Virus record (IMG/VR): IMGVR_UViG_3300034095_001343
Coordinates: 32,001 to 96,000 of that record
DNA: 64,000 nt
From: a virus
Direction: 5' to 3' (one strand)
Part shown: positions 1 through 64,000 of the stretch, piece by piece
Layout of the letters: each line of letters starts with the position of its first letter
Numbering within the stretch: position 1 is the stretch's first letter
Made by a program: the position numbers and the translations under genes
Notes under the pieces: model-generated
Seen by the model: the letters and a program-made list of their open reading frames with translations, nothing else
What the model was told of the DNA's origin: nothing
Database searches by the model: none

Positions 1-189
1 TTTTGTAGAGCAGTAAACAGTAATGACCGTGAAGAAATCATTGATGCAATGGGGGATATCATGGTTACTTTAATTATTCAGGCTAAAATGCAGAATCTTA
101 AATTAGAGGAATGCCTTGAGTCTGCCTATAATGTTATCAGTAAACGTACTGGTGTTATGAAAAACGGACAATTTCATAAGGATAATTAA
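1..189 (+). CDS. MazG-like nucleotide pyrophosphohydrolase, 3' part (5' end outside window)
   Basis: Frame 1 is open from base 1 to TAA at 187-189: ...DREEIIDAMGDIMVTLIIQAKMQNLKLEECLESAYNVISKRTGVMKNGQFHKDN. The D-A-x-G-D, AYNxIxxRxG and GxFxK pattern is typical of phage MazG-like proteins. Not in the ORF track. Confidence 0.8.
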   Translation, partial: FCRAVNSNDREEIIDAMGDIMVTLIIQAKMQNLKLEECLESAYNVISKRTGVMKNGQFHKDN

Positions 190-206
190 TTTTTGTTTAA
201 TAAATA

Positions 207-217
207 TTGTATATTTG
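207..217 (+). promoter_or_regulatory. Bacteroidota-type -7 promoter element (TAnnTTTG) upstream of HNH gene
   Basis: TTGTATATTTG contains TATATTTG (210-217), 22 nt before ATG 240. A TTTG lies at 192-195, closer than the canonical spacing. Confidence 0.5.
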
Positions 218-239
218 TAAAATCTTAAACATTTAAATT

Positions 240-869
240 ATGGGAAAAACAAATAAACAATGTATGATTGGTAAAAAATATGGTATACTAACAGTTATAT
301 CTGAAATTGAAACCAGAAACAAAAATGGTCACATATTGTATAATGTACAGTGTGACTGTGGAAAAGAAAAACAAGTTTTAGGTGCATCATTAAGAAGTGG
401 TGCATCTAGAAGTTGTAATAAATGTTCACTTCTAACAGGATCACATGGTATGTGGAAGTCTAGAGAATTTTCAATATGGCAATCTATGAAAGACAGATGT
501 TATAATTCTAACAATCCTCGTTATAAAAACTATGGAGGAAGAGGAATTATTATCTGTGATAAATGGAAAGATTCATTTAGTAATTTTTATTTAGATATGG
601 GAGAATCAAAAGATTTAACTATAGATAGAATAGATGTAAATGGAAATTATGATCCTAATAATTGTAGATGGGCTACACCAAAGATTCAAGCTAGAAATAG
701 AACTAATAACAAAGTATATACGTACTTACAAGAAACTTTATGTATGTCAGAGTGGTGTGAAAAATTAAATATTTCAACCTCAACATTTAATAATAGAATT
801 CTTAGAGGATGGTCTATAGAAAAAATAGTAAATACACCAATTAATATTAAAAATAGAAAAATAAATTAA
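240..869 (+). CDS. HNH-family homing endonuclease (free-standing)
   Basis: N-terminal GKKYGILTV...CDCG...SC module, WQSMKDRC...YGGRGI..C..W, HNH-like TIDRIDVNGNYDPNNCRWAT..Q..N, and a C-terminal HTH-like SEWCEKLNI. Confidence 0.85.
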   Translation: MGKTNKQCMIGKKYGILTVISEIETRNKNGHILYNVQCDCGKEKQVLGASLRSGASRSCNKCSLLTGSHGMWKSREFSIWQSMKDRCYNSNNPRYKNYGGRGIIICDKWKDSFSNFYLDMGESKDLTIDRIDVNGNYDPNNCRWATPKIQARNRTNNKVYTYLQETLCMSEWCEKLNISTSTFNNRILRGWSIEKIVNTPINIKNRKIN

Positions 870-871
870 TT

Positions 872-1174
872 ATGAAATATAGAAAGAAACCAGTAGTAAT
901 TGAAGCAATTCAATATAATGGAATGAACTCAGCTGAAATAGCTGAATTTATGGGTGTTATGATTAGAACTAAAACAGTTCCTTTAGAAGGAACTCCTTCT
1001 GGTAAAGTTACAATAGAAACATTAGAAGGAACTATGACTGCCTCAGAAAATGATTATATCATCAAAGGAGTCCAAGGAGAATATTATCCATGTAAACCAG
1101 ACATCTTTGAATTGACTTATGAAAAAGTAGAAGATAATCTAATAAATGGACAATTTGTAAAAGATGTCAAATAA
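872..1174 (+). CDS. Conserved phage protein (YRKKPVVIEA...GDYII...YPCKPDIF family)
   Basis: Widespread phage family motifs KYRKKPVVIEA, TLEG, DYIIKGVQGEYYPCKPDIF..TYE. Carries an extra MazG-like tail (see findings). Confidence 0.75.
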   Translation: MKYRKKPVVIEAIQYNGMNSAEIAEFMGVMIRTKTVPLEGTPSGKVTIETLEGTMTASENDYIIKGVQGEYYPCKPDIFELTYEKVEDNLINGQFVKDVK

Positions 1175-1559
1175 TCAGCAATTAGTTTACAACTCTGTTA
1201 CATGTCAAGAGTGTGATGAAACAATCGTAAGTTATCATAGACATGACTATAAAACCTGTTCATGCCCTAATCAAGCAACGGTAGACGGAGGTACAGATTA
1301 TTTAAGATATGGTGCAAAAGACATGAGTAAAATCAAAATCTTTGCAGTATATGATGATGATCCGTATGAAACTGTCAGACAGTATGCTACACGCGGTAGC
1401 AGAGGAACAGATGGTAAGCAGCCACTTAAATGGATTCCATTATCTGAAATGGAAGATGATCACTTAGAAGCTGTTTTAGATTATGGTGGTGCTGAATGGC
1501 ACATAAATCTTATTAGGAAAGAGATTCAATATAGAAAAGAAAATGGAATTACAATCTAA
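1164..1559 (+). CDS. Zn-ribbon phage protein (DUF7695-like)
   Basis: CxxC...S.HRHDY..CxC....VDGG..Y.R motif. Confidence 0.7.
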   Translation: MSNNQQLVYNSVTCQECDETIVSYHRHDYKTCSCPNQATVDGGTDYLRYGAKDMSKIKIFAVYDDDPYETVRQYATRGSRGTDGKQPLKWIPLSEMEDDHLEAVLDYGGAEWHINLIRKEIQYRKENGITI

Positions 1560-1884
1560 AAAGCTTAGTAATCATGAAGTAGCCACAGGTTTAGCAATGG
1601 TGGGTATTTCTGTATCTAAAAATGTAGCTGGTCTAATTCAAGATACAATACACGCCTTGATTGATCAGGGTGATCAGTTTGATTTAAACACTGCAGTAAG
1701 TATTCAGTCTAATTATAATTCTGATGAGACCGTTATAGGAGAGTTAAATGCTCAATATAGAGTACTTAGTGAGTTATATAGTCCCAAAAGTAAACATAAG
1801 ACTCAGATCAATATTGGTTTACTTTTGAATGATATTCTAAAACAAATTGAAAATATTAATAAAAATGAAACAGATAAAACGTAG
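1543..1884 (+). CDS. Hypothetical protein
   Basis: 113-aa ORF overlapping both neighbours in an operon-like arrangement. Confidence 0.6.
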   Translation: MELQSKKLSNHEVATGLAMVGISVSKNVAGLIQDTIHALIDQGDQFDLNTAVSIQSNYNSDETVIGELNAQYRVLSELYSPKSKHKTQINIGLLLNDILKQIENINKNETDKT

Positions 1885-2107
1885 AAACCTAAGTGGTGTT
1901 TACATCTTCCATAAATTTGAAGATGAAGAAAGTAGAGAACCAACTTGCTTTGAAGATTGCCCTGAAGAAAAACAAGATGAATGGTTAAATTCTCTTGATC
2001 CAGAATCAGTAAAAAATCTAGCCAAACATCTATCTGGAACATTAAGAAAATTAGGTGATCACTTTGACATTTTAGTTGGTGAAGAAGATGAACTTGATAG
2101 GGATTAG
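1865..2107 (+). CDS. Hypothetical protein
   Basis: Start moved to ATG 1865 (MKQIKRRNLSG), which has an A-rich upstream context. Contains a CFEDC motif. Confidence 0.6.
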   Translation: MKQIKRRNLSGVYIFHKFEDEESREPTCFEDCPEEKQDEWLNSLDPESVKNLAKHLSGTLRKLGDHFDILVGEEDELDRD

Positions 2108-2786
2108 TGGTAAAGCGGGTTCTGGGAAAGATACAACCGGTGAAATAATTCAAAAACTGTGTCTTAGTAATAAAGGTCCGCAATTTGAAATTAAAAAGTT
2201 TGCTGGCAAACTAAAACAAACAGCATCTCTTCTTACAGGTATACCTATAGAAAAGTTTGAAGATCAAGAATTTAAAAAAACAATTCTTGGATCTGAGTGG
2301 GGCAAACCTACTAAACAAAATCCTTTAAATGCAATTGAACCTTTTAAAGATATCACCTTTGTTGAGATGATGTCTGTAAGAGATCTATTACAAAAACTAG
2401 GAACTGAAGCTATGAGAAATGGTCTTCATGAAAATACTTGGGTAAATGCTTTGTTTGCTGATTATGAAGAAAAATTTGCTAATAAAGGTATTGGTGGATT
2501 TCATGATCCTATAACATATAAAAGATCATTAGGTTTTCCTAATTGGATTATCACTGATGTTAGATTTCCAAATGAATTTAAAGCAATCAAAGAAAAAGGT
2601 GGTATTGTAATTAGAGTTAACCGTCCTGGCCATAGTAATTCTATGAAAGAACTTGCTGAAGCTCATCCAAGTGAAACAGCTTTAGATGGACATGACTTTG
2701 ATTATGTTATTGAAAATGATGGCAATCTTGAGAAACTCATTGACAAAGTAAAGAAGATTTTATTAACTGAAAATATTATCAAGTAA
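2088..2786 (+). CDS. Deoxynucleoside monophosphate kinase (T4 gp1-like)
   Basis: P-loop IGISGKAGSGKDT, FAGKLK, RDLLQKLGTE, IITDVRFPNE and HPSE motifs. Start placed at ATG 2088. Confidence 0.9.
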   Translation: MNLIGISGKAGSGKDTTGEIIQKLCLSNKGPQFEIKKFAGKLKQTASLLTGIPIEKFEDQEFKKTILGSEWGKPTKQNPLNAIEPFKDITFVEMMSVRDLLQKLGTEAMRNGLHENTWVNALFADYEEKFANKGIGGFHDPITYKRSLGFPNWIITDVRFPNEFKAIKEKGGIVIRVNRPGHSNSMKELAEAHPSETALDGHDFDYVIENDGNLEKLIDKVKKILLTENIIK

Positions 2787-3211
2787 TGACATTCAATATT
2801 GATTTTGATGGAACAGTTGTAACACACGACTTTCCACGTGTAGGTAAAGATATAGGAGCAGTACCAGTACTTAAAAAACTAGTTGCTGCAGGTCATCATT
2901 TGATTTTATTTACAATGAGAGATGATAGATTAGAAAAGAATGATCCAGGAGATCCTTTAATACAAGATGTTACAGGTACATTTTTGACCGATGCTGTTAA
3001 CTGGTTTAAAGAAAATGATATCCCTTTATATGGAATCCAAACAAATCCAACACAAAAGAACTGGACTAATAGTCCTAAGTCTTTTGCAGAAGTTATGATT
3101 GATGATTCGGCTTTAGGGTGTCCTTTAAAGTATAATCCTGAACTTTCTTATAGAGCCTTTGTAGATTGGGTTAAAATTGAAAAATTACTAATTGAAAGAA
3201 AACTTATCTAA
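2786..3211 (+). CDS. HAD-superfamily phosphatase (BT0820-like)
   Basis: IDFDGT motif I, LFTMR motif II, K...IDD motifs III/IV. Confidence 0.85.
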   Translation: MTFNIDFDGTVVTHDFPRVGKDIGAVPVLKKLVAAGHHLILFTMRDDRLEKNDPGDPLIQDVTGTFLTDAVNWFKENDIPLYGIQTNPTQKNWTNSPKSFAEVMIDDSALGCPLKYNPELSYRAFVDWVKIEKLLIERKLI

Positions 3212-3865
3212 ATGAAAAGTAATAACAAAAAAAGTAAATTTTATAAAGTACCTACACTCAAACAACGTTTAGAAGATCTGAAATATTTCTTTTTATTCTG
3301 GAGAGGACGTAATAAAGGTATGGTCTATACTCGTAATATTAAATTAGATGACTTTAGATACATCTTTTTTGCTAAAAGGTTTGAGAAATATGGTTATTTA
3401 GGAACAGATCTTTATGATACAGTAGGTGTTTATTTTAAGGCATTATACCCATTAGTATTAGCTATGGATTATGAAGCTAAACCTAAATTCTGTCCAAGAT
3501 GGTTTCTTAGATTTTTACATGTGTTCGGTAGTGACAGATCCATTGTAAGAGTCCGCAACTGGACTTTACATAACTTGCTACGTAAACTAACTAGAGGTAT
3601 TGCTTTTATTGACTGGAAGACTAAGTGGGAAAATTATGACCTACGGATTTCTATTCATGGACCTCAACATCTGCAAAACTTAGCTGATGACATAGAACAC
3701 GGCTTTTATTCTAGAGGTAAACAGCAAGATTTAGTAGATAAGATTAAAAAAATAGATCCTAATGCATCTATTGTCTGGGGAAGTATTGATAAGTTAGAAA
3801 AGCAACTAGAGACTTTAAACAGAGAAACTGATTATGATAATTATTGGCATAATGAAGACATTTAA
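3212..3865 (+). CDS. Hypothetical phage protein
   Basis: 217-aa ORF starting immediately after the previous stop. No function recognised. Confidence 0.65.
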   Translation: MKSNNKKSKFYKVPTLKQRLEDLKYFFLFWRGRNKGMVYTRNIKLDDFRYIFFAKRFEKYGYLGTDLYDTVGVYFKALYPLVLAMDYEAKPKFCPRWFLRFLHVFGSDRSIVRVRNWTLHNLLRKLTRGIAFIDWKTKWENYDLRISIHGPQHLQNLADDIEHGFYSRGKQQDLVDKIKKIDPNASIVWGSIDKLEKQLETLNRETDYDNYWHNEDI

Positions 3866-4031
3866 TATAAACTTTTATAACTTCTTTCAAAAAAAACAAG
3901 GACAGAGACAATACCCGTATGTGTATTTTTATCCAATCCCTCTATTTGCAATTTCAAAGACAAAACCAAAAGAATTAAAAGTTCATTTAGGCTGGCTTTA
4001 TTTTACAGTGCTATTTACTTATAACAAATGA
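3852..4031 (+). CDS. Small hypothetical protein with aromatic beta-hairpin-like C-terminus
   Basis: ATG 3852 (MKTFNINF...). Ends VHLGWLYFTVLFTYNK. Confidence 0.5.
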   Translation: MKTFNINFYNFFQKKQGQRQYPYVYFYPIPLFAISKTKPKELKVHLGWLYFTVLFTYNK

Positions 4032-4103
4032 CAAAATCAGATTTATTTAAATTTGTCTGTTTGAGTTCTAATTACTATATTTACACAATAAAAGTTTAAA
4101 CCA

Positions 4104-4952
4104 ATGGGATACAAAAAACCAACAGAAGTCTCTAGAAATATTCTAGAATCAGCATGTCTGCCTAATCACGCAGACTCTTACACAGTTATATCACATAAAT
4201 TTGTGATAGATAACACAATCAAGCTCTTAAATGATAGTGGTTTTAGAATCACTAAAGAATTTTACAGAGCTAATCAAGAAGCAAATGTTGCACAGGGCAT
4301 ATATCATATTATTCCAGCAACACTTGACTCAACAATAAATAATGAATCAGAATTAGGAATGATGTTTGCCTGGACTAATTCATATGATAAATCTATTAGA
4401 TTCCAATGTTCTATTGGTGCATATGTAATGGTTTGTTATAATGGTATGGTTTGTGGTGAAATAGATTTTGCTAGAAAACATACAGGAAATGCTGATTCAG
4501 ATATTATTTCACAAATTTCAAGTCAAATTAAAAATGCAGAAAAGACTTTTAAAAGTATTTTAGCAGATAAAGAAAATCTTAAAAAAGTTAGTCTATCTAA
4601 AAAAAGACAGGCAGAACTAATAGGTAGACTTTATTATGAGGAAGAATTACTTGAACCAACGCAGCTTACAATAATAAAATCTGAGATGGAAAAAGCTAGT
4701 TTTAATTATAATGTTAGTCAAGATAATGCTTGGGCTTTTTATAATCATGTTACACATGCCTTTAAAAAGACTCATCCTCGTACTTGGTTAGCAAATACAA
4801 AAAAATTTCATAATTTTATTACAGTTGAATTTTTAAACAATAATAATTTTAATTACAATGATACAATTCAAATTGCAGACTTTGATATAGTAACTGATGA
4901 TTATCATATTAATGTAGATATAGAAGCTAATCTTTCTAGTATTGAATATTAA
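4104..4952 (+). CDS. DUF932/DUF945-family phage protein
   Basis: Y..I.H, NSYDKS..F, G....VC.NG, RKHTG and AWAFYN..T motifs. Confidence 0.75.
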   Translation: MGYKKPTEVSRNILESACLPNHADSYTVISHKFVIDNTIKLLNDSGFRITKEFYRANQEANVAQGIYHIIPATLDSTINNESELGMMFAWTNSYDKSIRFQCSIGAYVMVCYNGMVCGEIDFARKHTGNADSDIISQISSQIKNAEKTFKSILADKENLKKVSLSKKRQAELIGRLYYEEELLEPTQLTIIKSEMEKASFNYNVSQDNAWAFYNHVTHAFKKTHPRTWLANTKKFHNFITVEFLNNNNFNYNDTIQIADFDIVTDDYHINVDIEANLSSIEY

Positions 4953-4963
4953 AATAATCAACT

Positions 4964-5047
4964 GTGTCAATATGGATTATTATAAATCTAGTTATTGGAA
5001 TTTTAATAATTAAAATTTTATTAAAAAATAAAAACAGGTTCAATTAG
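4964..5047 (+). CDS. Possible 27-aa single-TM peptide
   Basis: GTG start, (M)SIWIIINLVIGILIIKILLKNKNRFN: a hydrophobic helix with a basic tail. Below the ORF-track cutoff, and could be chance in AT-rich DNA. Confidence 0.3.
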   Translation: MSIWIIINLVIGILIIKILLKNKNRFN

Positions 5048-5057
5048 GTTAAACAAA

Positions 5058-5105
5058 TAGGGAAAACCAACTGGAATAGTTTACCTGTTCTATTCCACTT
5101 CCCTA
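5058..5105 (+). terminator. Intergenic stem-loop (terminator or processing site)
   Basis: Outer stem TAGGGAA (5058-5064)/TTCCCTA (5099-5105) and inner stem TGGAATAG (5072-5079)/CTATTCCA (5090-5097). The U-tract is weak. Confidence 0.5.
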
Positions 5106-5123
5106 ATTTAATAAATCAAAAAA

Positions 5124-5408
5124 ATGAAAAAAGAAGATAAGATAAGTAAAATTATGATGAATATATATTATGAACTTTATGCTGCAGCAACTCCTTCTAT
5201 TGATTTTGAATTATTAATGGAAAAATCTCCTAGAAATGAAAAAGGTCAGATTATTATACCTTATGATGATTATGAAATTGAAGAAAGTATCTATAATGAA
5301 ATAATTAAAAATATAATTAATGCAACAAAATTAACAAAATATCAAAAAGATGCAATAATTAAAAGTATTTACTTAGGTTGTTCTCCTAGATTTAAAAAAA
5401 TAGATTAA
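5124..5408 (+). CDS. Hypothetical protein
   Basis: 94-aa ORF, last gene of the + block. Its TAA overlaps the TAA of the convergent gene (TTAA 5405-5408). Confidence 0.65.
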   Translation: MKKEDKISKIMMNIYYELYAAATPSIDFELLMEKSPRNEKGQIIIPYDDYEIEESIYNEIIKNIINATKLTKYQKDAIIKSIYLGCSPRFKKID

Positions 5409-5710
5409 CCTTTCTTCCATTTCTTACTAGAAGATGCCGTCTTACTTGGACTCCATTTTACTTTGTCTGACCAATAAGCTGCTGACATCTTTCCTTTTGA
5501 AATGTTCTTTCCATGCCTAGACTTAAAAGCTTCTCTCTGACCTACAGTTTGGTTAGTCTTAACCCCCTGTTGTCCAAATCTAATAGTTTTAGTTGTATCA
5601 CCTTCCTTAGCTACAACAATATGTGACTTAGTAGGATGTGATGGTGTACGTTTGGGTTGATTATACCCGGATACACCGGCTTTTTCTAATCTTGAATCTT
5701 TCTTTTTCAT
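5405..5710 (-). CDS. Small Lys-rich phage protein (KTIRFGQQG...FKSRH...SAAYWS..VKW family)
   Basis: Highly basic. The IRFGQQG, FxxRH and AAYWSxKxKW motifs recur in aquatic phage late regions. Confidence 0.7.
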   Translation of the reverse strand: MKKKDSRLEKAGVSGYNQPKRTPSHPTKSHIVVAKEGDTTKTIRFGQQGVKTNQTVGQREAFKSRHGKNISKGKMSAAYWSDKVKWSPSKTASSSKKWKKG

Positions 5711-5711
5711 A

Positions 5712-5825
5712 TTACATTAGTTCAATAACATGGTATTCATTGCATATCTTCTGTCTTTGTTTCTTGGTTACAATACAAGAAGTAAAAAGAATAGATAGAG
5801 CTAATGTGACTATTAGTTTTTTCAT
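5712..5825 (-). CDS. 37-aa lipoprotein, short paralog of the spanin N-terminus
   Basis: MKKLIVTLALSILFTSCIVTKKQRQKICNEYHVIELM has a signal peptide II with lipobox LFTSC. Its ATG overlaps the TGA of the upstream gene. Not in the ORF track. Confidence 0.6.
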   Translation of the reverse strand: MKKLIVTLALSILFTSCIVTKKQRQKICNEYHVIELM

Positions 5826-7162
5826 CGGCTTACTTCTTCCCAGTCTATAGAGGCATAAGCACTTTCACCACCAGAAGTTGTTGCTACAGCTACTTCAAAT
5901 GTTAGTTCATAAGCTACACCAGTAAAAGGATTTCTTTCTAATTGGTTAGCAAAAAGAGCCTGTTTTAATATATCAAGAGAAGGAGAGCCTTGATTAGAAG
6001 AATTAATATATCCACTAGCTAAAATCCTACCTCCTGTTACACTAGTTCCTGTAAGGTTATATTCTACAGAGGAATCACCTGGAGCATTAAACCAAGTTCC
6101 ACCAGAAGTTATAGCTCCGTTCACTACTCTCCATTGGTAGTTTTTACCATTGCCTGTTCCTAAGAAAGAAATAGCAGTTGCAATAATAATAGCATCAAGT
6201 CTAGTAGATTGTAACCTAATAGTTAATATAGGGTAATATGTACCAGCTACAGCAAAAGTTCTAGGTGCAGTAATAGGAACACCAATTGCTTGTTGTGCTC
6301 CTCTAAGTTCGTAACCTCCTTCTGAGATTACAGTAGAACAGATTTGCTTAAATGTAGAAGAACCGGTGGTACCTGCTGTATTAAATATCTCATAACAGAT
6401 AGGAAGAGAAGCAGTAGTAATATAAGTACTAGTAATTAAATTGGCGTGATGGAAAGTATGACAAACAATAAACTGTCCGTTAATTACAAATCCCATTCTA
6501 ACTGAACCAACACCTAACCACTCAAAGTCAGCCCATAAGATTTGAGCTTTAGTTAAATCTAAAGTAAGTCCTGAAGGACCAGTACCGTTTAACTTATCTC
6601 CATTCCAAGCAGACTGTACAACAGGAGTATTTACAACAGCTCCTGTTACAGAAGACCTTTCTACTAATTGAACTGTGGTTCCTACTTGTTCTAAATAATA
6701 ACCATTACTAGTTCCAAAGTATCCAACACGTTGAGTAAGTCCTGCTTTAGCAGAACTCATTACAAATGTATTAAGAACTAAAAGAGATTTACCAGGCTGA
6801 TAAGAGAAAACTTTAATAGTCTCTCTAAGTACTGAAGAACCTGAAGCTGCTGTTACGTTTAAGTCAATAAGTCCTTCGTTAGCATTAAACACTGAAGTAC
6901 CTCCAGTAGCAGTAGAAGTAGCCCAGAGTCCGTTATCATCAAATCTATGGCTTGAATCAAATAAAGTAAAAGGAGAAGATGTTCTCAGTCTGCCAAAAGA
7001 ATCCAAATAAGTTGGGTTAAATGAAATAGCTTCTGTAGTTTGGTTATTAATACTTGTATCAATATCAACTAGTTTCTTAAGCATTTCATAATGCCAAGTA
7101 TACCATTCTGGATGTTGACCATAACCATCTAGGTAGAATCTTCTTTTTGGATCAAGTGTCAT
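5822..7162 (-). CDS. Beta-rich putative virion protein (DxFGRLR...LFDS family)
   Basis: Thr/Gly/Ser-rich 446 aa with DSFGRLRTSSPFTLFDS, YQPGKS and WLGVG motifs, seen in phage structural regions. Confidence 0.6.
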   Translation of the reverse strand: MTLDPKRRFYLDGYGQHPEWYTWHYEMLKKLVDIDTSINNQTTEAISFNPTYLDSFGRLRTSSPFTLFDSSHRFDDNGLWATSTATGGTSVFNANEGLIDLNVTAASGSSVLRETIKVFSYQPGKSLLVLNTFVMSSAKAGLTQRVGYFGTSNGYYLEQVGTTVQLVERSSVTGAVVNTPVVQSAWNGDKLNGTGPSGLTLDLTKAQILWADFEWLGVGSVRMGFVINGQFIVCHTFHHANLITSTYITTASLPICYEIFNTAGTTGSSTFKQICSTVISEGGYELRGAQQAIGVPITAPRTFAVAGTYYPILTIRLQSTRLDAIIIATAISFLGTGNGKNYQWRVVNGAITSGGTWFNAPGDSSVEYNLTGTSVTGGRILASGYINSSNQGSPSLDILKQALFANQLERNPFTGVAYELTFEVAVATTSGGESAYASIDWEEVSR

Positions 7163-7335
7163 TACTTTTTATTAATTTTATTTTGTACTTTCTTTGGAAG
7201 CTCTTTTAAATGAAAAAGATCCACACTTGATTTAGTATGAGTTTTTCCCGTCATAATTCTACCACTACTATCTTTATGAGTATTCTTCCCTTTATAAAGA
7301 GTTCCATCTTTTTTATAATGTGGTACACCTTTCAT
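7162..7335 (-). CDS. 57-aa basic His/Lys-rich protein
   Basis: MKGVPHYKKDGTLYKGKNTHKDSSGRIMTGKTHTKSSVDLFHLKELPKKVQNKINKK. ATGA and TAATG overlaps couple it to both neighbours. Not in the ORF track. Confidence 0.75.
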   Translation of the reverse strand: MKGVPHYKKDGTLYKGKNTHKDSSGRIMTGKTHTKSSVDLFHLKELPKKVQNKINKK

Positions 7336-7574
7336 CTTTTTTTACCTTTATGTAATCCATGACTAGCAAATTGCTTTCCACTTTTACTAGCCTCTCTTTT
7401 TTTAGCATTAGCAGTTGCAAGTTTTTGTCTACCTGCAGAAGTGCTTTTTAATTTAGAAATAGTTGCAGAAGGAGCATATACCTCACCCGTTTCACCAGAA
7501 GGTTTACCAGAAGGAGTTCTCCATTTTTGTTTGGTCCATCTGTCTAGACTCTTTTGTGGTGCCGCTTTTCCCAT
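7332..7574 (-). CDS. Small basic protein resembling the C-terminal half of DUF5872
   Basis: QKSLDRWTKQKWRT.SGK...GEVY.P...N.KKR...GKQF. Confidence 0.65.
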   Translation of the reverse strand: MGKAAPQKSLDRWTKQKWRTPSGKPSGETGEVYAPSATISKLKSTSAGRQKLATANAKKREASKSGKQFASHGLHKGKKR

Positions 7575-7813
7575 TACTTCATTTTACTTGAAGCAATACT
7601 ATTAAGTTCTTTTACTTTTTCAACTGCCATTTTTTTGACATCTGCCATAAGTTTAGAATCTTTTTGAATCTCAACAGCTCTTTGCAGAGTACTCATTGCA
7701 GATTCAATTTCCCATTTTCTTTGTTCTGCTTTACCACCAAAAAGGGAAATACCAACTGAAGAACTTTTCTTAGTTGGTGTTGATTTTTTAGTTGTTGATT
7801 TTTTAGTTGCCAT
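7574..7813 (-). CDS. Small basic helical phage protein
   Basis: Lys/Ser/Thr-rich N-tail followed by KWEIESAMSTLQRAVEIQKD. TAATG coupling at both ends. Confidence 0.65.
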   Translation of the reverse strand: MATKKSTTKKSTPTKKSSSVGISLFGGKAEQRKWEIESAMSTLQRAVEIQKDSKLMADVKKMAVEKVKELNSIASSKMK

Positions 7814-8076
7814 TACTTCTTAGTTTTATAAGTAAGAGCTTTAGTTTTAATAGCTCCACCCATTTTCTTTTTTTCAGATAATCTGATTTTGCGGTCTTCA
7901 ACTTTAGCTGCTCTACCTAAAAGTCTATCAGCTTTTTTATCTCTACCTTCATCTACAGCTTTATTTCCTTTACTAACAAGCTCATTTTCTTTTTTTTGCA
8001 GTCTTGCTATTTTTTTTATAGGATTTTTTGCACTATCAGACATTCCACCCATTTGCATTTTTTTTATTGTTTTCAT
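7813..8076 (-). CDS. Small Lys-rich protein with two MxMGG/KKMGG motifs
   Basis: KKMQMGG near the N-terminus and KKKMGG near the C-terminus flank a charged helix. Confidence 0.7.
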   Translation of the reverse strand: MKTIKKMQMGGMSDSAKNPIKKIARLQKKENELVSKGNKAVDEGRDKKADRLLGRAAKVEDRKIRLSEKKKMGGAIKTKALTYKTKK

Positions 8077-8104
8077 AATTTTTTAGTAATTTTTCTTATG
8101 ATTA

Positions 8105-8290
8105 TTATTTTTTAGTTTTATATCCGCCACCAGCGGCTTTATACTCTTTTGCAAGCATTTGTGCTTTTCTAGCAGACCATTGTCCTGGATTACCACCTTT
8201 AGAACCAGATTTGATCTTTTCAAATAAAGATTTTCTCATACCCGGTTTAGTATAATTACCTGCTTCGTTTACTTTACTTTTAGATTGCAT
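8105..8290 (-). CDS. Small basic protein resembling the N-terminal half of DUF5872
   Basis: NYTKP..R..LF..IK.G.KGG.PGQWSARKAQMLAKEYK..GGGY. Confidence 0.7.
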   Translation of the reverse strand: MQSKSKVNEAGNYTKPGMRKSLFEKIKSGSKGGNPGQWSARKAQMLAKEYKAAGGGYKTKK

Positions 8291-8510
8291 TGTTTCCTAC
8301 TTTAAATAAACCAAGAGTAATACCTTCTAATAAGGAATTTTTAGCCCATAAAAATACCCAACCTAATAATGATATAGGTATAATTGTAGACCAAGCAGCA
8401 AAATCTTTCTCATGAAATAAATTCATAACAATCATTATTAATGATCCAATCAAAAATAATACACCAATAAAAGTTGTTATACCCTCTCTTAATCTATGCT
8501 TTGCTGTCAT
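8280..8510 (-). CDS. Two-TM membrane protein, holin candidate
   Basis: Two hydrophobic helices in 76 aa, directly downstream of the spanin candidate. Confidence 0.5.
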   Translation of the reverse strand: MTAKHRLREGITTFIGVLFLIGSLIMIVMNLFHEKDFAAWSTIIPISLLGWVFLWAKNSLLEGITLGLFKVGNNAI

Positions 8511-9010
8511 CCTATTAATCTTTTTATAAACGTTAATATTGTTTTTCTATATGTAATAATTCCAAGCAATGTAATTAAAAAAGACCAAATAATTAAAGGA
8601 AATTTCCACCAATAGCTTTTATAAATAATTACCGGTTTTTCTACCTGCACTTCTTTTGTTCTATAACGGATCTCAGTATTACCTGGTACATGAACTTTAA
8701 TTGTATCTATTCTAGCTTTAGTTTTTAATCTATTATTCTTTAAATTTAGTTCTAAATTAACAAGCTTTCCCTGAAGACTAAATATTTCTACAATCTTTAC
8801 TTTTCCTAAACTGTCACATTCAAGTAAAGCTTCAATATAGGAACTATCTGCTTTAACATTAACAATAGTATCCTTTATGTAAATACTATCTCTTATAAAT
8901 TCAGTAGTATGTGTTTTACATTCATTACATATTATTTCTCTTTGTTCTTTTGTTATAAAACAAGAAGACAAAAGACTACTACCTATTAATATAATAAGGG
9001 TATTTTTCAT
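8507..9010 (-). CDS. Unimolecular spanin (u-spanin) candidate
   Basis: N-terminal lipoprotein signal (LLSSC), beta-rich middle, and a C-terminal TM helix (FPLIIWSFLITLLGII) followed by basic residues. This is the T1 gp11-type architecture. Confidence 0.7.
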   Translation of the reverse strand: MKNTLIILIGSSLLSSCFITKEQREIICNECKTHTTEFIRDSIYIKDTIVNVKADSSYIEALLECDSLGKVKIVEIFSLQGKLVNLELNLKNNRLKTKARIDTIKVHVPGNTEIRYRTKEVQVEKPVIIYKSYWWKFPLIIWSFLITLLGIITYRKTILTFIKRLIG

Positions 9011-9031
9011 TATTTTAGATACTAAGTTTTA

Positions 9032-9373
9032 TTATACTGTTACAACCTCAATATTATCAGCACCATATATAGGTGTAAGGGTATCCACTACAAACTCAAT
9101 TAACATGGCCTCCGCTGCCTCTGTTTCATATCTTAAAACTGCCAGCTCTCCTGTTAGTGTGGTGTTAAAATCTGATACATTTGGAATGGATGTTTTTCCA
9201 TCTAAAAACGCCTGCTCATTTTGATACAATAGAGTTGCTACTTGGGTGGGGATATACCCATCTTTTTGGCTTTTGTTATCTGTGTATGCCTCGGCAATTA
9301 CTAAGATACTTCCACTTGCTACGACCATACCGCTAGACAAGTTTACTTCTGAATTAATTTTTACTGTTTTCAT
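9032..9373 (-). CDS. Tail-fibre-associated small protein (chaperone or accessory)
   Basis: Acidic 113-aa ORF in the tail fibre cluster. Assignment is by position only. Confidence 0.45.
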   Translation of the reverse strand: MKTVKINSEVNLSSGMVVASGSILVIAEAYTDNKSQKDGYIPTQVATLLYQNEQAFLDGKTSIPNVSDFNTTLTGELAVLRYETEAAEAMLIEFVVDTLTPIYGADNIEVVTV

Positions 9374-9398
9374 TTTTATTTGTTTTTTATTTTTATGA

Positions 9399-9635
9399 TT
9401 ATACTATTTCTGGCAAATTTACTTCAAATTCTGTTGGTTGTCCTAATATTGGAACAAGAGATACATCATACATAATATACCAAAATACAGGCACATTTAA
9501 ACCTGCATATAAGTAATTTGTCCAATGTGTAGTAGTATCACTTTCATTTGCAGGAATACCATGATAAACATCACACGCACTTATAGCATCTTTTGCATCT
9601 TGTTCTGTGTTGTATTTATATCCGTTATATACCAT
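9399..9635 (-). CDS. Tail-fibre-associated small protein
   Basis: Acidic 78-aa ORF overlapping the lectin-like gene. Confidence 0.45.
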   Translation of the reverse strand: MVYNGYKYNTEQDAKDAISACDVYHGIPANESDTTTHWTNYLYAGLNVPVFWYIMYDVSLVPILGQPTEFEVNLPEIV

Positions 9636-10500
9636 AATATGCCCTAATATTATTTACAATGTTTACTTCATTTGATGAATTGTCTCCACTAAACATTACT
9701 ACCTCTTGAATTTGTCCGTCTAAAAAGTCCTGACTGTTATTATTTAATGAACCAAGTCCTAATTTTACTAATGTTGTTCTTGGTGTGCCTGAATAGGTGG
9801 CAGTATTATTCGCTCCACTGTTTAATCCTGCACGTATTTGAGTTCCAACTTTTGATGTTTTAAATACATATTGAGTATTTGCGGAAACTGTTGGGCTATT
9901 TACTGTAGTAAATGAACCTGCTGTATTAAAAAATAAATTTCTTACAACATTTGTAGATCTATAAATATATTGAGCCACTCTACCATTAGGTAAAACTAAG
10001 TCATCTTGGTCTAATATTGAACAATTTAAGGGAGCCGTTGTATTTACTAAACCAACTGCACACGCTAAAAATTCCCCATTTTGTACACTAACCCCTGCAG
10101 ATGTAAGTAATCCTGTACTTGATGCAGATATAAATTGACAAGATGCTAATAGATTTATAGTATTTAAAACTCCTGATATTACAATTTTTGGCTGCTTTAA
10201 TGCAGTAGTTTGTAACACATCATAAGTAGACCCTCCCACCTGCGAATACCACTTTACTACAAATCCATCTGTAGCAGAACAGAATGATAGCAAACTTGCT
10301 GTATCTAAAACATTTGCAACAAAACCTATGTCTGATTCTGCATTATCACTTGAACGTCTTACACGAATTGCCGCTCCTCCATAAGCATTTGTCAACTTTC
10401 TTAAAGAATATGCAGCCGTGCTATTTGGATATAAATCCAATAACAACGGGGTTGCAGGTGTTGCTGAAGTAGCTAATATGCCGTTTATTGCTAATATCAT
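9625..10500 (-). CDS. ConA/LamG-like (arabinofuranosidase-B-like) receptor-binding or tail protein
   Basis: AAYSLRKL...AIRVRRSSDNAE.DIGF...V.KWY.Q...QP.I, with a C-terminal G.IQEVVMF...I..YYGI beta-sandwich signature. Confidence 0.7.
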   Translation of the reverse strand: MILAINGILATSATPATPLLLDLYPNSTAAYSLRKLTNAYGGAAIRVRRSSDNAESDIGFVANVLDTASLLSFCSATDGFVVKWYSQVGGSTYDVLQTTALKQPKIVISGVLNTINLLASCQFISASSTGLLTSAGVSVQNGEFLACAVGLVNTTAPLNCSILDQDDLVLPNGRVAQYIYRSTNVVRNLFFNTAGSFTTVNSPTVSANTQYVFKTSKVGTQIRAGLNSGANNTATYSGTPRTTLVKLGLGSLNNNSQDFLDGQIQEVVMFSGDNSSNEVNIVNNIRAYYGI

Positions 10501-10501
10501 T

Positions 10502-13039
10502 TTATACCGCTATATCTCCAAACAAATACCATTCATTTGTAGCAATCTTAATCAATGTTGCTCCGCTATATTGACCGCTTAATTTCAACTTGCCTCCATT
10601 ACTTCTAATTGTCACCCCACCTGTTGCTACAACTGTTGTCTGTCCTGCACCATATTGTGAGATTAATATCTGTGTGCCTACGCTATATGCAACTGTGCTA
10701 TCCAATGGAACAGTTAAATTGTTTGCACTTCCCACATTCATCTCCACTAATTTATTTGCATCACCAAGAACTAAAGTATATGATGCAGCTTGTCTGTTGG
10801 TAGTAACTAATTTTGTGTCTTCCCACGCAGTACCGTTATAAAAATTATTTGAATTTGTTGTTGTGTTGTATATCTCAAGTCCTGTTGCCGGAGATACTAT
10901 AGCATTTCTTTGGGTTGTAGTCATTCTTGGCATCAAAAACCCTTGTGTGGTACTATCTGCTTGAAGGACTGCACTTGCATTTACTGCCGATGTATTGAAA
11001 TATCCGCCTCCGGTAACACTTTCAAAAGCTCTGTGATCTATTGTGCCGGTTAATGTCGGGTTGTGGTATATTCCCCTAAATATTTTTGTCCCGGTCTGCA
11101 AGTTCATATTAATTGCCGGATTAATCTCGATTTGGTTTACTGTTACGTTAGTTGCAGGTAATACGGCAATATATCCTTGATTTACTTCAACGTGTTTTCT
11201 GGTTCCGGCTGTAATTGCTATTGTATTAACCGTAGTATTTCCAATAGTCACCCAACCAATATTTGCATTTACCGGCTGAATAGCTACACCAGTAGCATTC
11301 CCCTCAATAGTTAATACACTATTGTTAAGAGTAGTTATTGTATTTGGAACAAAAATAGTATTAGTATCTAATCTTAATACACCTGTACTTCCATTATTAA
11401 CTTGAAACCTTGTACCAGCAGGGTGTCCAAAACTACCACCACCAAACTTTACCGCACCATCATCTCTGATTTGCAGCGTATCATTCCCGGCACTATCTGT
11501 ATTGATCTGACTAAAAGTAGCCGTTGTTGTTCCACTTCCTTTAATTAATGTTTGTTGACCAAATCGTTGCCAAGCTGCACCATCATAAATGTCCGTTGTT
11601 TTTGTTGTGGTATTATAGATACTTAACCCGATTGCAGGTGTGGCTATGGCATTTCTTTGTGCCGTTGTCATTCGTGGCATTAAAAAACCTTGTGTAGTGC
11701 TATCTGCTTGCAATACTGCGCTGGCATTTACAGAGGTTGTATTAAAATGCCCTCCTCCGGATGATGATTCAAAGGCTCTGTGGCTTGTTACTCCTGTTAC
11801 TGTTGGATTATGATAAAATCCTCTAACTATTTTTGTCCCAGTACCGGTGGTGAGATTTATTACATTCTCACTTTTTAAGATATTTACTTCAGGATTTGTA
11901 GATACAGCAAAAGCAGTCCAGTTTCTTGTGAATCTTATAAAATTAAATTCTCCACTATAGGGAGCTGTGTTAACTTCTGAACCTCCAAAGTCTATGGTTG
12001 CAGAGTTGGGGTTTCCATTTCTAAAAGTAATACTTCCGGTTGGTTGTAATAGGCCATTCATAGAGCGCAAAACTGCACTATCTCCAAAAACACAATCACT
12101 TTGCGAAACTGCCAAACATACGTTGTCTGCTTGGTCTTTTACTTGAAATCTGACACTGAAGCTAAGGGCTCCATTAGGCCCAACAAATGCTGTCCCATCA
12201 TCTCGAACGGAAAACTGCAAAACATTAGAGCTATTGGTTATTATTTGACTAAATGTCGCTGATGTTGCTCCACTGCCTTTTATATTTAATTTTGCAGCTC
12301 CTCCAACAGCTACTCCAATACTCATTCTGGTGTTTGCGGTGTCAAATTGTAAAAGACTATTTTTTGCCAGCTGAATTGCAGAATCTACAAAGAGCATATC
12401 TCCGGAGGCTGCTCCAGATACTGCGTCTCCTATGGCTATCCCTCCAACACTTGATGAAGCAATGGTTATAATTCCATCTGCTGACGTTCCCGTAGTTGTT
12501 AATGTTATTCCACTACCTTCTACTAATTTTACACTTCCACCTGTTGCAGATAAAGTTGCTGTATGTGAAGTTGCATCTGATGTGTTAGCTAAGGTCTGAT
12601 TTCCGCTATTTGTTCCGCTTGTATTGCCTATTACTGTTAATTGTGCATCTGTTACATAGTTCTTATTAGTACTTGCTGCTATATCTGCTGTGGTTGCATC
12701 TGCACCTGCTGTTACAAGTCCTTTGGCATCATAGGTTATCTTGGTCTTTGTTGCACCCGTGATAGCTGCATTTTCATCAACCTTGCTATCTAATGCACTT
12801 TGTAAATCGGTTTGTAATGAAAGTGTACCCGTAATGCTACCCCATGTAAGAGAAGTAGAGCTTGCAATCCAAGTTTTAAGAGTTTTTAAACTCATTATAA
12901 ATGGTTGCATTCTGGGATTTGGCTTTAAAGCCTCTTGCGGATTATCAAAAGCAGCTAAAATGATATAATCATCATTTTTTGGAGACTTTGTTTGTTTTCT
13001 TTTAAGTAACCCTAATATGTCTTGAAGTACAGTATTCAT
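10502..13039 (-). CDS. Tail fibre protein with internal ~245-aa duplication
   Basis: WGSITGTLSLQTDLQSAL and TKITYDAKGLVT fibre motifs, two copies of SAVLQADSTTQGFLMPRMTT.QRNAI, and a C-terminal YTLVLGDA...LTVP...GTQI...Q.GAG...W.L.GD domain. Confidence 0.8.
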   Translation of the reverse strand: MNTVLQDILGLLKRKQTKSPKNDDYIILAAFDNPQEALKPNPRMQPFIMSLKTLKTWIASSTSLTWGSITGTLSLQTDLQSALDSKVDENAAITGATKTKITYDAKGLVTAGADATTADIAASTNKNYVTDAQLTVIGNTSGTNSGNQTLANTSDATSHTATLSATGGSVKLVEGSGITLTTTGTSADGIITIASSSVGGIAIGDAVSGAASGDMLFVDSAIQLAKNSLLQFDTANTRMSIGVAVGGAAKLNIKGSGATSATFSQIITNSSNVLQFSVRDDGTAFVGPNGALSFSVRFQVKDQADNVCLAVSQSDCVFGDSAVLRSMNGLLQPTGSITFRNGNPNSATIDFGGSEVNTAPYSGEFNFIRFTRNWTAFAVSTNPEVNILKSENVINLTTGTGTKIVRGFYHNPTVTGVTSHRAFESSSGGGHFNTTSVNASAVLQADSTTQGFLMPRMTTAQRNAIATPAIGLSIYNTTTKTTDIYDGAAWQRFGQQTLIKGSGTTTATFSQINTDSAGNDTLQIRDDGAVKFGGGSFGHPAGTRFQVNNGSTGVLRLDTNTIFVPNTITTLNNSVLTIEGNATGVAIQPVNANIGWVTIGNTTVNTIAITAGTRKHVEVNQGYIAVLPATNVTVNQIEINPAINMNLQTGTKIFRGIYHNPTLTGTIDHRAFESVTGGGYFNTSAVNASAVLQADSTTQGFLMPRMTTTQRNAIVSPATGLEIYNTTTNSNNFYNGTAWEDTKLVTTNRQAASYTLVLGDANKLVEMNVGSANNLTVPLDSTVAYSVGTQILISQYGAGQTTVVATGGVTIRSNGGKLKLSGQYSGATLIKIATNEWYLFGDIAV
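10820..12290 (-). repeat. Diverged tandem duplication within the tail fibre gene (approximate bounds)
   Basis: Units run from IKGSG.T.ATFSQI..RDDG to RG.YHNPT.TG...HRAFES..GG..FNT...SAVLQADSTTQGFLMPRMTT. DNA similarity is visible at ~10905-10985 versus ~11655-11735. Confidence 0.75.
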
Positions 13040-13040
13040 T

Positions 13041-13358
13041 TTAATAACTATTTAAAGTGGATCTTTTCCAGGTATTTAATGCTACGCAAATATAAATAAA
13101 ATTTGCATCAATTTTAATATCTCCTGGTTGTCCAGAAGATGTTGATATACTAACAGTGCCTTGTGAAATCTTTGTAGAAGGAATGGCAGCTATATCAGAA
13201 AGCTTAGCTAAACGTACACTTCTATAAGGAACTGGTGAAGCAACACCTACCATATCAGGTTCTTCATGAACTCCAACCACAAAAACATCATTGGCTTTAA
13301 GTTCTTTAACGTATTGCTTCTTTTTTAATAATAAAAGTATATCTGTTAAAATATTCAT
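13041..13358 (-). CDS. Short tail-fibre-like protein
   Basis: N-terminus MNILTDILLLLKKKQ resembles the 845-aa fibre N-terminus. Ends with the fibre-tip-like GQPGDIKIDANFIYICVALNTWKR. Confidence 0.6.
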   Translation of the reverse strand: MNILTDILLLLKKKQYVKELKANDVFVVGVHEEPDMVGVASPVPYRSVRLAKLSDIAAIPSTKISQGTVSISTSSGQPGDIKIDANFIYICVALNTWKRSTLNSY

Positions 13359-13660
13359 TTCTTATAACCATTTATTCTAGAAGGCATGCTACCACCAATT
13401 TGTTTCTTTTTTAAGTTTTTCATATCACCACCACACTTATAACAAGGTTTTGGCATATTACCTCCCATTCTCATCTTCTCTACAAAATCTTCCGACATGT
13501 CAATGGTACCACCCATTTGCATAAGTTTACCAAGAAACTTTTCACCTCCCATTTTCTTAAAGCCCATTTTATTACGGACTTCAGTTGGAAGTTTGCCTAA
13601 GCTTTTTTCTTTTCCAGTAGGAACATTTTTAAGTTCCGAACCCATTTTGTATTTTTTCAT
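13355..13660 (-). CDS. Small Lys/Met/Gly-rich protein made of repeated xxxGG motifs
   Basis: FKKMGG, LMQMGG, KMRMGG, CYKCGG, KKQIGG, plus KYKMGS near the N-terminus. Confidence 0.7.
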   Translation of the reverse strand: MKKYKMGSELKNVPTGKEKSLGKLPTEVRNKMGFKKMGGEKFLGKLMQMGGTIDMSEDFVEKMRMGGNMPKPCYKCGGDMKNLKKKQIGGSMPSRINGYKK

Positions 13661-13670
13661 TGTTTTGATT

Positions 13671-13820
13671 TTAATATATATCTAAGGTCAAAGTTATAAA
13701 TAATAAATAAAATGTCAAAGTAAAAAATGGTTGTTCTTCAGTTGGATTAACTGTATCCCACCCTAAAGCAAATCTATCATGAGGCCAATGAAAAGCTATT
13801 TCTAAAATAAAATTTGTCAT
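13671..13820 (-). CDS. 49-aa hydrophobic beta-rich protein
   Basis: MTNFILEIAFHWPHDRFALGWDTVNPTEEQPFFTLTFYLLFITLTLDIY fills the gap exactly. Not in the ORF track. Confidence 0.6.
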   Translation of the reverse strand: MTNFILEIAFHWPHDRFALGWDTVNPTEEQPFFTLTFYLLFITLTLDIY

Positions 13821-13823
13821 AAA

Positions 13824-13973
13824 TTATCTACCTTGACTTCTATAAGGTTTTTTATAGAGTTTACTATTTTTATTCTTACTATTTTTTGTTTTACTATGAA
13901 CACCAGGTCTGGAAATCTTTGGACGTGTCTTAAAAGTAACAGAACCTAATGATGATTTTTTACTTGCTGCCAT
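13824..13973 (-). CDS. 49-aa basic protein ending KKPYRSQGR
   Basis: MAASKKSSLGSVTFKTRPKISRPGVHSKTKNSKNKNSKLYKKPYRSQGR. The RPGxHSK...YxxQG ending is common in small phage late proteins. Not in the ORF track. Confidence 0.7.
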   Translation of the reverse strand: MAASKKSSLGSVTFKTRPKISRPGVHSKTKNSKNKNSKLYKKPYRSQGR

Positions 13974-13975
13974 TT

Positions 13976-14176
13976 TTATTTTCTTTTAATATTTTTCCAC
14001 ATAGCAGCTGCAGCCACTTTTTTTCCTGCCTCTTCTGATCCATATTTCTTAGATGCTTTGGCTGCAATTTTTTCAAAGGTCTTACCTTTTTTACCAATAT
14101 CTTTACCAGCTCTAGCAGCTTTAGCAACACTACTTCTTTGTGATTTAGTAGTTCCTGAAGATGGTTTATTTTTCAT
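13976..14176 (-). CDS. Small Lys/Ala-rich basic protein
   Basis: KAARAGKDIGKKGKTF.KIA..A...YGS.EAGKKVAAAAMWK. Confidence 0.7.
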   Translation of the reverse strand: MKNKPSSGTTKSQRSSVAKAARAGKDIGKKGKTFEKIAAKASKKYGSEEAGKKVAAAAMWKNIKRK

Positions 14177-14182
14177 ATTATA

Positions 14183-14431
14183 TTAAATTTTAGGTTTTCT
14201 ACCTTTCCGTTTTTCTCCTTTAAGACTGTTACCAACATCTTCCAACTGAGTACCAACTTCTTTAAGAGTTTTTTTTACATCTTCTAATTCAACAGTAACA
14301 GCTTTAGTTCTAGCTTTAACTTCATTAGTTACACTAATAGCTTTTTCATCAATAGTTGTTTTAGACCAAATCCAGTTCCATCCTTTTTGTAAGGAGAATG
14401 TCCAAATAGCATGTAAGACTTTTTTAATCAT
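14183..14431 (-). CDS. Hypothetical protein (Trp-rich amphipathic N-terminus, coiled coil, basic tail)
   Basis: Likely start ATG 14431 (MIKKVLHAIW). Ends GEKRKGRKPKI. Confidence 0.6.
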   Translation of the reverse strand: MIKKVLHAIWTFSLQKGWNWIWSKTTIDEKAISVTNEVKARTKAVTVELEDVKKTLKEVGTQLEDVGNSLKGEKRKGRKPKI

Positions 14432-14452
14432 TATGAATTGTTTTATATAATC

Positions 14453-14461
14453 AATATACAA
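14453..14461 (-). promoter_or_regulatory. Putative late promoter motif TTGTATATT
   Basis: 21 nt upstream of ATG 14431. Same motif found at 15202, 47913 and 59374. Confidence 0.45.
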
Positions 14462-14482
14462 AAAATTTTGAAAAAAATCAAA

Positions 14483-14797
14483 CTAAATATTTTTAAGCCT
14501 CTCGTTTTCTTTTTCTAAAAAAGTAACCTTAACACGTAGTTCACTTATTTCCCTTGTTAAAGAAAGAATCTGATTTCTCATTTCATCTTTCTCTTCAGAG
14601 CTTTGCTGCAGAAGTTGTTCAAGTCTTTTCACTCTATCTCTTAAATCATCCCTATACATATTATGATCATTTTTTTGATCTTCTGTATTCTTTGCTTTTA
14701 ATTTCATTTTTACTTCATAGAATTTCCAAGCTCCTGCTGAAAATAAGACTGTTACTATTGTAACAATAACGGTTGTAATACTATCTAGGGTAGCCAT
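14483..14797 (-). CDS. Single-TM plus coiled-coil membrane protein (holin- or i-spanin-like)
   Basis: N-terminal TM helix followed by a long heptad coiled coil. Confidence 0.55.
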   Translation of the reverse strand: MATLDSITTVIVTIVTVLFSAGAWKFYEVKMKLKAKNTEDQKNDHNMYRDDLRDRVKRLEQLLQQSSEEKDEMRNQILSLTREISELRVKVTFLEKENERLKNI

Positions 14798-15165
14798 TCT
14801 TTATATTTTAAATAATAATGATTACTTAATCTTTTTAAATTAAAAAATGCACTTATTGATACAAGAACCCATCCCCAATGTGTAGGATCTTTAGGTAATT
14901 TACCAATAAGAAAATAATATGTAATTACGACTATTGAAAATAAAAAGACACCTAAACCAAGTGTCTTTCTTATTTTAATAGTGTGTAAACAGGCACCTTT
15001 AATGGATGCAAAACCTATTAAAACACTAGGAATGATAAGCCAAAGATTAAAGTTACAATCTAATGTATGTACAATTGGAAAAAATATTAACCATATAATA
15101 CCCTGAGTGATTTCAGTTGGCTCAGAGTCATAATAAGTTAATATTGTACGTAATCTTGATAACAT
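14785..15165 (-). CDS. Multi-TM membrane protein (about 4 helices)
   Basis: Hydrophobic segments throughout. Overlaps the TM/coiled-coil gene. Confidence 0.6.
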   Translation of the reverse strand: MLSRLRTILTYYDSEPTEITQGIIWLIFFPIVHTLDCNFNLWLIIPSVLIGFASIKGACLHTIKIRKTLGLGVFLFSIVVITYYFLIGKLPKDPTHWGWVLVSISAFFNLKRLSNHYYLKYKEWLP

Positions 15166-15201
15166 TTGACTTAAATTACTTGTGTAATTTATTTATACTA
15201 T

Positions 15202-15210
15202 AATATACAA
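15202..15210 (-). promoter_or_regulatory. Putative late promoter motif TTGTATATT
   Basis: TTTGTATATTATAG on the minus strand in the divergent intergenic gap, where a promoter is needed for the 15165-5405 minus-strand genes. Confidence 0.55.
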
Positions 15211-15252
15211 ATAAATTATTTCTCTTCATACAAAAAACCCCATTAAAATTTT

Positions 15253-15260
15253 TAAATTTG
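15253..15260 (+). promoter_or_regulatory. Bacteroidota-type -7 element TAnnTTTG at the head of the RNR island
   Basis: TAAATTTG lies 5 nt before ATG 15266, implying a near-leaderless transcript. Confidence 0.45.
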
Positions 15261-15265
15261 CAATT

Positions 15266-15460
15266 ATGAATAAAGTTGACAAAGTAATGTTTGACCATAA
15301 AGTTGATGTTACATTTTTACCAAAGGAACCCCTTTTTGGAATTAAGGGTATAAACTGTGAGGTCTTATGCATCGATGATGTTTATAGACCTGTTTACGGA
15401 TTTGAAATAGGATTACTTTTTTTTAAATTTTCTTATGTACATCTTTTTTGGAAAGATTAG
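15266..15460 (+). CDS. Small hypothetical protein
   Basis: 64-aa ORF ending FEIGLLFFKFSYVHLFWKD. Confidence 0.55.
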   Translation: MNKVDKVMFDHKVDVTFLPKEPLFGIKGINCEVLCIDDVYRPVYGFEIGLLFFKFSYVHLFWKD

Positions 15461-15492
15461 ATGAAAAGATAAAAAAAATTATTAAATTCAAT

Positions 15493-15538
15493 AAAGAGCT
15501 GTGCAATTCTGTAAGGATATACTGCACAGCTCTTTTTT
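15493..15538 (+). terminator. Intrinsic-terminator-like hairpin just upstream of nrdB
   Basis: Perfect 13-bp inverted repeat AAAGAGCTGTGCA (15493-15505)/TGCACAGCTCTTT (15523-15535) running into a T-tract. Confidence 0.65.
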
Positions 15539-15560
15539 ATATAGAAACAATAAAACAAAT

Positions 15561-17522
15561 ATGAAAGCAAACATTTTTGAACCAAGATTAAACATTTTAC
15601 CTTATGAATACCCTCAGTTATTAGCATATAAAGATGCTATTCGTCACTCTTACTGGATTGATACTGAGTATAATTTTACTACAGATATTGATGACTTTAG
15701 AGTAAAAGTTACAGATAGTGAAAGAGAAGTTATTAAAAGAACAATGTTAGCCATTGCGCAGATTGAAGTTAATGTAAAAACTTTCTGGGCTGATATGTAT
15801 AAGCGTATGCCTATCACAGAAATAGGAGATGTAGGTATGACCTTTGCTGAATGTCATGGTGAAGGTACAGAAATACTAACCTTAAAGGGTTGGATAGACT
15901 TTAAGAATATTACTAACAATACAGAAGTTATTCAGTATGATATAGAAACTGATACAATGACATCTGTTTTACCAACTAATATAATAAATAAACCTTACAA
16001 AGGGAAAATGCATAGGATTAAAAACCAAACATACAATGCATTGCTAACTCCTAATCATAACATTATATATAGGACAAGAAGTGGTAATGTTATGAAAAAG
16101 ACCATTAAAGAAATCACTAAATTTAATAGTGATATGAAATTACCTTTTTCAGGAAAACTTCTCCATGATGGAATACAAGAGTTAACACCTATTGAAAGAT
16201 TAAGAATTGCTATACAAGCTGATGGATCTTCTAGATTTTGGAATAAGAATGGTGAGAAGATAAGAAGAGGATTAGAAACAAATAGTCATACTTATGAAAT
16301 TTCAGTTAAAAAAGAGAGAAAGAAACTTAGACTAAAAAATCTTATAATAGAATCAGGATTAACATACAGAGAATTTGAAGTATCAAGACCTGAATATGTA
16401 AAGTATGAAATAGATTTTCCTACTGATTATGATTTAAAACAGTTTAATTGGGTTGATTTATCAGATAAATCTCAGAATTGGTGTAACCATTTTATTGAAG
16501 AATTGATTGAGTGGGATGGAACAAGATTGGAAGGTAAGGGTAATGCTAAGAATTGTCTTATGAAATATTCTACTACTAATAAATTATGTGCTGATAAGGT
16601 TCAAGCTGTAGGTATTTTAGCAGGTTACAGAACTAATATAAATACTAAAACAGATAATAGAAAAGATTCATATAAAGATATTTATACTGTAAGTTTTGTA
16701 AATACAGAAAATTATTCATCAATAACATATACACCTACTATTGAGGATTATGATGGTAATATATACTGTGTAACTGTTCCAACGGGATGCATTGTAACTA
16801 GATATAATAATAAAGTTTTAATTTCAGGAAACTCAGAAGTTCGTCACAAAGATGCATATGCAAGACTGCTTAGAATTCTAGGTTTAGAAGATGAGTTTAA
16901 AACAGTAATTGAAATACCAGCTATTGAAGGTAGAATCAAATACCTAAAGAAGTACTTAGACGGTTCCCGCAGTAAGGATAATAAGATGTATACTAAATCT
17001 GTGCTATTATTTTCTCTATTCATTGAGCACGTTAGTTTGTTTAGTCAGTTCTTAATTATGATGTCTTTCAATAAGGAAAAGAATCTTTTTAAAGGTATCT
17101 CAAATGTTGTTGAGGCTACCAGCAAAGAAGAGGATATTCACGGTAATTTTGGTGTTGAGATTATTAATATCATTAAGTCTGAAAATCCTGAATGGTTTGA
17201 TACAGATTTTGAAGAGTTAATTTACTCCGCCTGTTTGAAAGCTTATGCCGCTGAATGCGGTATATTAGACTGGATTTTTGAAAAGGGTGAGTTAGAGTTT
17301 CTAAATAAGGAAACTATTCAAGAATTTATTAAGAATAGATTTAATAATTCTCTTAGAAAGATTAACATGCAGCCCTTATTTGAAATTAATACCAATTCGT
17401 TAGAATCAACAAAATGGTTTGAGGTAGAGATTACCGCAACTAAAGAGGGTGACTTCTTTTATAAAAAACAAATAGACTATAACAAAAAATCTAAAGCAAT
17501 TACAGAAGATGACTTATTTTAA
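15561..17522 (+). CDS. nrdB: Ribonucleotide reductase class I beta subunit (class Id/NrdBi-like), intein-containing
   Basis: PYEYP, IAQIEVNVKTFW, FAE|SEVRH..AY, IEHVSLFSQF, EEDIH and a C-terminal DFF...Y.K...EDDLF. Start placed at ATG 15561 because the GTG at 15501 lies within the hairpin. Confidence 0.95.
   Translation: MKANIFEPRLNILPYEYPQLLAYKDAIRHSYWIDTEYNFTTDIDDFRVKVTDSEREVIKRTMLAIAQIEVNVKTFWADMYKRMPITEIGDVGMTFAECHGEGTEILTLKGWIDFKNITNNTEVIQYDIETDTMTSVLPTNIINKPYKGKMHRIKNQTYNALLTPNHNIIYRTRSGNVMKKTIKEITKFNSDMKLPFSGKLLHDGIQELTPIERLRIAIQADGSSRFWNKNGEKIRRGLETNSHTYEISVKKERKKLRLKNLIIESGLTYREFEVSRPEYVKYEIDFPTDYDLKQFNWVDLSDKSQNWCNHFIEELIEWDGTRLEGKGNAKNCLMKYSTTNKLCADKVQAVGILAGYRTNINTKTDNRKDSYKDIYTVSFVNTENYSSITYTPTIEDYDGNIYCVTVPTGCIVTRYNNKVLISGNSEVRHKDAYARLLRILGLEDEFKTVIEIPAIEGRIKYLKKYLDGSRSKDNKMYTKSVLLFSLFIEHVSLFSQFLIMMSFNKEKNLFKGISNVVEATSKEEDIHGNFGVEIINIIKSENPEWFDTDFEELIYSACLKAYAAECGILDWIFEKGELEFLNKETIQEFIKNRFNNSLRKINMQPLFEINTNSLESTKWFEVEITATKEGDFFYKKQIDYNKKSKAITEDDLF
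15852..16832 (+). mobile_element. Intein (327 aa) with LAGLIDADG homing endonuclease in nrdB
   Basis: Starts CHGEGTEILT (block A), with block B LTPNH, LAGLIDADG-like IAIQADGS and ELIEWDGT, block F YDGNIYCVTVPTG, and end ISGN followed by Ser. Removal restores FAE-SEVRH. Confidence 0.92.
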
Positions 17523-17526
17523 AAAT

Positions 17527-19152
17527 ATGGAAAGAAAGAAATATTATTGGCTCAATGAAGATAGCCGTACATTTTTATCAAGGGGTTACATTAATGAAAC
17601 TCCTGAACAACGTATACATGATATTGCAGTAATAGCTGAAAAGTATCTTAAGGTTAATGGCTTTGCTAAAAAGTTTGAAGACTACATGGCCAGAGGTTTT
17701 TATAGTTTATCTACCCCGGTATGGATTAACTTTGGTAAACAAAAAGGTTTGCCTATTAGTTGCTATGGTTCTAATGTGGATGACAATCTTGATAGCATAT
17801 TAAATGCAGGGCGTGAGATTGGTATGATGTCTAAGTATGGAGGGGGAACCTCTGTTTTTTTAGGAAACATTAGACCAAGAGGTAGTGCAATAACAACAGG
17901 TGGCACTGCAGATGGGCCCGTGCATTATGCTAGAATCTATGATACAGTCGTAGATGTATGTAAACAATCTGAAGCAAGACGTGGAGCTTGTGCTGCATGG
18001 TTACCTGTTGAGCATGCAGACATACTTGAGTTCTTAGAGATTGGCGGAGAAGGAAACCCTATTCAAAACTTACAGTTTGGTGTTACAGTCACTGACAAAT
18101 GGATTGAAGAAATGAAAGCTGGAGATTCTGACAAACGTAAAGTCTGGGCCAAGATAATTCAAAAAAGAAATGAGTTTGGTTTTCCTTACATTATGTTCAA
18201 GGACAATACCAATAACAATTCACCGTATAAAGAATTAGGATATGATATTACAGCAAGTAACTTATGTTCTGAAATTCAATTACCAACTGATTCATTCAAT
18301 TCATTTGTATGTTGTTTAGGATCTATTAACCTTTTACACTGGGATGAGATTGTTAAAACAGATGCTATTGAAACTTATACATTATTCTTAAATGCAGTAA
18401 TTGAAGAATTTATTACTAAATCTAAAGCAATGCCTGGAATGTCTAGAGCACATAGTTTTGCAAAAGAACATAGAGCAATTGGATTAGGTGTACTAGGATG
18501 GCATTCATATTTGCAATCTCAACTTATTGAGTTTGAATCAATGGAAGCTAAATTTTTAAATGTCCAAGTTTTTAAAATACTTAAAGAAAGATCTGAGGCT
18601 GCATCGAGAGAACTATGTGAAATTGGTAATGTAAAGTCAATTAGACCAGGATATGCAAATACTACACTAATTGCAATTGCTCCAACAAAATCTAGTTCAT
18701 TCATACATGGACAAGTATCTATGGGTATTGAACCAATCAAATCAAATTACTTTATAAAGGATTTGGCTAAGTCTAAGACTATCTACAAGAATCCTTTTTT
18801 AGAATGTGAATTAGAAAAGTATGGTTTGAATACACCTGAAACATGGGAAAGTATTTTAAAGAAAGATGGGTCAGTTCAACATTTAGATTTCCCTACTAAA
18901 AAAGTATTTAAATCATTTATTGAGATTAGCCCTAAAGAAGTTATTATACAAGCTGCTGCAAGACAAAAGTTTATTGATCAATCACAGTCATTAAATATAA
19001 TGATTCATCCATCAGTACCAGCTAAAGATATTAACCAGCTTTATTTATTTGCACATGAGACGGGAGTTAAAACTCTTTACTATCAATTTAGTCAAAGTTC
19101 AGCACAAGCATTCTCAAGAAATATATTAGAATGCGCAAGCTGTGAAGCATAA
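17527..19152 (+). CDS. nrdA: Ribonucleotide reductase class I alpha subunit (short, no ATP cone)
   Basis: STPVW.NFG, PISC, GGG, SNLCSEI, CCLGS, APT.SSS, DQSQSLN, KTLYY and C-terminal CASCEA. Likely start ATG 17527 (MERKKYYWLN). Confidence 0.95.
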   Translation: MERKKYYWLNEDSRTFLSRGYINETPEQRIHDIAVIAEKYLKVNGFAKKFEDYMARGFYSLSTPVWINFGKQKGLPISCYGSNVDDNLDSILNAGREIGMMSKYGGGTSVFLGNIRPRGSAITTGGTADGPVHYARIYDTVVDVCKQSEARRGACAAWLPVEHADILEFLEIGGEGNPIQNLQFGVTVTDKWIEEMKAGDSDKRKVWAKIIQKRNEFGFPYIMFKDNTNNNSPYKELGYDITASNLCSEIQLPTDSFNSFVCCLGSINLLHWDEIVKTDAIETYTLFLNAVIEEFITKSKAMPGMSRAHSFAKEHRAIGLGVLGWHSYLQSQLIEFESMEAKFLNVQVFKILKERSEAASRELCEIGNVKSIRPGYANTTLIAIAPTKSSSFIHGQVSMGIEPIKSNYFIKDLAKSKTIYKNPFLECELEKYGLNTPETWESILKKDGSVQHLDFPTKKVFKSFIEISPKEVIIQAAARQKFIDQSQSLNIMIHPSVPAKDINQLYLFAHETGVKTLYYQFSQSSAQAFSRNILECASCEA

Positions 19153-19155
19153 TTT

Positions 19156-19202
19156 TAAGGGGGAAGATATAAACCATGTAGGTTGAAAATCTGAACCCCT
19201 TA
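19156..19202. terminator. Imperfect hairpin between convergent nrdA and the 1909-aa gene
   Basis: TAAGGGG/CCCCTTA outer stem with AGAT/ATCT and AACC/GGTT inner stems. Confidence 0.55.
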
Positions 19203-19209
19203 TAATTTC

Positions 19210-22200
19210 TTATTTAATATAGAAGTTGGTCAGATTTAAGAATTCATTGTATTTCTTAATTGAATATAATATAGGCACTACATCTGCCCAGTTTTTATAA
19301 AGTTTTATTTCTCTCTTTCTAGTTCCTCTTTGATAAACATAATCTGAATCTAAGTAGAAATCTTCTTTACCTTCAACCAGATAAGCAAGCGGTGTCATTA
19401 CACTTAAAGATAATGCTTCACCAAACTCACCCAAGGTTCTTGTTGATGCAATAGGAGATTTAAACATTTGATAGATTTGCTGAGCACCTATAGGAGTAAA
19501 TAGAATAAGTTCCTTATAAGTTCTATCTGCTTGATATCTCATAAAGTTTTCCATTCTCTTTTCAAACTCAGTATCATCATCATCATCTGAGAACATTGCT
19601 GCAAGAATACCATTAAGAGCAACTGTCACCATGATGATTCCAATTTCTCCTAAAGTTCTATAGGCACCAAACAGTTTGTCTCTGGCTCTTTGATCTCTCT
19701 GTGAACCATCTCCAGTATAACCATATTGCTCCATAAAGTTCTCACTATGCTTACCAAATTCAAGTTGAAACGTAGCAAGCTGTTTTGTGCTATAAGCTAA
19801 AAATTTCCAGAAGGCTCTATATCTACCTTCCATCCATCCTAAGTTTTCATCAAAGTATTCTCTACGAAATCTTGCTTTAATTGCTGGAGCAACCCACTTG
19901 TGAAATTGTGCAGCAAGTCTACCAACAGCATATGATTGAATAACCATTCTATCATCCTTAGCATAGTTACCGTGAATTTGTTTATTCACTTCACGGATCT
20001 TATTTCTAAGTTGATATCTAAAGTCATTAGTGTATTTGACTTCTTTAATTACTTTAGGCTTTCCTTCATCATCAACATTCTTTCTATCAAGGGTTACAAT
20101 TGTATCATAACCATCTTTTAGTTTTGCTTCTTTTGTTTCTGAATCAAATTCAAAAGCATCATACATAGAGATGATATCTCCAGTTGCTTTATTCATGATC
20201 ATGGTATCTATAAGGATAGCCATACCAATCTTAGTCTGAACATTGTATTCAGCCATATCTTGAAGTACATAACCAAAGTCAGCAGCTTTTCTAAACCAAG
20301 ACTTGCCAATAGGCTCAGGACCAAATTGACTTTCACGTATGTCAGATTTAGCATCCATCATTCTAAATAAATCAACTAAAGCTTCATACTTACTTGAAGG
20401 CTCTTCAGGATCATAATCTGATTTATTAAAAGGTTTCTTTGCAACAGCTCCCAATCTTACTACAAGATCTGGCAAAGCTCTTTTGTTAAATTCAAACTCA
20501 GCTCTAGCATATGAAGAACCAGCAAAGAATCTTTGACCCAGTGCTTCAATAGTATTGTTAATTCTACCTAAAGCATAGTTATTAAAGTTACCAAATGGGT
20601 TAAATGCCACATAAGATAAAGATGAATATTCCATCAAACCGTCAGTAACTTTTTCTAAGAAGCCTTTAGTGATTCTATCATTGTCATAGTATACCATTGA
20701 CATCCACTTCTTAGCTCTCTTAACTACGTTACTTTCAGCTCCACCTTTTTTACCTTTTGGTATGAACTTACCTTTTACCCACTTTCCTAATGTTACTCCA
20801 GGATCTGCAGGTTGGTAACTACGTTGTTCAAGAACTTTAATGAAAGCTTTAAAGGTGTCTTCAACTGTAGACATCACTTCATAATGTTCAGCCATTGAAC
20901 TGAATCTCATGAGGGCCGTACCCATATCTTTATTAATCTCACCTTTAGAAGGTCTTGCTTGAATAGTTGCAAGTCTTCCTTTTAAAATAGGCATTTGATT
21001 ATCATAGGCATCTCTAGTTACAAAACCTTTCTTTCTGTTATTTTCTAATGCAGTAATCTCTGCATTAATTGCAGCAAGCTCTTCATCTGTTCTTGCTCTT
21101 CCTGTATAGAAGATAGGAAGCTGATCAATAAGATTACCTTCTTCATCTAATACAATACCTCTCTGTTCTGCAGTTTCTGATACAAGATTGTTAACACTTC
21201 TTGTAGCCTTAGACCAAAGCTTACCTACAATATTAGGTTTAGCTTTTATATCTTGGAATAATTTACCTTTTACTACGGGCACATTACCTAACATTTGAGA
21301 TCTATATCCCATAGGTAATTTGCCAAGTAATTGATTTTCATAGTAATTTACAAATGCTAAATAAAACTCTTTTTGAGTTTGACCTAATGCATCTGAAGGA
21401 TTCATAATTTTTTCATACTTTTCACTTACCATTCTCTCACCAGTACGCAGATTATAATCATTTGCAATACGGTTTTGTGGTTTAACAGCATGGAACACAG
21501 ACTCTCTTACAATTGCTCCAGTAAAATTACCATTCTGATCTTTTTTAGCATATGTATATTCAACTTCATTAAAATACTTAGCTAAGTAAACTTGATAAGC
21601 TCTGTCAGATACACCAGCCTTTCTTCTCCATACAGGTTTGCCATTAACCGGAACATAGTATTGGAACTTAGCTCTTTCAGTTTTAAACTCATCAGTGTAT
21701 TTATGGAAGTCCCCATCCATAAGTTTATCATCTAGACCCACTCTTTCAGCAGCCCAGAATGCAGCATACTCAGACTTAGCCTTAGCAAGTTTAATGTTAA
21801 ACTCTAAATCTTCTTTTTTAGCAGTTGCTGCTTCACTTACATCTCTATATTCTAAGGCATTACCATTTTCATCATAGAGTTTATCTCTAAGCTCCTGTTG
21901 CTTTTTATAGTATTGTCTACCTAATCTTTGAACATATCTTCCGTTAAATTCACCATCATCGTCAAACTCAAGCATGAAGTCATACATTTCTTGAGTATTC
22001 TTATTAGGAGATAGTTTCTGAAGTCTTGATGCTAGACCTGCAATAGTTCTGTTTCTTGTTTCTACATTATCCAAAAGCTCTTGCTTTTTAGTCTTGTAGA
22101 TTTTATCCATTACTGCAAGAATAGTATCTCTTGAAGTTGCTAGATCACCAGTACCCAGTTCCATATAATCTATATCACGGGCATGCTTCATTAAATCATT

Positions 22201-24939
22201 TAAAACATCATCGGTTAAGTCATCTCTTGTTGACCAATTCTTAATCTGTGCTTTTACATAATTTGTAATAGCTTCATTGATAAGACCTTCTTGCTTTGAG
22301 TTACTAACACCCAAATTATTCAATTGAGTTTGTAACTGTAAGATTAAAGATTTCTGTGTAGCATTGATACCTTCAAGATCTTTTACAGAATATAATCCTT
22401 CAAAAGTTTTAATGAATCTATTGAAGTTAAGAACGTATGTAATGTATTCTGATTTGTCAAAGTTATCTACATTGTTTACATAGTCTGTAAAGTTTTTAAT
22501 CTGCTTGAAAGCATCTCTTAATAACTCTGTAAATAGTGCAGCACGTGCCTTAGGACCTTCAGCCATTGCTAAGCTAATGGCAGATAGAGCATTAAGAATA
22601 TTTTCTTCAGTTTGCTCTCTAGTTCTATCAATATAGATAGCACTTTTAATCTGCTCCATTGCTTTAAGCTTTGTTGTCAAAGCCATTCTATAGTTTTCTA
22701 AAGCTTGTGTAATAACTTCATACTCAGTATATGGATCAGCAAAGTCTGTATCTTCTGGCATCTTTTCAGCATCTGTTAATTCTGAATCCCAGTTAACAGC
22801 ATTGTCTAATGCATCATCAATGTTTTTCTCTAAATCTTCTAATGAAATTGAGTCAACATTTTTTGGAACAAGAAGATCAACATATAAACTATTTTGACTT
22901 GCAGGATGAGCCACCCATTCATCAGATCTAAACTCACCAGTGAATTCTTGCTGAGCATCTTTACCTTTGATACCAACTTGAATGTGGAAAGTAGAAGCAC
23001 CCATTTCACTCATGTCTACTTCATAACCCATATTTTCAAGCATCCTTCTATACATGTTTACTTGAATACCCTGTTGAGCTCTTGTAGAAAGACTTTCAAT
23101 CCCTGCCTTTTTAAGATCACTATTTTCTCCTAGTTTATATTCTTGGTCATACTTAAGTTTACCTTGAAGTCCTACTTTAGTTTTAGCTTGCTCACTTAAC
23201 ACCATATCTCTTACAGAGTTCTTGCTTGTCTTAAGATCAACAATTCTAAGTTTACCATCTGGCAAAACAACAAGAATGTCAATTGATCCGGCAGTCTTTG
23301 ACTTCTGGTCATAAACAACAACTTGAGGAACGGCAACACCGCCACCTCTAGTAATCTCTCTAAGATTTTCTTGTAATTGTAAATAAGCTTTCTCAGCTTG
23401 TTCTCTATTAAGAACTTTCATTTGAGAAAAGACTTCATCTAATTGTTTATCTGAAGTTAATCCTTGCAATAACTTATCAAAGTCATTACCCAGATCAATG
23501 TTCAGTTTCTTATTAAACATATCTTCTTCAGAAAGCTTTCCTTTAATTCTTTCTGTAGTAGAACTGAAAGTCTCAGTTGTATCTAATAAGTTATAGTATA
23601 CATGATTCTCTTCATTAAGAACAACAATTGGTCCTTCAAATCCGGCAGCCATTGAACCAACTTCTTCTTTTGTAGTTTGTGCTTGATGGAATAGTCTATT
23701 GATTATTTCAGCTTGAATTGCATTTGATTGTCTTGTAGCATAATCTACAGTAGACTGAAGTTCAGGAGTTAAAGAAAATCTAATCTTAGCATCTGCTCTA
23801 GCCGCTGCGTTAAACTGAATACCAGAAGTATTTAACAACTTAGCAATATCAGATAAAGTAGTTGTAGGTTTAATGTCTTGAAGATTAATTCTCACAACTT
23901 CAGAAGGTGTTTGAGATGGTTGAACAACTTCAGAACTTCTTAAAGAAGATATATTAATACCTGTAATATATTTATGAAGATTGTTTATAATATCAGCAAA
24001 CCAATCCAAAAACTCTTTTACTCTTTCTTTAAAGGTCTTGGTTGGATTTTCTTCATATTCTTTTTTGAAGTGTCTTGTCAAAGCTTGTGTAACAAGTTCA
24101 AGATCTCTGTGTCTTTGATTAAAACCACGTTTCTCACTATAAGCATCTTCAATTTGCTGACTTAATACTGGAAACATAGTCTTTGCTTCTGATAGTAATG
24201 AATCAAACAAAGCTTTATTATCTACAAACAAAGCATCTGTAAATGGGTGAAGTATCTCTTCAATAGCTGTCTCATCTGTAACACGTCCTCTAATTAAAAC
24301 AACTTTATTTGATAGAGGATTGAAATAAGAATTTACTTTTTCAAAAGGTACATTAGCTTTTTGAAATTCTGAAAGACTATTATAATAAGCTTGTGCCTCA
24401 GCAACTGAAACTAACTCTACTTCAACATTAGGAAACATTCTCATTAAATGAGTAACAACGTGTCTACTTCTAGTTTGATCCCAACCTCTTGTTGATTGCA
24501 TCATATCTTTAGAAGTAAATACATTCTCATCTACAGTAATTTTAACTAAATTTGCAGTAGGTTGAAAATTAACAGCCTTCTCAGGAATGTTATTAATATC
24601 AAGATATCTTTTTACTTTGTTCAGATTACTTTGCAAAACTTGAGCATCATAAGCTCTAGTTTGTCTGTTAGAGTTATTTATATAATATAAATTACCAATC
24701 TTGATAATTAAGTTCTTCCTAGATAAATTACCCAGAATAGCTTCTGCAAAATTTCTTTGCTGAATGTTAAAAGCAATTTTCTTATCCTTTAAGAATTGTT
24801 TTGCTTGTCCAACTGTAGGAAAAGCTTCACTATTATTTACATTTTGCCAAGACGTAATTATTCCATCAACCTGTATATTGCTACTGAAAGCACCTAATAA
24901 GTTTTTATATTCTTGGGTATTTCTATTAAAACATGCCAT
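19210..24939 (-). CDS. Large virion ejection protein with degenerate zincin-like and PD-(D/E)xK nuclease-like domains
   Basis: 1909 aa, directly downstream of the virion RNAP gene. IEEILHPF...ELV (~24080-24265) and AGSIDILV...IVDLKTS...Q..MY (~23040-23300). Confidence 0.75.
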   Translation of the reverse strand: MACFNRNTQEYKNLLGAFSSNIQVDGIITSWQNVNNSEAFPTVGQAKQFLKDKKIAFNIQQRNFAEAILGNLSRKNLIIKIGNLYYINNSNRQTRAYDAQVLQSNLNKVKRYLDINNIPEKAVNFQPTANLVKITVDENVFTSKDMMQSTRGWDQTRSRHVVTHLMRMFPNVEVELVSVAEAQAYYNSLSEFQKANVPFEKVNSYFNPLSNKVVLIRGRVTDETAIEEILHPFTDALFVDNKALFDSLLSEAKTMFPVLSQQIEDAYSEKRGFNQRHRDLELVTQALTRHFKKEYEENPTKTFKERVKEFLDWFADIINNLHKYITGINISSLRSSEVVQPSQTPSEVVRINLQDIKPTTTLSDIAKLLNTSGIQFNAAARADAKIRFSLTPELQSTVDYATRQSNAIQAEIINRLFHQAQTTKEEVGSMAAGFEGPIVVLNEENHVYYNLLDTTETFSSTTERIKGKLSEEDMFNKKLNIDLGNDFDKLLQGLTSDKQLDEVFSQMKVLNREQAEKAYLQLQENLREITRGGGVAVPQVVVYDQKSKTAGSIDILVVLPDGKLRIVDLKTSKNSVRDMVLSEQAKTKVGLQGKLKYDQEYKLGENSDLKKAGIESLSTRAQQGIQVNMYRRMLENMGYEVDMSEMGASTFHIQVGIKGKDAQQEFTGEFRSDEWVAHPASQNSLYVDLLVPKNVDSISLEDLEKNIDDALDNAVNWDSELTDAEKMPEDTDFADPYTEYEVITQALENYRMALTTKLKAMEQIKSAIYIDRTREQTEENILNALSAISLAMAEGPKARAALFTELLRDAFKQIKNFTDYVNNVDNFDKSEYITYVLNFNRFIKTFEGLYSVKDLEGINATQKSLILQLQTQLNNLGVSNSKQEGLINEAITNYVKAQIKNWSTRDDLTDDVLNDLMKHARDIDYMELGTGDLATSRDTILAVMDKIYKTKKQELLDNVETRNRTIAGLASRLQKLSPNKNTQEMYDFMLEFDDDGEFNGRYVQRLGRQYYKKQQELRDKLYDENGNALEYRDVSEAATAKKEDLEFNIKLAKAKSEYAAFWAAERVGLDDKLMDGDFHKYTDEFKTERAKFQYYVPVNGKPVWRRKAGVSDRAYQVYLAKYFNEVEYTYAKKDQNGNFTGAIVRESVFHAVKPQNRIANDYNLRTGERMVSEKYEKIMNPSDALGQTQKEFYLAFVNYYENQLLGKLPMGYRSQMLGNVPVVKGKLFQDIKAKPNIVGKLWSKATRSVNNLVSETAEQRGIVLDEEGNLIDQLPIFYTGRARTDEELAAINAEITALENNRKKGFVTRDAYDNQMPILKGRLATIQARPSKGEINKDMGTALMRFSSMAEHYEVMSTVEDTFKAFIKVLEQRSYQPADPGVTLGKWVKGKFIPKGKKGGAESNVVKRAKKWMSMVYYDNDRITKGFLEKVTDGLMEYSSLSYVAFNPFGNFNNYALGRINNTIEALGQRFFAGSSYARAEFEFNKRALPDLVVRLGAVAKKPFNKSDYDPEEPSSKYEALVDLFRMMDAKSDIRESQFGPEPIGKSWFRKAADFGYVLQDMAEYNVQTKIGMAILIDTMIMNKATGDIISMYDAFEFDSETKEAKLKDGYDTIVTLDRKNVDDEGKPKVIKEVKYTNDFRYQLRNKIREVNKQIHGNYAKDDRMVIQSYAVGRLAAQFHKWVAPAIKARFRREYFDENLGWMEGRYRAFWKFLAYSTKQLATFQLEFGKHSENFMEQYGYTGDGSQRDQRARDKLFGAYRTLGEIGIIMVTVALNGILAAMFSDDDDDTEFEKRMENFMRYQADRTYKELILFTPIGAQQIYQMFKSPIASTRTLGEFGEALSLSVMTPLAYLVEGKEDFYLDSDYVYQRGTRKREIKLYKNWADVVPILYSIKKYNEFLNLTNFYIK

Positions 24940-24942
24940 ATG

Positions 24943-27900
24943 TCAAAGATAACAATTATTAAAGTGATCTAAAAATTCTTGTTCATTTGTGAACTCACTA
25001 TTTTCAAACAACTCAATAAAATCTTCAAGGTCTTGCACCTTAAATTTCATATCTGGATTGTCTCTGTGAGCTTTAAGTTTGTTTCTATTATCTAATGCCG
25101 CCTGACTAAATGGATCATCAATATTTGAATCCCACCAAGTAGAAAGCTCTGGATATTTATTTTCACCAGCATCATTATCAGCAAGTAGATTATTGAAGAA
25201 TGAGTTAGCTGAGATATCAATTGCTCCACTAAGATCAATTAAATCTTCACCACCAGTTTCATCAACTTCAGGTTCTACAAGATCTTGATTTTCAATTGAT
25301 TCTGCAGACTCACTTACTTTACTAATATTCTCACCATTAACTTGGATACCTTTTTCAGTAGCTACTACACTAGAACCTGCTGAAATTTTTACACCTTTTT
25401 CCAAATCAATGTTATCTAATACTGAGTCAATATCAATTGAATCAAAAGCTGCATCTAAAGGATCTGAAGAGTTTACACTATTTACAAAGCTTCTTAATTT
25501 TTTTGTAGTAGGTCTTTCTCCAAACATAAATCCAATTGGATTCTGAGCAGTTGAACCTTTTATGTCTACTTCAACGTATTCAGCATAACTACCAACAGCC
25601 TTATTATTAAAATTGATTAAATTTTCTGCTGGGAATAAGCTTTGTGTTTTTGCAAGTACATAGTATCTATACTCAGCTTTATATTCTGATCCAACATTTT
25701 GTCTAACAACCATTGGGAATTCTACTTCAGTGTGATAGTCAGAACCTTTCTTAAGATTGATATTCTTAAAACCCGCCTTAATTAATTCTTCTTTGTTTTT
25801 ATCAAAAGTATCCGCCAATTGCTTAGTTAATTTAGAAACAGGTGGAGTATTTCTTACTGAAGAAACATTGTTTGTTTTATCAAGTCTAGAAATACCAGCA
25901 TATAAATCTACAACTAATCTTCGTACCAAGCCTGAAGCATTTACGTGAACAGGAGCTCTTAAGATAGCAGGATCTGCAACTTTTGCAGCTTTCTTTTCTT
26001 CTGCAGACTTCTTAGCCTTAGGATCAATGTTATATTGAAGATCTTGTAAAAGTTTTGCTTTTACATATTCAAATACAACCGGACTATTCTTTTTAAAGTC
26101 TGCAAGTTCTGGTGCTGAAATCAAATCTTTTGCAAAAATAACTTGCTTTCTTTCTGCAATCATATTTGTTAACTGCTCTACTTGCTCATCAAAGATTGTA
26201 ATAAAGTCTCCTGCTTCAGCATTTGTGTAGTAAGAAGACTCTATTCTATTCATATCCTTTTTGAAGAACAAGCCAAATGCATTATCCAAACCTCTAACTG
26301 AGCTATTACCAACACTACCTTGTTTTGCAACGTTATCTCCAAATACATAAATGGCTTCAGGATTAGATGTTGCAAGTGCTTTAGTAAATACTTTAGGCTC
26401 AATAGTAATACCTTTTGTTTCTGGAGCATAGATTGCAGCTCTTACTTTTTTAATCACATAAGCATTAGGAGCTGAAGTTAGATAACCTTGCATGAAATCA
26501 ATAACCAAATCATCCAGCTGCATACCAAATGTTGACTGAAATACAGTATCATTAGGTCTTTCTATTGCTGCTTGTACAGTATCAATATGAGATAAGTAAC
26601 CATCAAGAGCAATTGGAGCTACAGATTCTACAATAGATTTATAACCATACTGAAGACCATCTTTAACCATCATATAATGAACAAGTGTCTTTGCATCAGA
26701 TCTTGTTAAAGGATTTGCATACAAAGTCATAAAGCCATTTTGGATATCTAGCTTTTGTGAATCATTATATCTTAAGAATGTATTTGCTCCCGCTAAATTT
26801 AAACCAGTCTTATTACCTTTCAAATTTGCTTTCTCTGTGATGATAAAAGACTTTAAGAAATAATTATTAGCACCTTCTTCAGTTGCTCTAAGTCTGTCTA
26901 ATACTGCGGTTATATTCTCAACACCATCTTGATTATAAATTAATCCATTAGTAAGAGTAGCTACAGACTGTGCGTTATTAACTAAACCATTATGCATGTA
27001 AGCCTTAATAGTTAAGTATGATAAAAAGTCTCTAGCAATTTTAGTTTTAGTTTTATCTCTTAGTTCATAAGGTAGATTGTTTACAGTACTTTGGTAAACT
27101 ACTTCATCAGTTACTCTTCTAAATAGAGGGCTTGCTGAAAGAACCACTTTAGGTAATAAGAAATTAGTAAACTCCTGGAATCTTTCAAGATAACCAGCTT
27201 GCCATGTTTCACCTTTAAATATAGGTCTAGCATCAATCATTGGTCTATTAACACCTAATGCTAAGAACTCTTTGTCAGATAAGTTAAGACCTAACTTTTC
27301 TGTTGCTTCATTTCTCTTATCAATTGCTTCAAGACCTTGACCTAAACCATTGGTAAGATTTATGATGTCTCCCATATATTTTGTAGTGTTAGATAAACTA
27401 GCAGCATTTAAGAATTGTTCTAAGATTGAAATTTCTTCAATCACCTGCATTTTTGTAATCTCACCATTTTCTCTAAGTTCAGCCATATCAGCTTTAGTAG
27501 CAGTTGCTTTAATTAAAGGAGTGTCAATTGCTTCCATCAAAGAATTTTGAGTAACAGAAGTTCTTATCTTTTCTTCTTTCTTCTCAAGAAATGCTGTTTG
27601 TAATGCTATAATTCTTTCTTCTACAATACTTCTTGCATATACTTTTTTATCTGCAGAAGCATTAGCTTCCATAAAATAAGCTTGTCTAATAACAGGGTGG
27701 TTAACCAAAAGAACTGAAGTCTTTACAGGAACGCCTAAAGCTATTAGATTAGCTACAATAGAAAGAGCATTGATATTAAGACCAAGCTTAGCCAAAAGTC
27801 TTTCTTTAGCGTTATCCGTTGCTGCAGTAATTAAAGCAGATAAGATATACTGAGTTCTTTGACCTTGACTACCATCTTCATTTAACTCAAATGTATTTCT

Positions 27901-30900
27901 AAAGTTGCTGAATGTAACTCCTCCAAATTCAATTTGAGGCAATACTTCTTCACCGCCAACTTTAGTGCTGGCAATTTTTACATCATACTCTTGAAGAAGA
28001 TTTAAGTATAGGTTAGGTAATACAACCGCACCAATTGATCTAGAACCTTCTTTGTTGTTAGCAAACATTCTAAGCTTGCCGTATAGGTTGTCTACATCAA
28101 TACCTTCTTCTTCAGACAAAGCGGCCCATTCAGGAAGTTCTGTCTTAAGTTCATCCCAAAGATCCTTTAAAACTTCTATATCTGCAGCCTCATAAGAAAT
28201 TGCCACAGCTGTTCTTTGTTTACCGTTTTTATCCAACGCAGGCTTACCAGTATTTACAGTAGTTGTTTTACCATTCTTATCTAGGAATAAAGGTTTTCTT
28301 TCTGTAACATGGTCATTACCCATAAGAGCAACTTTGTAATCAAGAATATCATTGTTGATTGCTGCAGCATATGGTTCATGTCCAAATTTTTTCTTATAAG
28401 TCTTATATTGAGCTAAAGTAACAGGCATTCCTAATACTAAAAGAGCATTTATTGAATCTTCTTTTAAACCACGACTTTGAGCAGTTAATAAATCTGAATT
28501 TGTAATGCTTATATTCTTACCCGTACCCCTTCCATTATATTTATATAATGCTTCTCCATATATAGAATCTGAATCTTTTACTTTTTCGTTTACATATCTA
28601 ACATAATCTAAATATTTATTATCTTCTGTTTTAGCTTTACCATATTCAAAGAACTCTCCATTCTTTTCATAAAACTCTTTAAACTGCATGTAAACCTTAT
28701 CAATATCAAAGTCAGCTCCTGATATCTCAATAAGTTCTCTTGCAAACACACCAGAAGAACCATAAGCGGCAGGCATAAAGTCTATCCACTTAACGTTATA
28801 AGTTGAATGGTTATCTTGTGAAGGAATACGTACAGCAAACATTTTACCTACAACATCAGGAATAGATTTTCCTTTAAGTTGTAATTCTTTCATCACTTCT
28901 TTGTGATGAGGTGGTAATAACATCTCACCATACTTTTGTCCTGTTGCTTTTCCTTTTGAGTCATACTCTTTCATGTTATGTCTCAAACGGTCAATAATAA
29001 CAACACCGGCACCTTTAGATTTTTTTACTGCATCTTTAAGACCTGCAATATTTTCATCATTACCAGGATAAGAACCTTCATCAATATTAAATAGAATGTC
29101 AGGCTTACTAGCCATAGCTTCATATTGTGCTTCAGTAATAATCTCATGTTTATCTGGCATACCGTTTTCATCTACAGAAAGAACTCTTCTGTAAACTCTT
29201 ATACCATAGTCAGAAACCAATGATACTGTTGCACCAGGTACCTTCTCATTAAATACACTCTTACTAAAATAGCTCATAAATAAATTCAAGAACTTATCAT
29301 AAGTAAGAGGGTTGTTAAGATTATACTTTTGATTTCCTGATTCATCAAGTGAGAATAGTTCCATCAAATGACTTGAAGAACCTGTAGATGCAAGACTGGC
29401 TTCAGCATATCTTAAGTATGTATAAAGATCTGCAGTAATAGCATTTTCTTTAATACTCTTCTGAAGTTCATCCATTGCGTAGTCTACATCAAAAGAGAAT
29501 ACTAAATTTCTCTTGTTGATATAATTCAAGTTACCTCTATCTCTAGTTGCTTTGTGATAAGCAGCTCTTACCTCACCTAATGTTAATTTCTCACCATTGA
29601 TGATTACTTCTGTTGAATCATTTTGTTCTGAAGTAACCAAGGTCTTAACCTGAGTAGGATCTGTTATAACAGTTTTGTTAGATGGGTTGATTACCTGCAA
29701 TCCTAAATAATTAGCATCAAGAGTAACAGATTGATCTTGCCCTAATGGAGTTGTTGTTCCAGTAACACCATGAATGTTAGATACATTCTTTTGCATCATC
29801 TTTAAGGCTGATCTTGGAGCAGCTACTGAAACTGTATCATTTTCTTTTTCAAATGCTTCAAGCTTAACTCTTAAGTTATGTAAAGCAAGTTTGTTAGGTT
29901 TAGGAATAGTGTAGTTACCTTCAGAATCTTTCAATGAAGTAAACTGTGGTAATAATGGGAATGCAGACATCTTAACAAATGTTTTACCATCTGCATATAC
30001 AAGCTTCTGAGAGTTGAGCATTTCTTGTCTCTTAGCATATCCTGTAGATTCTTCTGTCCCAAAAATATCCTCAGCACTAATATCCTCACCTCTTTCAATT
30101 CTATCAAACAATTCTGCTTGAGCCGGAGTAAGTTTACCAAAACCATATTGGAAGTTACGGAAAGCTTTAGTAGTCATCCATAACTGAGCATCCGCATTCT
30201 TAACTTCACCTACATTGTATGTTGCATTAACAATAGGTTCTGTTAATTCAAACAATGAGATTTCTTGTAATGGTTTAAAAATACCATACTCTGGTGCAGC
30301 TACTGTACTTGCAGCACTATAGTAAGATGCAGATTGTGCTTTTGCTCTTTTAATTTCATCAACAGCATCTTTCAAACTATAAGCACTATCACCTAACAAA
30401 ATCTGATTGATAGCTGTGGTATTAATATAATCATTAAAGAAGATCTGCTTTAAGTTGTATTCAGTATCTTCAGGAATAATGTTTAGTAATCTAGCAGATT
30501 TTTGGGCATCTCCAGTTACTGCACCACCTGCTGTCTGAATACCATTGGTTAAGAAAGTTCCTAACCCACCTTGTGAATCAACAACTTTCTTGTTAGTTTT
30601 TGAACCAACAAGTTCATCTAGTGTAATATTAAACTCTGCAAATTCTTGGTCCATTCTATTTTGCAAGAATGCTTTCAACTCTGATTCCTTTATACCAAGC
30701 TTTTGGATAGCTTCAGCAAAAGTTAATCCTGCAAACTCTGGAGAACGTGCAGCTTCGGTTAGTTTATTTACGTAACCTTCTACTTCAAATCCACCAACAA
30801 GACCTGCAACTTGTTCCATTAAATTAGCTTCTCCAGCTTCCATCAAATCATACATGTACATAGGTTTCTTACCTTGTAAGAAATTTTGCTCATTGCTTGA

Positions 30901-33900
30901 CTCTACATAGAACTTCTTAGTTCCAATACGTACTTCATATTTGAACTGATCATTTTGAATAAGTGAAATAGAACCCTTAAGATCTTCAAAGATTCTTTCT
31001 CTATTCTCAGGAGTAACTCTTACCAAACCTCTACCAATAATTCTCTTTGGTACATTCTTATCTCCATCTTTAGTTTTTACAATAGCATCACGGACAACAC
31101 CTGTAGATGTAAAACCAATAAACTGTTCTGCAGCTTTTTTATCATATACAAGAGAAGTCTGATCTCCTTTTTCAATTCTCGCTAACTTGATATCAGAAGT
31201 TTGAATTGTAACAATACCTTGACGGCTTTCTTTCTTCTGACCTAGTGGACTTAAAAGAACACCTGTTTTATGGAAGTTGAAAGCTCTAGCTTTATTTACA
31301 CTATCACTTGCTACATTGATAGGAATGATTTCTTCAGTTCCTGTCTCTGCATTTGGAATTGCGAGTGCGTTATATCCAACATGTAACTCTTGAGTTGCAG
31401 TTTCAGGATTAGATTCTCTTTGTATTCTTGCAAATTCTACAGCAACATTATTCAATATAGCATCAAGAGCTTCTTCTGTTAAAATAGTTTTCCCCCCTTT
31501 TTTATCTACAGCTTTAAATACAGGAAGAGTAATCATGTCACCAGTATTTGATGCTTCAAGTACACGTAAAAGTACTGGAGCTAATGTAGCAACCTCTATA
31601 GTTCCATCTTCTTTTGTCCAGGAAACAGTATTAACTTTTCCAGTCAAAGGATCTACAGCATATGTGTAAGAGTTAATCAAGTTAAGAATAAACTCTCTTG
31701 GAGTTGAATCACCATAGGTTGTGCCTGATGACGGAGTTCTACCTGAAGTTTCAGACATCAAACCATTTTCATCTACATCTATATTTCCTGTTTTTGAACC
31801 GGCAATTCTTAGAATTCTTAATCTACCTTCTGCAGAAAGCTGTTTAAAAGCCTCACTGTTTAATAAAAAGTTATTTATAAGATACTCATCTGAATTCTTA
31901 AGTTCTTCAATCTTAGAACCTTCACCGGCAACATCATTCAATGCAGCTATTTGTTTCAGGTGAAATGAAGGTAATTGGTGAGCATATACCAAGTCTCCAT
32001 TTGGATTCTTAAATACAGATGCTCCAACATTCTCATCAAAAGCAGCATTACCTAATGCAATTCTTCTAAGTCTGTTTCTTGCACCATCATCTGTATCACT
32101 GAATAGATCTTGATTACCTTCTACAATCTTTTTAATTTCTACAATATCTTGATAGTTCAAAGCTTTCTCATCTGCATTAGCATTCAATAAAGCTTTTTGA
32201 TATCTTGTAGGTCTTTCAATATTTTTAGCAACACTAAATTCAATAAACTTAGGACTCAAGCTGATACCTAAATTCTCTTCAAGAACTTTTGCTGTTTGTT
32301 TAGCAAACTCTGCAAGCTTAGTATCAGTTAATGTCTTAAGACTTTTTTGTGTTATAGAATCACCAGCAACAAACTGAAGTCTGTTTAAAAGCTTATCTAA
32401 AGTATTTGCTACTACTTTTCTAGTTCCTTCATCTGTACGTAGTTTCTTAGACTTTTGCACATAGGCTTGACCCCATCTATCTACTTGAGTATGAGCGTCA
32501 TCTCTATTAGCTGCAGTATAAGTGTACACTTGGTCACCACTACTTCTATGTATAAAGAGGTAGTCAACCTTAGCATTCTCAAAACCTTTTAATACTGCTT
32601 GAAGAAGTAAAGGTCTTTTGATACCTTGATTTAATTCTTCAACAGTTATTTCAGCACCAGCTTTAAACTTCTCAATTACTTCTGCTGTATACTGAGGAAG
32701 TTCTCCGTTTTCAAGTTGATCTTCCCAAGTAATACCTAAGTCATTGAATAATTTATTTACTACTGCTTCTGTCTGAGGATTGTTAATTCCAAAGAAGTAA
32801 AGCTGTTGTAAAATTTGAATAGGATCATTCAAGTTTTTAACGGCCTTTAAGAAACCATTGTATGCTGTAGCAAAATCTACAGTAATCATTAACTTCTCTC
32901 CAGTCCCCGGTACAATCTCTCCATTCTCATCTCTTTCAGGAGCAATCAAGTAATCATTACCAAACTGATCCTTTTCTGAGATAGGAGTTGTCCCAATATA
33001 TTTTCTCAAGAAAGAAGACAAAGAAGAGAATCCACCAATGCTGGTTACATCTTTATCATACTGATCTGTAGTTCTAAGTCTATCTCCTACTTGATCATCT
33101 GTATCTTCAAGATCTTCTTCAATCTTTCTTGATTTAATTTCATAATATTTTAACTGATCATAAACAGCTTCTTTGATGAAGTCTGAGAACTCAGAAAAAG
33201 ATTTTTCAATATCTCTAAGATTTCTCTTTTGCTCAGGAGTAAGCTCCATATTACGGTAAGCTTCTCTCTTAGTACTGTAAAGAGCTTTGAATCTATTGAA
33301 AGAATCATTAACCGCTTTCTTTACATTGAAATTAGAATCTTTATTTTCTTGCTCAAGCATAATAACTCTTGCAGAAATAGAAGACACTACACTTCTTGCA
33401 AAGTCATTATCTAAAGTTCTGTAACCAAAAGCACCTGTTTCACTTTCAATCATCTCTACAGGAATAATCTTATTGGCATTTAAAGTAATACCTGTTGCAA
33501 GACTATCTGTAAATCTGTTATTGATTGGAGATGCTGATTTAAATTTACCAGAATCAATATCTTTAAACAGTTGTTGTAGTTCATTACGAGTATATCTGTT
33601 AAACAAAGATTTAATCCATTCAATAAGTATAGTAAAGTAGTTTTTAATTGCCGGATTAGCTTTTGTAGATCTAGGATCCTTCTTGAACTTTTCAAACTCA
33701 TCAGCCATGTATTCTTCATAGAACTCTTTCTCAAGAGCTTTTCTGCTCATTGCTTTATATAAGTCCGCAGAGTTTCTAAACTTACCAAGCTCTTCTTCAA
33801 ACTTATCACCAAGCTTTCTTTTTACTTCTGCTTCAGCAATCTTGTAAAGTTTATCCTGTCGTGCATTAGAAAGTAAAGATCTAAATACACCATGGAATGC

Positions 33901-36900
33901 TTCGTGATATTTGTATGGGGATTTTACACCAGTATACAATGTACCTTTTACAGTCATTCCACCAGCAATTTGATTCATTGACAAAACAAAGGCACCTACA
34001 CGTACACCATTAGTTACAAGGTTATCTCTAAGATTAGAAATATCCTCAATACTAATAAAGTCCGGTAAATTATCATTAGCCCAAATTACAAACTCATCAA
34101 TATCAGCCACTTCTTGCTCACTAAGTTTGTCACTTACAATCTTGTTAGCAAGTAGCTTTCTTTGTATCTCTCTGTTGCGGGCAATTAACTTTTGTCTTTC
34201 TGGATTGTCTTCCATGAGTTCACTTGCCTTAACTATGTCCTTCGGGTTAGCAGTATCAATCTCTGTTTCAATCTCTTTAATTCTTGCTAAGTTCTGTTGC
34301 AACTCTTTCTTGAGAGACTGTGTGTCAGAATCAACATTGTTATTTCTTTGAATCTTGCCAGCAAGTAATTGAATCACAGGTCCAGAGACAGCATTCTTTA
34401 CCATTCTTTCCTCACGCGGAGAAAGCTTTTCACCTTTTGCAATCTTATTTGCAACTTGCTGTTTCATCTCAAGAGGTAACTCTTTGAAATCTGCTTTTGC
34501 AAATTCTTCAAATACCTCATCAGACATATCAAGAACACTATCATAAGCTTCCTCAGAAGTTTCTAAGTCAGCTACAGGATCTTCAACTACTTCAACTTCT
34601 TGTTGTGCAGCTGTTGTTGCAGCAAACAATAAAGCTTCTTGGATAGTATTTGAATCTGCAGTTAATCTGAGCTTATAATTAGTTCTTACATTTTCATTAA
34701 GAGTTGTTACAGTGTTATCAAGAACTGTATCAATGCTTGCATCTTCAGCAAAACTTGCTCTTACATTATAAATTGCAGAATTTTCTTTACTAAAAAGTTT
34801 TAACTCAGTCCATTCAGGAATTTCTACAGAAGAATCTTTTTTCTTCTTTGCTTTAAATTCCTCAGCAGCTTTATCAATACCTTTCTTTTGAAGATTATCT
34901 AAAAGTCTTTCAATGATATCTGGTTTCTCAGCACCTTGATAATCAAGAGTACCTTGTCTACCTTCAGCCAAATATGAACTACCTACAACAGATTTACGTT
35001 TCTTATCATAAAGTTCTGCTCTAAATGTACCATCAGCGTTAACATTAATTTCAACTGTGTATCCTTCAATATTAGTTGTAATGTAAAGTTTCTTGTTAAA
35101 GGCCTGATTAAACTCTACGTTAAAGTTTGAGTCTTTAATTTTCTTTGTTTCTACAGAACCTTCACCGACTAAGTTTTCATTAATAGTTCTAACACCCTCT
35201 TCAACAAGTTCACGGCTTAAAGTAAAAATTTCTTCTTTTTCAAGTTGTCTACTTTTTAAAGGGGCACCTGTATAAATACCATTTGGTGTTTTAATTAAAG
35301 CAACATATCTCTGTGCTTTTTGTAGGGTTTCAAATAAACTTGGTTGTGATACAGCCAAATCTTGTTTAAGCTTTTCTATGAAAGCTTCTCTATCATCAAT
35401 ATCTTCAATGTCAGTTAAGATACGTGTTGATATAGTGCCATCTTTAAGTTTGTCATTAATCATAACAACTTTAACACCATCAACTGTATTATGCTTAAGT
35501 TCTTTTACTGACTTTGGATTAGTTTTTAAATCAACACTTGATCCAAGATTAAAACCAAATTCTGCAAAATCACTCATAGGAATAACAGCAGCATCTTTAC
35601 CTTCCATTTTATCAGCAACCTGATCAACAAAAGCTTGTTGAATTGCAAAGTTGTTTAGAATAGTATTCACAGCATTAGCCTGCTGTAATGGGTAGATTGT
35701 AAAGGTATTCTCAATGATCTCCTTAGTAAGATTAACAGGATTTACAACCTGATCTTTTTCATTTAAGAATTGTATAGAACCGGTTCTTACAAAAGCAAAT
35801 ATACCATCAGGATGAGAACTAACAGGCATCCCTTTTTCAGAAATGATTTGATTAATTCTTGCTGAAGTTTGTTGATTACCAAAAGCAATACCTACAGCAA
35901 ATGGTTCAGCAACTCTATTGATATAAGGGTTTGCTTCTTTGAAGTTACCTTCTTTATCTTTTGTTTGATATTTCTTTCCTGTAGTTTTACCACCAGCAGG
36001 ATTTCTAGTAATAACTAAAGTAAGAGTTGCCTTTTCTTCTGGAGTTAAATTATCCAGAATAGTCTGAAGTCTGGCATTAGCCATCATGATTCCTTCAGCA
36101 GCAGCTGTTCCCATACCATTTTCTAATGCATAAACAGCAACAGCTTCATCAACTAAAAGTCTTGAAGCATCTTCAGGAACTTTATTAAAGTTAAATCCTT
36201 CTACATTGTACTCTGACTTAAACTCAGGCTCTGTAACTTTTTTAGACAGCTTATGTCTATCTTGTTTAGATTGACCAGGTTTAATAGAATCAACAGGCAA
36301 CAAGAATAGCTTCTTGCCTTTTTCTACTTCTGCCGGAGTACCAATTACCATGTAACGGTTACCTTCTGCATCTGTTACAGTAGATCCATATGATACTTCC
36401 TTACCACCAAAAGTGAAAGTTGTTGTATCAACTGATACATCATCTAATTTCTTAGCGGCAGATCTAGCTTTATTTATATTGTCAAAGGTTGCACCTACAG
36501 GTACACCAGCTGCAGAAGTCATATCTTCTGTAAGTAGTTTACCTTTCTTGTCTCTAACTGAATACAATGTTACAGGTACAGGCATTCCTGTATCTGGATC
36601 AACTGTTGAAGTTTTAGTCTCAACAATTTGTACACTGTTGAAAGTATTATCTACAACTTTACCTACAGCCTTAACGTCTCCAATATCTGCATCTTCAACA
36701 TCACCAGCTTCAAAGTCTTGTTCAATATCAATGAAGTCAGAGAAGTTTGTTTCAGTACTACGGAGCACCTTTCTAACAAGGTCATTAGTCTGTTGCTTTT
36801 CTAACCATTTATCAAAGCCGTTATCAGCATTGAACTTAGCAAGGATTGCTTCAGGTTTATCTTTTGACTTTTGTAAATCTTTGAACCATAATTTTTTCAA

Positions 36901-39900
36901 TGCATCATATGCTGTAATATATTTTGCAGCCTCAGCACTATTCACCCAACTGTCCATTGCAATAGGAGCTTTTCCTAAATTAACTTGACGGTTGGCATAC
37001 TCTTTATATTTTTCTTCAAGCACTTGCTTGATCATTGGATTATCTGTTTCCTTACCTCCAAAGATTTCCACATCGGGAGTATCCTCAGCTAAGTCAGCTT
37101 CTTCCAATATCTCAGCAGTATCTTTCTTTCTAGTTTGCTTTTCTTTAGAATCAATCTTTTCTTCAGAAGTTTGCTCTGTTACTTGAGGAGTAACTGCAGC
37201 TTTATAAATACCAATTAAAGCTTGAATTTGATTATAGATATCTTTATCAGAGATTTGATTTACTGCACCTTTTTCAGTAAAAAAATCTTGAAGCACATCA
37301 ATATTACCATTTTCCATAAACTCTTTAACCTGTTTTGGATCTGGATAAACTTCAATTTTTGCTAACTCATTTAAAAACTGATTGATTTCAATTTTACCTA
37401 TATACTTTTTAATTGAGTTTCTAAATACTTCTATCCTATTTTTGTAAATATTTTTAAAGAAATCATAAGTTCTTTGTGTAATTTCATTAAATCTTTCAGG
37501 ATTATTCATGTACTCAATAGACTTATTATAAGCAATTGCTCTACCTTTTAATTCACGGTAGTCTACAATTTTCTTAAGAGCTTCTCCAACTTTATCTGAA
37601 TCGGCAAATGTATCATTTGACTTAGCAAGTTTTTGCACATACTTTTCAAAAGCTGATGTTAGTTTATCAACCTTACGTCTATCAAAGCCACCATCCTTGG
37701 TGAGATTCTCTTCTGCATATAACACAGATAAGATTCCACTCAGACCTTCAAGCTTTGCAGTCTTAGCTTCAATTATATCTTTAGCTTCTTTAGGATCTAA
37801 TGTTGCAATTTCACTAACTAAAGTTGCAATTTCTTTTTGCAATGAATTTTCATCAAGCAATACGGTAATATCACTTGCTGCCATTTTACCTACAATAGGA
37901 TCAGCTGCTAATTCATCATATATTGACTGTGATCTTTCTAAAGCTCTCTTAAAACCATCTTCTGTAAACATGTAAAGATATCTTGCATGTTCAAAAGACA
38001 TCTGTTTAATCTTTTCTTCATTCCATTCTCTTGATCCATATTTATAAATATTTGGATCAAATGGATTATTAAACTTAGATTTATTAGTATAATATGATTC
38101 TTCAAGTTGATCAACTTTAGTAATCATATCTTGCAATCTAGTTCTAATTTTACCTGATTTAATGTCAGCTTTAAATGATGGAAAAGCTTCTATTAATTCA
38201 ACATCTGTAAGTTTTAAATAATCTTCAAACTGCTGTCTAAACTCACCACTTTTGTTATTATTAAGAACTGTATAAATTGCTTGAAACTTAGAAAAGTCTT
38301 TAGCATCAACAAAGTCAAAATTTGATTGGTCAAATGCAGCTTGCAGCATATCTATACTAGCCTGACTTTGTGTTATATGATTTACCTTATTTGTATCAAA
38401 TATTGATTCCATTGGGTTATTCGCAGTAACCTCATAGACATCATTAAGTGAATCAACAAGACCTTTTATAAGTTTTTCTTTGTTTTCCTTGTACTCAACA
38501 AGATTAGCTTTTTGTTTTTCTGTACCAAAACCTAGTGCGCCATAATTATAAATTGATGGGACACCTTGAAAAAAAAGTTTTTGAGGACCTTGAGCAATAC
38601 CACCCATTAAGAAACCTGACATAAATGTTTCAAATCCTTGAGCACTAAATTGAGATCCAACAGCTGATGCAATTGAAGCAGACATTAAGTCATGACCACC
38701 TGCAGTAGGATGTTCAATCAATGTCTGATGGTAATGTTTAGTTCCTTCAGCAATCGCTTCCTGTGTAATTTCTTGAAGACCTTCAGATAGGTTTGCTGCA
38801 AAATATCTCAATGAAGCTTGTCCAGCTAACTTTGCACTTCCTTTTATACCAGCTGCTTTTAAAGTTTTTAAATAACCTTTTACACCATCTCCAACATATT
38901 CAAAAGGTCTTGTTACAACTTTACCTGCAGCATCTCTTAAACCTTTTGTTTTTAAAATTCTACCTCCAATACCTTGAATGTTATCTCCAAGCATTCTAGA
39001 TAAGGTTCTATTATATGCGCCAAATGCATTACCTAAAACAAGTTGGTTAGATAGATAAATAGTGGGAGCATTTAATAGGGTTGTATAATATGCAGCTCTT
39101 GAAGCTTTTTCTTCAATGTTCTGCATTTGGTCCGTTGTAATTGGTGAACCATTATTAAGTTGACTCTGTAAAGCATATCCGTTAGCTAATTGTTGAGAGT
39201 AAACCGTACCTCCTTCCATCTTAGATTCAGCAAGTGCTAAGTTTAAAGATCTTACGTCTCTATAAAAACCACCAAATGTCTTAGAAACCTTTGCCATATT
39301 AGAAAGGTTTTGTGCTCCATTTGCTGTGCTGTTTAAAGTTTTAATTGCTTGTACTGTTTCTGGAGCAATAATGTTTCCTAAAAAATTACCACCAGCTTTA
39401 ACTGTATTATATAAATCCTTTGCACCATCTACAGAACGCAAACCTCTGTACATATTTCTAGTGGCATTTGCTAATCTAGATAAATCAAATGTATTTAGAA
39501 TTGTTTTTCCAAGTTTTGCAATATTAAAAGCCGTTCTTTCTGCAGCAACAACATCAGATACAGGGTTTAAAAAACCTTGTGCGGCAGCAGCACCCCAAAG
39601 AGCAAGTTCTTCTGCAGCAATAGATCCAATTACACCAGCCGTGTAACCAAACTGAAGTGCCAAGTTATTAGTAAAACCACTTACACCGCCTCTTGTAGAA
39701 TTACCAATTCTCATTGCATCTGCAAACTCGCTTGCAGATTCCAAATCTTTCCCTGTAAAATAATCATCACTATCAAATAAATCACCAATAGATCTATATG
39801 CAGATAAAAACCCTGTACCTGCAAGATTAGCAAACTGAACTCTCATTCTACTTGCATCATCCCACCAAGTAGAATTAGCATTGTAGTATTCTTCATTATC

Positions 39901-40362
39901 AGCATAAGGATGCCATCCTAATTTAGAAAACTCAGGATGCTTATAATATCTATCAAAGTTGTGTGATCTAATACCGGCATAAATCGGATTAGCAATCTTA
40001 ACTTCTCCAGTGGGTTTTGTAAACTTACCTGTATTAGAAAGTAATTGAAGTTTACCTTCGGGTGTAGATAAATCTAAACCAACGCTTTGTCTATAAGGAT
40101 TATAGGTACTAGTTGATAGGGTTGGATTAGGATCATTCATGTTACCAATAGGTGTTGGTATTGCACTATTGATCTTTTTAGCATGAATATCCAACATAGC
40201 CTTGTACTCAGGACTCATCAACTCACTATATTCAGGTAAGTCTGGAGATACTGTAAAATCACTAATAGGTTGAAATTCAAACTTACCACTTGAAGGAACC
40301 ATTGGATTCAATGTTGGTAATGCACCTTCCTGTTGAAGCTGTTGATTAATATTATCTGCCAT
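24943..40362 (-). CDS. Giant crAss-like virion RNA polymerase protein (with zincin and other domains)
   Basis: 5139 aa. RIPSQ (28816-28830) and GADFDIDK (DFDID 28699-28713) are the catalytic-region motifs of crAss-like two-barrel virion RNAPs. Also ADAQ.W, zincin HEAFH...EEYMA (33892-33906) and a Gly/Ala-rich hydrophobic N-terminal region. Confidence 0.9.
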   Translation of the reverse strand: MADNINQQLQQEGALPTLNPMVPSSGKFEFQPISDFTVSPDLPEYSELMSPEYKAMLDIHAKKINSAIPTPIGNMNDPNPTLSTSTYNPYRQSVGLDLSTPEGKLQLLSNTGKFTKPTGEVKIANPIYAGIRSHNFDRYYKHPEFSKLGWHPYADNEEYYNANSTWWDDASRMRVQFANLAGTGFLSAYRSIGDLFDSDDYFTGKDLESASEFADAMRIGNSTRGGVSGFTNNLALQFGYTAGVIGSIAAEELALWGAAAAQGFLNPVSDVVAAERTAFNIAKLGKTILNTFDLSRLANATRNMYRGLRSVDGAKDLYNTVKAGGNFLGNIIAPETVQAIKTLNSTANGAQNLSNMAKVSKTFGGFYRDVRSLNLALAESKMEGGTVYSQQLANGYALQSQLNNGSPITTDQMQNIEEKASRAAYYTTLLNAPTIYLSNQLVLGNAFGAYNRTLSRMLGDNIQGIGGRILKTKGLRDAAGKVVTRPFEYVGDGVKGYLKTLKAAGIKGSAKLAGQASLRYFAANLSEGLQEITQEAIAEGTKHYHQTLIEHPTAGGHDLMSASIASAVGSQFSAQGFETFMSGFLMGGIAQGPQKLFFQGVPSIYNYGALGFGTEKQKANLVEYKENKEKLIKGLVDSLNDVYEVTANNPMESIFDTNKVNHITQSQASIDMLQAAFDQSNFDFVDAKDFSKFQAIYTVLNNNKSGEFRQQFEDYLKLTDVELIEAFPSFKADIKSGKIRTRLQDMITKVDQLEESYYTNKSKFNNPFDPNIYKYGSREWNEEKIKQMSFEHARYLYMFTEDGFKRALERSQSIYDELAADPIVGKMAASDITVLLDENSLQKEIATLVSEIATLDPKEAKDIIEAKTAKLEGLSGILSVLYAEENLTKDGGFDRRKVDKLTSAFEKYVQKLAKSNDTFADSDKVGEALKKIVDYRELKGRAIAYNKSIEYMNNPERFNEITQRTYDFFKNIYKNRIEVFRNSIKKYIGKIEINQFLNELAKIEVYPDPKQVKEFMENGNIDVLQDFFTEKGAVNQISDKDIYNQIQALIGIYKAAVTPQVTEQTSEEKIDSKEKQTRKKDTAEILEEADLAEDTPDVEIFGGKETDNPMIKQVLEEKYKEYANRQVNLGKAPIAMDSWVNSAEAAKYITAYDALKKLWFKDLQKSKDKPEAILAKFNADNGFDKWLEKQQTNDLVRKVLRSTETNFSDFIDIEQDFEAGDVEDADIGDVKAVGKVVDNTFNSVQIVETKTSTVDPDTGMPVPVTLYSVRDKKGKLLTEDMTSAAGVPVGATFDNINKARSAAKKLDDVSVDTTTFTFGGKEVSYGSTVTDAEGNRYMVIGTPAEVEKGKKLFLLPVDSIKPGQSKQDRHKLSKKVTEPEFKSEYNVEGFNFNKVPEDASRLLVDEAVAVYALENGMGTAAAEGIMMANARLQTILDNLTPEEKATLTLVITRNPAGGKTTGKKYQTKDKEGNFKEANPYINRVAEPFAVGIAFGNQQTSARINQIISEKGMPVSSHPDGIFAFVRTGSIQFLNEKDQVVNPVNLTKEIIENTFTIYPLQQANAVNTILNNFAIQQAFVDQVADKMEGKDAAVIPMSDFAEFGFNLGSSVDLKTNPKSVKELKHNTVDGVKVVMINDKLKDGTISTRILTDIEDIDDREAFIEKLKQDLAVSQPSLFETLQKAQRYVALIKTPNGIYTGAPLKSRQLEKEEIFTLSRELVEEGVRTINENLVGEGSVETKKIKDSNFNVEFNQAFNKKLYITTNIEGYTVEINVNADGTFRAELYDKKRKSVVGSSYLAEGRQGTLDYQGAEKPDIIERLLDNLQKKGIDKAAEEFKAKKKKDSSVEIPEWTELKLFSKENSAIYNVRASFAEDASIDTVLDNTVTTLNENVRTNYKLRLTADSNTIQEALLFAATTAAQQEVEVVEDPVADLETSEEAYDSVLDMSDEVFEEFAKADFKELPLEMKQQVANKIAKGEKLSPREERMVKNAVSGPVIQLLAGKIQRNNNVDSDTQSLKKELQQNLARIKEIETEIDTANPKDIVKASELMEDNPERQKLIARNREIQRKLLANKIVSDKLSEQEVADIDEFVIWANDNLPDFISIEDISNLRDNLVTNGVRVGAFVLSMNQIAGGMTVKGTLYTGVKSPYKYHEAFHGVFRSLLSNARQDKLYKIAEAEVKRKLGDKFEEELGKFRNSADLYKAMSRKALEKEFYEEYMADEFEKFKKDPRSTKANPAIKNYFTILIEWIKSLFNRYTRNELQQLFKDIDSGKFKSASPINNRFTDSLATGITLNANKIIPVEMIESETGAFGYRTLDNDFARSVVSSISARVIMLEQENKDSNFNVKKAVNDSFNRFKALYSTKREAYRNMELTPEQKRNLRDIEKSFSEFSDFIKEAVYDQLKYYEIKSRKIEEDLEDTDDQVGDRLRTTDQYDKDVTSIGGFSSLSSFLRKYIGTTPISEKDQFGNDYLIAPERDENGEIVPGTGEKLMITVDFATAYNGFLKAVKNLNDPIQILQQLYFFGINNPQTEAVVNKLFNDLGITWEDQLENGELPQYTAEVIEKFKAGAEITVEELNQGIKRPLLLQAVLKGFENAKVDYLFIHRSSGDQVYTYTAANRDDAHTQVDRWGQAYVQKSKKLRTDEGTRKVVANTLDKLLNRLQFVAGDSITQKSLKTLTDTKLAEFAKQTAKVLEENLGISLSPKFIEFSVAKNIERPTRYQKALLNANADEKALNYQDIVEIKKIVEGNQDLFSDTDDGARNRLRRIALGNAAFDENVGASVFKNPNGDLVYAHQLPSFHLKQIAALNDVAGEGSKIEELKNSDEYLINNFLLNSEAFKQLSAEGRLRILRIAGSKTGNIDVDENGLMSETSGRTPSSGTTYGDSTPREFILNLINSYTYAVDPLTGKVNTVSWTKEDGTIEVATLAPVLLRVLEASNTGDMITLPVFKAVDKKGGKTILTEEALDAILNNVAVEFARIQRESNPETATQELHVGYNALAIPNAETGTEEIIPINVASDSVNKARAFNFHKTGVLLSPLGQKKESRQGIVTIQTSDIKLARIEKGDQTSLVYDKKAAEQFIGFTSTGVVRDAIVKTKDGDKNVPKRIIGRGLVRVTPENRERIFEDLKGSISLIQNDQFKYEVRIGTKKFYVESSNEQNFLQGKKPMYMYDLMEAGEANLMEQVAGLVGGFEVEGYVNKLTEAARSPEFAGLTFAEAIQKLGIKESELKAFLQNRMDQEFAEFNITLDELVGSKTNKKVVDSQGGLGTFLTNGIQTAGGAVTGDAQKSARLLNIIPEDTEYNLKQIFFNDYINTTAINQILLGDSAYSLKDAVDEIKRAKAQSASYYSAASTVAAPEYGIFKPLQEISLFELTEPIVNATYNVGEVKNADAQLWMTTKAFRNFQYGFGKLTPAQAELFDRIERGEDISAEDIFGTEESTGYAKRQEMLNSQKLVYADGKTFVKMSAFPLLPQFTSLKDSEGNYTIPKPNKLALHNLRVKLEAFEKENDTVSVAAPRSALKMMQKNVSNIHGVTGTTTPLGQDQSVTLDANYLGLQVINPSNKTVITDPTQVKTLVTSEQNDSTEVIINGEKLTLGEVRAAYHKATRDRGNLNYINKRNLVFSFDVDYAMDELQKSIKENAITADLYTYLRYAEASLASTGSSSHLMELFSLDESGNQKYNLNNPLTYDKFLNLFMSYFSKSVFNEKVPGATVSLVSDYGIRVYRRVLSVDENGMPDKHEIITEAQYEAMASKPDILFNIDEGSYPGNDENIAGLKDAVKKSKGAGVVIIDRLRHNMKEYDSKGKATGQKYGEMLLPPHHKEVMKELQLKGKSIPDVVGKMFAVRIPSQDNHSTYNVKWIDFMPAAYGSSGVFARELIEISGADFDIDKVYMQFKEFYEKNGEFFEYGKAKTEDNKYLDYVRYVNEKVKDSDSIYGEALYKYNGRGTGKNISITNSDLLTAQSRGLKEDSINALLVLGMPVTLAQYKTYKKKFGHEPYAAAINNDILDYKVALMGNDHVTERKPLFLDKNGKTTTVNTGKPALDKNGKQRTAVAISYEAADIEVLKDLWDELKTELPEWAALSEEEGIDVDNLYGKLRMFANNKEGSRSIGAVVLPNLYLNLLQEYDVKIASTKVGGEEVLPQIEFGGVTFSNFRNTFELNEDGSQGQRTQYILSALITAATDNAKERLLAKLGLNINALSIVANLIALGVPVKTSVLLVNHPVIRQAYFMEANASADKKVYARSIVEERIIALQTAFLEKKEEKIRTSVTQNSLMEAIDTPLIKATATKADMAELRENGEITKMQVIEEISILEQFLNAASLSNTTKYMGDIINLTNGLGQGLEAIDKRNEATEKLGLNLSDKEFLALGVNRPMIDARPIFKGETWQAGYLERFQEFTNFLLPKVVLSASPLFRRVTDEVVYQSTVNNLPYELRDKTKTKIARDFLSYLTIKAYMHNGLVNNAQSVATLTNGLIYNQDGVENITAVLDRLRATEEGANNYFLKSFIITEKANLKGNKTGLNLAGANTFLRYNDSQKLDIQNGFMTLYANPLTRSDAKTLVHYMMVKDGLQYGYKSIVESVAPIALDGYLSHIDTVQAAIERPNDTVFQSTFGMQLDDLVIDFMQGYLTSAPNAYVIKKVRAAIYAPETKGITIEPKVFTKALATSNPEAIYVFGDNVAKQGSVGNSSVRGLDNAFGLFFKKDMNRIESSYYTNAEAGDFITIFDEQVEQLTNMIAERKQVIFAKDLISAPELADFKKNSPVVFEYVKAKLLQDLQYNIDPKAKKSAEEKKAAKVADPAILRAPVHVNASGLVRRLVVDLYAGISRLDKTNNVSSVRNTPPVSKLTKQLADTFDKNKEELIKAGFKNINLKKGSDYHTEVEFPMVVRQNVGSEYKAEYRYYVLAKTQSLFPAENLINFNNKAVGSYAEYVEVDIKGSTAQNPIGFMFGERPTTKKLRSFVNSVNSSDPLDAAFDSIDIDSVLDNIDLEKGVKISAGSSVVATEKGIQVNGENISKVSESAESIENQDLVEPEVDETGGEDLIDLSGAIDISANSFFNNLLADNDAGENKYPELSTWWDSNIDDPFSQAALDNRNKLKAHRDNPDMKFKVQDLEDFIELFENSEFTNEQEFLDHFNNCYL

Positions 40363-40371
40363 TATACAATA

Positions 40372-43300
40372 TTACTTTTTTAATTTAGTTTTTTTATTAT
40401 TGTTCTGATCAAAGTTATTTTGCTGTGCAATACTATACATCTTACTCAATTCTTCTTGATATATTTTATCATAAAATCCAATTGTTTCACCTCTTTCATT
40501 TTGCATTTGAGTAATGTTCATTCTTATAGGAGACATTGGATCAAAACCAGCTGTTTGTTTATTAAACTGCAAAGGTGTAGTTTCCATAATAATGTTACTA
40601 TTAGCATCTTGATAAAATCTAATTTTACCACCTGCATCAATAGATTGAACATATTGTTTTTGAGGACTACTAACCATATTACTATAAACAGCAGAAAAAT
40701 TATATTGACCTACTCTTCTAGGATTGATGTCTTTAGTTTGAGGAAAAGAAATTGTAATAGTTGTATAATCATTGAATTCATTTGCATCAATAATACCAGG
40801 TTTATTAGTAGTACTTTGAAGAGTCCTTAACCACTCTGGTGAAAATGAAATAACATAAGCCGCTTTATCTTTACCAAGTGTTTTTTTTCCTGTTGGCCCA
40901 TAAACTGGAGCATATCCAATTGTTGCATTTGGTAGATTTTGTGTACTAGCTTTTGGATCCTGAAATTTAGATACATCTTGAATCCATAAATTATAAATCT
41001 GTCTAGCTTTTGGATCTGAATCAGCAGTCTCATCTGTACCTATATCACGTTTATAAAATATAAGTTCCGAACTAGGTGTTCCTCTTACTTGATTCATAAC
41101 TTCCGCCAATGCTGTAATCTGTCCTGGATTTTTTCTCATCATAGTAGGATTAAATTCAATACTATAATATGGAGATTTTAATGCATCTCCTACCTCCATT
41201 TGTTCCATACTTATTCCTCTCATATATGCGTTTGGATCCCAAGGTTGAAACATTCGCACTTGAGCATCTGTCTTTTTATCCTCTTGTTCAGCAATAGTTT
41301 CAAGTGAACCATTAAGTGTACTATTAACTATTTTCTTTTGATTTGCATATGATTCTTTAGCTAATTTAATAGCTTTATCCTTTGCAAATTCTGTAACTGT
41401 TCTTTGAGTATAACGTACAGCAGGATCATCATAAACAGGAATACGCTTAGTACGGGTTACGATAAACTCTTGACCTGCAATCTGACCTTGTTTCGCCTTT
41501 GCTACATACGCATTTATAAACTCATCTTCTGTCATAAAATCAACAGAACCTGTTGTTTTATCTTCGGTAAAAATATTTGGTCCTGAGCGTAATTCTTCCT
41601 TAACCTTATTAATTTCTTTTGATAAGTCTGTTTGAAGGGCCTTTGTAAAGTTTTGAAGCATGACGGCATTACCAGTTGTAATCATATTATCAAACTGAAG
41701 TCTTTTTGCAGTTACGTCATTAAAATTTTCAACCATTTCGTGATACTTAACACCTCCATCTCTTTTTACAAATGATGGATATTTTGCGAAAAGCTGGGCA
41801 GAATCTCTAAACCGATTAGCCATCTCTTTATACTTAGTATCTACTATATCTTCATTCTCCGGTTTTAATAATTTTGTTTTAATAGTAGTAAGGTCACCTT
41901 TAATATTTTCATTTACCTTATAAGAGTTATTAGAATTATTCTCAAGCATTTCCAACGCTTTAAGATATAAATCAACCTGTTCACTTGTAACATTTTCTCT
42001 AAGTTGTTCAATCTTTGTATTATTAATTCCAACATAATCGGCTGTTGTAGGATCAACTGCTTGACCTGTTGCAGGATCAATTAAAACAGCCTCAGTTCCT
42101 TGTTTGGTATAATCACCTTCAAGATTGCTAAAAAGTCCACTTATAGCTGAAGCATAAGGATTTTCAAGTTCATATTTATATTTCTCAAGATCTTTTCTAT
42201 TATCTTGTTTAATACCTTCTAATTCTTTTTGATTTTTAGATTGCTGTGCTATTTCAGCCATGTCATACTTAAAGTCTAATTTCTGCTTTTGATATTCATT
42301 AACTTTAAGTTCTCTACTTCTATTAATGTTTGAATATGAAATAGCAGCAGCAGATAAATCACTTTGTAAGTTATAACCCATTAATAGATTATATGCTCTA
42401 TTTAAAAGACCTTGTGTACTTTGATCAGGACTACCTTGTGAACTTTTTAATACTTGCTCTGTTGCATTTAACCCTTGCAGTGCCGCATCCAATGAACCTT
42501 TTTGAGCAATAAATATTTTTTCTTCATCTGACCCAGGAATGATACCTTGTTCTTTTGAATACTGTTCCCAATTAATATTAACATTTTTAAGTTCATTTAC
42601 CTTTTCCTGTTGTTGAATAGATCTAGCAGCTAATTGTGATTCAAAAGCACTAATAGTTTCCTTAGCCCAAATAGCTTGACCTTCATCAACAGAAGAAAAT
42701 TGACCAACTTTAATACCTTCTTCGGCAAAATCTCTTGATCTTACATAGGCATCTGCATAATAAGCCTGTTGAACTATAGGATCATCCGACAAAGCTCTTT
42801 GAGCCATTTGAAATGCTTGCTCTGTAATAAGATTTCCATTTCTATCTTTTACTATCCAAAATCCTGTTTCATCTACATATTCCTGTGTAACATCTAATCC
42901 TGAAGTTTTTAAAAAGTCAATAGATTTCTGATATAAATCAGCATCACCAATATATCTTGGTGTACCCATGCTCAAGGCTTTATCTTGAGATGCGTTTTTA
43001 AAATCTTGCATCTGATACTCTAATGCTTTAACACCAGTTTGCCAATACATTTCTCTCTGATCTTTGTTAGGAGAGTTCATTAACATATTAGCATATTGCA
43101 TTTCATTTTGATACTGCTTCGTAAATACAAGATCTTTTACAACAAGATCCTCCTCATAAAAAGGTTTAAATAGTTGTTGAGCGGAATCAATATTTTGTGC
43201 TACCGATAAATCCATACCAGAAATAAGCTGTAGTTGCTTACCCAAATTTTCAGCATATTGATTTCTAATATCCTGAGTATCTGCTCTAGAAAGATCTGAA

Positions 43301-43455
43301 TATACAACCTTGCTATAAAGATCATTAAGAGCTTTATAGTTTGTATTATACCTATTAGTCTTTACATCTAATACATCAGACAAAAATTTATAATCTGGAG
43401 TAAAAGGTTGCCAATTCGGCATATATGGTTGTGATCCTTGTGTGTATGTTGCCAT
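40372..43455 (-). CDS. Virion ejection protein upstream of RNAP
   Basis: 1027 aa, helical, MATY...FTPDY N-terminus. Occupies the position of the first of three large ejected proteins in crAss-like phages. Confidence 0.65.
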   Translation of the reverse strand: MATYTQGSQPYMPNWQPFTPDYKFLSDVLDVKTNRYNTNYKALNDLYSKVVYSDLSRADTQDIRNQYAENLGKQLQLISGMDLSVAQNIDSAQQLFKPFYEEDLVVKDLVFTKQYQNEMQYANMLMNSPNKDQREMYWQTGVKALEYQMQDFKNASQDKALSMGTPRYIGDADLYQKSIDFLKTSGLDVTQEYVDETGFWIVKDRNGNLITEQAFQMAQRALSDDPIVQQAYYADAYVRSRDFAEEGIKVGQFSSVDEGQAIWAKETISAFESQLAARSIQQQEKVNELKNVNINWEQYSKEQGIIPGSDEEKIFIAQKGSLDAALQGLNATEQVLKSSQGSPDQSTQGLLNRAYNLLMGYNLQSDLSAAAISYSNINRSRELKVNEYQKQKLDFKYDMAEIAQQSKNQKELEGIKQDNRKDLEKYKYELENPYASAISGLFSNLEGDYTKQGTEAVLIDPATGQAVDPTTADYVGINNTKIEQLRENVTSEQVDLYLKALEMLENNSNNSYKVNENIKGDLTTIKTKLLKPENEDIVDTKYKEMANRFRDSAQLFAKYPSFVKRDGGVKYHEMVENFNDVTAKRLQFDNMITTGNAVMLQNFTKALQTDLSKEINKVKEELRSGPNIFTEDKTTGSVDFMTEDEFINAYVAKAKQGQIAGQEFIVTRTKRIPVYDDPAVRYTQRTVTEFAKDKAIKLAKESYANQKKIVNSTLNGSLETIAEQEDKKTDAQVRMFQPWDPNAYMRGISMEQMEVGDALKSPYYSIEFNPTMMRKNPGQITALAEVMNQVRGTPSSELIFYKRDIGTDETADSDPKARQIYNLWIQDVSKFQDPKASTQNLPNATIGYAPVYGPTGKKTLGKDKAAYVISFSPEWLRTLQSTTNKPGIIDANEFNDYTTITISFPQTKDINPRRVGQYNFSAVYSNMVSSPQKQYVQSIDAGGKIRFYQDANSNIIMETTPLQFNKQTAGFDPMSPIRMNITQMQNERGETIGFYDKIYQEELSKMYSIAQQNNFDQNNNKKTKLKK

Positions 43456-43513
43456 ATTTTTAAGTTAATAAAATTTTTTAGGTTTTAAAGATTTATTAAT
43501 AAACTTTTATAGT

Positions 43514-46009
43514 TTATTTGCCAATTTGTCCAATATAAAAAGGAAAAATTGTTTCTTTTATTTCTGTACCTTTTCTTGATTTAGATTGTTGAGCTTTTCC
43601 TGGATTATAAGAATAACCATATCCTTGCGGCATATTAGTATACTCTTTTTGTATATTAGTCTCTTGAGGTACAGCAACAGATTGAGTGATTATACCTTGA
43701 ATCAATTCTGCTGTTGGTTCAATACCAGCTGCTTTTAACATTCTTGCAGTTTCTGCATACTGCTTAATTTTTGACATTGGATCTGGTAAAGGTGCAGGTT
43801 CAAATGCTTTACCGCTAAACTGACCAATCATACCGCCAGTAGTGGGATCAATTTGATAATAATCTTGAATAGAATTTAAGTTGTAAGTATTAGCCCTATT
43901 AGTAATAGCATTAGACATTAACTGAGCATACTGTTCTCTATCAAAGTTCTTTTCGTCCATATAGTTTTGTAAAACAGCTTGTGTATCATCATACTCTCTT
44001 ACAACTCTATCTCGTCTTTCTCTTTGAGTTGCTGCATCCATTTGAGCTTGCATAGCCAAACCTTGATTTATGGTACTTACATTCCTTTGATTTACTCTAC
44101 CCACTTCATTAGCAATTGCTTGAGCGGCTTGACCTTGAGCTTGCGCAGTTCTAGCAGCTAAAGCTTGAGGACCACCAAAAGCCCCAGCACCCATAGTCTG
44201 AATACCTAATTGTTCATTAATAGCAGCAATACCTCTAGTGGGTTCTTCCAATACATATCCTAAATCAATATTATTTACTGCAGGTTGAAAAGGAAAAAAC
44301 ATATCTCGTTCCCTAGCGGCAACAGCATTTAACTGAAGCAAGTCTTGTAACCACCATTCTGCATTTGGTCTTCTTGCCGACTTTGGTGTTTCAAATTGTT
44401 TTATACTTTTTTTAGGGCAGCAATTTTGTGAATATGTACCATCTTCACATGGACAACCTTCTGCTGGTGGTAAGAATGATTTTTTAACATCATATTTTAA
44501 TGGTCTTCTAGATGAAGTAAATGTACCATACTTACCATCAAAGTCTTTACCAGTTCCTGCACCAAAACCAAAGTCATTTCTTAAATCTGTTGTAAGATCA
44601 AGTTTTTGTTGTTCAGTAAGTTCATTATAACCAGCTGCTTTTAACTTAGCATTAATATCATTTACTGACTGAGGAATATATTCATTGTTAACCCAAGCTT
44701 GAAATTTTAAAACTTCAGGATTTTTATATTTTTCATCTGCTGCAGGTTGATATGTTTCTAATGATGCAATTAGATCAGATGCATTTGGATATATTTGTCC
44801 CCAATCTTTTAACCAGCCTTGTTCATTTAAAGAAGCATCACCATATCTACCAGGTAATTGCTTTTGATTTTTTACTTCAGAACGTTGAACATCAGAATAA
44901 GTTCTTTCACCCACATTTTTAAAATCAATTGCAATATTACGATCCTCATATTTCTTTATGATATTAGGATCTACAGCAATATTTCCTTTTGACTGTGTTT
45001 TTTTAGCAGGTGTATTATCAGGTTGCTTTGTTCTAGTTTCTACTGGAGGTTGTTCAAATGTCGTTGGAACATTAGTTGTTTCAACTGGTTTACCTATAAG
45101 TCTTCCTGGTAAATAATAGTTATTAGGTTCTTCTTCCTCATATGTTGATTCATCTGCATCTTGTGCTTTTCTTAATTCTTTACCATACCTACCCATTTCC
45201 ATTTCTTCAGGAGATGGTTGTTGAGCCATCTGTTGTTCAGAAGCTTGTGCTTGTTGCATCATTTGCTGAAGCATCATTAATTTTTGTTGTTGTTCTGGAG
45301 GAAGAGATGCAATGGCTTTTTGTTGAGCTTTTTCTTGAGAAATTCTCTCAACCTTTGCTGTAAAATCAATTGGATCAATTCCTTGTGAAGCTAAATAAGG
45401 ATATGCCGTAACTGGTACACCCTCTTCAAAATCTTTCTTTGATTCTTGAACAAATGCAAGTTTAGATAAAGCTTTCTTATTCTTATCCATCATTAACTCT
45501 GCACTCTTTACTTGAATATCATCAGCATACTCATCTTTAATAGAACCATAGTAAGTATTAAGGTCATACTTTTTAGATATGGTAGCCGGTGTCATTTTTT
45601 TTCTAGAATTAATACCAAAAGCTTTTAAATCTGAACCACCTAACTTCATATCTTTAGTATCAGAAAATACAAAAGATTGTTCAGGAAGATTTAAAGGTAC
45701 ACCACCACTAGAATGTCTAGGTCCTTTAATATCATAAAGACCAAACAAACCATCATTATCTAAATCTGTAAGTACAGTTTCTCCACCTTCAGCTTCAATA
45801 TTAGCTTGTGTTCTTGGTACAGCATTTAACGTATGTCTTACATTTATATCTCTAGTTTGATTTTTTTTATTGGGATCTTTAACATTTGTAACTAATCCAA
45901 AATCAAACTGGTCTCCTGTAGTCATTCCACCTTGCTGCATCATACTGACAATCTTACCATTCTTTATAGTAAGACCAGGAGGTAAGCTATTAATTTTTAC
46001 TTTTGCCAT
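43514..46009 (-). CDS. Virion cargo protein (crAss-like EAEGGE...GPRHSSGG family)
   Basis: NIEAEGGET...GPRHSSGGVPL...VFSD...TPA conserved N-domain, Q/M-rich linker and Ala/Gln-rich helical C-terminus. Confidence 0.65.
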   Translation of the reverse strand: MAKVKINSLPPGLTIKNGKIVSMMQQGGMTTGDQFDFGLVTNVKDPNKKNQTRDINVRHTLNAVPRTQANIEAEGGETVLTDLDNDGLFGLYDIKGPRHSSGGVPLNLPEQSFVFSDTKDMKLGGSDLKAFGINSRKKMTPATISKKYDLNTYYGSIKDEYADDIQVKSAELMMDKNKKALSKLAFVQESKKDFEEGVPVTAYPYLASQGIDPIDFTAKVERISQEKAQQKAIASLPPEQQQKLMMLQQMMQQAQASEQQMAQQPSPEEMEMGRYGKELRKAQDADESTYEEEEPNNYYLPGRLIGKPVETTNVPTTFEQPPVETRTKQPDNTPAKKTQSKGNIAVDPNIIKKYEDRNIAIDFKNVGERTYSDVQRSEVKNQKQLPGRYGDASLNEQGWLKDWGQIYPNASDLIASLETYQPAADEKYKNPEVLKFQAWVNNEYIPQSVNDINAKLKAAGYNELTEQQKLDLTTDLRNDFGFGAGTGKDFDGKYGTFTSSRRPLKYDVKKSFLPPAEGCPCEDGTYSQNCCPKKSIKQFETPKSARRPNAEWWLQDLLQLNAVAARERDMFFPFQPAVNNIDLGYVLEEPTRGIAAINEQLGIQTMGAGAFGGPQALAARTAQAQGQAAQAIANEVGRVNQRNVSTINQGLAMQAQMDAATQRERRDRVVREYDDTQAVLQNYMDEKNFDREQYAQLMSNAITNRANTYNLNSIQDYYQIDPTTGGMIGQFSGKAFEPAPLPDPMSKIKQYAETARMLKAAGIEPTAELIQGIITQSVAVPQETNIQKEYTNMPQGYGYSYNPGKAQQSKSRKGTEIKETIFPFYIGQIGK

Positions 46010-46011
46010 TA

Positions 46012-47901
46012 TTATAATATTTGAATGTTAGCACCTGCTGCAATTAATTGAGCAATTGTGTCAGGATCTAAATCTATTTCATTTGAAAACTCGTCATCTA
46101 CAGTTTCACCACCAAACTGTCTCATGTACTCAACTCTATTATCTTGTTCAGCCAATCCTGTATTAACATCCCAAGTACCTTGTTTATTTAAAGGATCTTC
46201 ATAATAACCAAACATGTTATCAGCTTGTGTCATTTCATACAACCTTCCTTCCGCTTCTCTTGCTTTTTTGTTTTGATACATTTCATTTGCAAATCCAGCA
46301 CCTTGTACTGCAAGATTACCAATTTTTCCATAACCTTGCATAAATCTAGAATCCATAAATCTATTTAAATTACCAGCAAGTTTATTAGTAATATCTACTT
46401 TTGGTGCAGAAGGTTCGTTTGTTTGTGAAGGTAAAGAAGAAAGATAGTTTTCATATTCTTGATAATCTTGAAGTTCTTGACCTATCATACCTCTTCCTGT
46501 AGATTTTAACCATTCATCATAAGATAATTGTTGTTTTTCAATACCGTTTTCTGCAATTAAAAGATCACCACCATATTTCATAGAAGTTTGTTGTCTTACA
46601 TAATCATTATATAACTGACTTGCATTTGCACCACCTCTTATTATTGGATCTTCTATTATAAATTCTTGAAGCGTTTTTATCTTAGATGGTTGATCAACTA
46701 AATTAGTAGTATTAACAACAGGTGATTGGGTATTTCTAAAATTTGTTTGATTATATGTAGCTAATGGAAAATTAGATTGAACACCAAGATATAAAGGATT
46801 TGATGTATTACTTGTATTACCCGTAAGTGTATTTAATCCCATCATTGTTTCATACAAATATGGATTTTCTTGAGCACTTTTATATGATGATGCTTCACCA
46901 CTTGGATTAATACCTAATGAACCCATTCCTTCTTTTTGTGATCCAATCAACATATTTAAAGTTTTAGGATCAAATCTAGATTCCAAATCCCCTAATGATG
47001 TACTATTTTGAAGAAATTTTTCTAAATCTTTTTTTTGATTTTTTGAATATATAGAAGAACCTGGATCAATCTTTCTACTAGAAAATTGTCCAACATATTG
47101 ATTTTTATCTTTATCAAAATCAAATTGGGAAAATCTATTTACATCATCTTTATATTGTTGTTCAGTTCTTAGCTGATCTTTATTTCTTGCAGCATTATAT
47201 AAATCAGTGGGATCTCCAGCGTAAGTGTTTTCATCTCCAGGCGCAGTAGTAACTTTATAATTATAATAGGAAGGTCTTGCTTCTTTAGCTCTAGCTCTCT
47301 TAGCTTTAATATCTCTATAAAAACCCTTTTTCAATCCTGTATTTGGATCTTCTTTACCACCAAATAAATCACCAGCTGCTTCTGCTAAAAAAAATCCAGC
47401 ACCTGCAACATCACCTCTAGTACCAAGATCCATTGGTAAATAATTTGCCATTGGATTCCTAGAATAACCATTTTTTTCTTGTTGTAAAGCAAAGTATTGA
47501 TTAGCGGTTAAAGGAAACATTGACTCAAAACCTGTTTGTGCTTCTGGTAATGCATTACCAAACATACCAAAGTTTACATCTTCAGCTTCATCATATTCTT
47601 CCTCATAATTTGCTTCTTGATTATTTTCTAATGCTTCTTCTGATTCTTCTTCTGATTCTTCTTCTGGTTCAAAAAACTCATCTAACTCACTTGATGAAAT
47701 ACCAGAATCCATTAAGATTTCTCTAACAGTAGTTTCATCATAACCCTGATTAATAAGTTCTTGTGCTATTTGTTGAAAAGAAGCTCCCGAATCTAATAAA
47801 CTTTGAATCTGCTGAGTAATGGATTGTTGTCCACTTTCCATATCCTCACCACCTTCCTGCATATAAGATAAACTTTTTTTATTTAAATTTTTGTTGCTCA
47901 T
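46012..47901 (-). CDS. Putative virion cargo protein with multiple xxxGG motifs
   Basis: YMQEGG, SMKYGG, MRQFGG, EAQTG and IAENG motifs, an acidic N-terminal region, and a C-terminal ..I.QLIAAGA.I.IL. Confidence 0.6.
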   Translation of the reverse strand: MSNKNLNKKSLSYMQEGGEDMESGQQSITQQIQSLLDSGASFQQIAQELINQGYDETTVREILMDSGISSSELDEFFEPEEESEEESEEALENNQEANYEEEYDEAEDVNFGMFGNALPEAQTGFESMFPLTANQYFALQQEKNGYSRNPMANYLPMDLGTRGDVAGAGFFLAEAAGDLFGGKEDPNTGLKKGFYRDIKAKRARAKEARPSYYNYKVTTAPGDENTYAGDPTDLYNAARNKDQLRTEQQYKDDVNRFSQFDFDKDKNQYVGQFSSRKIDPGSSIYSKNQKKDLEKFLQNSTSLGDLESRFDPKTLNMLIGSQKEGMGSLGINPSGEASSYKSAQENPYLYETMMGLNTLTGNTSNTSNPLYLGVQSNFPLATYNQTNFRNTQSPVVNTTNLVDQPSKIKTLQEFIIEDPIIRGGANASQLYNDYVRQQTSMKYGGDLLIAENGIEKQQLSYDEWLKSTGRGMIGQELQDYQEYENYLSSLPSQTNEPSAPKVDITNKLAGNLNRFMDSRFMQGYGKIGNLAVQGAGFANEMYQNKKAREAEGRLYEMTQADNMFGYYEDPLNKQGTWDVNTGLAEQDNRVEYMRQFGGETVDDEFSNEIDLDPDTIAQLIAAGANIQIL

Positions 47902-47912
47902 ATTATACTACT

Positions 47913-47921
47913 AATATACGA
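47913..47921 (-). promoter_or_regulatory. Putative late promoter motif TCGTATATT
   Basis: TTATTCGTATATTAGTAG in the 44-nt gap, 11 nt before ATG 47901. The flanks resemble those at 15202. Confidence 0.45.
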
Positions 47922-47945
47922 ATAAATAAAACATTTTACTAATTA

Positions 47946-50900
47946 TTATAGAGTTACTACATTTGTCATTATATAATTTGGAACAGACATACCTGAACTT
48001 TTAGCATCTTTATAATATATTCTATTTAGTCTATCATAAGTTTTTTTAGCTTTACCTTCTTCAAGCGTTCCAATATAGTCACCGTTAATATATTTTTTGT
48101 ATATATCAAATGCAATTTCATTACCTGTCTGATATTTTGGTTGGTTTATATCACCACCATATTGTTTTATTACCATATTATAACCAGGATTACCTTTTCT
48201 TTTAAAATCTTGTTCATAATAATTTTTAAAATCTTGTTCCGTTAATCCTTCAGGATTAATACCATAATATTCATATCTACCATTATCTAAATGAATATAT
48301 TGAGCATCTTTATTTTTCTTTAAAAAATTATTTACTTTATTAACACCACTTTTTCCTGTATTAATATATGTAAACTCTGCTTTTCCTGTTGATGGGGAAT
48401 AAAGAATAAACTTTCCAGTATTAGGTGTATTTTGATAAATTGGATTTCCTTGTTTATCCAATAATCTCATTTCTTCACCATTTAATGTAGCTTTATCAAT
48501 ATTAATAGCACCGAATCTTCTTGGTACTATTTCTGTTTCAGCATTAAATTCATCAGCCTTTCCTACTTTAAATTTACCATCTTCTATACCATAAAAAGAT
48601 TGAATATCTTTTGAGGAATATTTTTTATCAGAATACGTATCACTTGCTACTAACCAATCTTTTGCTTTTCTGACTGTGTTATTTACATCTTCTATAAATT
48701 CTCCACCTATAATAATATCACCATCTGTCGTTTGATTAACTTTAGCAAAACTCATTGGTCTATTAGTTATATCAATAGTAGTATCTTGTGAACTAAGTCC
48801 ACCAGGCACACCTTGAATTCCTAAACTTTTTAAAGCTTTACTTCTTATTGCAGGGGGTGCCCACACTAAACTGTGTAGTCCTAATACACCAGGAAATGCA
48901 GTTCCAACCAATCCTGCAGTTACATAGTCAGAAGTTCTCCAATTTCTACCTCCATATAAAATAGGATTTATTTTACTTCTATTTCCTGTAACAAAAGCTT
49001 CTAAAAGATTTTCTTCTGCATAATTAGGTAAAGTCCAAGAATCACCATATTTATTTTTTGCATCTAAATGATCTTTTGTATTTTGTTTATAATAATCAGA
49101 GTTTTTATATGCCTCTATTTCTTCTTGAGTCAATTTACCTTTAGGGTATTTTTGTAAAGCTCCTTTAGTATCAAAAAATCCCGCTTGTTGTATGTTAGGA
49201 GATCCTGGTAGTTGAGTAGGTGTGTTTACTTGTTTATATCCTCTTAACCAATCTTCTTTTAATAATCTAGCTTGATCTAAAGGAATTTGATTTCTTGTAG
49301 TAGAGACAAGTTCGTTAATATTACGTACATCAGATAAACTGGATTTTGGTATTTCTGCAATATAACTTGTTCTATCTACTGGAGAAAAAACTTGTTTAAT
49401 TTCAGAAGGTTTACCTGGAATTGTTGATTCAACTTCTTGCCACGTCCATGTTGGTTTATTTCTACTATAGTCTTTAGCAATATTAATATCTGGTGACATA
49501 TACATGTCATTATAAAAAGATCCTTCAGGTGTTCTTATTAATCTAGATTCTAAAGCATCATCTAATCCAGTCCTTCCTATACCTCTATAATAAGCTTCGG
49601 GATTAGGTTTAAATGCCCAAGGATTAATTTTATAAGCATTTTTTAAAGGAGTTTGTGTTGTCAAAAACTGACCAGTACCTGCCAAAGGATTAACAAGATT
49701 ATTTACAAATTGTCCTGTTGTTTTAGCACCTAAACCTGCAAATGCTCCTATTGCTAAAGGTAAACCTATACTTAAAGCTGCTTCTCCATAATTGCCTTGT
49801 TGAAGGTTTAAAGGTACCCTTCCTATTCCTGATGCAAAGTCTCCAAACCATACTCCAGGATTTATTGCATCTGGTATGTAATCTGATTGTAATTTATCTC
49901 CTATTGCTTGAGTTTCTCTTGCAATAACTTCTGGAAAGTTTTGTAAAGTATATGGTATTTTCTTAGCTGCTTCTGCATCAGCTATTCTTGCTCTTCTTTC
50001 GTCTTCTTGTATTTTTCTTAACCGTTGTGCTTCTTGAACACTTTTAGCTACTTGTTGTTTAGATACACTTAGTGTTGCAGTTGATACTGGTTTTTTAAGT
50101 TCTCTTGAGTTATAAGTTCTTGATGTTGATTCTGATGCTGTTTGTCCATAATTAAAATCTGAAAAATTAGGTGGTATATATTTTCCTTTTTGAGCCATTA
50201 GTAATCCACCTAGTGCTTTTTTGTCTAAATCTAAAAGTTCTTTATTCCCTTTCAAATATAGTTTATTACCATTCCATCCTGATGTCAATTCATTATTTCT
50301 TGAAACACCATAATTACCATTATTACCTTCTACTTTTATTCCGTTATCTTGAAATAATTTAAAGTATTGTTCTTTTTCTTCTTTAGAATGATATGGTATA
50401 TTTTTTCCTTGAACGTTTATGTTTCCTAAAACTTGTTTTGGTATCGGTTCTTTATAAATAATAGGTTGAATAGGAGAATCGTACTCTGGTCTAATTTCCT
50501 GTTGTTTTTTACCGTTTTTAGTTACTATACTTGGATAAACAACAACTTTATTAGGTTTTTGTAATAACTCTTTATCTGTTTCTTTATAAAACGTATTTAT
50601 TAAAGAATTGTCAATATATGGTTTTTGTTTAGTTTTAATATAATCAAAAGATAAAGCATTTTTCCAATCTTCACCATATTGATAGTTATTTAAACTATCA
50701 TTATAAGCCTTAAATCTTGGGTCATTCTTATCATCTACATATATAGGTGTATTCTTTTTAGTTTCTTTTCCTATCTGAGCCATTGGTAGTTCAAACACTT
50801 GGTCACCGGGGAATTGATAATCAAATCCAGGCTGCATTAATTCTCTATTTCCAAGATTGTCTATACCTAAAATAGGTCCTTTTTTTAAAGGTTCTCCGTT

Positions 50901-51071
50901 TTTTTCTCTCATAGAAATATTCCCAGATGGAATAACGTTGTGGATATTATTTACATCTGGTGAATCATATCTATAACCATCCGTGGAAAAAACACCCGTT
51001 ACATAAGTAAACTGCTCATTAGGTCCTCCGGGTAAACCTCTTCTTTCAATATGATTAAACTTATCTTTCAT
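47946..51071 (-). CDS. Modular putative cargo protein with ADP-ribosyltransferase-like domain
   Basis: N-domain GYR.DSPD...I.M...G.DNLG...M.PG.DY.FPG..V.E.PMAQ.G, then modules separated by KALGGLLMAQKG and KQYGG...YQTG. Contains a TM-like segment and the ART-like YYRG...YMSP...A..Y...E...IP. Confidence 0.6.
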   Translation of the reverse strand: MKDKFNHIERRGLPGGPNEQFTYVTGVFSTDGYRYDSPDVNNIHNVIPSGNISMREKNGEPLKKGPILGIDNLGNRELMQPGFDYQFPGDQVFELPMAQIGKETKKNTPIYVDDKNDPRFKAYNDSLNNYQYGEDWKNALSFDYIKTKQKPYIDNSLINTFYKETDKELLQKPNKVVVYPSIVTKNGKKQQEIRPEYDSPIQPIIYKEPIPKQVLGNINVQGKNIPYHSKEEKEQYFKLFQDNGIKVEGNNGNYGVSRNNELTSGWNGNKLYLKGNKELLDLDKKALGGLLMAQKGKYIPPNFSDFNYGQTASESTSRTYNSRELKKPVSTATLSVSKQQVAKSVQEAQRLRKIQEDERRARIADAEAAKKIPYTLQNFPEVIARETQAIGDKLQSDYIPDAINPGVWFGDFASGIGRVPLNLQQGNYGEAALSIGLPLAIGAFAGLGAKTTGQFVNNLVNPLAGTGQFLTTQTPLKNAYKINPWAFKPNPEAYYRGIGRTGLDDALESRLIRTPEGSFYNDMYMSPDINIAKDYSRNKPTWTWQEVESTIPGKPSEIKQVFSPVDRTSYIAEIPKSSLSDVRNINELVSTTRNQIPLDQARLLKEDWLRGYKQVNTPTQLPGSPNIQQAGFFDTKGALQKYPKGKLTQEEIEAYKNSDYYKQNTKDHLDAKNKYGDSWTLPNYAEENLLEAFVTGNRSKINPILYGGRNWRTSDYVTAGLVGTAFPGVLGLHSLVWAPPAIRSKALKSLGIQGVPGGLSSQDTTIDITNRPMSFAKVNQTTDGDIIIGGEFIEDVNNTVRKAKDWLVASDTYSDKKYSSKDIQSFYGIEDGKFKVGKADEFNAETEIVPRRFGAINIDKATLNGEEMRLLDKQGNPIYQNTPNTGKFILYSPSTGKAEFTYINTGKSGVNKVNNFLKKNKDAQYIHLDNGRYEYYGINPEGLTEQDFKNYYEQDFKRKGNPGYNMVIKQYGGDINQPKYQTGNEIAFDIYKKYINGDYIGTLEEGKAKKTYDRLNRIYYKDAKSSGMSVPNYIMTNVVTL

Positions 51072-54000
51072 TATCTAAGAGATAAAAGTAATTTAGTGTT
51101 ATTTAACTTAAGAAGCATTTTCCTATTTCCAGAATTTTTTCTTCTTAAAATTAACTTGTTATAATAGTGTCTAAGTTTTTTTCTTTGTTCTTCGGGTTTT
51201 TGATAGTTTAAATTATTTGCATTAAGATCTCTAATGTAACCATTTAATCTTGTTATAAAGATTTCTTGCTCGCTGTTTGTAAACTCACCTCTATCATTTG
51301 TAATATCCCAAAACTGATTGAATCTATACTTTTGTTCTTCTTTTGAATAAAGTATTCTTATATCACTTGTTCCAATAATAGGATATTGAAGTATATTATA
51401 AGGATCTTCTTTAGGATTAAGTTCTAATCTTAAAAGTCCAGATACTTGTTCTGTATTATAAAGAATCGCTTCATCAAAGTTAAAATCAAGATCATGCCAT
51501 CTATCATCACCACAGCCATGATATAGATCCCCTTTATAAACATAAGACTCTAATTGATATTCAACACTTCTTACAGTGTTTACTATTTGTCCAGTGTTCT
51601 CAATTAGTTCTACTTCCCAAGGATAATCATCACCATAGTAATTTGCATAAAGATCACAACGATAATTGTGTCTCCAGATTGAACCAACTCTAAAACTTGG
51701 AGGAGTTGTTTCTAAACTAAAGTAATTACATATTAACGGATTCATATTTATATAATCAGGATCCCCATTAGGACCTGTCAAATATAAATTATCACACTGA
51801 CCTGTAGTGGTTGTTTGAGCCCAAGGAACAGGTGGTGGAGGACAATTACATGTTACCTTTCTACAAATAGGTGCGTAAGTACCTTGCCCATTTGGAAAAC
51901 ATTCACCGTTTGCTAATGTCCAACGAATAGGTGGAGTTGCTGTACTAGGATAAACTAATGTATATCCAGGAGGACAATTACATTCATAATTTTCACCACA
52001 AGTTTTTTCTATAACAGCTTCTGCTACAACGGCAATACCAGGTAAATCAACCCCTGAAACAGCAAACTGAAGCTGCGGTTGATCACAGGTGATTTCTTCT
52101 AGATATCCAGCTGTTGGTATTGGTGGATTATTTGGACTAGCATATACAGCCATTACAAATTGTTTAGCTGGACCAACACATGAACCACCTAGTGTAGATG
52201 ATTGATATCCGCAACCTACATCTAAACCCGGATATGTATTTGTATCTGTAACAAGAATAATATATTGTCTAAAGTTTGGTAAAGAACTTCTATCTCCTAA
52301 TTGTGAACTAACCTTTGCATTTAATCTATTTTCAGCAAAAGCAAGTGCAGGAGGAATTTCTGTTCCCCCCATTTGCCAGTTAGCTGTAAGCCATGTATTA
52401 ACTTGTGTAGCCGTTAATGTATTACTCATTGAAAATCCATTTGGATTCATGCTAACATTATTAAGAACAGGAGGTACAACGTTTGACCATGATGTAATAC
52501 CTATCTGAATAAAACCCCCTATTAACCCAGATTGAATATTAGAATTATTTATAAACTCTGTAACAAAAGTTAATTCAGCTTGACCAATTGGATTCGTGGG
52601 TCCTCCTGGTCCTCCTGTACTTCCAGATGTATCTACGGCAATAATAACATCAATAAGACATTCCTGCGGACCACCTGTTATTAAAGCTTCAATTTGATCA
52701 ACTGTAACTACAGCTGGTGCAGATTCATCAATTAATTTTTCACAGTCTCCTGTACTCGGATTATAGGCATATCCTGGAGGACAGTATGGTTCTTCAGAAT
52801 TAATTGTCTTAGTTGTTAAAAAATGATTAATGCTTGGAATAGTAAGTTCTGGGCACCAGTCATGAAATGAAATCCATGCTTTAGATTTTGGATCATATGA
52901 TACTGTCCAACAAGCATCATCAAAATAAAATGGATCTCCTAATTCAATTGAAATTTCTAAACCAGAAGGATATGTATATATAAATCTGTAACTTACAGGA
53001 TCAAACCGCATACCACTCTTGTATTGAGGTTTAACACTATAATCCTTTTTACAGAAATAAACAATATCATCATTAATATCATATACAGCTTGACAACCAA
53101 CCCCAATTACAGTATTATCAGCCAAAGGTGTTTCCTCTAATTCAGGAAACTCTCTTATAAGAACTGATGGTAAATATTTATTAAACCACCACTTCATACC
53201 TCTATTTGCAATATTCTCTAAACCATCTGCATATTGAAAAACTTTACCTTGAGCTTGTGATAAATAAAATAAACCAAGAGGTGTATTAATTATAGTTCTT
53301 GCACTTTCACAAGATCCATATTCATTAGGTAAATCTGAATTTGCAACATTTTGAAAAGGTTGCTCAAATAATCCACCATCACCTATAGTAATCTTAGTTC
53401 CAAGATCTGTTTGTAATGTATCAACTCCTTGAAACATCTGCGGAGACTGATAAGGAAAAAATATAATTGCTCCATTTTTATTTATAGGTTTAATTACACT
53501 AACCTTATCTTTAAAATCTTTATAGTTATTTGGTAAAAAAACTCTCCAAAAATCTTTTTTTGCTTCTTCCTGTGCTTGCAAAGAATATATAAGTCTCTTA
53601 GGGTAATAATCAAAACAAGTCTCTGCAATTTGAGGATTATAATCTCTTGTTTGTATTTCTCCAAATGATGTTAAGTTTGTAACAAATCTGCTTGCACTTA
53701 AAGAATAATCATACTTATAAAAATTATCTTCTTTAATAATTTCAGCATCAAATAAATCATCTACATTATTATATTCATAAGAATCATAATGTCTATCTTT
53801 TTTTCTATCTTCCCAATCTCTCTGTACTAAATTAATTTCAGATTCTGTAAAGAAATCTAATACACCATTACAATGAGTATACATATAAGCATATCTCATT
53901 GCAAATTTGGGATTTGGATCATTACCACTAAATAATGTAGCAAATACATTACAGCTATTTCCTCTATCCAAATAATACAAATCATTTGGTAAAAGACCAT

Positions 54001-57000
54001 CTGCACTTCCAGTATTCAGTGCGGAAGATATACCAAGCGTCATTATTGCATCAGCAAGTTTGGTAGTATCAAACTTCTGAGTATTCATCCAAAATCTTGG
54101 ATAAGGAATATTTACTCTTTTTAAATAGTTGTATGTATAACCATCAGGTTGACCAAATAAGAAATCAGAAAATATAGGCATTATCACCTTTTCTGTATAT
54201 CTACCCACATAAGTATCTCCTGAAAAAAATATTTCAGATCTGTATTTAAAGATATCAGGTTTGGTTGGATCTAAAAAATTAATACAGCCTCTCATAGGCA
54301 CCTGTTTAATTCCTTCTATTTGACCATATTGATTTTGAAAATTAAACTTAAGTGCTCCATATAACATGGAAACATCAGTAAGTCTACTAACACCCGGAGT
54401 CTCTAAAAAATTATTAGATGGTACAATGCTAGTAGCTGTTGCATTATATCCTCCTCCAATTACATATCTTGAAACATCAGTGACTGTCGGATCATTAAAT
54501 GTATTAGCAATTGATATTGCAACTGTTTTTGGTCTAAATAAATTATTAATTTTATATTGACTATCAAAAATTTGAAACGCTGATCCAATATAATTTTGTT
54601 CTTTTATTCTTGATCTATATCTATTTCCAAAAATTGTTGATGCATAATTAAATATATCAGCATGTGAATTATGTTTAAAAGCAAAATCAGATGGTTGAAC
54701 AAAATTATACATAAGATCAATAATTTCTTGAGCACCTTCTGCAATTTTTTGTCTAGCTGTATAAGCTCCTAGTAAACCTTGAATAAGACTAGGAAGTCCT
54801 CCTGTATTACTATCTAAATTAAATTCTTTTTCAAGACTACCACCTCTTATTAATGGTGATAAACCAAGAAGACTTTGAACAGTAGCTTGTTGAGTATTTG
54901 CAAGTTGTCTAACACCTGTTCCCGCTAAAAGGGCTCCAACGGCAAAAGCACTATCTGTAAGAATTTCTCCTGGGTTACCTAAAGTATTTATAGCTGTAAT
55001 AATTGGTGTGGCAAGGAGTACGTTTGCTGTTTGCTGAGGTAAAGTAAGGCCAGCACCTGCAGGGCCTGCAAAAGTCCAACTTGATGCATTTCCTGCTTCC
55101 CAAGTTGGAAATGCATAATTAATTTTATCTTTTCTAACACCCTGTATTGCATTAATTGCATAACCAATACCAATAATTCCAGATAGTATTGCAGCTACAT
55201 TTCTAAGTAATTTATATTGAGGATGTTGTTCAGATGCAATAAAATATCCTTCAGATTGACCGCTTAACTGACCATATATTCTAGCTTCATATGCATTTAA
55301 GAATGGTCTCTTAAACATCAACTCAGGTGAATGAAATGTAAAAACACTTTGTGAGTAACCAGTAATTGGTAAAAAACTAGCAACAGAGTTTGTTAAATCA
55401 TCACAACCATCAGTTCTTTTTGCAGGACCAACACCACTTGCACCATCATGAAAATAAATATCAGGTCTTAAATCATTGTAAGGATAGTTTGGATATAACC
55501 CTTGAATATTATTCTGTCCTTGAGGAATTGTATATTCCCGCATATTCCTAAACACACCCTTAGCTAAAATAGACTTAGCTCCTTCTCTTGATCCTCTTAA
55601 AATTTCATAACCAACAACATTAGGAATATATGTTCCATCATTAAATTTAGGTCTTCCTATATTTCTAAAGTCAACACCAAGAATTCTTATAGAATCAGAA
55701 GATTGATTATATAACCCCAACACTGGACTTTTTTCTTCAGTGGGCATTTTATGATGTCTAATTGGTTTACCACACAAATCAAATTGTTGATTTGTTGTAC
55801 CGCCAATGTTTACACCTGTATTAGGATCTACATATGTAGAGTTCCAAATTTCAGGTTTACTAGCTGGATATATTTCAGTTGATTGCCAGTATGCTAAGTC
55901 TCCTCGACCAACTATAATACCACCATCTGGTAAAGTCTGTGTAGCAAGAGATATTATAGTGGCTGTATTAAATATTTCAAAATTGTAATTAGGACCATCA
56001 ATAGTATTAATACCACCAGATAAACCTATCTCATTAACAACATTACCATATTGATCTTCTCCAGCTAATCTAGGAGGTCTACCTGGTATATGATAAGACT
56101 TGCTTTTTTCACCAGTATTATAAATCCATCTAATAAAAAATGAATAAACTTCATCTCTCAAAAAAGATGTTTTGTTACCACCTTTATAATAATAAGACTG
56201 AGGATATTCAGCAACAACCCATTGAACTTGAATTTGATTTGCAATAGGTTGGTAGTTAAAGTCAAACTGTTCAGTTGGACCTTGTCTTATCAAATAATCA
56301 TTTACAACATACATTGCATCTGATTTTTCATATGCAGGTTTTCTTGTAAATAAAACTGTAAAGTCAACACTTACAGTTGCTGGATCTATATAGTCTAAAC
56401 TAATAACAGATTGCTCTGTGCTATAAGTACCAATAACTTTAGCAACAATATTCTGCTGATTATTACTTAGTATTACAAGTTGATAATAGAAATAGTCTTT
56501 ATCAAGATTAGTTATTTCAATATTTAATGAACCAGCATTATTATCATGATTAAAAAGACTTTGTAAATTTGATATTCCAATATAATCAGTTACAACTTGA
56601 TCATTTTCCACATAAGCTAAAAATGCTTGATATGTACCGTTTCTTAATAAACCACCATCTTGAGCTCTTGTTAGTTTAATACAAGGTGTATCTACAACTG
56701 GAGCCAATCTTAATCTTTCACAATCTAAAACATCTGTATCAGCATAAATTACACAATCAGCTCCAGGAGGACTTACCACTTGCTGTACCCACGGTATATC
56801 ATCTGCATTTAATGTTCTTGATGGATTGTTGGAATCATCCCAATAAATTTGCCAAGTACAATCATAATTTTCTTTTGAGGCACCTATAATTAAATATTTC
56901 CTATTAAAATTTAAACATGGATTATTTACAATAGTTGTATAACTACAAGTACTTTCATCATAAAATCCAATTTCAGAATTTGTATCATCAGTGGAAAATA

Positions 57001-57241
57001 CATACCATTGATCAGCTCTTTTATGAATAAATCCAATTATAGTATATGGTACAATACCACACTGAAGATTTGCGGGTTCATTACCTATAACTCCAGTATC
57101 CCCATCAACTGAATTATTATATGCATTTCTTGCATGTGACCAATTTTCTTTTGGTTGAAATGAAGCAAATAAATCCTTCACCATACCTTTTATAAAGCTA
57201 TTAGTATCTATAGATGATGAATTTGAATATTGTTTAGCCAT
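51071..57241 (-). CDS. Tail muzzle / stabilization protein (crAss-like) with vWA insertion
   Basis: F.KGM.KD...A.N, CLNF, IYW.D..NP.R, RDEVYSF, IRHHKMP, FHSPE, GDTY, WTVSY...WISFHDW and LWRHN-like motifs. vWA DTSGS at ~52620. Confidence 0.8.
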   Translation of the reverse strand: MAKQYSNSSSIDTNSFIKGMVKDLFASFQPKENWSHARNAYNNSVDGDTGVIGNEPANLQCGIVPYTIIGFIHKRADQWYVFSTDDTNSEIGFYDESTCSYTTIVNNPCLNFNRKYLIIGASKENYDCTWQIYWDDSNNPSRTLNADDIPWVQQVVSPPGADCVIYADTDVLDCERLRLAPVVDTPCIKLTRAQDGGLLRNGTYQAFLAYVENDQVVTDYIGISNLQSLFNHDNNAGSLNIEITNLDKDYFYYQLVILSNNQQNIVAKVIGTYSTEQSVISLDYIDPATVSVDFTVLFTRKPAYEKSDAMYVVNDYLIRQGPTEQFDFNYQPIANQIQVQWVVAEYPQSYYYKGGNKTSFLRDEVYSFFIRWIYNTGEKSKSYHIPGRPPRLAGEDQYGNVVNEIGLSGGINTIDGPNYNFEIFNTATIISLATQTLPDGGIIVGRGDLAYWQSTEIYPASKPEIWNSTYVDPNTGVNIGGTTNQQFDLCGKPIRHHKMPTEEKSPVLGLYNQSSDSIRILGVDFRNIGRPKFNDGTYIPNVVGYEILRGSREGAKSILAKGVFRNMREYTIPQGQNNIQGLYPNYPYNDLRPDIYFHDGASGVGPAKRTDGCDDLTNSVASFLPITGYSQSVFTFHSPELMFKRPFLNAYEARIYGQLSGQSEGYFIASEQHPQYKLLRNVAAILSGIIGIGYAINAIQGVRKDKINYAFPTWEAGNASSWTFAGPAGAGLTLPQQTANVLLATPIITAINTLGNPGEILTDSAFAVGALLAGTGVRQLANTQQATVQSLLGLSPLIRGGSLEKEFNLDSNTGGLPSLIQGLLGAYTARQKIAEGAQEIIDLMYNFVQPSDFAFKHNSHADIFNYASTIFGNRYRSRIKEQNYIGSAFQIFDSQYKINNLFRPKTVAISIANTFNDPTVTDVSRYVIGGGYNATATSIVPSNNFLETPGVSRLTDVSMLYGALKFNFQNQYGQIEGIKQVPMRGCINFLDPTKPDIFKYRSEIFFSGDTYVGRYTEKVIMPIFSDFLFGQPDGYTYNYLKRVNIPYPRFWMNTQKFDTTKLADAIMTLGISSALNTGSADGLLPNDLYYLDRGNSCNVFATLFSGNDPNPKFAMRYAYMYTHCNGVLDFFTESEINLVQRDWEDRKKDRHYDSYEYNNVDDLFDAEIIKEDNFYKYDYSLSASRFVTNLTSFGEIQTRDYNPQIAETCFDYYPKRLIYSLQAQEEAKKDFWRVFLPNNYKDFKDKVSVIKPINKNGAIIFFPYQSPQMFQGVDTLQTDLGTKITIGDGGLFEQPFQNVANSDLPNEYGSCESARTIINTPLGLFYLSQAQGKVFQYADGLENIANRGMKWWFNKYLPSVLIREFPELEETPLADNTVIGVGCQAVYDINDDIVYFCKKDYSVKPQYKSGMRFDPVSYRFIYTYPSGLEISIELGDPFYFDDACWTVSYDPKSKAWISFHDWCPELTIPSINHFLTTKTINSEEPYCPPGYAYNPSTGDCEKLIDESAPAVVTVDQIEALITGGPQECLIDVIIAVDTSGSTGGPGGPTNPIGQAELTFVTEFINNSNIQSGLIGGFIQIGITSWSNVVPPVLNNVSMNPNGFSMSNTLTATQVNTWLTANWQMGGTEIPPALAFAENRLNAKVSSQLGDRSSLPNFRQYIILVTDTNTYPGLDVGCGYQSSTLGGSCVGPAKQFVMAVYASPNNPPIPTAGYLEEITCDQPQLQFAVSGVDLPGIAVVAEAVIEKTCGENYECNCPPGYTLVYPSTATPPIRWTLANGECFPNGQGTYAPICRKVTCNCPPPPVPWAQTTTTGQCDNLYLTGPNGDPDYINMNPLICNYFSLETTPPSFRVGSIWRHNYRCDLYANYYGDDYPWEVELIENTGQIVNTVRSVEYQLESYVYKGDLYHGCGDDRWHDLDFNFDEAILYNTEQVSGLLRLELNPKEDPYNILQYPIIGTSDIRILYSKEEQKYRFNQFWDITNDRGEFTNSEQEIFITRLNGYIRDLNANNLNYQKPEEQRKKLRHYYNKLILRRKNSGNRKMLLKLNNTKLLLSLR

Positions 57242-57249
57242 AATAAATA

Positions 57250-58134
57250 TTATCCAATAACAGGGTAACTCTTAAACATGTTATAATAGTTATGATATTG
57301 AGCTCTTCTATTCATCCACCATACTTCATATAATTCTCTAAAATCAGGTGTATTCACAAAACTTAAAGCATTATTTCTAGATGCTCTAAGTCTTTGCTCA
57401 ATCAGTGTCATTTGATTACTAACATTTTCTCCAGCAAAAAGCATATTTTCAAGAATACGTTGTTTTAAAGCATATTCATAATATTCATTACAGTAAGGCT
57501 GATCTAATACCAACAAATTACCGTCATTATCTTCCATAGCTCCTTGATAGCTGATATAAACCTTTCCTGTTGTAAAAGATGTAAGAATAAAACCATCTTT
57601 AATTTCAGCAATATCAGAAGCTTGTTCATTTACATTTGGACAATCGCATGTGTATTTATTGACTGTTCTTATTCTTAAAGGTACAAACGCTGTAAAGGTT
57701 CTCCATGTATGCTCACCAATTCTTTGAATTAATTGATACGCATTTTTGTCATTACATGTCTTTATAACACAAACATCTCTACATTCAGGATCTTCACATG
57801 GTCCTGACTCACCTGGAGCTGGTACATAAGGTACATCGTTGAATGTTTCAATATGAGTACCACTAGGCATTCTATCCGCAATGCTATAACTACCACATCT
57901 AAATGCATAGTTTAAGAAAGCAAAATCATAAGGAAGTCTAGCTTTACCATGTTCAATATCTAAAACAACTTCTTTGGTTCTATGTATTCTCAAGCCAAGA
58001 TCATAGTTAACCCTTGTTGCTACTTTAATAAGTTGCCCCGGATCTATAAAGCCTTCAATATTATATGTAGCAAAATCAACAACTACATCATTATAAAGCT
58101 GATCAAAAGTTCTATATTTATGTGATATACTCAT
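57250..58134 (-). CDS. Tail ring (tubular) protein, P22 gp4-like
   Basis: HGKARLP.DF...GFI.TSF..GKVYISY......D.NLL..D motifs, immediately upstream of the muzzle gene. Confidence 0.7.
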   Translation of the reverse strand: MSISHKYRTFDQLYNDVVVDFATYNIEGFIDPGQLIKVATRVNYDLGLRIHRTKEVVLDIEHGKARLPYDFAFLNYAFRCGSYSIADRMPSGTHIETFNDVPYVPAPGESGPCEDPECRDVCVIKTCNDKNAYQLIQRIGEHTWRTFTAFVPLRIRTVNKYTCDCPNVNEQASDIAEIKDGFILTSFTTGKVYISYQGAMEDNDGNLLVLDQPYCNEYYEYALKQRILENMLFAGENVSNQMTLIEQRLRASRNNALSFVNTPDFRELYEVWWMNRRAQYHNYYNMFKSYPVIG

Positions 58135-58799
58135 TATCTATGTGGATTAATTTTATTATCAGAATCTTCTGAAGGTATTCTTAATGTATTAGTCATAATA
58201 CTTAAAACTTGACCTTCTATTTCCGCAAGTAAAGATTCTGGAATATTTACGTCTTGCATATAGTGGGGTATACAGTTATCGTCACACTGCCAATTAGATA
58301 TATCTGAATCAAACACTGCTTCAATTCTTACAGCATCCCATTCTAAATTTGGAAAATATAAATAATGATCTATGAACCAAAAGTATTTTGATTTATTATA
58401 TCTAAATGAAGTTGTTTTAGACATTGCAAGATAAGTTGAAGGTTGGATAGGTTGCAATTCTTCAGAACCATCAATTGATGATACAATTCTAATCAGAGGA
58501 CCCCAATAACCTTCAATCATATCAGGTAATTTTTCTTTAGTTCTCATAAAAGTACAACCACTTTTAATACCTGAACATTGTGCTTCTACTCTATCTACTT
58601 CTATTAATTCAACATAAGGTAAAGATTTCCATATTGAATTAAACTTCATTAGCTTATTTAAGCTGTCTTGTCTTCTCATTAAGACTTGAGCAAATTTTTG
58701 AACAAGACTATAAATGTATCTATCAGTTGTAAAAGCATCTTGACTTTCAGCTTTTACCTGACCTCTAACTCTTGATATTACATCCGCAATTGTTGCCAT
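58134..58799 (-). CDS. Tail ring (tubular) protein
   Basis: TI..VISRVR...D.F.TDR.I, C...RT..KLP, Y.W....YLYFPN...V.IEA.F, ending P.EDSDN. Confidence 0.7.
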   Translation of the reverse strand: MATIADVISRVRGQVKAESQDAFTTDRYIYSLVQKFAQVLMRRQDSLNKLMKFNSIWKSLPYVELIEVDRVEAQCSGIKSGCTFMRTKEKLPDMIEGYWGPLIRIVSSIDGSEELQPIQPSTYLAMSKTTSFRYNKSKYFWFIDHYLYFPNLEWDAVRIEAVFDSDISNWQCDDNCIPHYMQDVNIPESLLAEIEGQVLSIMTNTLRIPSEDSDNKINPHR

Positions 58800-58827
58800 A
58801 TTTTTAATTATTAATGTGCCAAAACTA

Positions 58828-59358
58828 TTATTTTTCAGGAGTTTTGGCGGAATATAAATGAGCCACTCTATACTTATTCTTCATAAAAATATACTTAGTC
58901 CAGTTTTCAGGATATTCTTTAGCAACACTTCTTTTAAAATCTCTTAGTGCTTCAAATCTCCATAGCTCACGATTTTTAAACTTATATTTGGTAGACCAAT
59001 TTGTATAGAAAATCTTTCCTATATTACCATCGGTATCCCAGTTTTTATTTTGCAATACTTTTCCGTACTGCTTAGAAAGAGAATAATTAGTATTTACAGA
59101 CTTACTAGGTTTACATGTTCCAATAAACAAATAACCTAATGAATCCGGTAATTCTACACCATCTCTATATTTAATTACACCCTGCCACACTTTTTTATTG
59201 AATATTCTAATTATACTTTTAAGTTTATCATTATCAATATTTTCATACATGGGATATTTATCTTTAAAATCCTTTATTGTTTTACTGTTTAATAGCCCTA
59301 ATCTTTTTTCTCTATATCTTGGAGCATTTAAATCTGGGTTTTTAAAGTTATTTATCAT
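58828..59358 (-). CDS. IHF/HU-like DNA-binding protein (crAss-like)
   Basis: Basic protein with II..FN......I.....VELP..LG.L.I and W.F...R.FKR..A, adjacent to the ring genes as in crAss-like phages. Confidence 0.6.
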   Translation of the reverse strand: MINNFKNPDLNAPRYREKRLGLLNSKTIKDFKDKYPMYENIDNDKLKSIIRIFNKKVWQGVIKYRDGVELPDSLGYLFIGTCKPSKSVNTNYSLSKQYGKVLQNKNWDTDGNIGKIFYTNWSTKYKFKNRELWRFEALRDFKRSVAKEYPENWTKYIFMKNKYRVAHLYSAKTPEK

Positions 59359-59373
59359 ATAGTTGTTATTTAT

Positions 59374-59382
59374 AATTTACAA
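59374..59382 (-). promoter_or_regulatory. Putative late promoter motif TTGTAAATT
   Basis: TTTTTTGTAAATTATA, 15 nt before ATG 59358. Confidence 0.4.
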
Positions 59383-59406
59383 AAAATTAAACACTTAAAA
59401 AAATCT

Positions 59407-60585
59407 TTATATTGAATAAACTAGTTCGCATATAGTTCCTTTTGTAAATGACTGAAGTTCAAGAACTGCAGATCTTCTATTTCCTACATATTTATTATGA
59501 TAATGATAATAATCTGTCTTGCATAAACTAGGTAAAGTTTTATGAATAAAACCAACTTCTTCGGATGTTGTTATATACTCAACTTTTCTATTTTGATGAT
59601 AATGACCTGTAAATAAAGTTCTAAACCTTGTATAACCCCACATCTGAGAAAACTCTGTAGCATAAACAAGCGGTGTACTTTTAGATTTTACATCACCATG
59701 TTCAAACGCATTAAAGTTTTCTCCCCATATGTAAGCTTTTCTTTCAGAATATTCTACATCCCATTCAACATTATCTGCTTCAATTGATTTTGATAAAGCA
59801 TGTGCCAAATGAAAAGAAGAAAGTCTATCATGATTTCCAGGCATATAGACTACAACTAATTTGTCACAAAAATTAGCTAAATTTGTTACAGCCCAATGCA
59901 TAGAATCAAACGCTTGAATATAGGCATCCGTTGCTTTCATTGAGTTTTCAAGCTGTGTTCCAGAAGTTGTAGTTCCTGAAAAAGTATCCATATTTATAAG
60001 ATCTCCTCCAATAACAAAATACAATACTTCAATATGATGAGATGAAGATGCTCTTACAATAAGATCTTCTAAAGCTTGTTCAAAATCTATATCAATTGTT
60101 TTGTTACCTTCTTTTCCAAAATGAATATCTTGTAATGACATTATTCCGCAGACAGTAGGTAACTTATTAGTTACATTTAAACTGCTTGTAATATAATTTT
60201 TTCTGGGTTTCCAATTCTTAAGAAGCTCTTTAAAAAGACGTCCTTCATCATTTTCTTTAATCTTTGTAACAAGAGCTGAAACTCTCCAACCATTTTGAAC
60301 CTGTTTGTTCCAATATGAAGAAAGCTTCCAATCATTTATATTAATGTTTAAAAGCTTTATAATTTCTTCAGGTGATTTTGGTTCATGATTAATAAAAGTT
60401 TCAAACTTTATTTCACCTTTATCAAGATCAAAATGTTTAGAAGTTTTTTTATTAATACTTTTAGATTTAAGTTTTTTCTTAATGGATTTGTATAAATCTA
60501 TTGATATACCCAATCTGTTTGCACAATACTCAGGACTTTTTTTCCACATTAATGATTGTGAAATACGTTTTTCTAAAACAGTCAT
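59407..60585 (-). CDS. Calcineurin-like metallophosphoesterase
   Basis: DIHFG, GGDL.N, PGNHD, HGD and GHYH motifs, with a short HTH-like N-terminus. Confidence 0.88.
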   Translation of the reverse strand: MTVLEKRISQSLMWKKSPEYCANRLGISIDLYKSIKKKLKSKSINKKTSKHFDLDKGEIKFETFINHEPKSPEEIIKLLNININDWKLSSYWNKQVQNGWRVSALVTKIKENDEGRLFKELLKNWKPRKNYITSSLNVTNKLPTVCGIMSLQDIHFGKEGNKTIDIDFEQALEDLIVRASSSHHIEVLYFVIGGDLINMDTFSGTTTSGTQLENSMKATDAYIQAFDSMHWAVTNLANFCDKLVVVYMPGNHDRLSSFHLAHALSKSIEADNVEWDVEYSERKAYIWGENFNAFEHGDVKSKSTPLVYATEFSQMWGYTRFRTLFTGHYHQNRKVEYITTSEEVGFIHKTLPSLCKTDYYHYHNKYVGNRRSAVLELQSFTKGTICELVYSI

Positions 60586-60629
60586 TTTTATTATTTTAGA
60601 TTTGTTTGTAAATATAATATATATTTATT

Positions 60630-60659
60630 AAAAAAAAGAGGTCCCATTACTAGGACCTC
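60630..60659 (-). terminator. Rho-independent terminator
   Basis: GAGGTCC (60638-60644)/GGACCTC (60653-60659) stem followed on the minus strand by T8. Confidence 0.8.
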
Positions 60660-60709
60660 CCCCAACGAGTGTGATAGAAAACCAACAAACTACCACTTTA
60701 GTTGCATCT

Positions 60710-61273
60710 TTAAAGAAGTGTAGTGATTAAAATTTCTACACTTTCACATACTAAAACTCCATACGAGGACACAAGTTTAATTTTATATTGAGTTGCAGGA
60801 GTAAGATTTGCTAATTGATAAGTTAAAACTGTAGGAGCTATAGGAATGGCATTTGCCAGTACCCAACCTGATGGTGATGCTACTGTATCATAATAAACAC
60901 TAATACCTGTTGTTAAAGAGGATTCATCATTCCACAACACCGTTACCTTAGTATTTGTGATATTTGTTGCATATACATTATAAGGAGCATGATGAACATT
61001 ATCTGCGTTGCAAGCACCAAATCCATTTATAACAATTAATGAAAGTTTTTGAAGAATCATATCTAGTCTATCTCCTTCATTAATTTGAAAGATATTAGTT
61101 CCATCTACAATTCTAAAACTAGTACCGCAGTAACTAACACACTCAGCACACTGAATATCATCACATCTTTCACTACCTATGCTACAATCAGTGTAAGAGC
61201 ATGGTGTATGAAGTGCTGAATCTGCACAACCACAAGGTTTATTTGGATTACATTTACTACAATTACAAGACAT
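60710..61273 (-). CDS. Cys-rich plus FN3-domain virion protein
   Basis: N-terminal CxCxxC...CxxCVxYCG region, then the FN3 signature APYNV.ATNIT.T.VTV.W...Y.L.NLTPATQY.I. Confidence 0.7.
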   Translation of the reverse strand: MSCNCSKCNPNKPCGCADSALHTPCSYTDCSIGSERCDDIQCAECVSYCGTSFRIVDGTNIFQINEGDRLDMILQKLSLIVINGFGACNADNVHHAPYNVYATNITNTKVTVLWNDESSLTTGISVYYDTVASPSGWVLANAIPIAPTVLTYQLANLTPATQYKIKLVSSYGVLVCESVEILITTLL

Positions 61274-61295
61274 AATTTTTTTTATTTATTTAAAA

Positions 61296-64000
61296 TTAAA
61301 AACCGCAATCTCCACATCCTGTTATCAATGCTGGTGAAGAAACAGGTGCTGTATAATCTACACTTGAAAAAATTTCTTTTTCAGAAATAATTTCACCACA
61401 AGTCAATCCAGCAATAGGATCAGTAAAGCTCCAAAACTCTCCAATCACAGGTAAAGAACTAGCTAACCAATCAACCCTAATAATAGCACCAGTATTACAA
61501 TCAAGCATTCTATAACCATCTAAAGTAAGCAGTGTACTAGGATATGTACCAGTACAATCTTGAATAGCTAATGTAAGTTGATTATTAAATTGTTCATCTT
61601 GATTACTACTAATATGAGTATACGTTAAAGCTTTTTCTATGTTGTTTAAATAAACCAACCAACCATACTGATATAAACCAAAAATTGTATTCCCGCCAGT
61701 AGTTACAAAACCACTGTATGGATTTGAAGCAGATGGAACTAAACCTTGCATTAAGTATCCTGTAACATCAACTACAGTTTCAATACCATATTCAGCAGGA
61801 GGAATCATTTCTCCAGTGTATGCAGCTAATGCATGCAAAATCATTGCAGCATCTGCACTTGTACTACCTTTAACTGTAAAAGGATTTAATACAGCACTAA
61901 ATCCATCAGGATATTGATCTACAGTAATATTTAATGCTTGAGCCCAAGTACTTGTTTGAGTACCTGTAATTGCATCTATAAAAGCATCATAATCATCTTC
62001 ATATAGTGAGGATGGTTGACCGGTAAATCCAGAAGCTAATGTTGTAGCATGATAATCTACAGCAGCTATATTAACAAAATTAATAAGAAAAGCACCATCT
62101 TTATACTGTGGCCCAGATCCTGTCCACAAAGGAGGTAAATTTTGTAAAGCTACCCAAGCTGGATCTGTATCTAATGTTGCACTAGCACCATCATCTACAA
62201 TAGATTTCTGATAACCTAAATACTTACTATCGGCAACAGGAATAAAATATATATCTCCTACATATCCAAATAGTGTATTCCATTCTGCGGCAAGATTAGT
62301 TAATCCAACTTGAATTTCTTGACCTTCTGTAGCACTATAACTTCCTGTATCAATAAAAGCATAAATAGGTTGATTCTCCCATAAAAGAGATACTTCACAA
62401 GGAATTATTTGAATTTGAATTGTTGCAGTAGCCTGTTCACATACACCAAGTACTGAAGGTACAAGAGTTACTCCAAAAGTATCTCCATATTGACCAGGAA
62501 CAGTATTTGTATAAGTAAACTCATTTGAAACAGAACTACTTTGAGTAAGAAGTCCATTAACAGGAATCGCACTAATTGTCATATTAGGAGATCCCTCACC
62601 TAACAAATAGGGTACTCTAAAAGTTGTTGATCCGCTTTCATTGCAGAATATTTGAATAGTATCTGTTGAAATAAAAGCAGGACAAACACAACATTCTACT
62701 ACAGAACTTGCTGCAGTTCCTGGAGTAAATGTATCCTTCCAACCGGCATAAATATAAACTGTATTTCCGGATCTTATATATTTGCCTACATAATACCATT
62801 TGCTGTTAACACCTCCTCCAAATACATTATAATTTGTTCCATCACAAGAAAGCACTTGAGTTGCAACTTCAACACCTGTAGGACATGTTCCTGGAATTGA
62901 ACCATTATCACATTGTGTAACAGATGGATTAGCTAAAAGTGTCCAATAGTCTGTTGCAAAATCATATCTATAAATTAAATATTCTGTGCTACCTACAGTA
63001 CATTGAGTTTTTGCTCTAAAGTAAACAGAACCTGATGTTGCACCTGTTGCAATATTTCTTGTACCAGGACCTGCAGTCAAATTAGGACTCCAAGAAATAC
63101 CATCAAGACTATAGTTTGTTGTAATTGCGGTACCACCAATTGAGTAATTAAGATCAACCGTAATAACGCCAGATATACTAATACTTAAGTTTGTAGCAAG
63201 AGGAGCATCACAAGTAACAGTACCTGAAGTTCCTACAACAATTTGTTGAGTAATTGGATTGTACCAATAAGGAGTTTTTACATCACCACCAGGTGCCTCA
63301 TGCCCCAAATAAATATCACTTACTCCATTTACACTACTAGTGCTAGCAGTAAAATAATTTACACAAGTTGAACCAGGTACAGCTACAGCTATAGGAGTAC
63401 ATGTTCTAACAGAGGCTCCTTGAGAAACTGTAACAATAATATTATATGTTCTACCAGGTATTGCTCCACCAAATGTATGGGCTACTGTAGTAGAAGGACT
63501 TGTTATTGTAGTGCTTCCCAAACTTGCTCCAGTAGTTGTATCAATTGCAACAATTGTATATGTTACACCTGTTCCTAATGCATTTGTAAAAGTTACATTA
63601 ATATCAGTAAGAATAGGTGTAGCAGAAATAGAAGTTGGACAAGGAATATTTAAAGGAACAATAGTTGTTTGTAAATTAGAGCACTGACTTGTTCCATCGG
63701 TAACACAAAATGGTACACTTAAAACTAATGATGCAAGTGTGTTTAAACTAGCTACACTTACAGTAACACCAAGAGGATCGTTGGATAATGCTGTTACATT
63801 TAAAGATTGTGTTATAGATGAGCCGTTTGAATCTGTAATAGTAATTATAGTATTTCCACCACAATCATTAAATCCTGATGGAATATTTGAGCTTGTAAAA
63901 TTCAAATTTAAAGCTTCTACAACACCATCTCCGTTTGAATCAATTGTTGTATAAGAAACACTAAATATTACACCATCACAACCAACATCGCAACAGTTGT
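61296..64000 (-). CDS. Large Cys/Thr-rich virion protein with FN3/Ig-like domains (5' end outside window)
   Basis: The frame stays open to the window edge (NCCDVGCDG...). FN3-like repeats (CP...T.I.VTF...Y.I...F....PG.TY.I.V). Confidence 0.7.
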   Translation of the reverse strand, partial: NCCDVGCDGVIFSVSYTTIDSNGDGVVEALNLNFTSSNIPSGFNDCGGNTIITITDSNGSSITQSLNVTALSNDPLGVTVSVASLNTLASLVLSVPFCVTDGTSQCSNLQTTIVPLNIPCPTSISATPILTDINVTFTNALGTGVTYTIVAIDTTTGASLGSTTITSPSTTVAHTFGGAIPGRTYNIIVTVSQGASVRTCTPIAVAVPGSTCVNYFTASTSSVNGVSDIYLGHEAPGGDVKTPYWYNPITQQIVVGTSGTVTCDAPLATNLSISISGVITVDLNYSIGGTAITTNYSLDGISWSPNLTAGPGTRNIATGATSGSVYFRAKTQCTVGSTEYLIYRYDFATDYWTLLANPSVTQCDNGSIPGTCPTGVEVATQVLSCDGTNYNVFGGGVNSKWYYVGKYIRSGNTVYIYAGWKDTFTPGTAASSVVECCVCPAFISTDTIQIFCNESGSTTFRVPYLLGEGSPNMTISAIPVNGLLTQSSSVSNEFTYTNTVPGQYGDTFGVTLVPSVLGVCEQATATIQIQIIPCEVSLLWENQPIYAFIDTGSYSATEGQEIQVGLTNLAAEWNTLFGYVGDIYFIPVADSKYLGYQKSIVDDGASATLDTDPAWVALQNLPPLWTGSGPQYKDGAFLINFVNIAAVDYHATTLASGFTGQPSSLYEDDYDAFIDAITGTQTSTWAQALNITVDQYPDGFSAVLNPFTVKGSTSADAAMILHALAAYTGEMIPPAEYGIETVVDVTGYLMQGLVPSASNPYSGFVTTGGNTIFGLYQYGWLVYLNNIEKALTYTHISSNQDEQFNNQLTLAIQDCTGTYPSTLLTLDGYRMLDCNTGAIIRVDWLASSLPVIGEFWSFTDPIAGLTCGEIISEKEIFSSVDYTAPVSSPALITGCGDCGF

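What the first reader, a model, noticed from the sequence alone, without database searches (positions are those of the whole stretch)
43514..51071. Recurring [MKYR]-[QKRA]-x-G-G / [AY]-Q-x-G motif punctuates the cargo proteins: candidate motif-directed processing or packaging system
Seen: three adjacent genes between the muzzle and ejection genes share little except a short motif at apparent domain boundaries. 831 aa: MMQQGG (GG 45926-45931), GRYGKELRKAQD, C-terminal SRKGTE. 629 aa: YMQEGG (47848-47853), GMFGNALPEAQTGFE, SMKYGGDLLIAENGIE (46567-46572), MRQFGGE (46108-46113). 1041 aa: PMAQIGKE, KKALGGLLMAQKGKY (~50185-50222), IKQYGGDINQPKYQTGNE (~48123-48168). The motif is often a tandem pair: xxxGG followed a few residues later by AQxG. 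It also makes up most of two tiny genes 30-40 kb away (13355-13660 and 7813-8076), for about 13 GG copies in five proteins. Established: di-Gly cleavage signals drive virion maturation in adenovirus ((M/I/L)xGG-x) and ASFV (GG-x), and T4 internal proteins use a short capsid-targeting peptide. Inference: the motif is either a maturation-protease site that cuts cargo polyproteins into ejectable units, or a head-targeting tag that lets any flanked module be packaged.
Basis: partly seen in the sequence, partly recalled or inferred. Interest (0 to 1): 0.85.

Follow-up and report, generated by a model that had tools for sequence, protein, structure and literature searches.

The report
Gly-Gly junction tag on phage cargo
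Three fast-evolving proteins that this crAss-like phage probably packs and injects, plus two tiny basic proteins, carry a conserved short peptide ending in Gly-Gly at their ends and module joints; I found no published description, and whether it is a docking handle or a protease site remains open.

Summary
The core tag is [M/Y/F/K]-[Q/K/R]-x-G-G. It occurs 13 times in five proteins (2,689 aa) and 6 times in the other 33,873 aa of the 115-kb genome; shuffling gives 1.3. All quoted coordinates are correct.

- The tag is selected at protein level and is conserved at aligned sites in homologues down to 36% identity.
- In relatives it occurs 62 times against 8.9±3.1 expected.
- It lies in predicted disordered linkers.
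- It coincides with homology breakpoints of a cassette-type protein.
- A fixed-spacing long form exists: Φ-K-Y-G-G-x-L-P-K-A-Q-x-G.
- Tiny basic modules are fused or split at the tag.

The genome is a divergent crAss-like phage (Crass_capsid hit). Pfam found no GG-type or prohead protease in the ORFs scanned.

In crAss001 cargo protein gp45, A[YF]GG sits at the edges of the docked segments, and one copy lies inside a continuous cryo-EM model, so it is uncut there.

My reading:
- Uncut docking or junction tag: about 0.4.
- Cleavage site: about 0.28.
- Passive hinge: about 0.15.

This scan had already noted the same tag in at least 19 other genomes. I found no paper describing it.

The parts
43514..46009 (-). 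831-aa cargo-type protein (P0001). Its highly conserved N-terminal domain (residues ~60-240) is followed by a variable middle and a conserved C-terminal tail.
   Evidence: The N-domain profile finds 1,708 cluster representatives. It has no Pfam or PHROG family.
45926..45943 (-). N-terminal tag MMQQGG (residues 23-28), after the conserved header MAKVKINSLPPGL.
   Evidence: G27 is nearly invariant and G28 invariant in 10 orthologues. The site is present in most of the 60 representatives listed out of 150.
45149..45193 (-). Long-form tag, degenerate here: GRYGKELRKAQDADE (residues 273-287).
   Evidence: It aligns with [AK][YF]G.E..L[PR]KAQ.G.E in orthologues.
43517..43579 (-). C-terminal degenerate tag SRKGTE plus the conserved tail ..PFYIGQIGK (residues 811-831).
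   Evidence: Relatives have R-K-K-G-G-x-L-K-K-Y-x-V-P-F-Y-T-G-K-x-G about 20 aa from the C-terminus.
46012..47901 (-). 629-aa cargo-type protein (P0002).
47848..47901 (-). N-terminal header MSNKNLNKKSLSY plus tag MQEGG (residues 1-18).
   Evidence: Q15 is invariant and G17 nearly so. The header L-N-x-K-S-L is conserved where the gene call includes it. AF2 gives pLDDT below 50.
47524..47550 (-). Half-tag LPEAQTGFE (residues 118-126).
   Evidence: Q122 and G124 are nearly invariant. The site lies in a disordered stretch, residues 79-164.
46537..46581 (-). Long-form tag MKYGGDLLIAENGIE (residues 441-455).
   Evidence: G444 is nearly invariant, and homologues carry extra inserted copies. pLDDT is below 50 for residues 440-456.
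46105..46125 (-). Tag MRQFGGE (residues 593-599), placed before the conserved C-terminal helix IDLDPDTIAQLIAAGANIQIL (46015-46077).
   Evidence: G597 is invariant; Q595 and G598 are nearly invariant. pLDDT is below 50 for residues 554-611.
47946..51071 (-). 1041-aa cassette-type cargo protein (P0003). The N-domain (1-~100) and C-domain (last ~60 aa) are conserved and the middle is hypervariable.
   Evidence: In L006 the gene is split in two, with a tag near each new end.
50763..50789 (-). Half-tag LPMAQIGKE (residues 95-103), at the end of the conserved N-domain.
   Evidence: Homology with relatives stops at residues 95-106. Relatives have YKRGG, KKEGG or AQxGxE at this position.
50178..50222 (-). 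Long-form tag KKALGGLLMAQKGKY (residues 284-298).
   Evidence: Conservation could not be judged because the middle of the protein is hypervariable.
48117..48167 (-). Tag pair KQYGGDINQPKYQTGNE (residues 969-985), at the start of the conserved C-domain.
   Evidence: Homology with relatives begins at residues 947-988. Relatives have MKKGG or FKNGG at this position.
13355..13660 (-). 101-aa basic protein (P0004) with five tags: KKMGG, MQMGG, MRMGG, YKCGG and KQIGG (13391-13558).
   Evidence: The family has a conserved core LGKLPTEVRNKMGFKKxGG and a variable number of tags.
7813..8076 (-). 87-aa basic protein (P0005). Tags MQMGG (8044-8058) and KKMGG (7855-7869) bracket a helical core.
   Evidence: The C-terminal K-x-G-G is nearly invariant in a widespread family. 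The N-terminal tag is specific to this lineage. Fusions to other tiny modules occur at the tag.
51071..57241 (-). 2056-aa muzzle-like virion protein upstream of the cargo genes. It is context only and is not enriched in the tag.
   Evidence: It matches PHROG virion structural families and is homologous to MS-verified phi4:1 gp042 and Fpv1 gp30. It has one regex hit, WQMGG.

Best explanation
The peptide is a short linear motif. Its core is [M/Y/F/K]-[Q/K/R]-x-G-G, and its long form is Φ-K-Y-G-G-x-L-P-K-A-Q-x-G-x-E. It marks the termini and inter-module joints of the modular, fast-evolving internal ('cargo') proteins of one lineage of crAss-like phages.

Most likely it is not cut. I read it as an exposed handle in a flexible linker that a common partner inside the assembling particle recognises. 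Candidate partners are the portal or tail-barrel lumen, an inner capsid or scaffold surface, or the very conserved N-domain of the 831-aa protein. Binding would tether each flanked module, so modules can be swapped, added, fused or split at the tag without losing incorporation. The tiny multi-tag basic proteins would then act as multivalent adaptors or fillers.

Shown: the tag exists, is enriched and conserved, lies in disordered linkers, coincides with module boundaries, has a fixed-spacing long form, marks fusion and split points, and is uncut at one analogous site in crAss001. Inferred: that it is read by a partner, which partner that is, and that it drives packaging.
For: - The motif is enriched and conserved.
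- All four sites of the 629-aa protein fall in linkers with pLDDT below 50, between folded parts. They are conserved islands in variable sequence, which is the signature of a recognition motif.
- The long form has fixed spacing: Q lies at +5 after GG in 30 of 73 cases. L, P, K, A, Q and G are conserved downstream, making a 13-16-residue unit longer than a usual protease site.
- Tags lie 6-28 residues from the N-termini and 5-35 residues from the C-termini, next to conserved terminal peptides.
- When the cassette gene is split in L006, both new ends keep a tag.
- Homology breakpoints fall within 10 aa of a tag in 18 of 75 cases against 4.7±1.9 expected.
- No protease of a GG-cleaving or prohead family was found.
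- crAss001 gp45 has A[YF]GG four times against 0.1 expected. The copies sit at residues 207-210, 425-428 and 560-563, at the edges of the docked parts 214-245 and 425-552. Residues 425-428 lie inside the continuous model.
Against: - No partner has been identified.
- The RNA-polymerase giants (5139 aa and 1909 aa), whose homologues are cargo in crAss001, nearly lack the tag. It is therefore not a general packaging code.
- The short form is conserved mainly on the N-terminal side of GG, as protease sites are.
- Up to six tags occur per protein, more than targeting needs.
- The equivalence of the crAss001 A[YF]GG sites to this tag is unproven: hhalign and PF25725 are both negative.
- Both AF2 models were of low confidence.
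Confidence: 0.4

Rival explanations
1. The tag is a cleavage site (GG|X type). A phage protease of unrecognised fold, or a host protease, would cut cargo precursors into modules, remove short N- and C-terminal propeptides, and chop the tiny proteins into basic peptides. This would parallel adenovirus pVII/pX/pVI or the ASFV polyproteins.
For: - The tag ends in Gly-Gly and is conserved on the P side. It resembles adenain, SUMO-tail (Q-x-G-G) and double-glycine leader sites; this resemblance rests on established knowledge and was not tested here.
- It sits in accessible linkers and at module boundaries.
- Tiny modules are fused or split at the tag.
- One 101-aa protein is almost all tags.
- Short N-terminal headers precede the first tag in three families.
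Against: - Pfam hits in the ORFs scanned include no C5, C39, C48, S49, S77 or S78 family (P0003 and the 1027-aa and 2056-aa proteins were scanned to E 0.1, with no protease hit). The only peptidase-like hit is DUF2201_N, in the replication module.
- P4 is Q/K/R, not M/I/L.
- NCBIfam finds no GG-leader model.
- The major capsid protein, the portal and the 424-aa protein between them carry no tag.
- The long form needs fixed downstream residues.
- Tags are retained at both ends after a gene split.
- The crAss001 gp45 site at 425-428 is uncut in the model, and the authors report no processing.
Confidence: 0.28
2. The tag is a passive structural joint with no dedicated reader. A Gly-Gly hinge with a helix N-cap would let modules fold independently and unfold one by one as they pass down the tail channel.
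For: GG is flexible. E, D or S often follows it, as in helix N-caps. The tag lies in disordered linkers that precede short conserved helices. It also sits at module boundaries.
Against: Simple linkers do not keep position-specific Q/K, an aromatic or Met residue, and a fixed L-P-K-A-Q-x-G across more than a thousand diverged clusters. A hinge 6-10 residues from a terminus, or a protein made mostly of hinges, has no obvious use.
Confidence: 0.15
3. The pattern is chance or a composition artefact of Gly/Lys/Met-rich low-complexity sequence, or a DNA-level signal.
For: The regex was chosen after seeing the data. The tiny proteins are K-, M- and G-rich.
Against: Within-protein shuffles that keep composition give 1.3 hits against 13 observed, 8.9 against 62, and 29 against 122. 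Sites are conserved at aligned positions in homologues of 36-68% identity. Codon use is ordinary.
Confidence: 0.02

Closest known systems
Cargo protein C1 (gp45) of Bacteroides phage crAss001 (PDB 7QOG, 7QOI, 7QOJ, 7QOL, 8CKB; Bayfield et al. 2023, PMC10172136)
   Same: The gene lies just downstream of the muzzle gene and is of similar size (842 aa against 831 aa). It is a virion-internal protein with short segments docked to the portal and tail barrel. It carries a recurring A-[Y/F]-G-G at the edges of those segments. Some homologues of the 629-aa protein have the same AYGGD form.
   Different: No sequence homology is detectable: blastp, hhalign and Pfam PF25725 are all negative. gp45 has a Gly-rich transmembrane N-terminus. 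The Q/K at -2 and the L-P-K-A-Q-x-G extension are absent. The published paper does not discuss the motif.
Adenovirus protease (adenain) sites (M/I/L)-X-G-G|X and (M/I/L)-X-G-X|G in core and cement precursors; ASFV pS273R G-G|X sites
   Same: These are Gly-Gly-ending signals in internal virion proteins, with two related site types. Small basic proteins also carry several sites. This comparison rests on established knowledge.
   Different: P4 here is Q/K/R, with the hydrophobic residue at P5 or P3. No clan CE protease gene was found. Cleavage has not been shown. The long form has conserved downstream residues.
Phage T4 capsid-targeting sequence of internal proteins, removed by the prohead protease gp21; phiKZ/SPN3US prohead-protease sites (S/A/G-X-E)
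   Same: A short terminal signal is shared by otherwise unrelated proteins that are packed in the head and injected. G-G-E and G-x-E often occur here.
   Different: No S77-type or other prohead protease was found. The tag is also internal, C-terminal and multi-copy. Capsid and portal proteins lack it.
Cargo-loading peptides of encapsulins and encapsulation peptides of bacterial microcompartments
   Same: These are short conserved peptides on flexible linkers at protein termini that dock diverse cargo to the inside of a protein shell; encapsulin shells have the HK97 fold. This is an analogy from established knowledge.
   Different: The sequences are different. Here the tag also marks internal joints, and no shell-binding has been shown. 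This comparison was not tested.

Membership tests
Short linear motif (SLiM) in a disordered region | A motif of 3-15 residues that forms a conserved island within variable or disordered sequence. | tested here: met
   Invariant or nearly invariant Q and G residues occur at all four sites of the 629-aa family, within segments of pLDDT below 50.
Short linear motif (SLiM) in a disordered region | The motif recurs in proteins that are otherwise unrelated. | tested here: met
   The five proteins share no significant similarity, yet together carry 13 tags.
Adenain-type GG cleavage system | M/I/L at P4, with G at P2 and G or X at P1. | tested here: not met
   GG is present, but P4 is Q/K/R/A. The hydrophobic or aromatic residue is at P5 or P3.
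Adenain-type GG cleavage system | A clan CE cysteine protease (C5, C48, C57 or C63) is encoded by the virus. | tested here: not met
   Pfam found none among the ORFs of 60 aa or more that were scanned. Sensitivity is limited to known families.
Adenain-type GG cleavage system | Cleavage after GG is observed in virions. | not testable with these tools
   This needs virion mass spectrometry.
Double-glycine leader / C39 peptidase (e.g. TIGR04149) | An N-terminal leader of 15-30 aa ending in GG that matches the leader model. | tested here: not met
   Headers ending in GG exist (residues 1-18 and 1-28). NCBIfam gives no hit even at E = 10, and position -4 is polar.
Double-glycine leader / C39 peptidase (e.g. 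TIGR04149) | A C39 peptidase partner is present. | tested here: not met
   The phage has no PF03412 hit. The host is unknown.
T4-type capsid-targeting sequence with prohead protease | A prohead protease gene (S77, S78, S80 or ClpP/S49) lies near the portal and capsid genes. | tested here: not met
   The portal-to-capsid region was scanned with PHROGs and Pfam, and the 424-aa ORF between them has no family or PDB relative.
crAss001 cargo protein C1 family (Pfam PF25725 crAss_CARG1) | A match to the family model. | tested here: not met
   The whole genome has no match at E <= 10. hhalign probability is 0.1.
crAss001 cargo protein C1 family (Pfam PF25725 crAss_CARG1) | The gene lies directly downstream of the ring and muzzle genes and upstream of the virion RNA polymerase genes. 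| tested here: met
   The gene order is 221 aa / 294 aa / 2056 aa / three cargo genes / 1027 aa / 5139 aa / 1909 aa. The last two are homologous to gp47+gp50 and to gp49.
Crassvirales-like phage | A crassvirus-type major capsid protein, portal and terminase. | tested here: met
   PF23898 Crass_capsid gives E = 4.7e-32. PHROG portal gives 6.5e-86 and terminase 5.4e-64. The portal is 21-30% identical to crassvirus portals.

The most novel reading that the evidence does not exclude
The Gly-Gly tags are true cleavage sites, read by a protease of a fold not yet recognised or by a host enzyme. On this reading, this large clade of crAss-like phages makes its injected payload as polyproteins and produces adenovirus-like small basic core peptides. 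That would be a maturation code new to tailed phages, and it would let any cassette flanked by the tag be released as a separate effector.
Probability: 0.25. Interest if true: 0.85.

Novelty: new variant of a known kind. Interest (0 to 1): 0.62.

Why it matters
How crAss-like phages load and eject megadaltons of internal protein is an open question; the crAss001 atlas resolved only small docked fragments of the cargo. A conserved tag at every end and joint of the modular cargo proteins, found in over a thousand sequence clusters, gives a concrete and testable handle on that question.

The tag predicts where modules begin and end. It explains how payload cassettes can be exchanged without losing incorporation. 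If the tag proves portable, it could serve to load foreign proteins into phage particles.

Tried and rejected
- **DNA-level signal.** I considered a Shine-Dalgarno-like GGAGG. It is rejected because the codons are mostly GGT GGT, as elsewhere in the genome.
- **Protease hunt.** I ran Pfam and PHROGs over the ORFs of 60 aa or more and the giant proteins, NCBIfam, and PDB phmmer on the 424-aa, 392-aa and 1027-aa unknowns. The only hit was DUF2201_N with VWA and a MoxR-like ATPase in the replication module.
- **Bacteroidetes GG-leader idea.** There was no NCBIfam hit.
- **GroES mobile loop.** From memory, the long form resembles the loop GG-I-x-L-P..K.K-P-Q-x-G, and the phage encodes a Cpn10. Five tag segments gave no Cpn10 hit at E = 10, the spacing differs, and the hydrophobic triplet is missing. 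I dropped the idea.
- **Homology of the 831-aa protein to crAss001 gp45.** blastp, hhalign and PF25725 were all negative.
- **AF2 of the 831-aa N-domain.** Mean pLDDT was 48.6, so I ran no fold search.
- **Phage database searches.** blastn and tblastn of the cargo genes against the phage collection found nothing.
- **Literature.** Searches found no description of the motif.
- **Flavobacterium phage Fpv1.** It has the conserved core domain but no tag enrichment, so the tag is limited to certain lineages.
Full report
**What the window is**

The window is genome positions 32001-96000 of a 114,929-bp viral record. The genome encodes a crassvirus-type major capsid protein (Pfam Crass_capsid, E = 4.7e-32), a portal and a large terminase. 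The portal is only 21-30% identical to portals of known crassviruses, Cellulophaga and Flavobacterium phages, and a Leptolyngbya phage.

The virion module runs on the minus strand in this order:
- 221-aa and 294-aa structural proteins;
- a 2056-aa muzzle-like protein, homologous to MS-verified phi4:1 gp042 and to Fpv1 gp30;
- the three genes of the finding (1041, 629 and 831 aa);
- a 1027-aa protein;
- a 5139-aa protein that unites homologues of crAss001 gp47 and gp50;
- a 1909-aa homologue of gp49.

This matches the crAss001 order of ring, muzzle, cargo C1/C2 and RNA-polymerase proteins. Virion location of the three proteins is inferred from synteny and from the phi4:1 proteomics annotation. 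It is not shown for this phage.

**Checking the observation**

With the pattern [MKRYFW][QKRM].GG, the five proteins (2,689 aa) hold 13 hits. The other 122 ORFs (33,873 aa) hold 6, giving an odds ratio of 27 and p = 3e-11. Shuffling each of the five proteins gives 1.28±1.14 hits.

The pattern was chosen after seeing the data, so I looked for independent support:
- **Aligned conservation.** In 18 homologues of the 629-aa protein (36-68% identity), all four sites are conserved at aligned positions. Q15 and G597 are invariant, and G17, Q122, G124, G444, Q595 and G598 are nearly so. Some homologues have extra inserted copies. The 831-aa family keeps its N-terminal M-x-x-G-G, a central [AK][YF]G.E..L[PR]KAQ.G.E, and a C-terminal R-K-G-x-E..PFYTGKxG.
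- **Related contigs.** In 11 related viral contigs, the three cargo orthologue groups hold 62 hits against 8.9±3.1 shuffled. That is 6.6 times the density of the flanking giant virion proteins.
- **Profile without the pattern.** A residue profile around every GG, made without the pattern, recovers M/Y at -3, Q/K at -2 and E at +2 in the cargo set only.
- **Wider family.** The N-domain of the 831-aa family finds 1,708 cluster representatives among 1.84 billion. In the best 150, the variable region beyond residue 240 holds 122 hits against 29±5.
- **Cultured phage.** Cellulophaga phage phi4:1 gp040, an MS-verified virion protein, has four F/Y-Q-x-G-G.

GG codons are ordinary, so selection acts at the protein level. 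The three large proteins share nothing else.

**Anatomy of the tag**

An AF2 model of the 629-aa protein (mean pLDDT 55) places all four sites in coil segments with pLDDT below 50, between better-predicted parts.

Tags lie near both termini of most of these proteins. They sit 6-28 residues from the N-terminus after conserved headers such as MAKIKINKLPxGF.. or ..LNKKSL... They sit 5-35 residues from the C-terminus before conserved tails such as ..PFYTGKxG or ..IDLDPDTIAQLIAAGANIEIL.

**Module boundaries**

The 1041-aa protein belongs to a cassette family. An N-domain of about 100 aa and a C-domain of about 60 aa are conserved, and everything between differs from phage to phage. The conserved N-domain ends at a tag and the C-domain starts at one. 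Internal homology blocks between relatives also start or stop at tags. For example, the homology between L007 and L010 starts at the YQYGG of both.

Of 75 clustered homology breakpoints, 18 lie within 10 aa of a tag, against 4.7±1.9 for randomly placed tags. One caveat applies: a shared conserved island can itself help to end or seed a BLAST segment.

In L006 the gene is split in two, and each new end keeps a tag.

**The tiny proteins**

The 101-aa protein family has a conserved core (LGKLPTEVRNKMGFKKxGG) followed by a variable number of tags.

The 87-aa protein is a member of a widespread family of 60-67-aa helical proteins whose C-terminal K-x-G-G is nearly invariant. The N-terminal MQMGG is an addition in this lineage. 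In other phages the same core is fused, at the K-x-G-G, to the 101-aa-type core or to a module like the neighbouring 61-aa ORF.

Small basic modules are therefore also joined or separated at the tag.

**What reads it**

I found no reader. Pfam and PHROG scans covered the giants and the other ORFs of 60 aa or more. They give no C5, C39, C48, S49/ClpP, S77 or S78 family. The only peptidase-like hit is DUF2201_N, with a VWA domain and a MoxR-like ATPase, among the replication genes.

The 424-aa ORF between the portal and capsid genes has no family or PDB relative. The capsid, the portal and that ORF carry no tag.

The adenain rule fails at P4. The Bacteroidetes GG-leader model does not match.

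**The solved analogue**

crAss001 cargo protein gp45 shows no detectable homology to the 831-aa protein. It does carry A-[Y/F]-G-G four times, against 0.1 expected, at residues 207-210, 330-333, 425-428 and 560-563.

The cryo-EM study modelled residues 214-245, bound to the tail barrel, and residues 425-552, bound to the portal. It reports no processing. The sites therefore sit at the edges of the docked parts, and the one at 425-428 lies within a continuous model, so it is uncut. This comparison is post hoc and its equivalence to the present tag is not proven.

**Weighing the readings**

For an uncut docking or junction tag:
- the long, fixed-spacing form;
- the terminal positions next to conserved end-peptides;
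- retention of the tag after a gene split;
- the absence of a protease;
- the crAss001 site.

For cleavage:
- the Gly-Gly end with conservation on the P side;
- several sites per protein, at module joints;
- fused and split tiny modules;
- a protein made almost wholly of tags.

Against a general packaging code: the RNA-polymerase giants nearly lack the tag.

I put an uncut recognised tag at about 0.4, cleavage at about 0.28, a passive hinge at about 0.15 and chance at about 0.02. The remainder is for something not considered.

**Earlier notes of this scan**

The same tag has been noted and followed up in at least 19 other genomes, with similar verdicts. I used those notes as leads only. The PF25725 lead was tested here and was negative for this genome.

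**Limits**

- Both AF2 models were of low confidence.
- No complex prediction or proteomics was available.

Noticed in passing
window 45731-45766 (-), residues 82-93 of the 831-aa protein: DLDNDGLFGLYD fits an EF-hand-type calcium loop (D-x-N-x-D-G-x-F-x-x-x-D). It lies inside the most conserved cargo domain (ExEGGE...GxRHxxGGVP...FxFSD). A profile of that domain also hits Cellulophaga phi4:1 gp040 (E = 4.5e-8) and Flavobacterium Fpv1 gp31 (E = 1.5e-7), and 1,708 metagenomic cluster representatives.
   Followed up: partly
L001 8145-9998 (residues ~549 on), L002 7956-9998, L003 7707-9998; P0023-P0025, P0142, P0155: Directly after some tags, relatives carry a His/Met-rich module, GG-E-F-x-P-H-M-M-[F/Y]-D-P-x-[T/S]-G-K-G-Y-K-A. 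It may bind metal. It is absent from the window's own 629-aa protein.
   Followed up: no
window 7162-8290 and 13355-14176 (-): This is a cluster of very small, highly basic ORFs. In other phages their modules occur fused in different combinations, joined at K-x-G-G: P0211, P0223 and P0226 fuse the 87-aa core to the 101-aa-type core, and P0303 fuses it to a module like ORF 8105-8290.
   Followed up: partly
window 24943-40362 and 19210-24939 (-): The 5139-aa ORF combines regions similar to crAss001 gp47 and gp50 (putative virion RNA polymerase) in one protein and carries DUF7831. The 1909-aa ORF matches gp49.
   Followed up: partly
G000 110335-110613 (-), outside the window (L012 14335-14613): A phage-encoded Cpn10 (GroES-like) co-chaperonin lies next to the large terminase gene (Pfam E = 9e-11).
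   Followed up: partly
G000 ~21.8-25.3 kb, before the window (L014): Genes for a putative metallopeptidase (DUF2201_N), a VWA-like domain (DUF2201) and a MoxR-type AAA_5 ATPase lie in the replication module. Homing-endonuclease-type hits (LAGLIDADG, GIY-YIG, NUMOD) occur in the same 32-kb stretch. I did not assign the hits to individual ORFs.
   Followed up: no
window 15501-19152 (+): Ribonucleotide reductase large and small subunit genes lie here, and the same batch gave a weak Intein_splicing hit (E = 1.5e-4). I did not determine which ORF carries it.
   Followed up: no
L018 (Flavobacterium phage Fpv1) 22158-26246: The cargo-position proteins gp31 and gp32 of this cultured relative show no tag enrichment, although gp31 has the conserved ExEGxE...GxSHExGGV core. 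The tag is therefore limited to certain lineages.
   Followed up: partly
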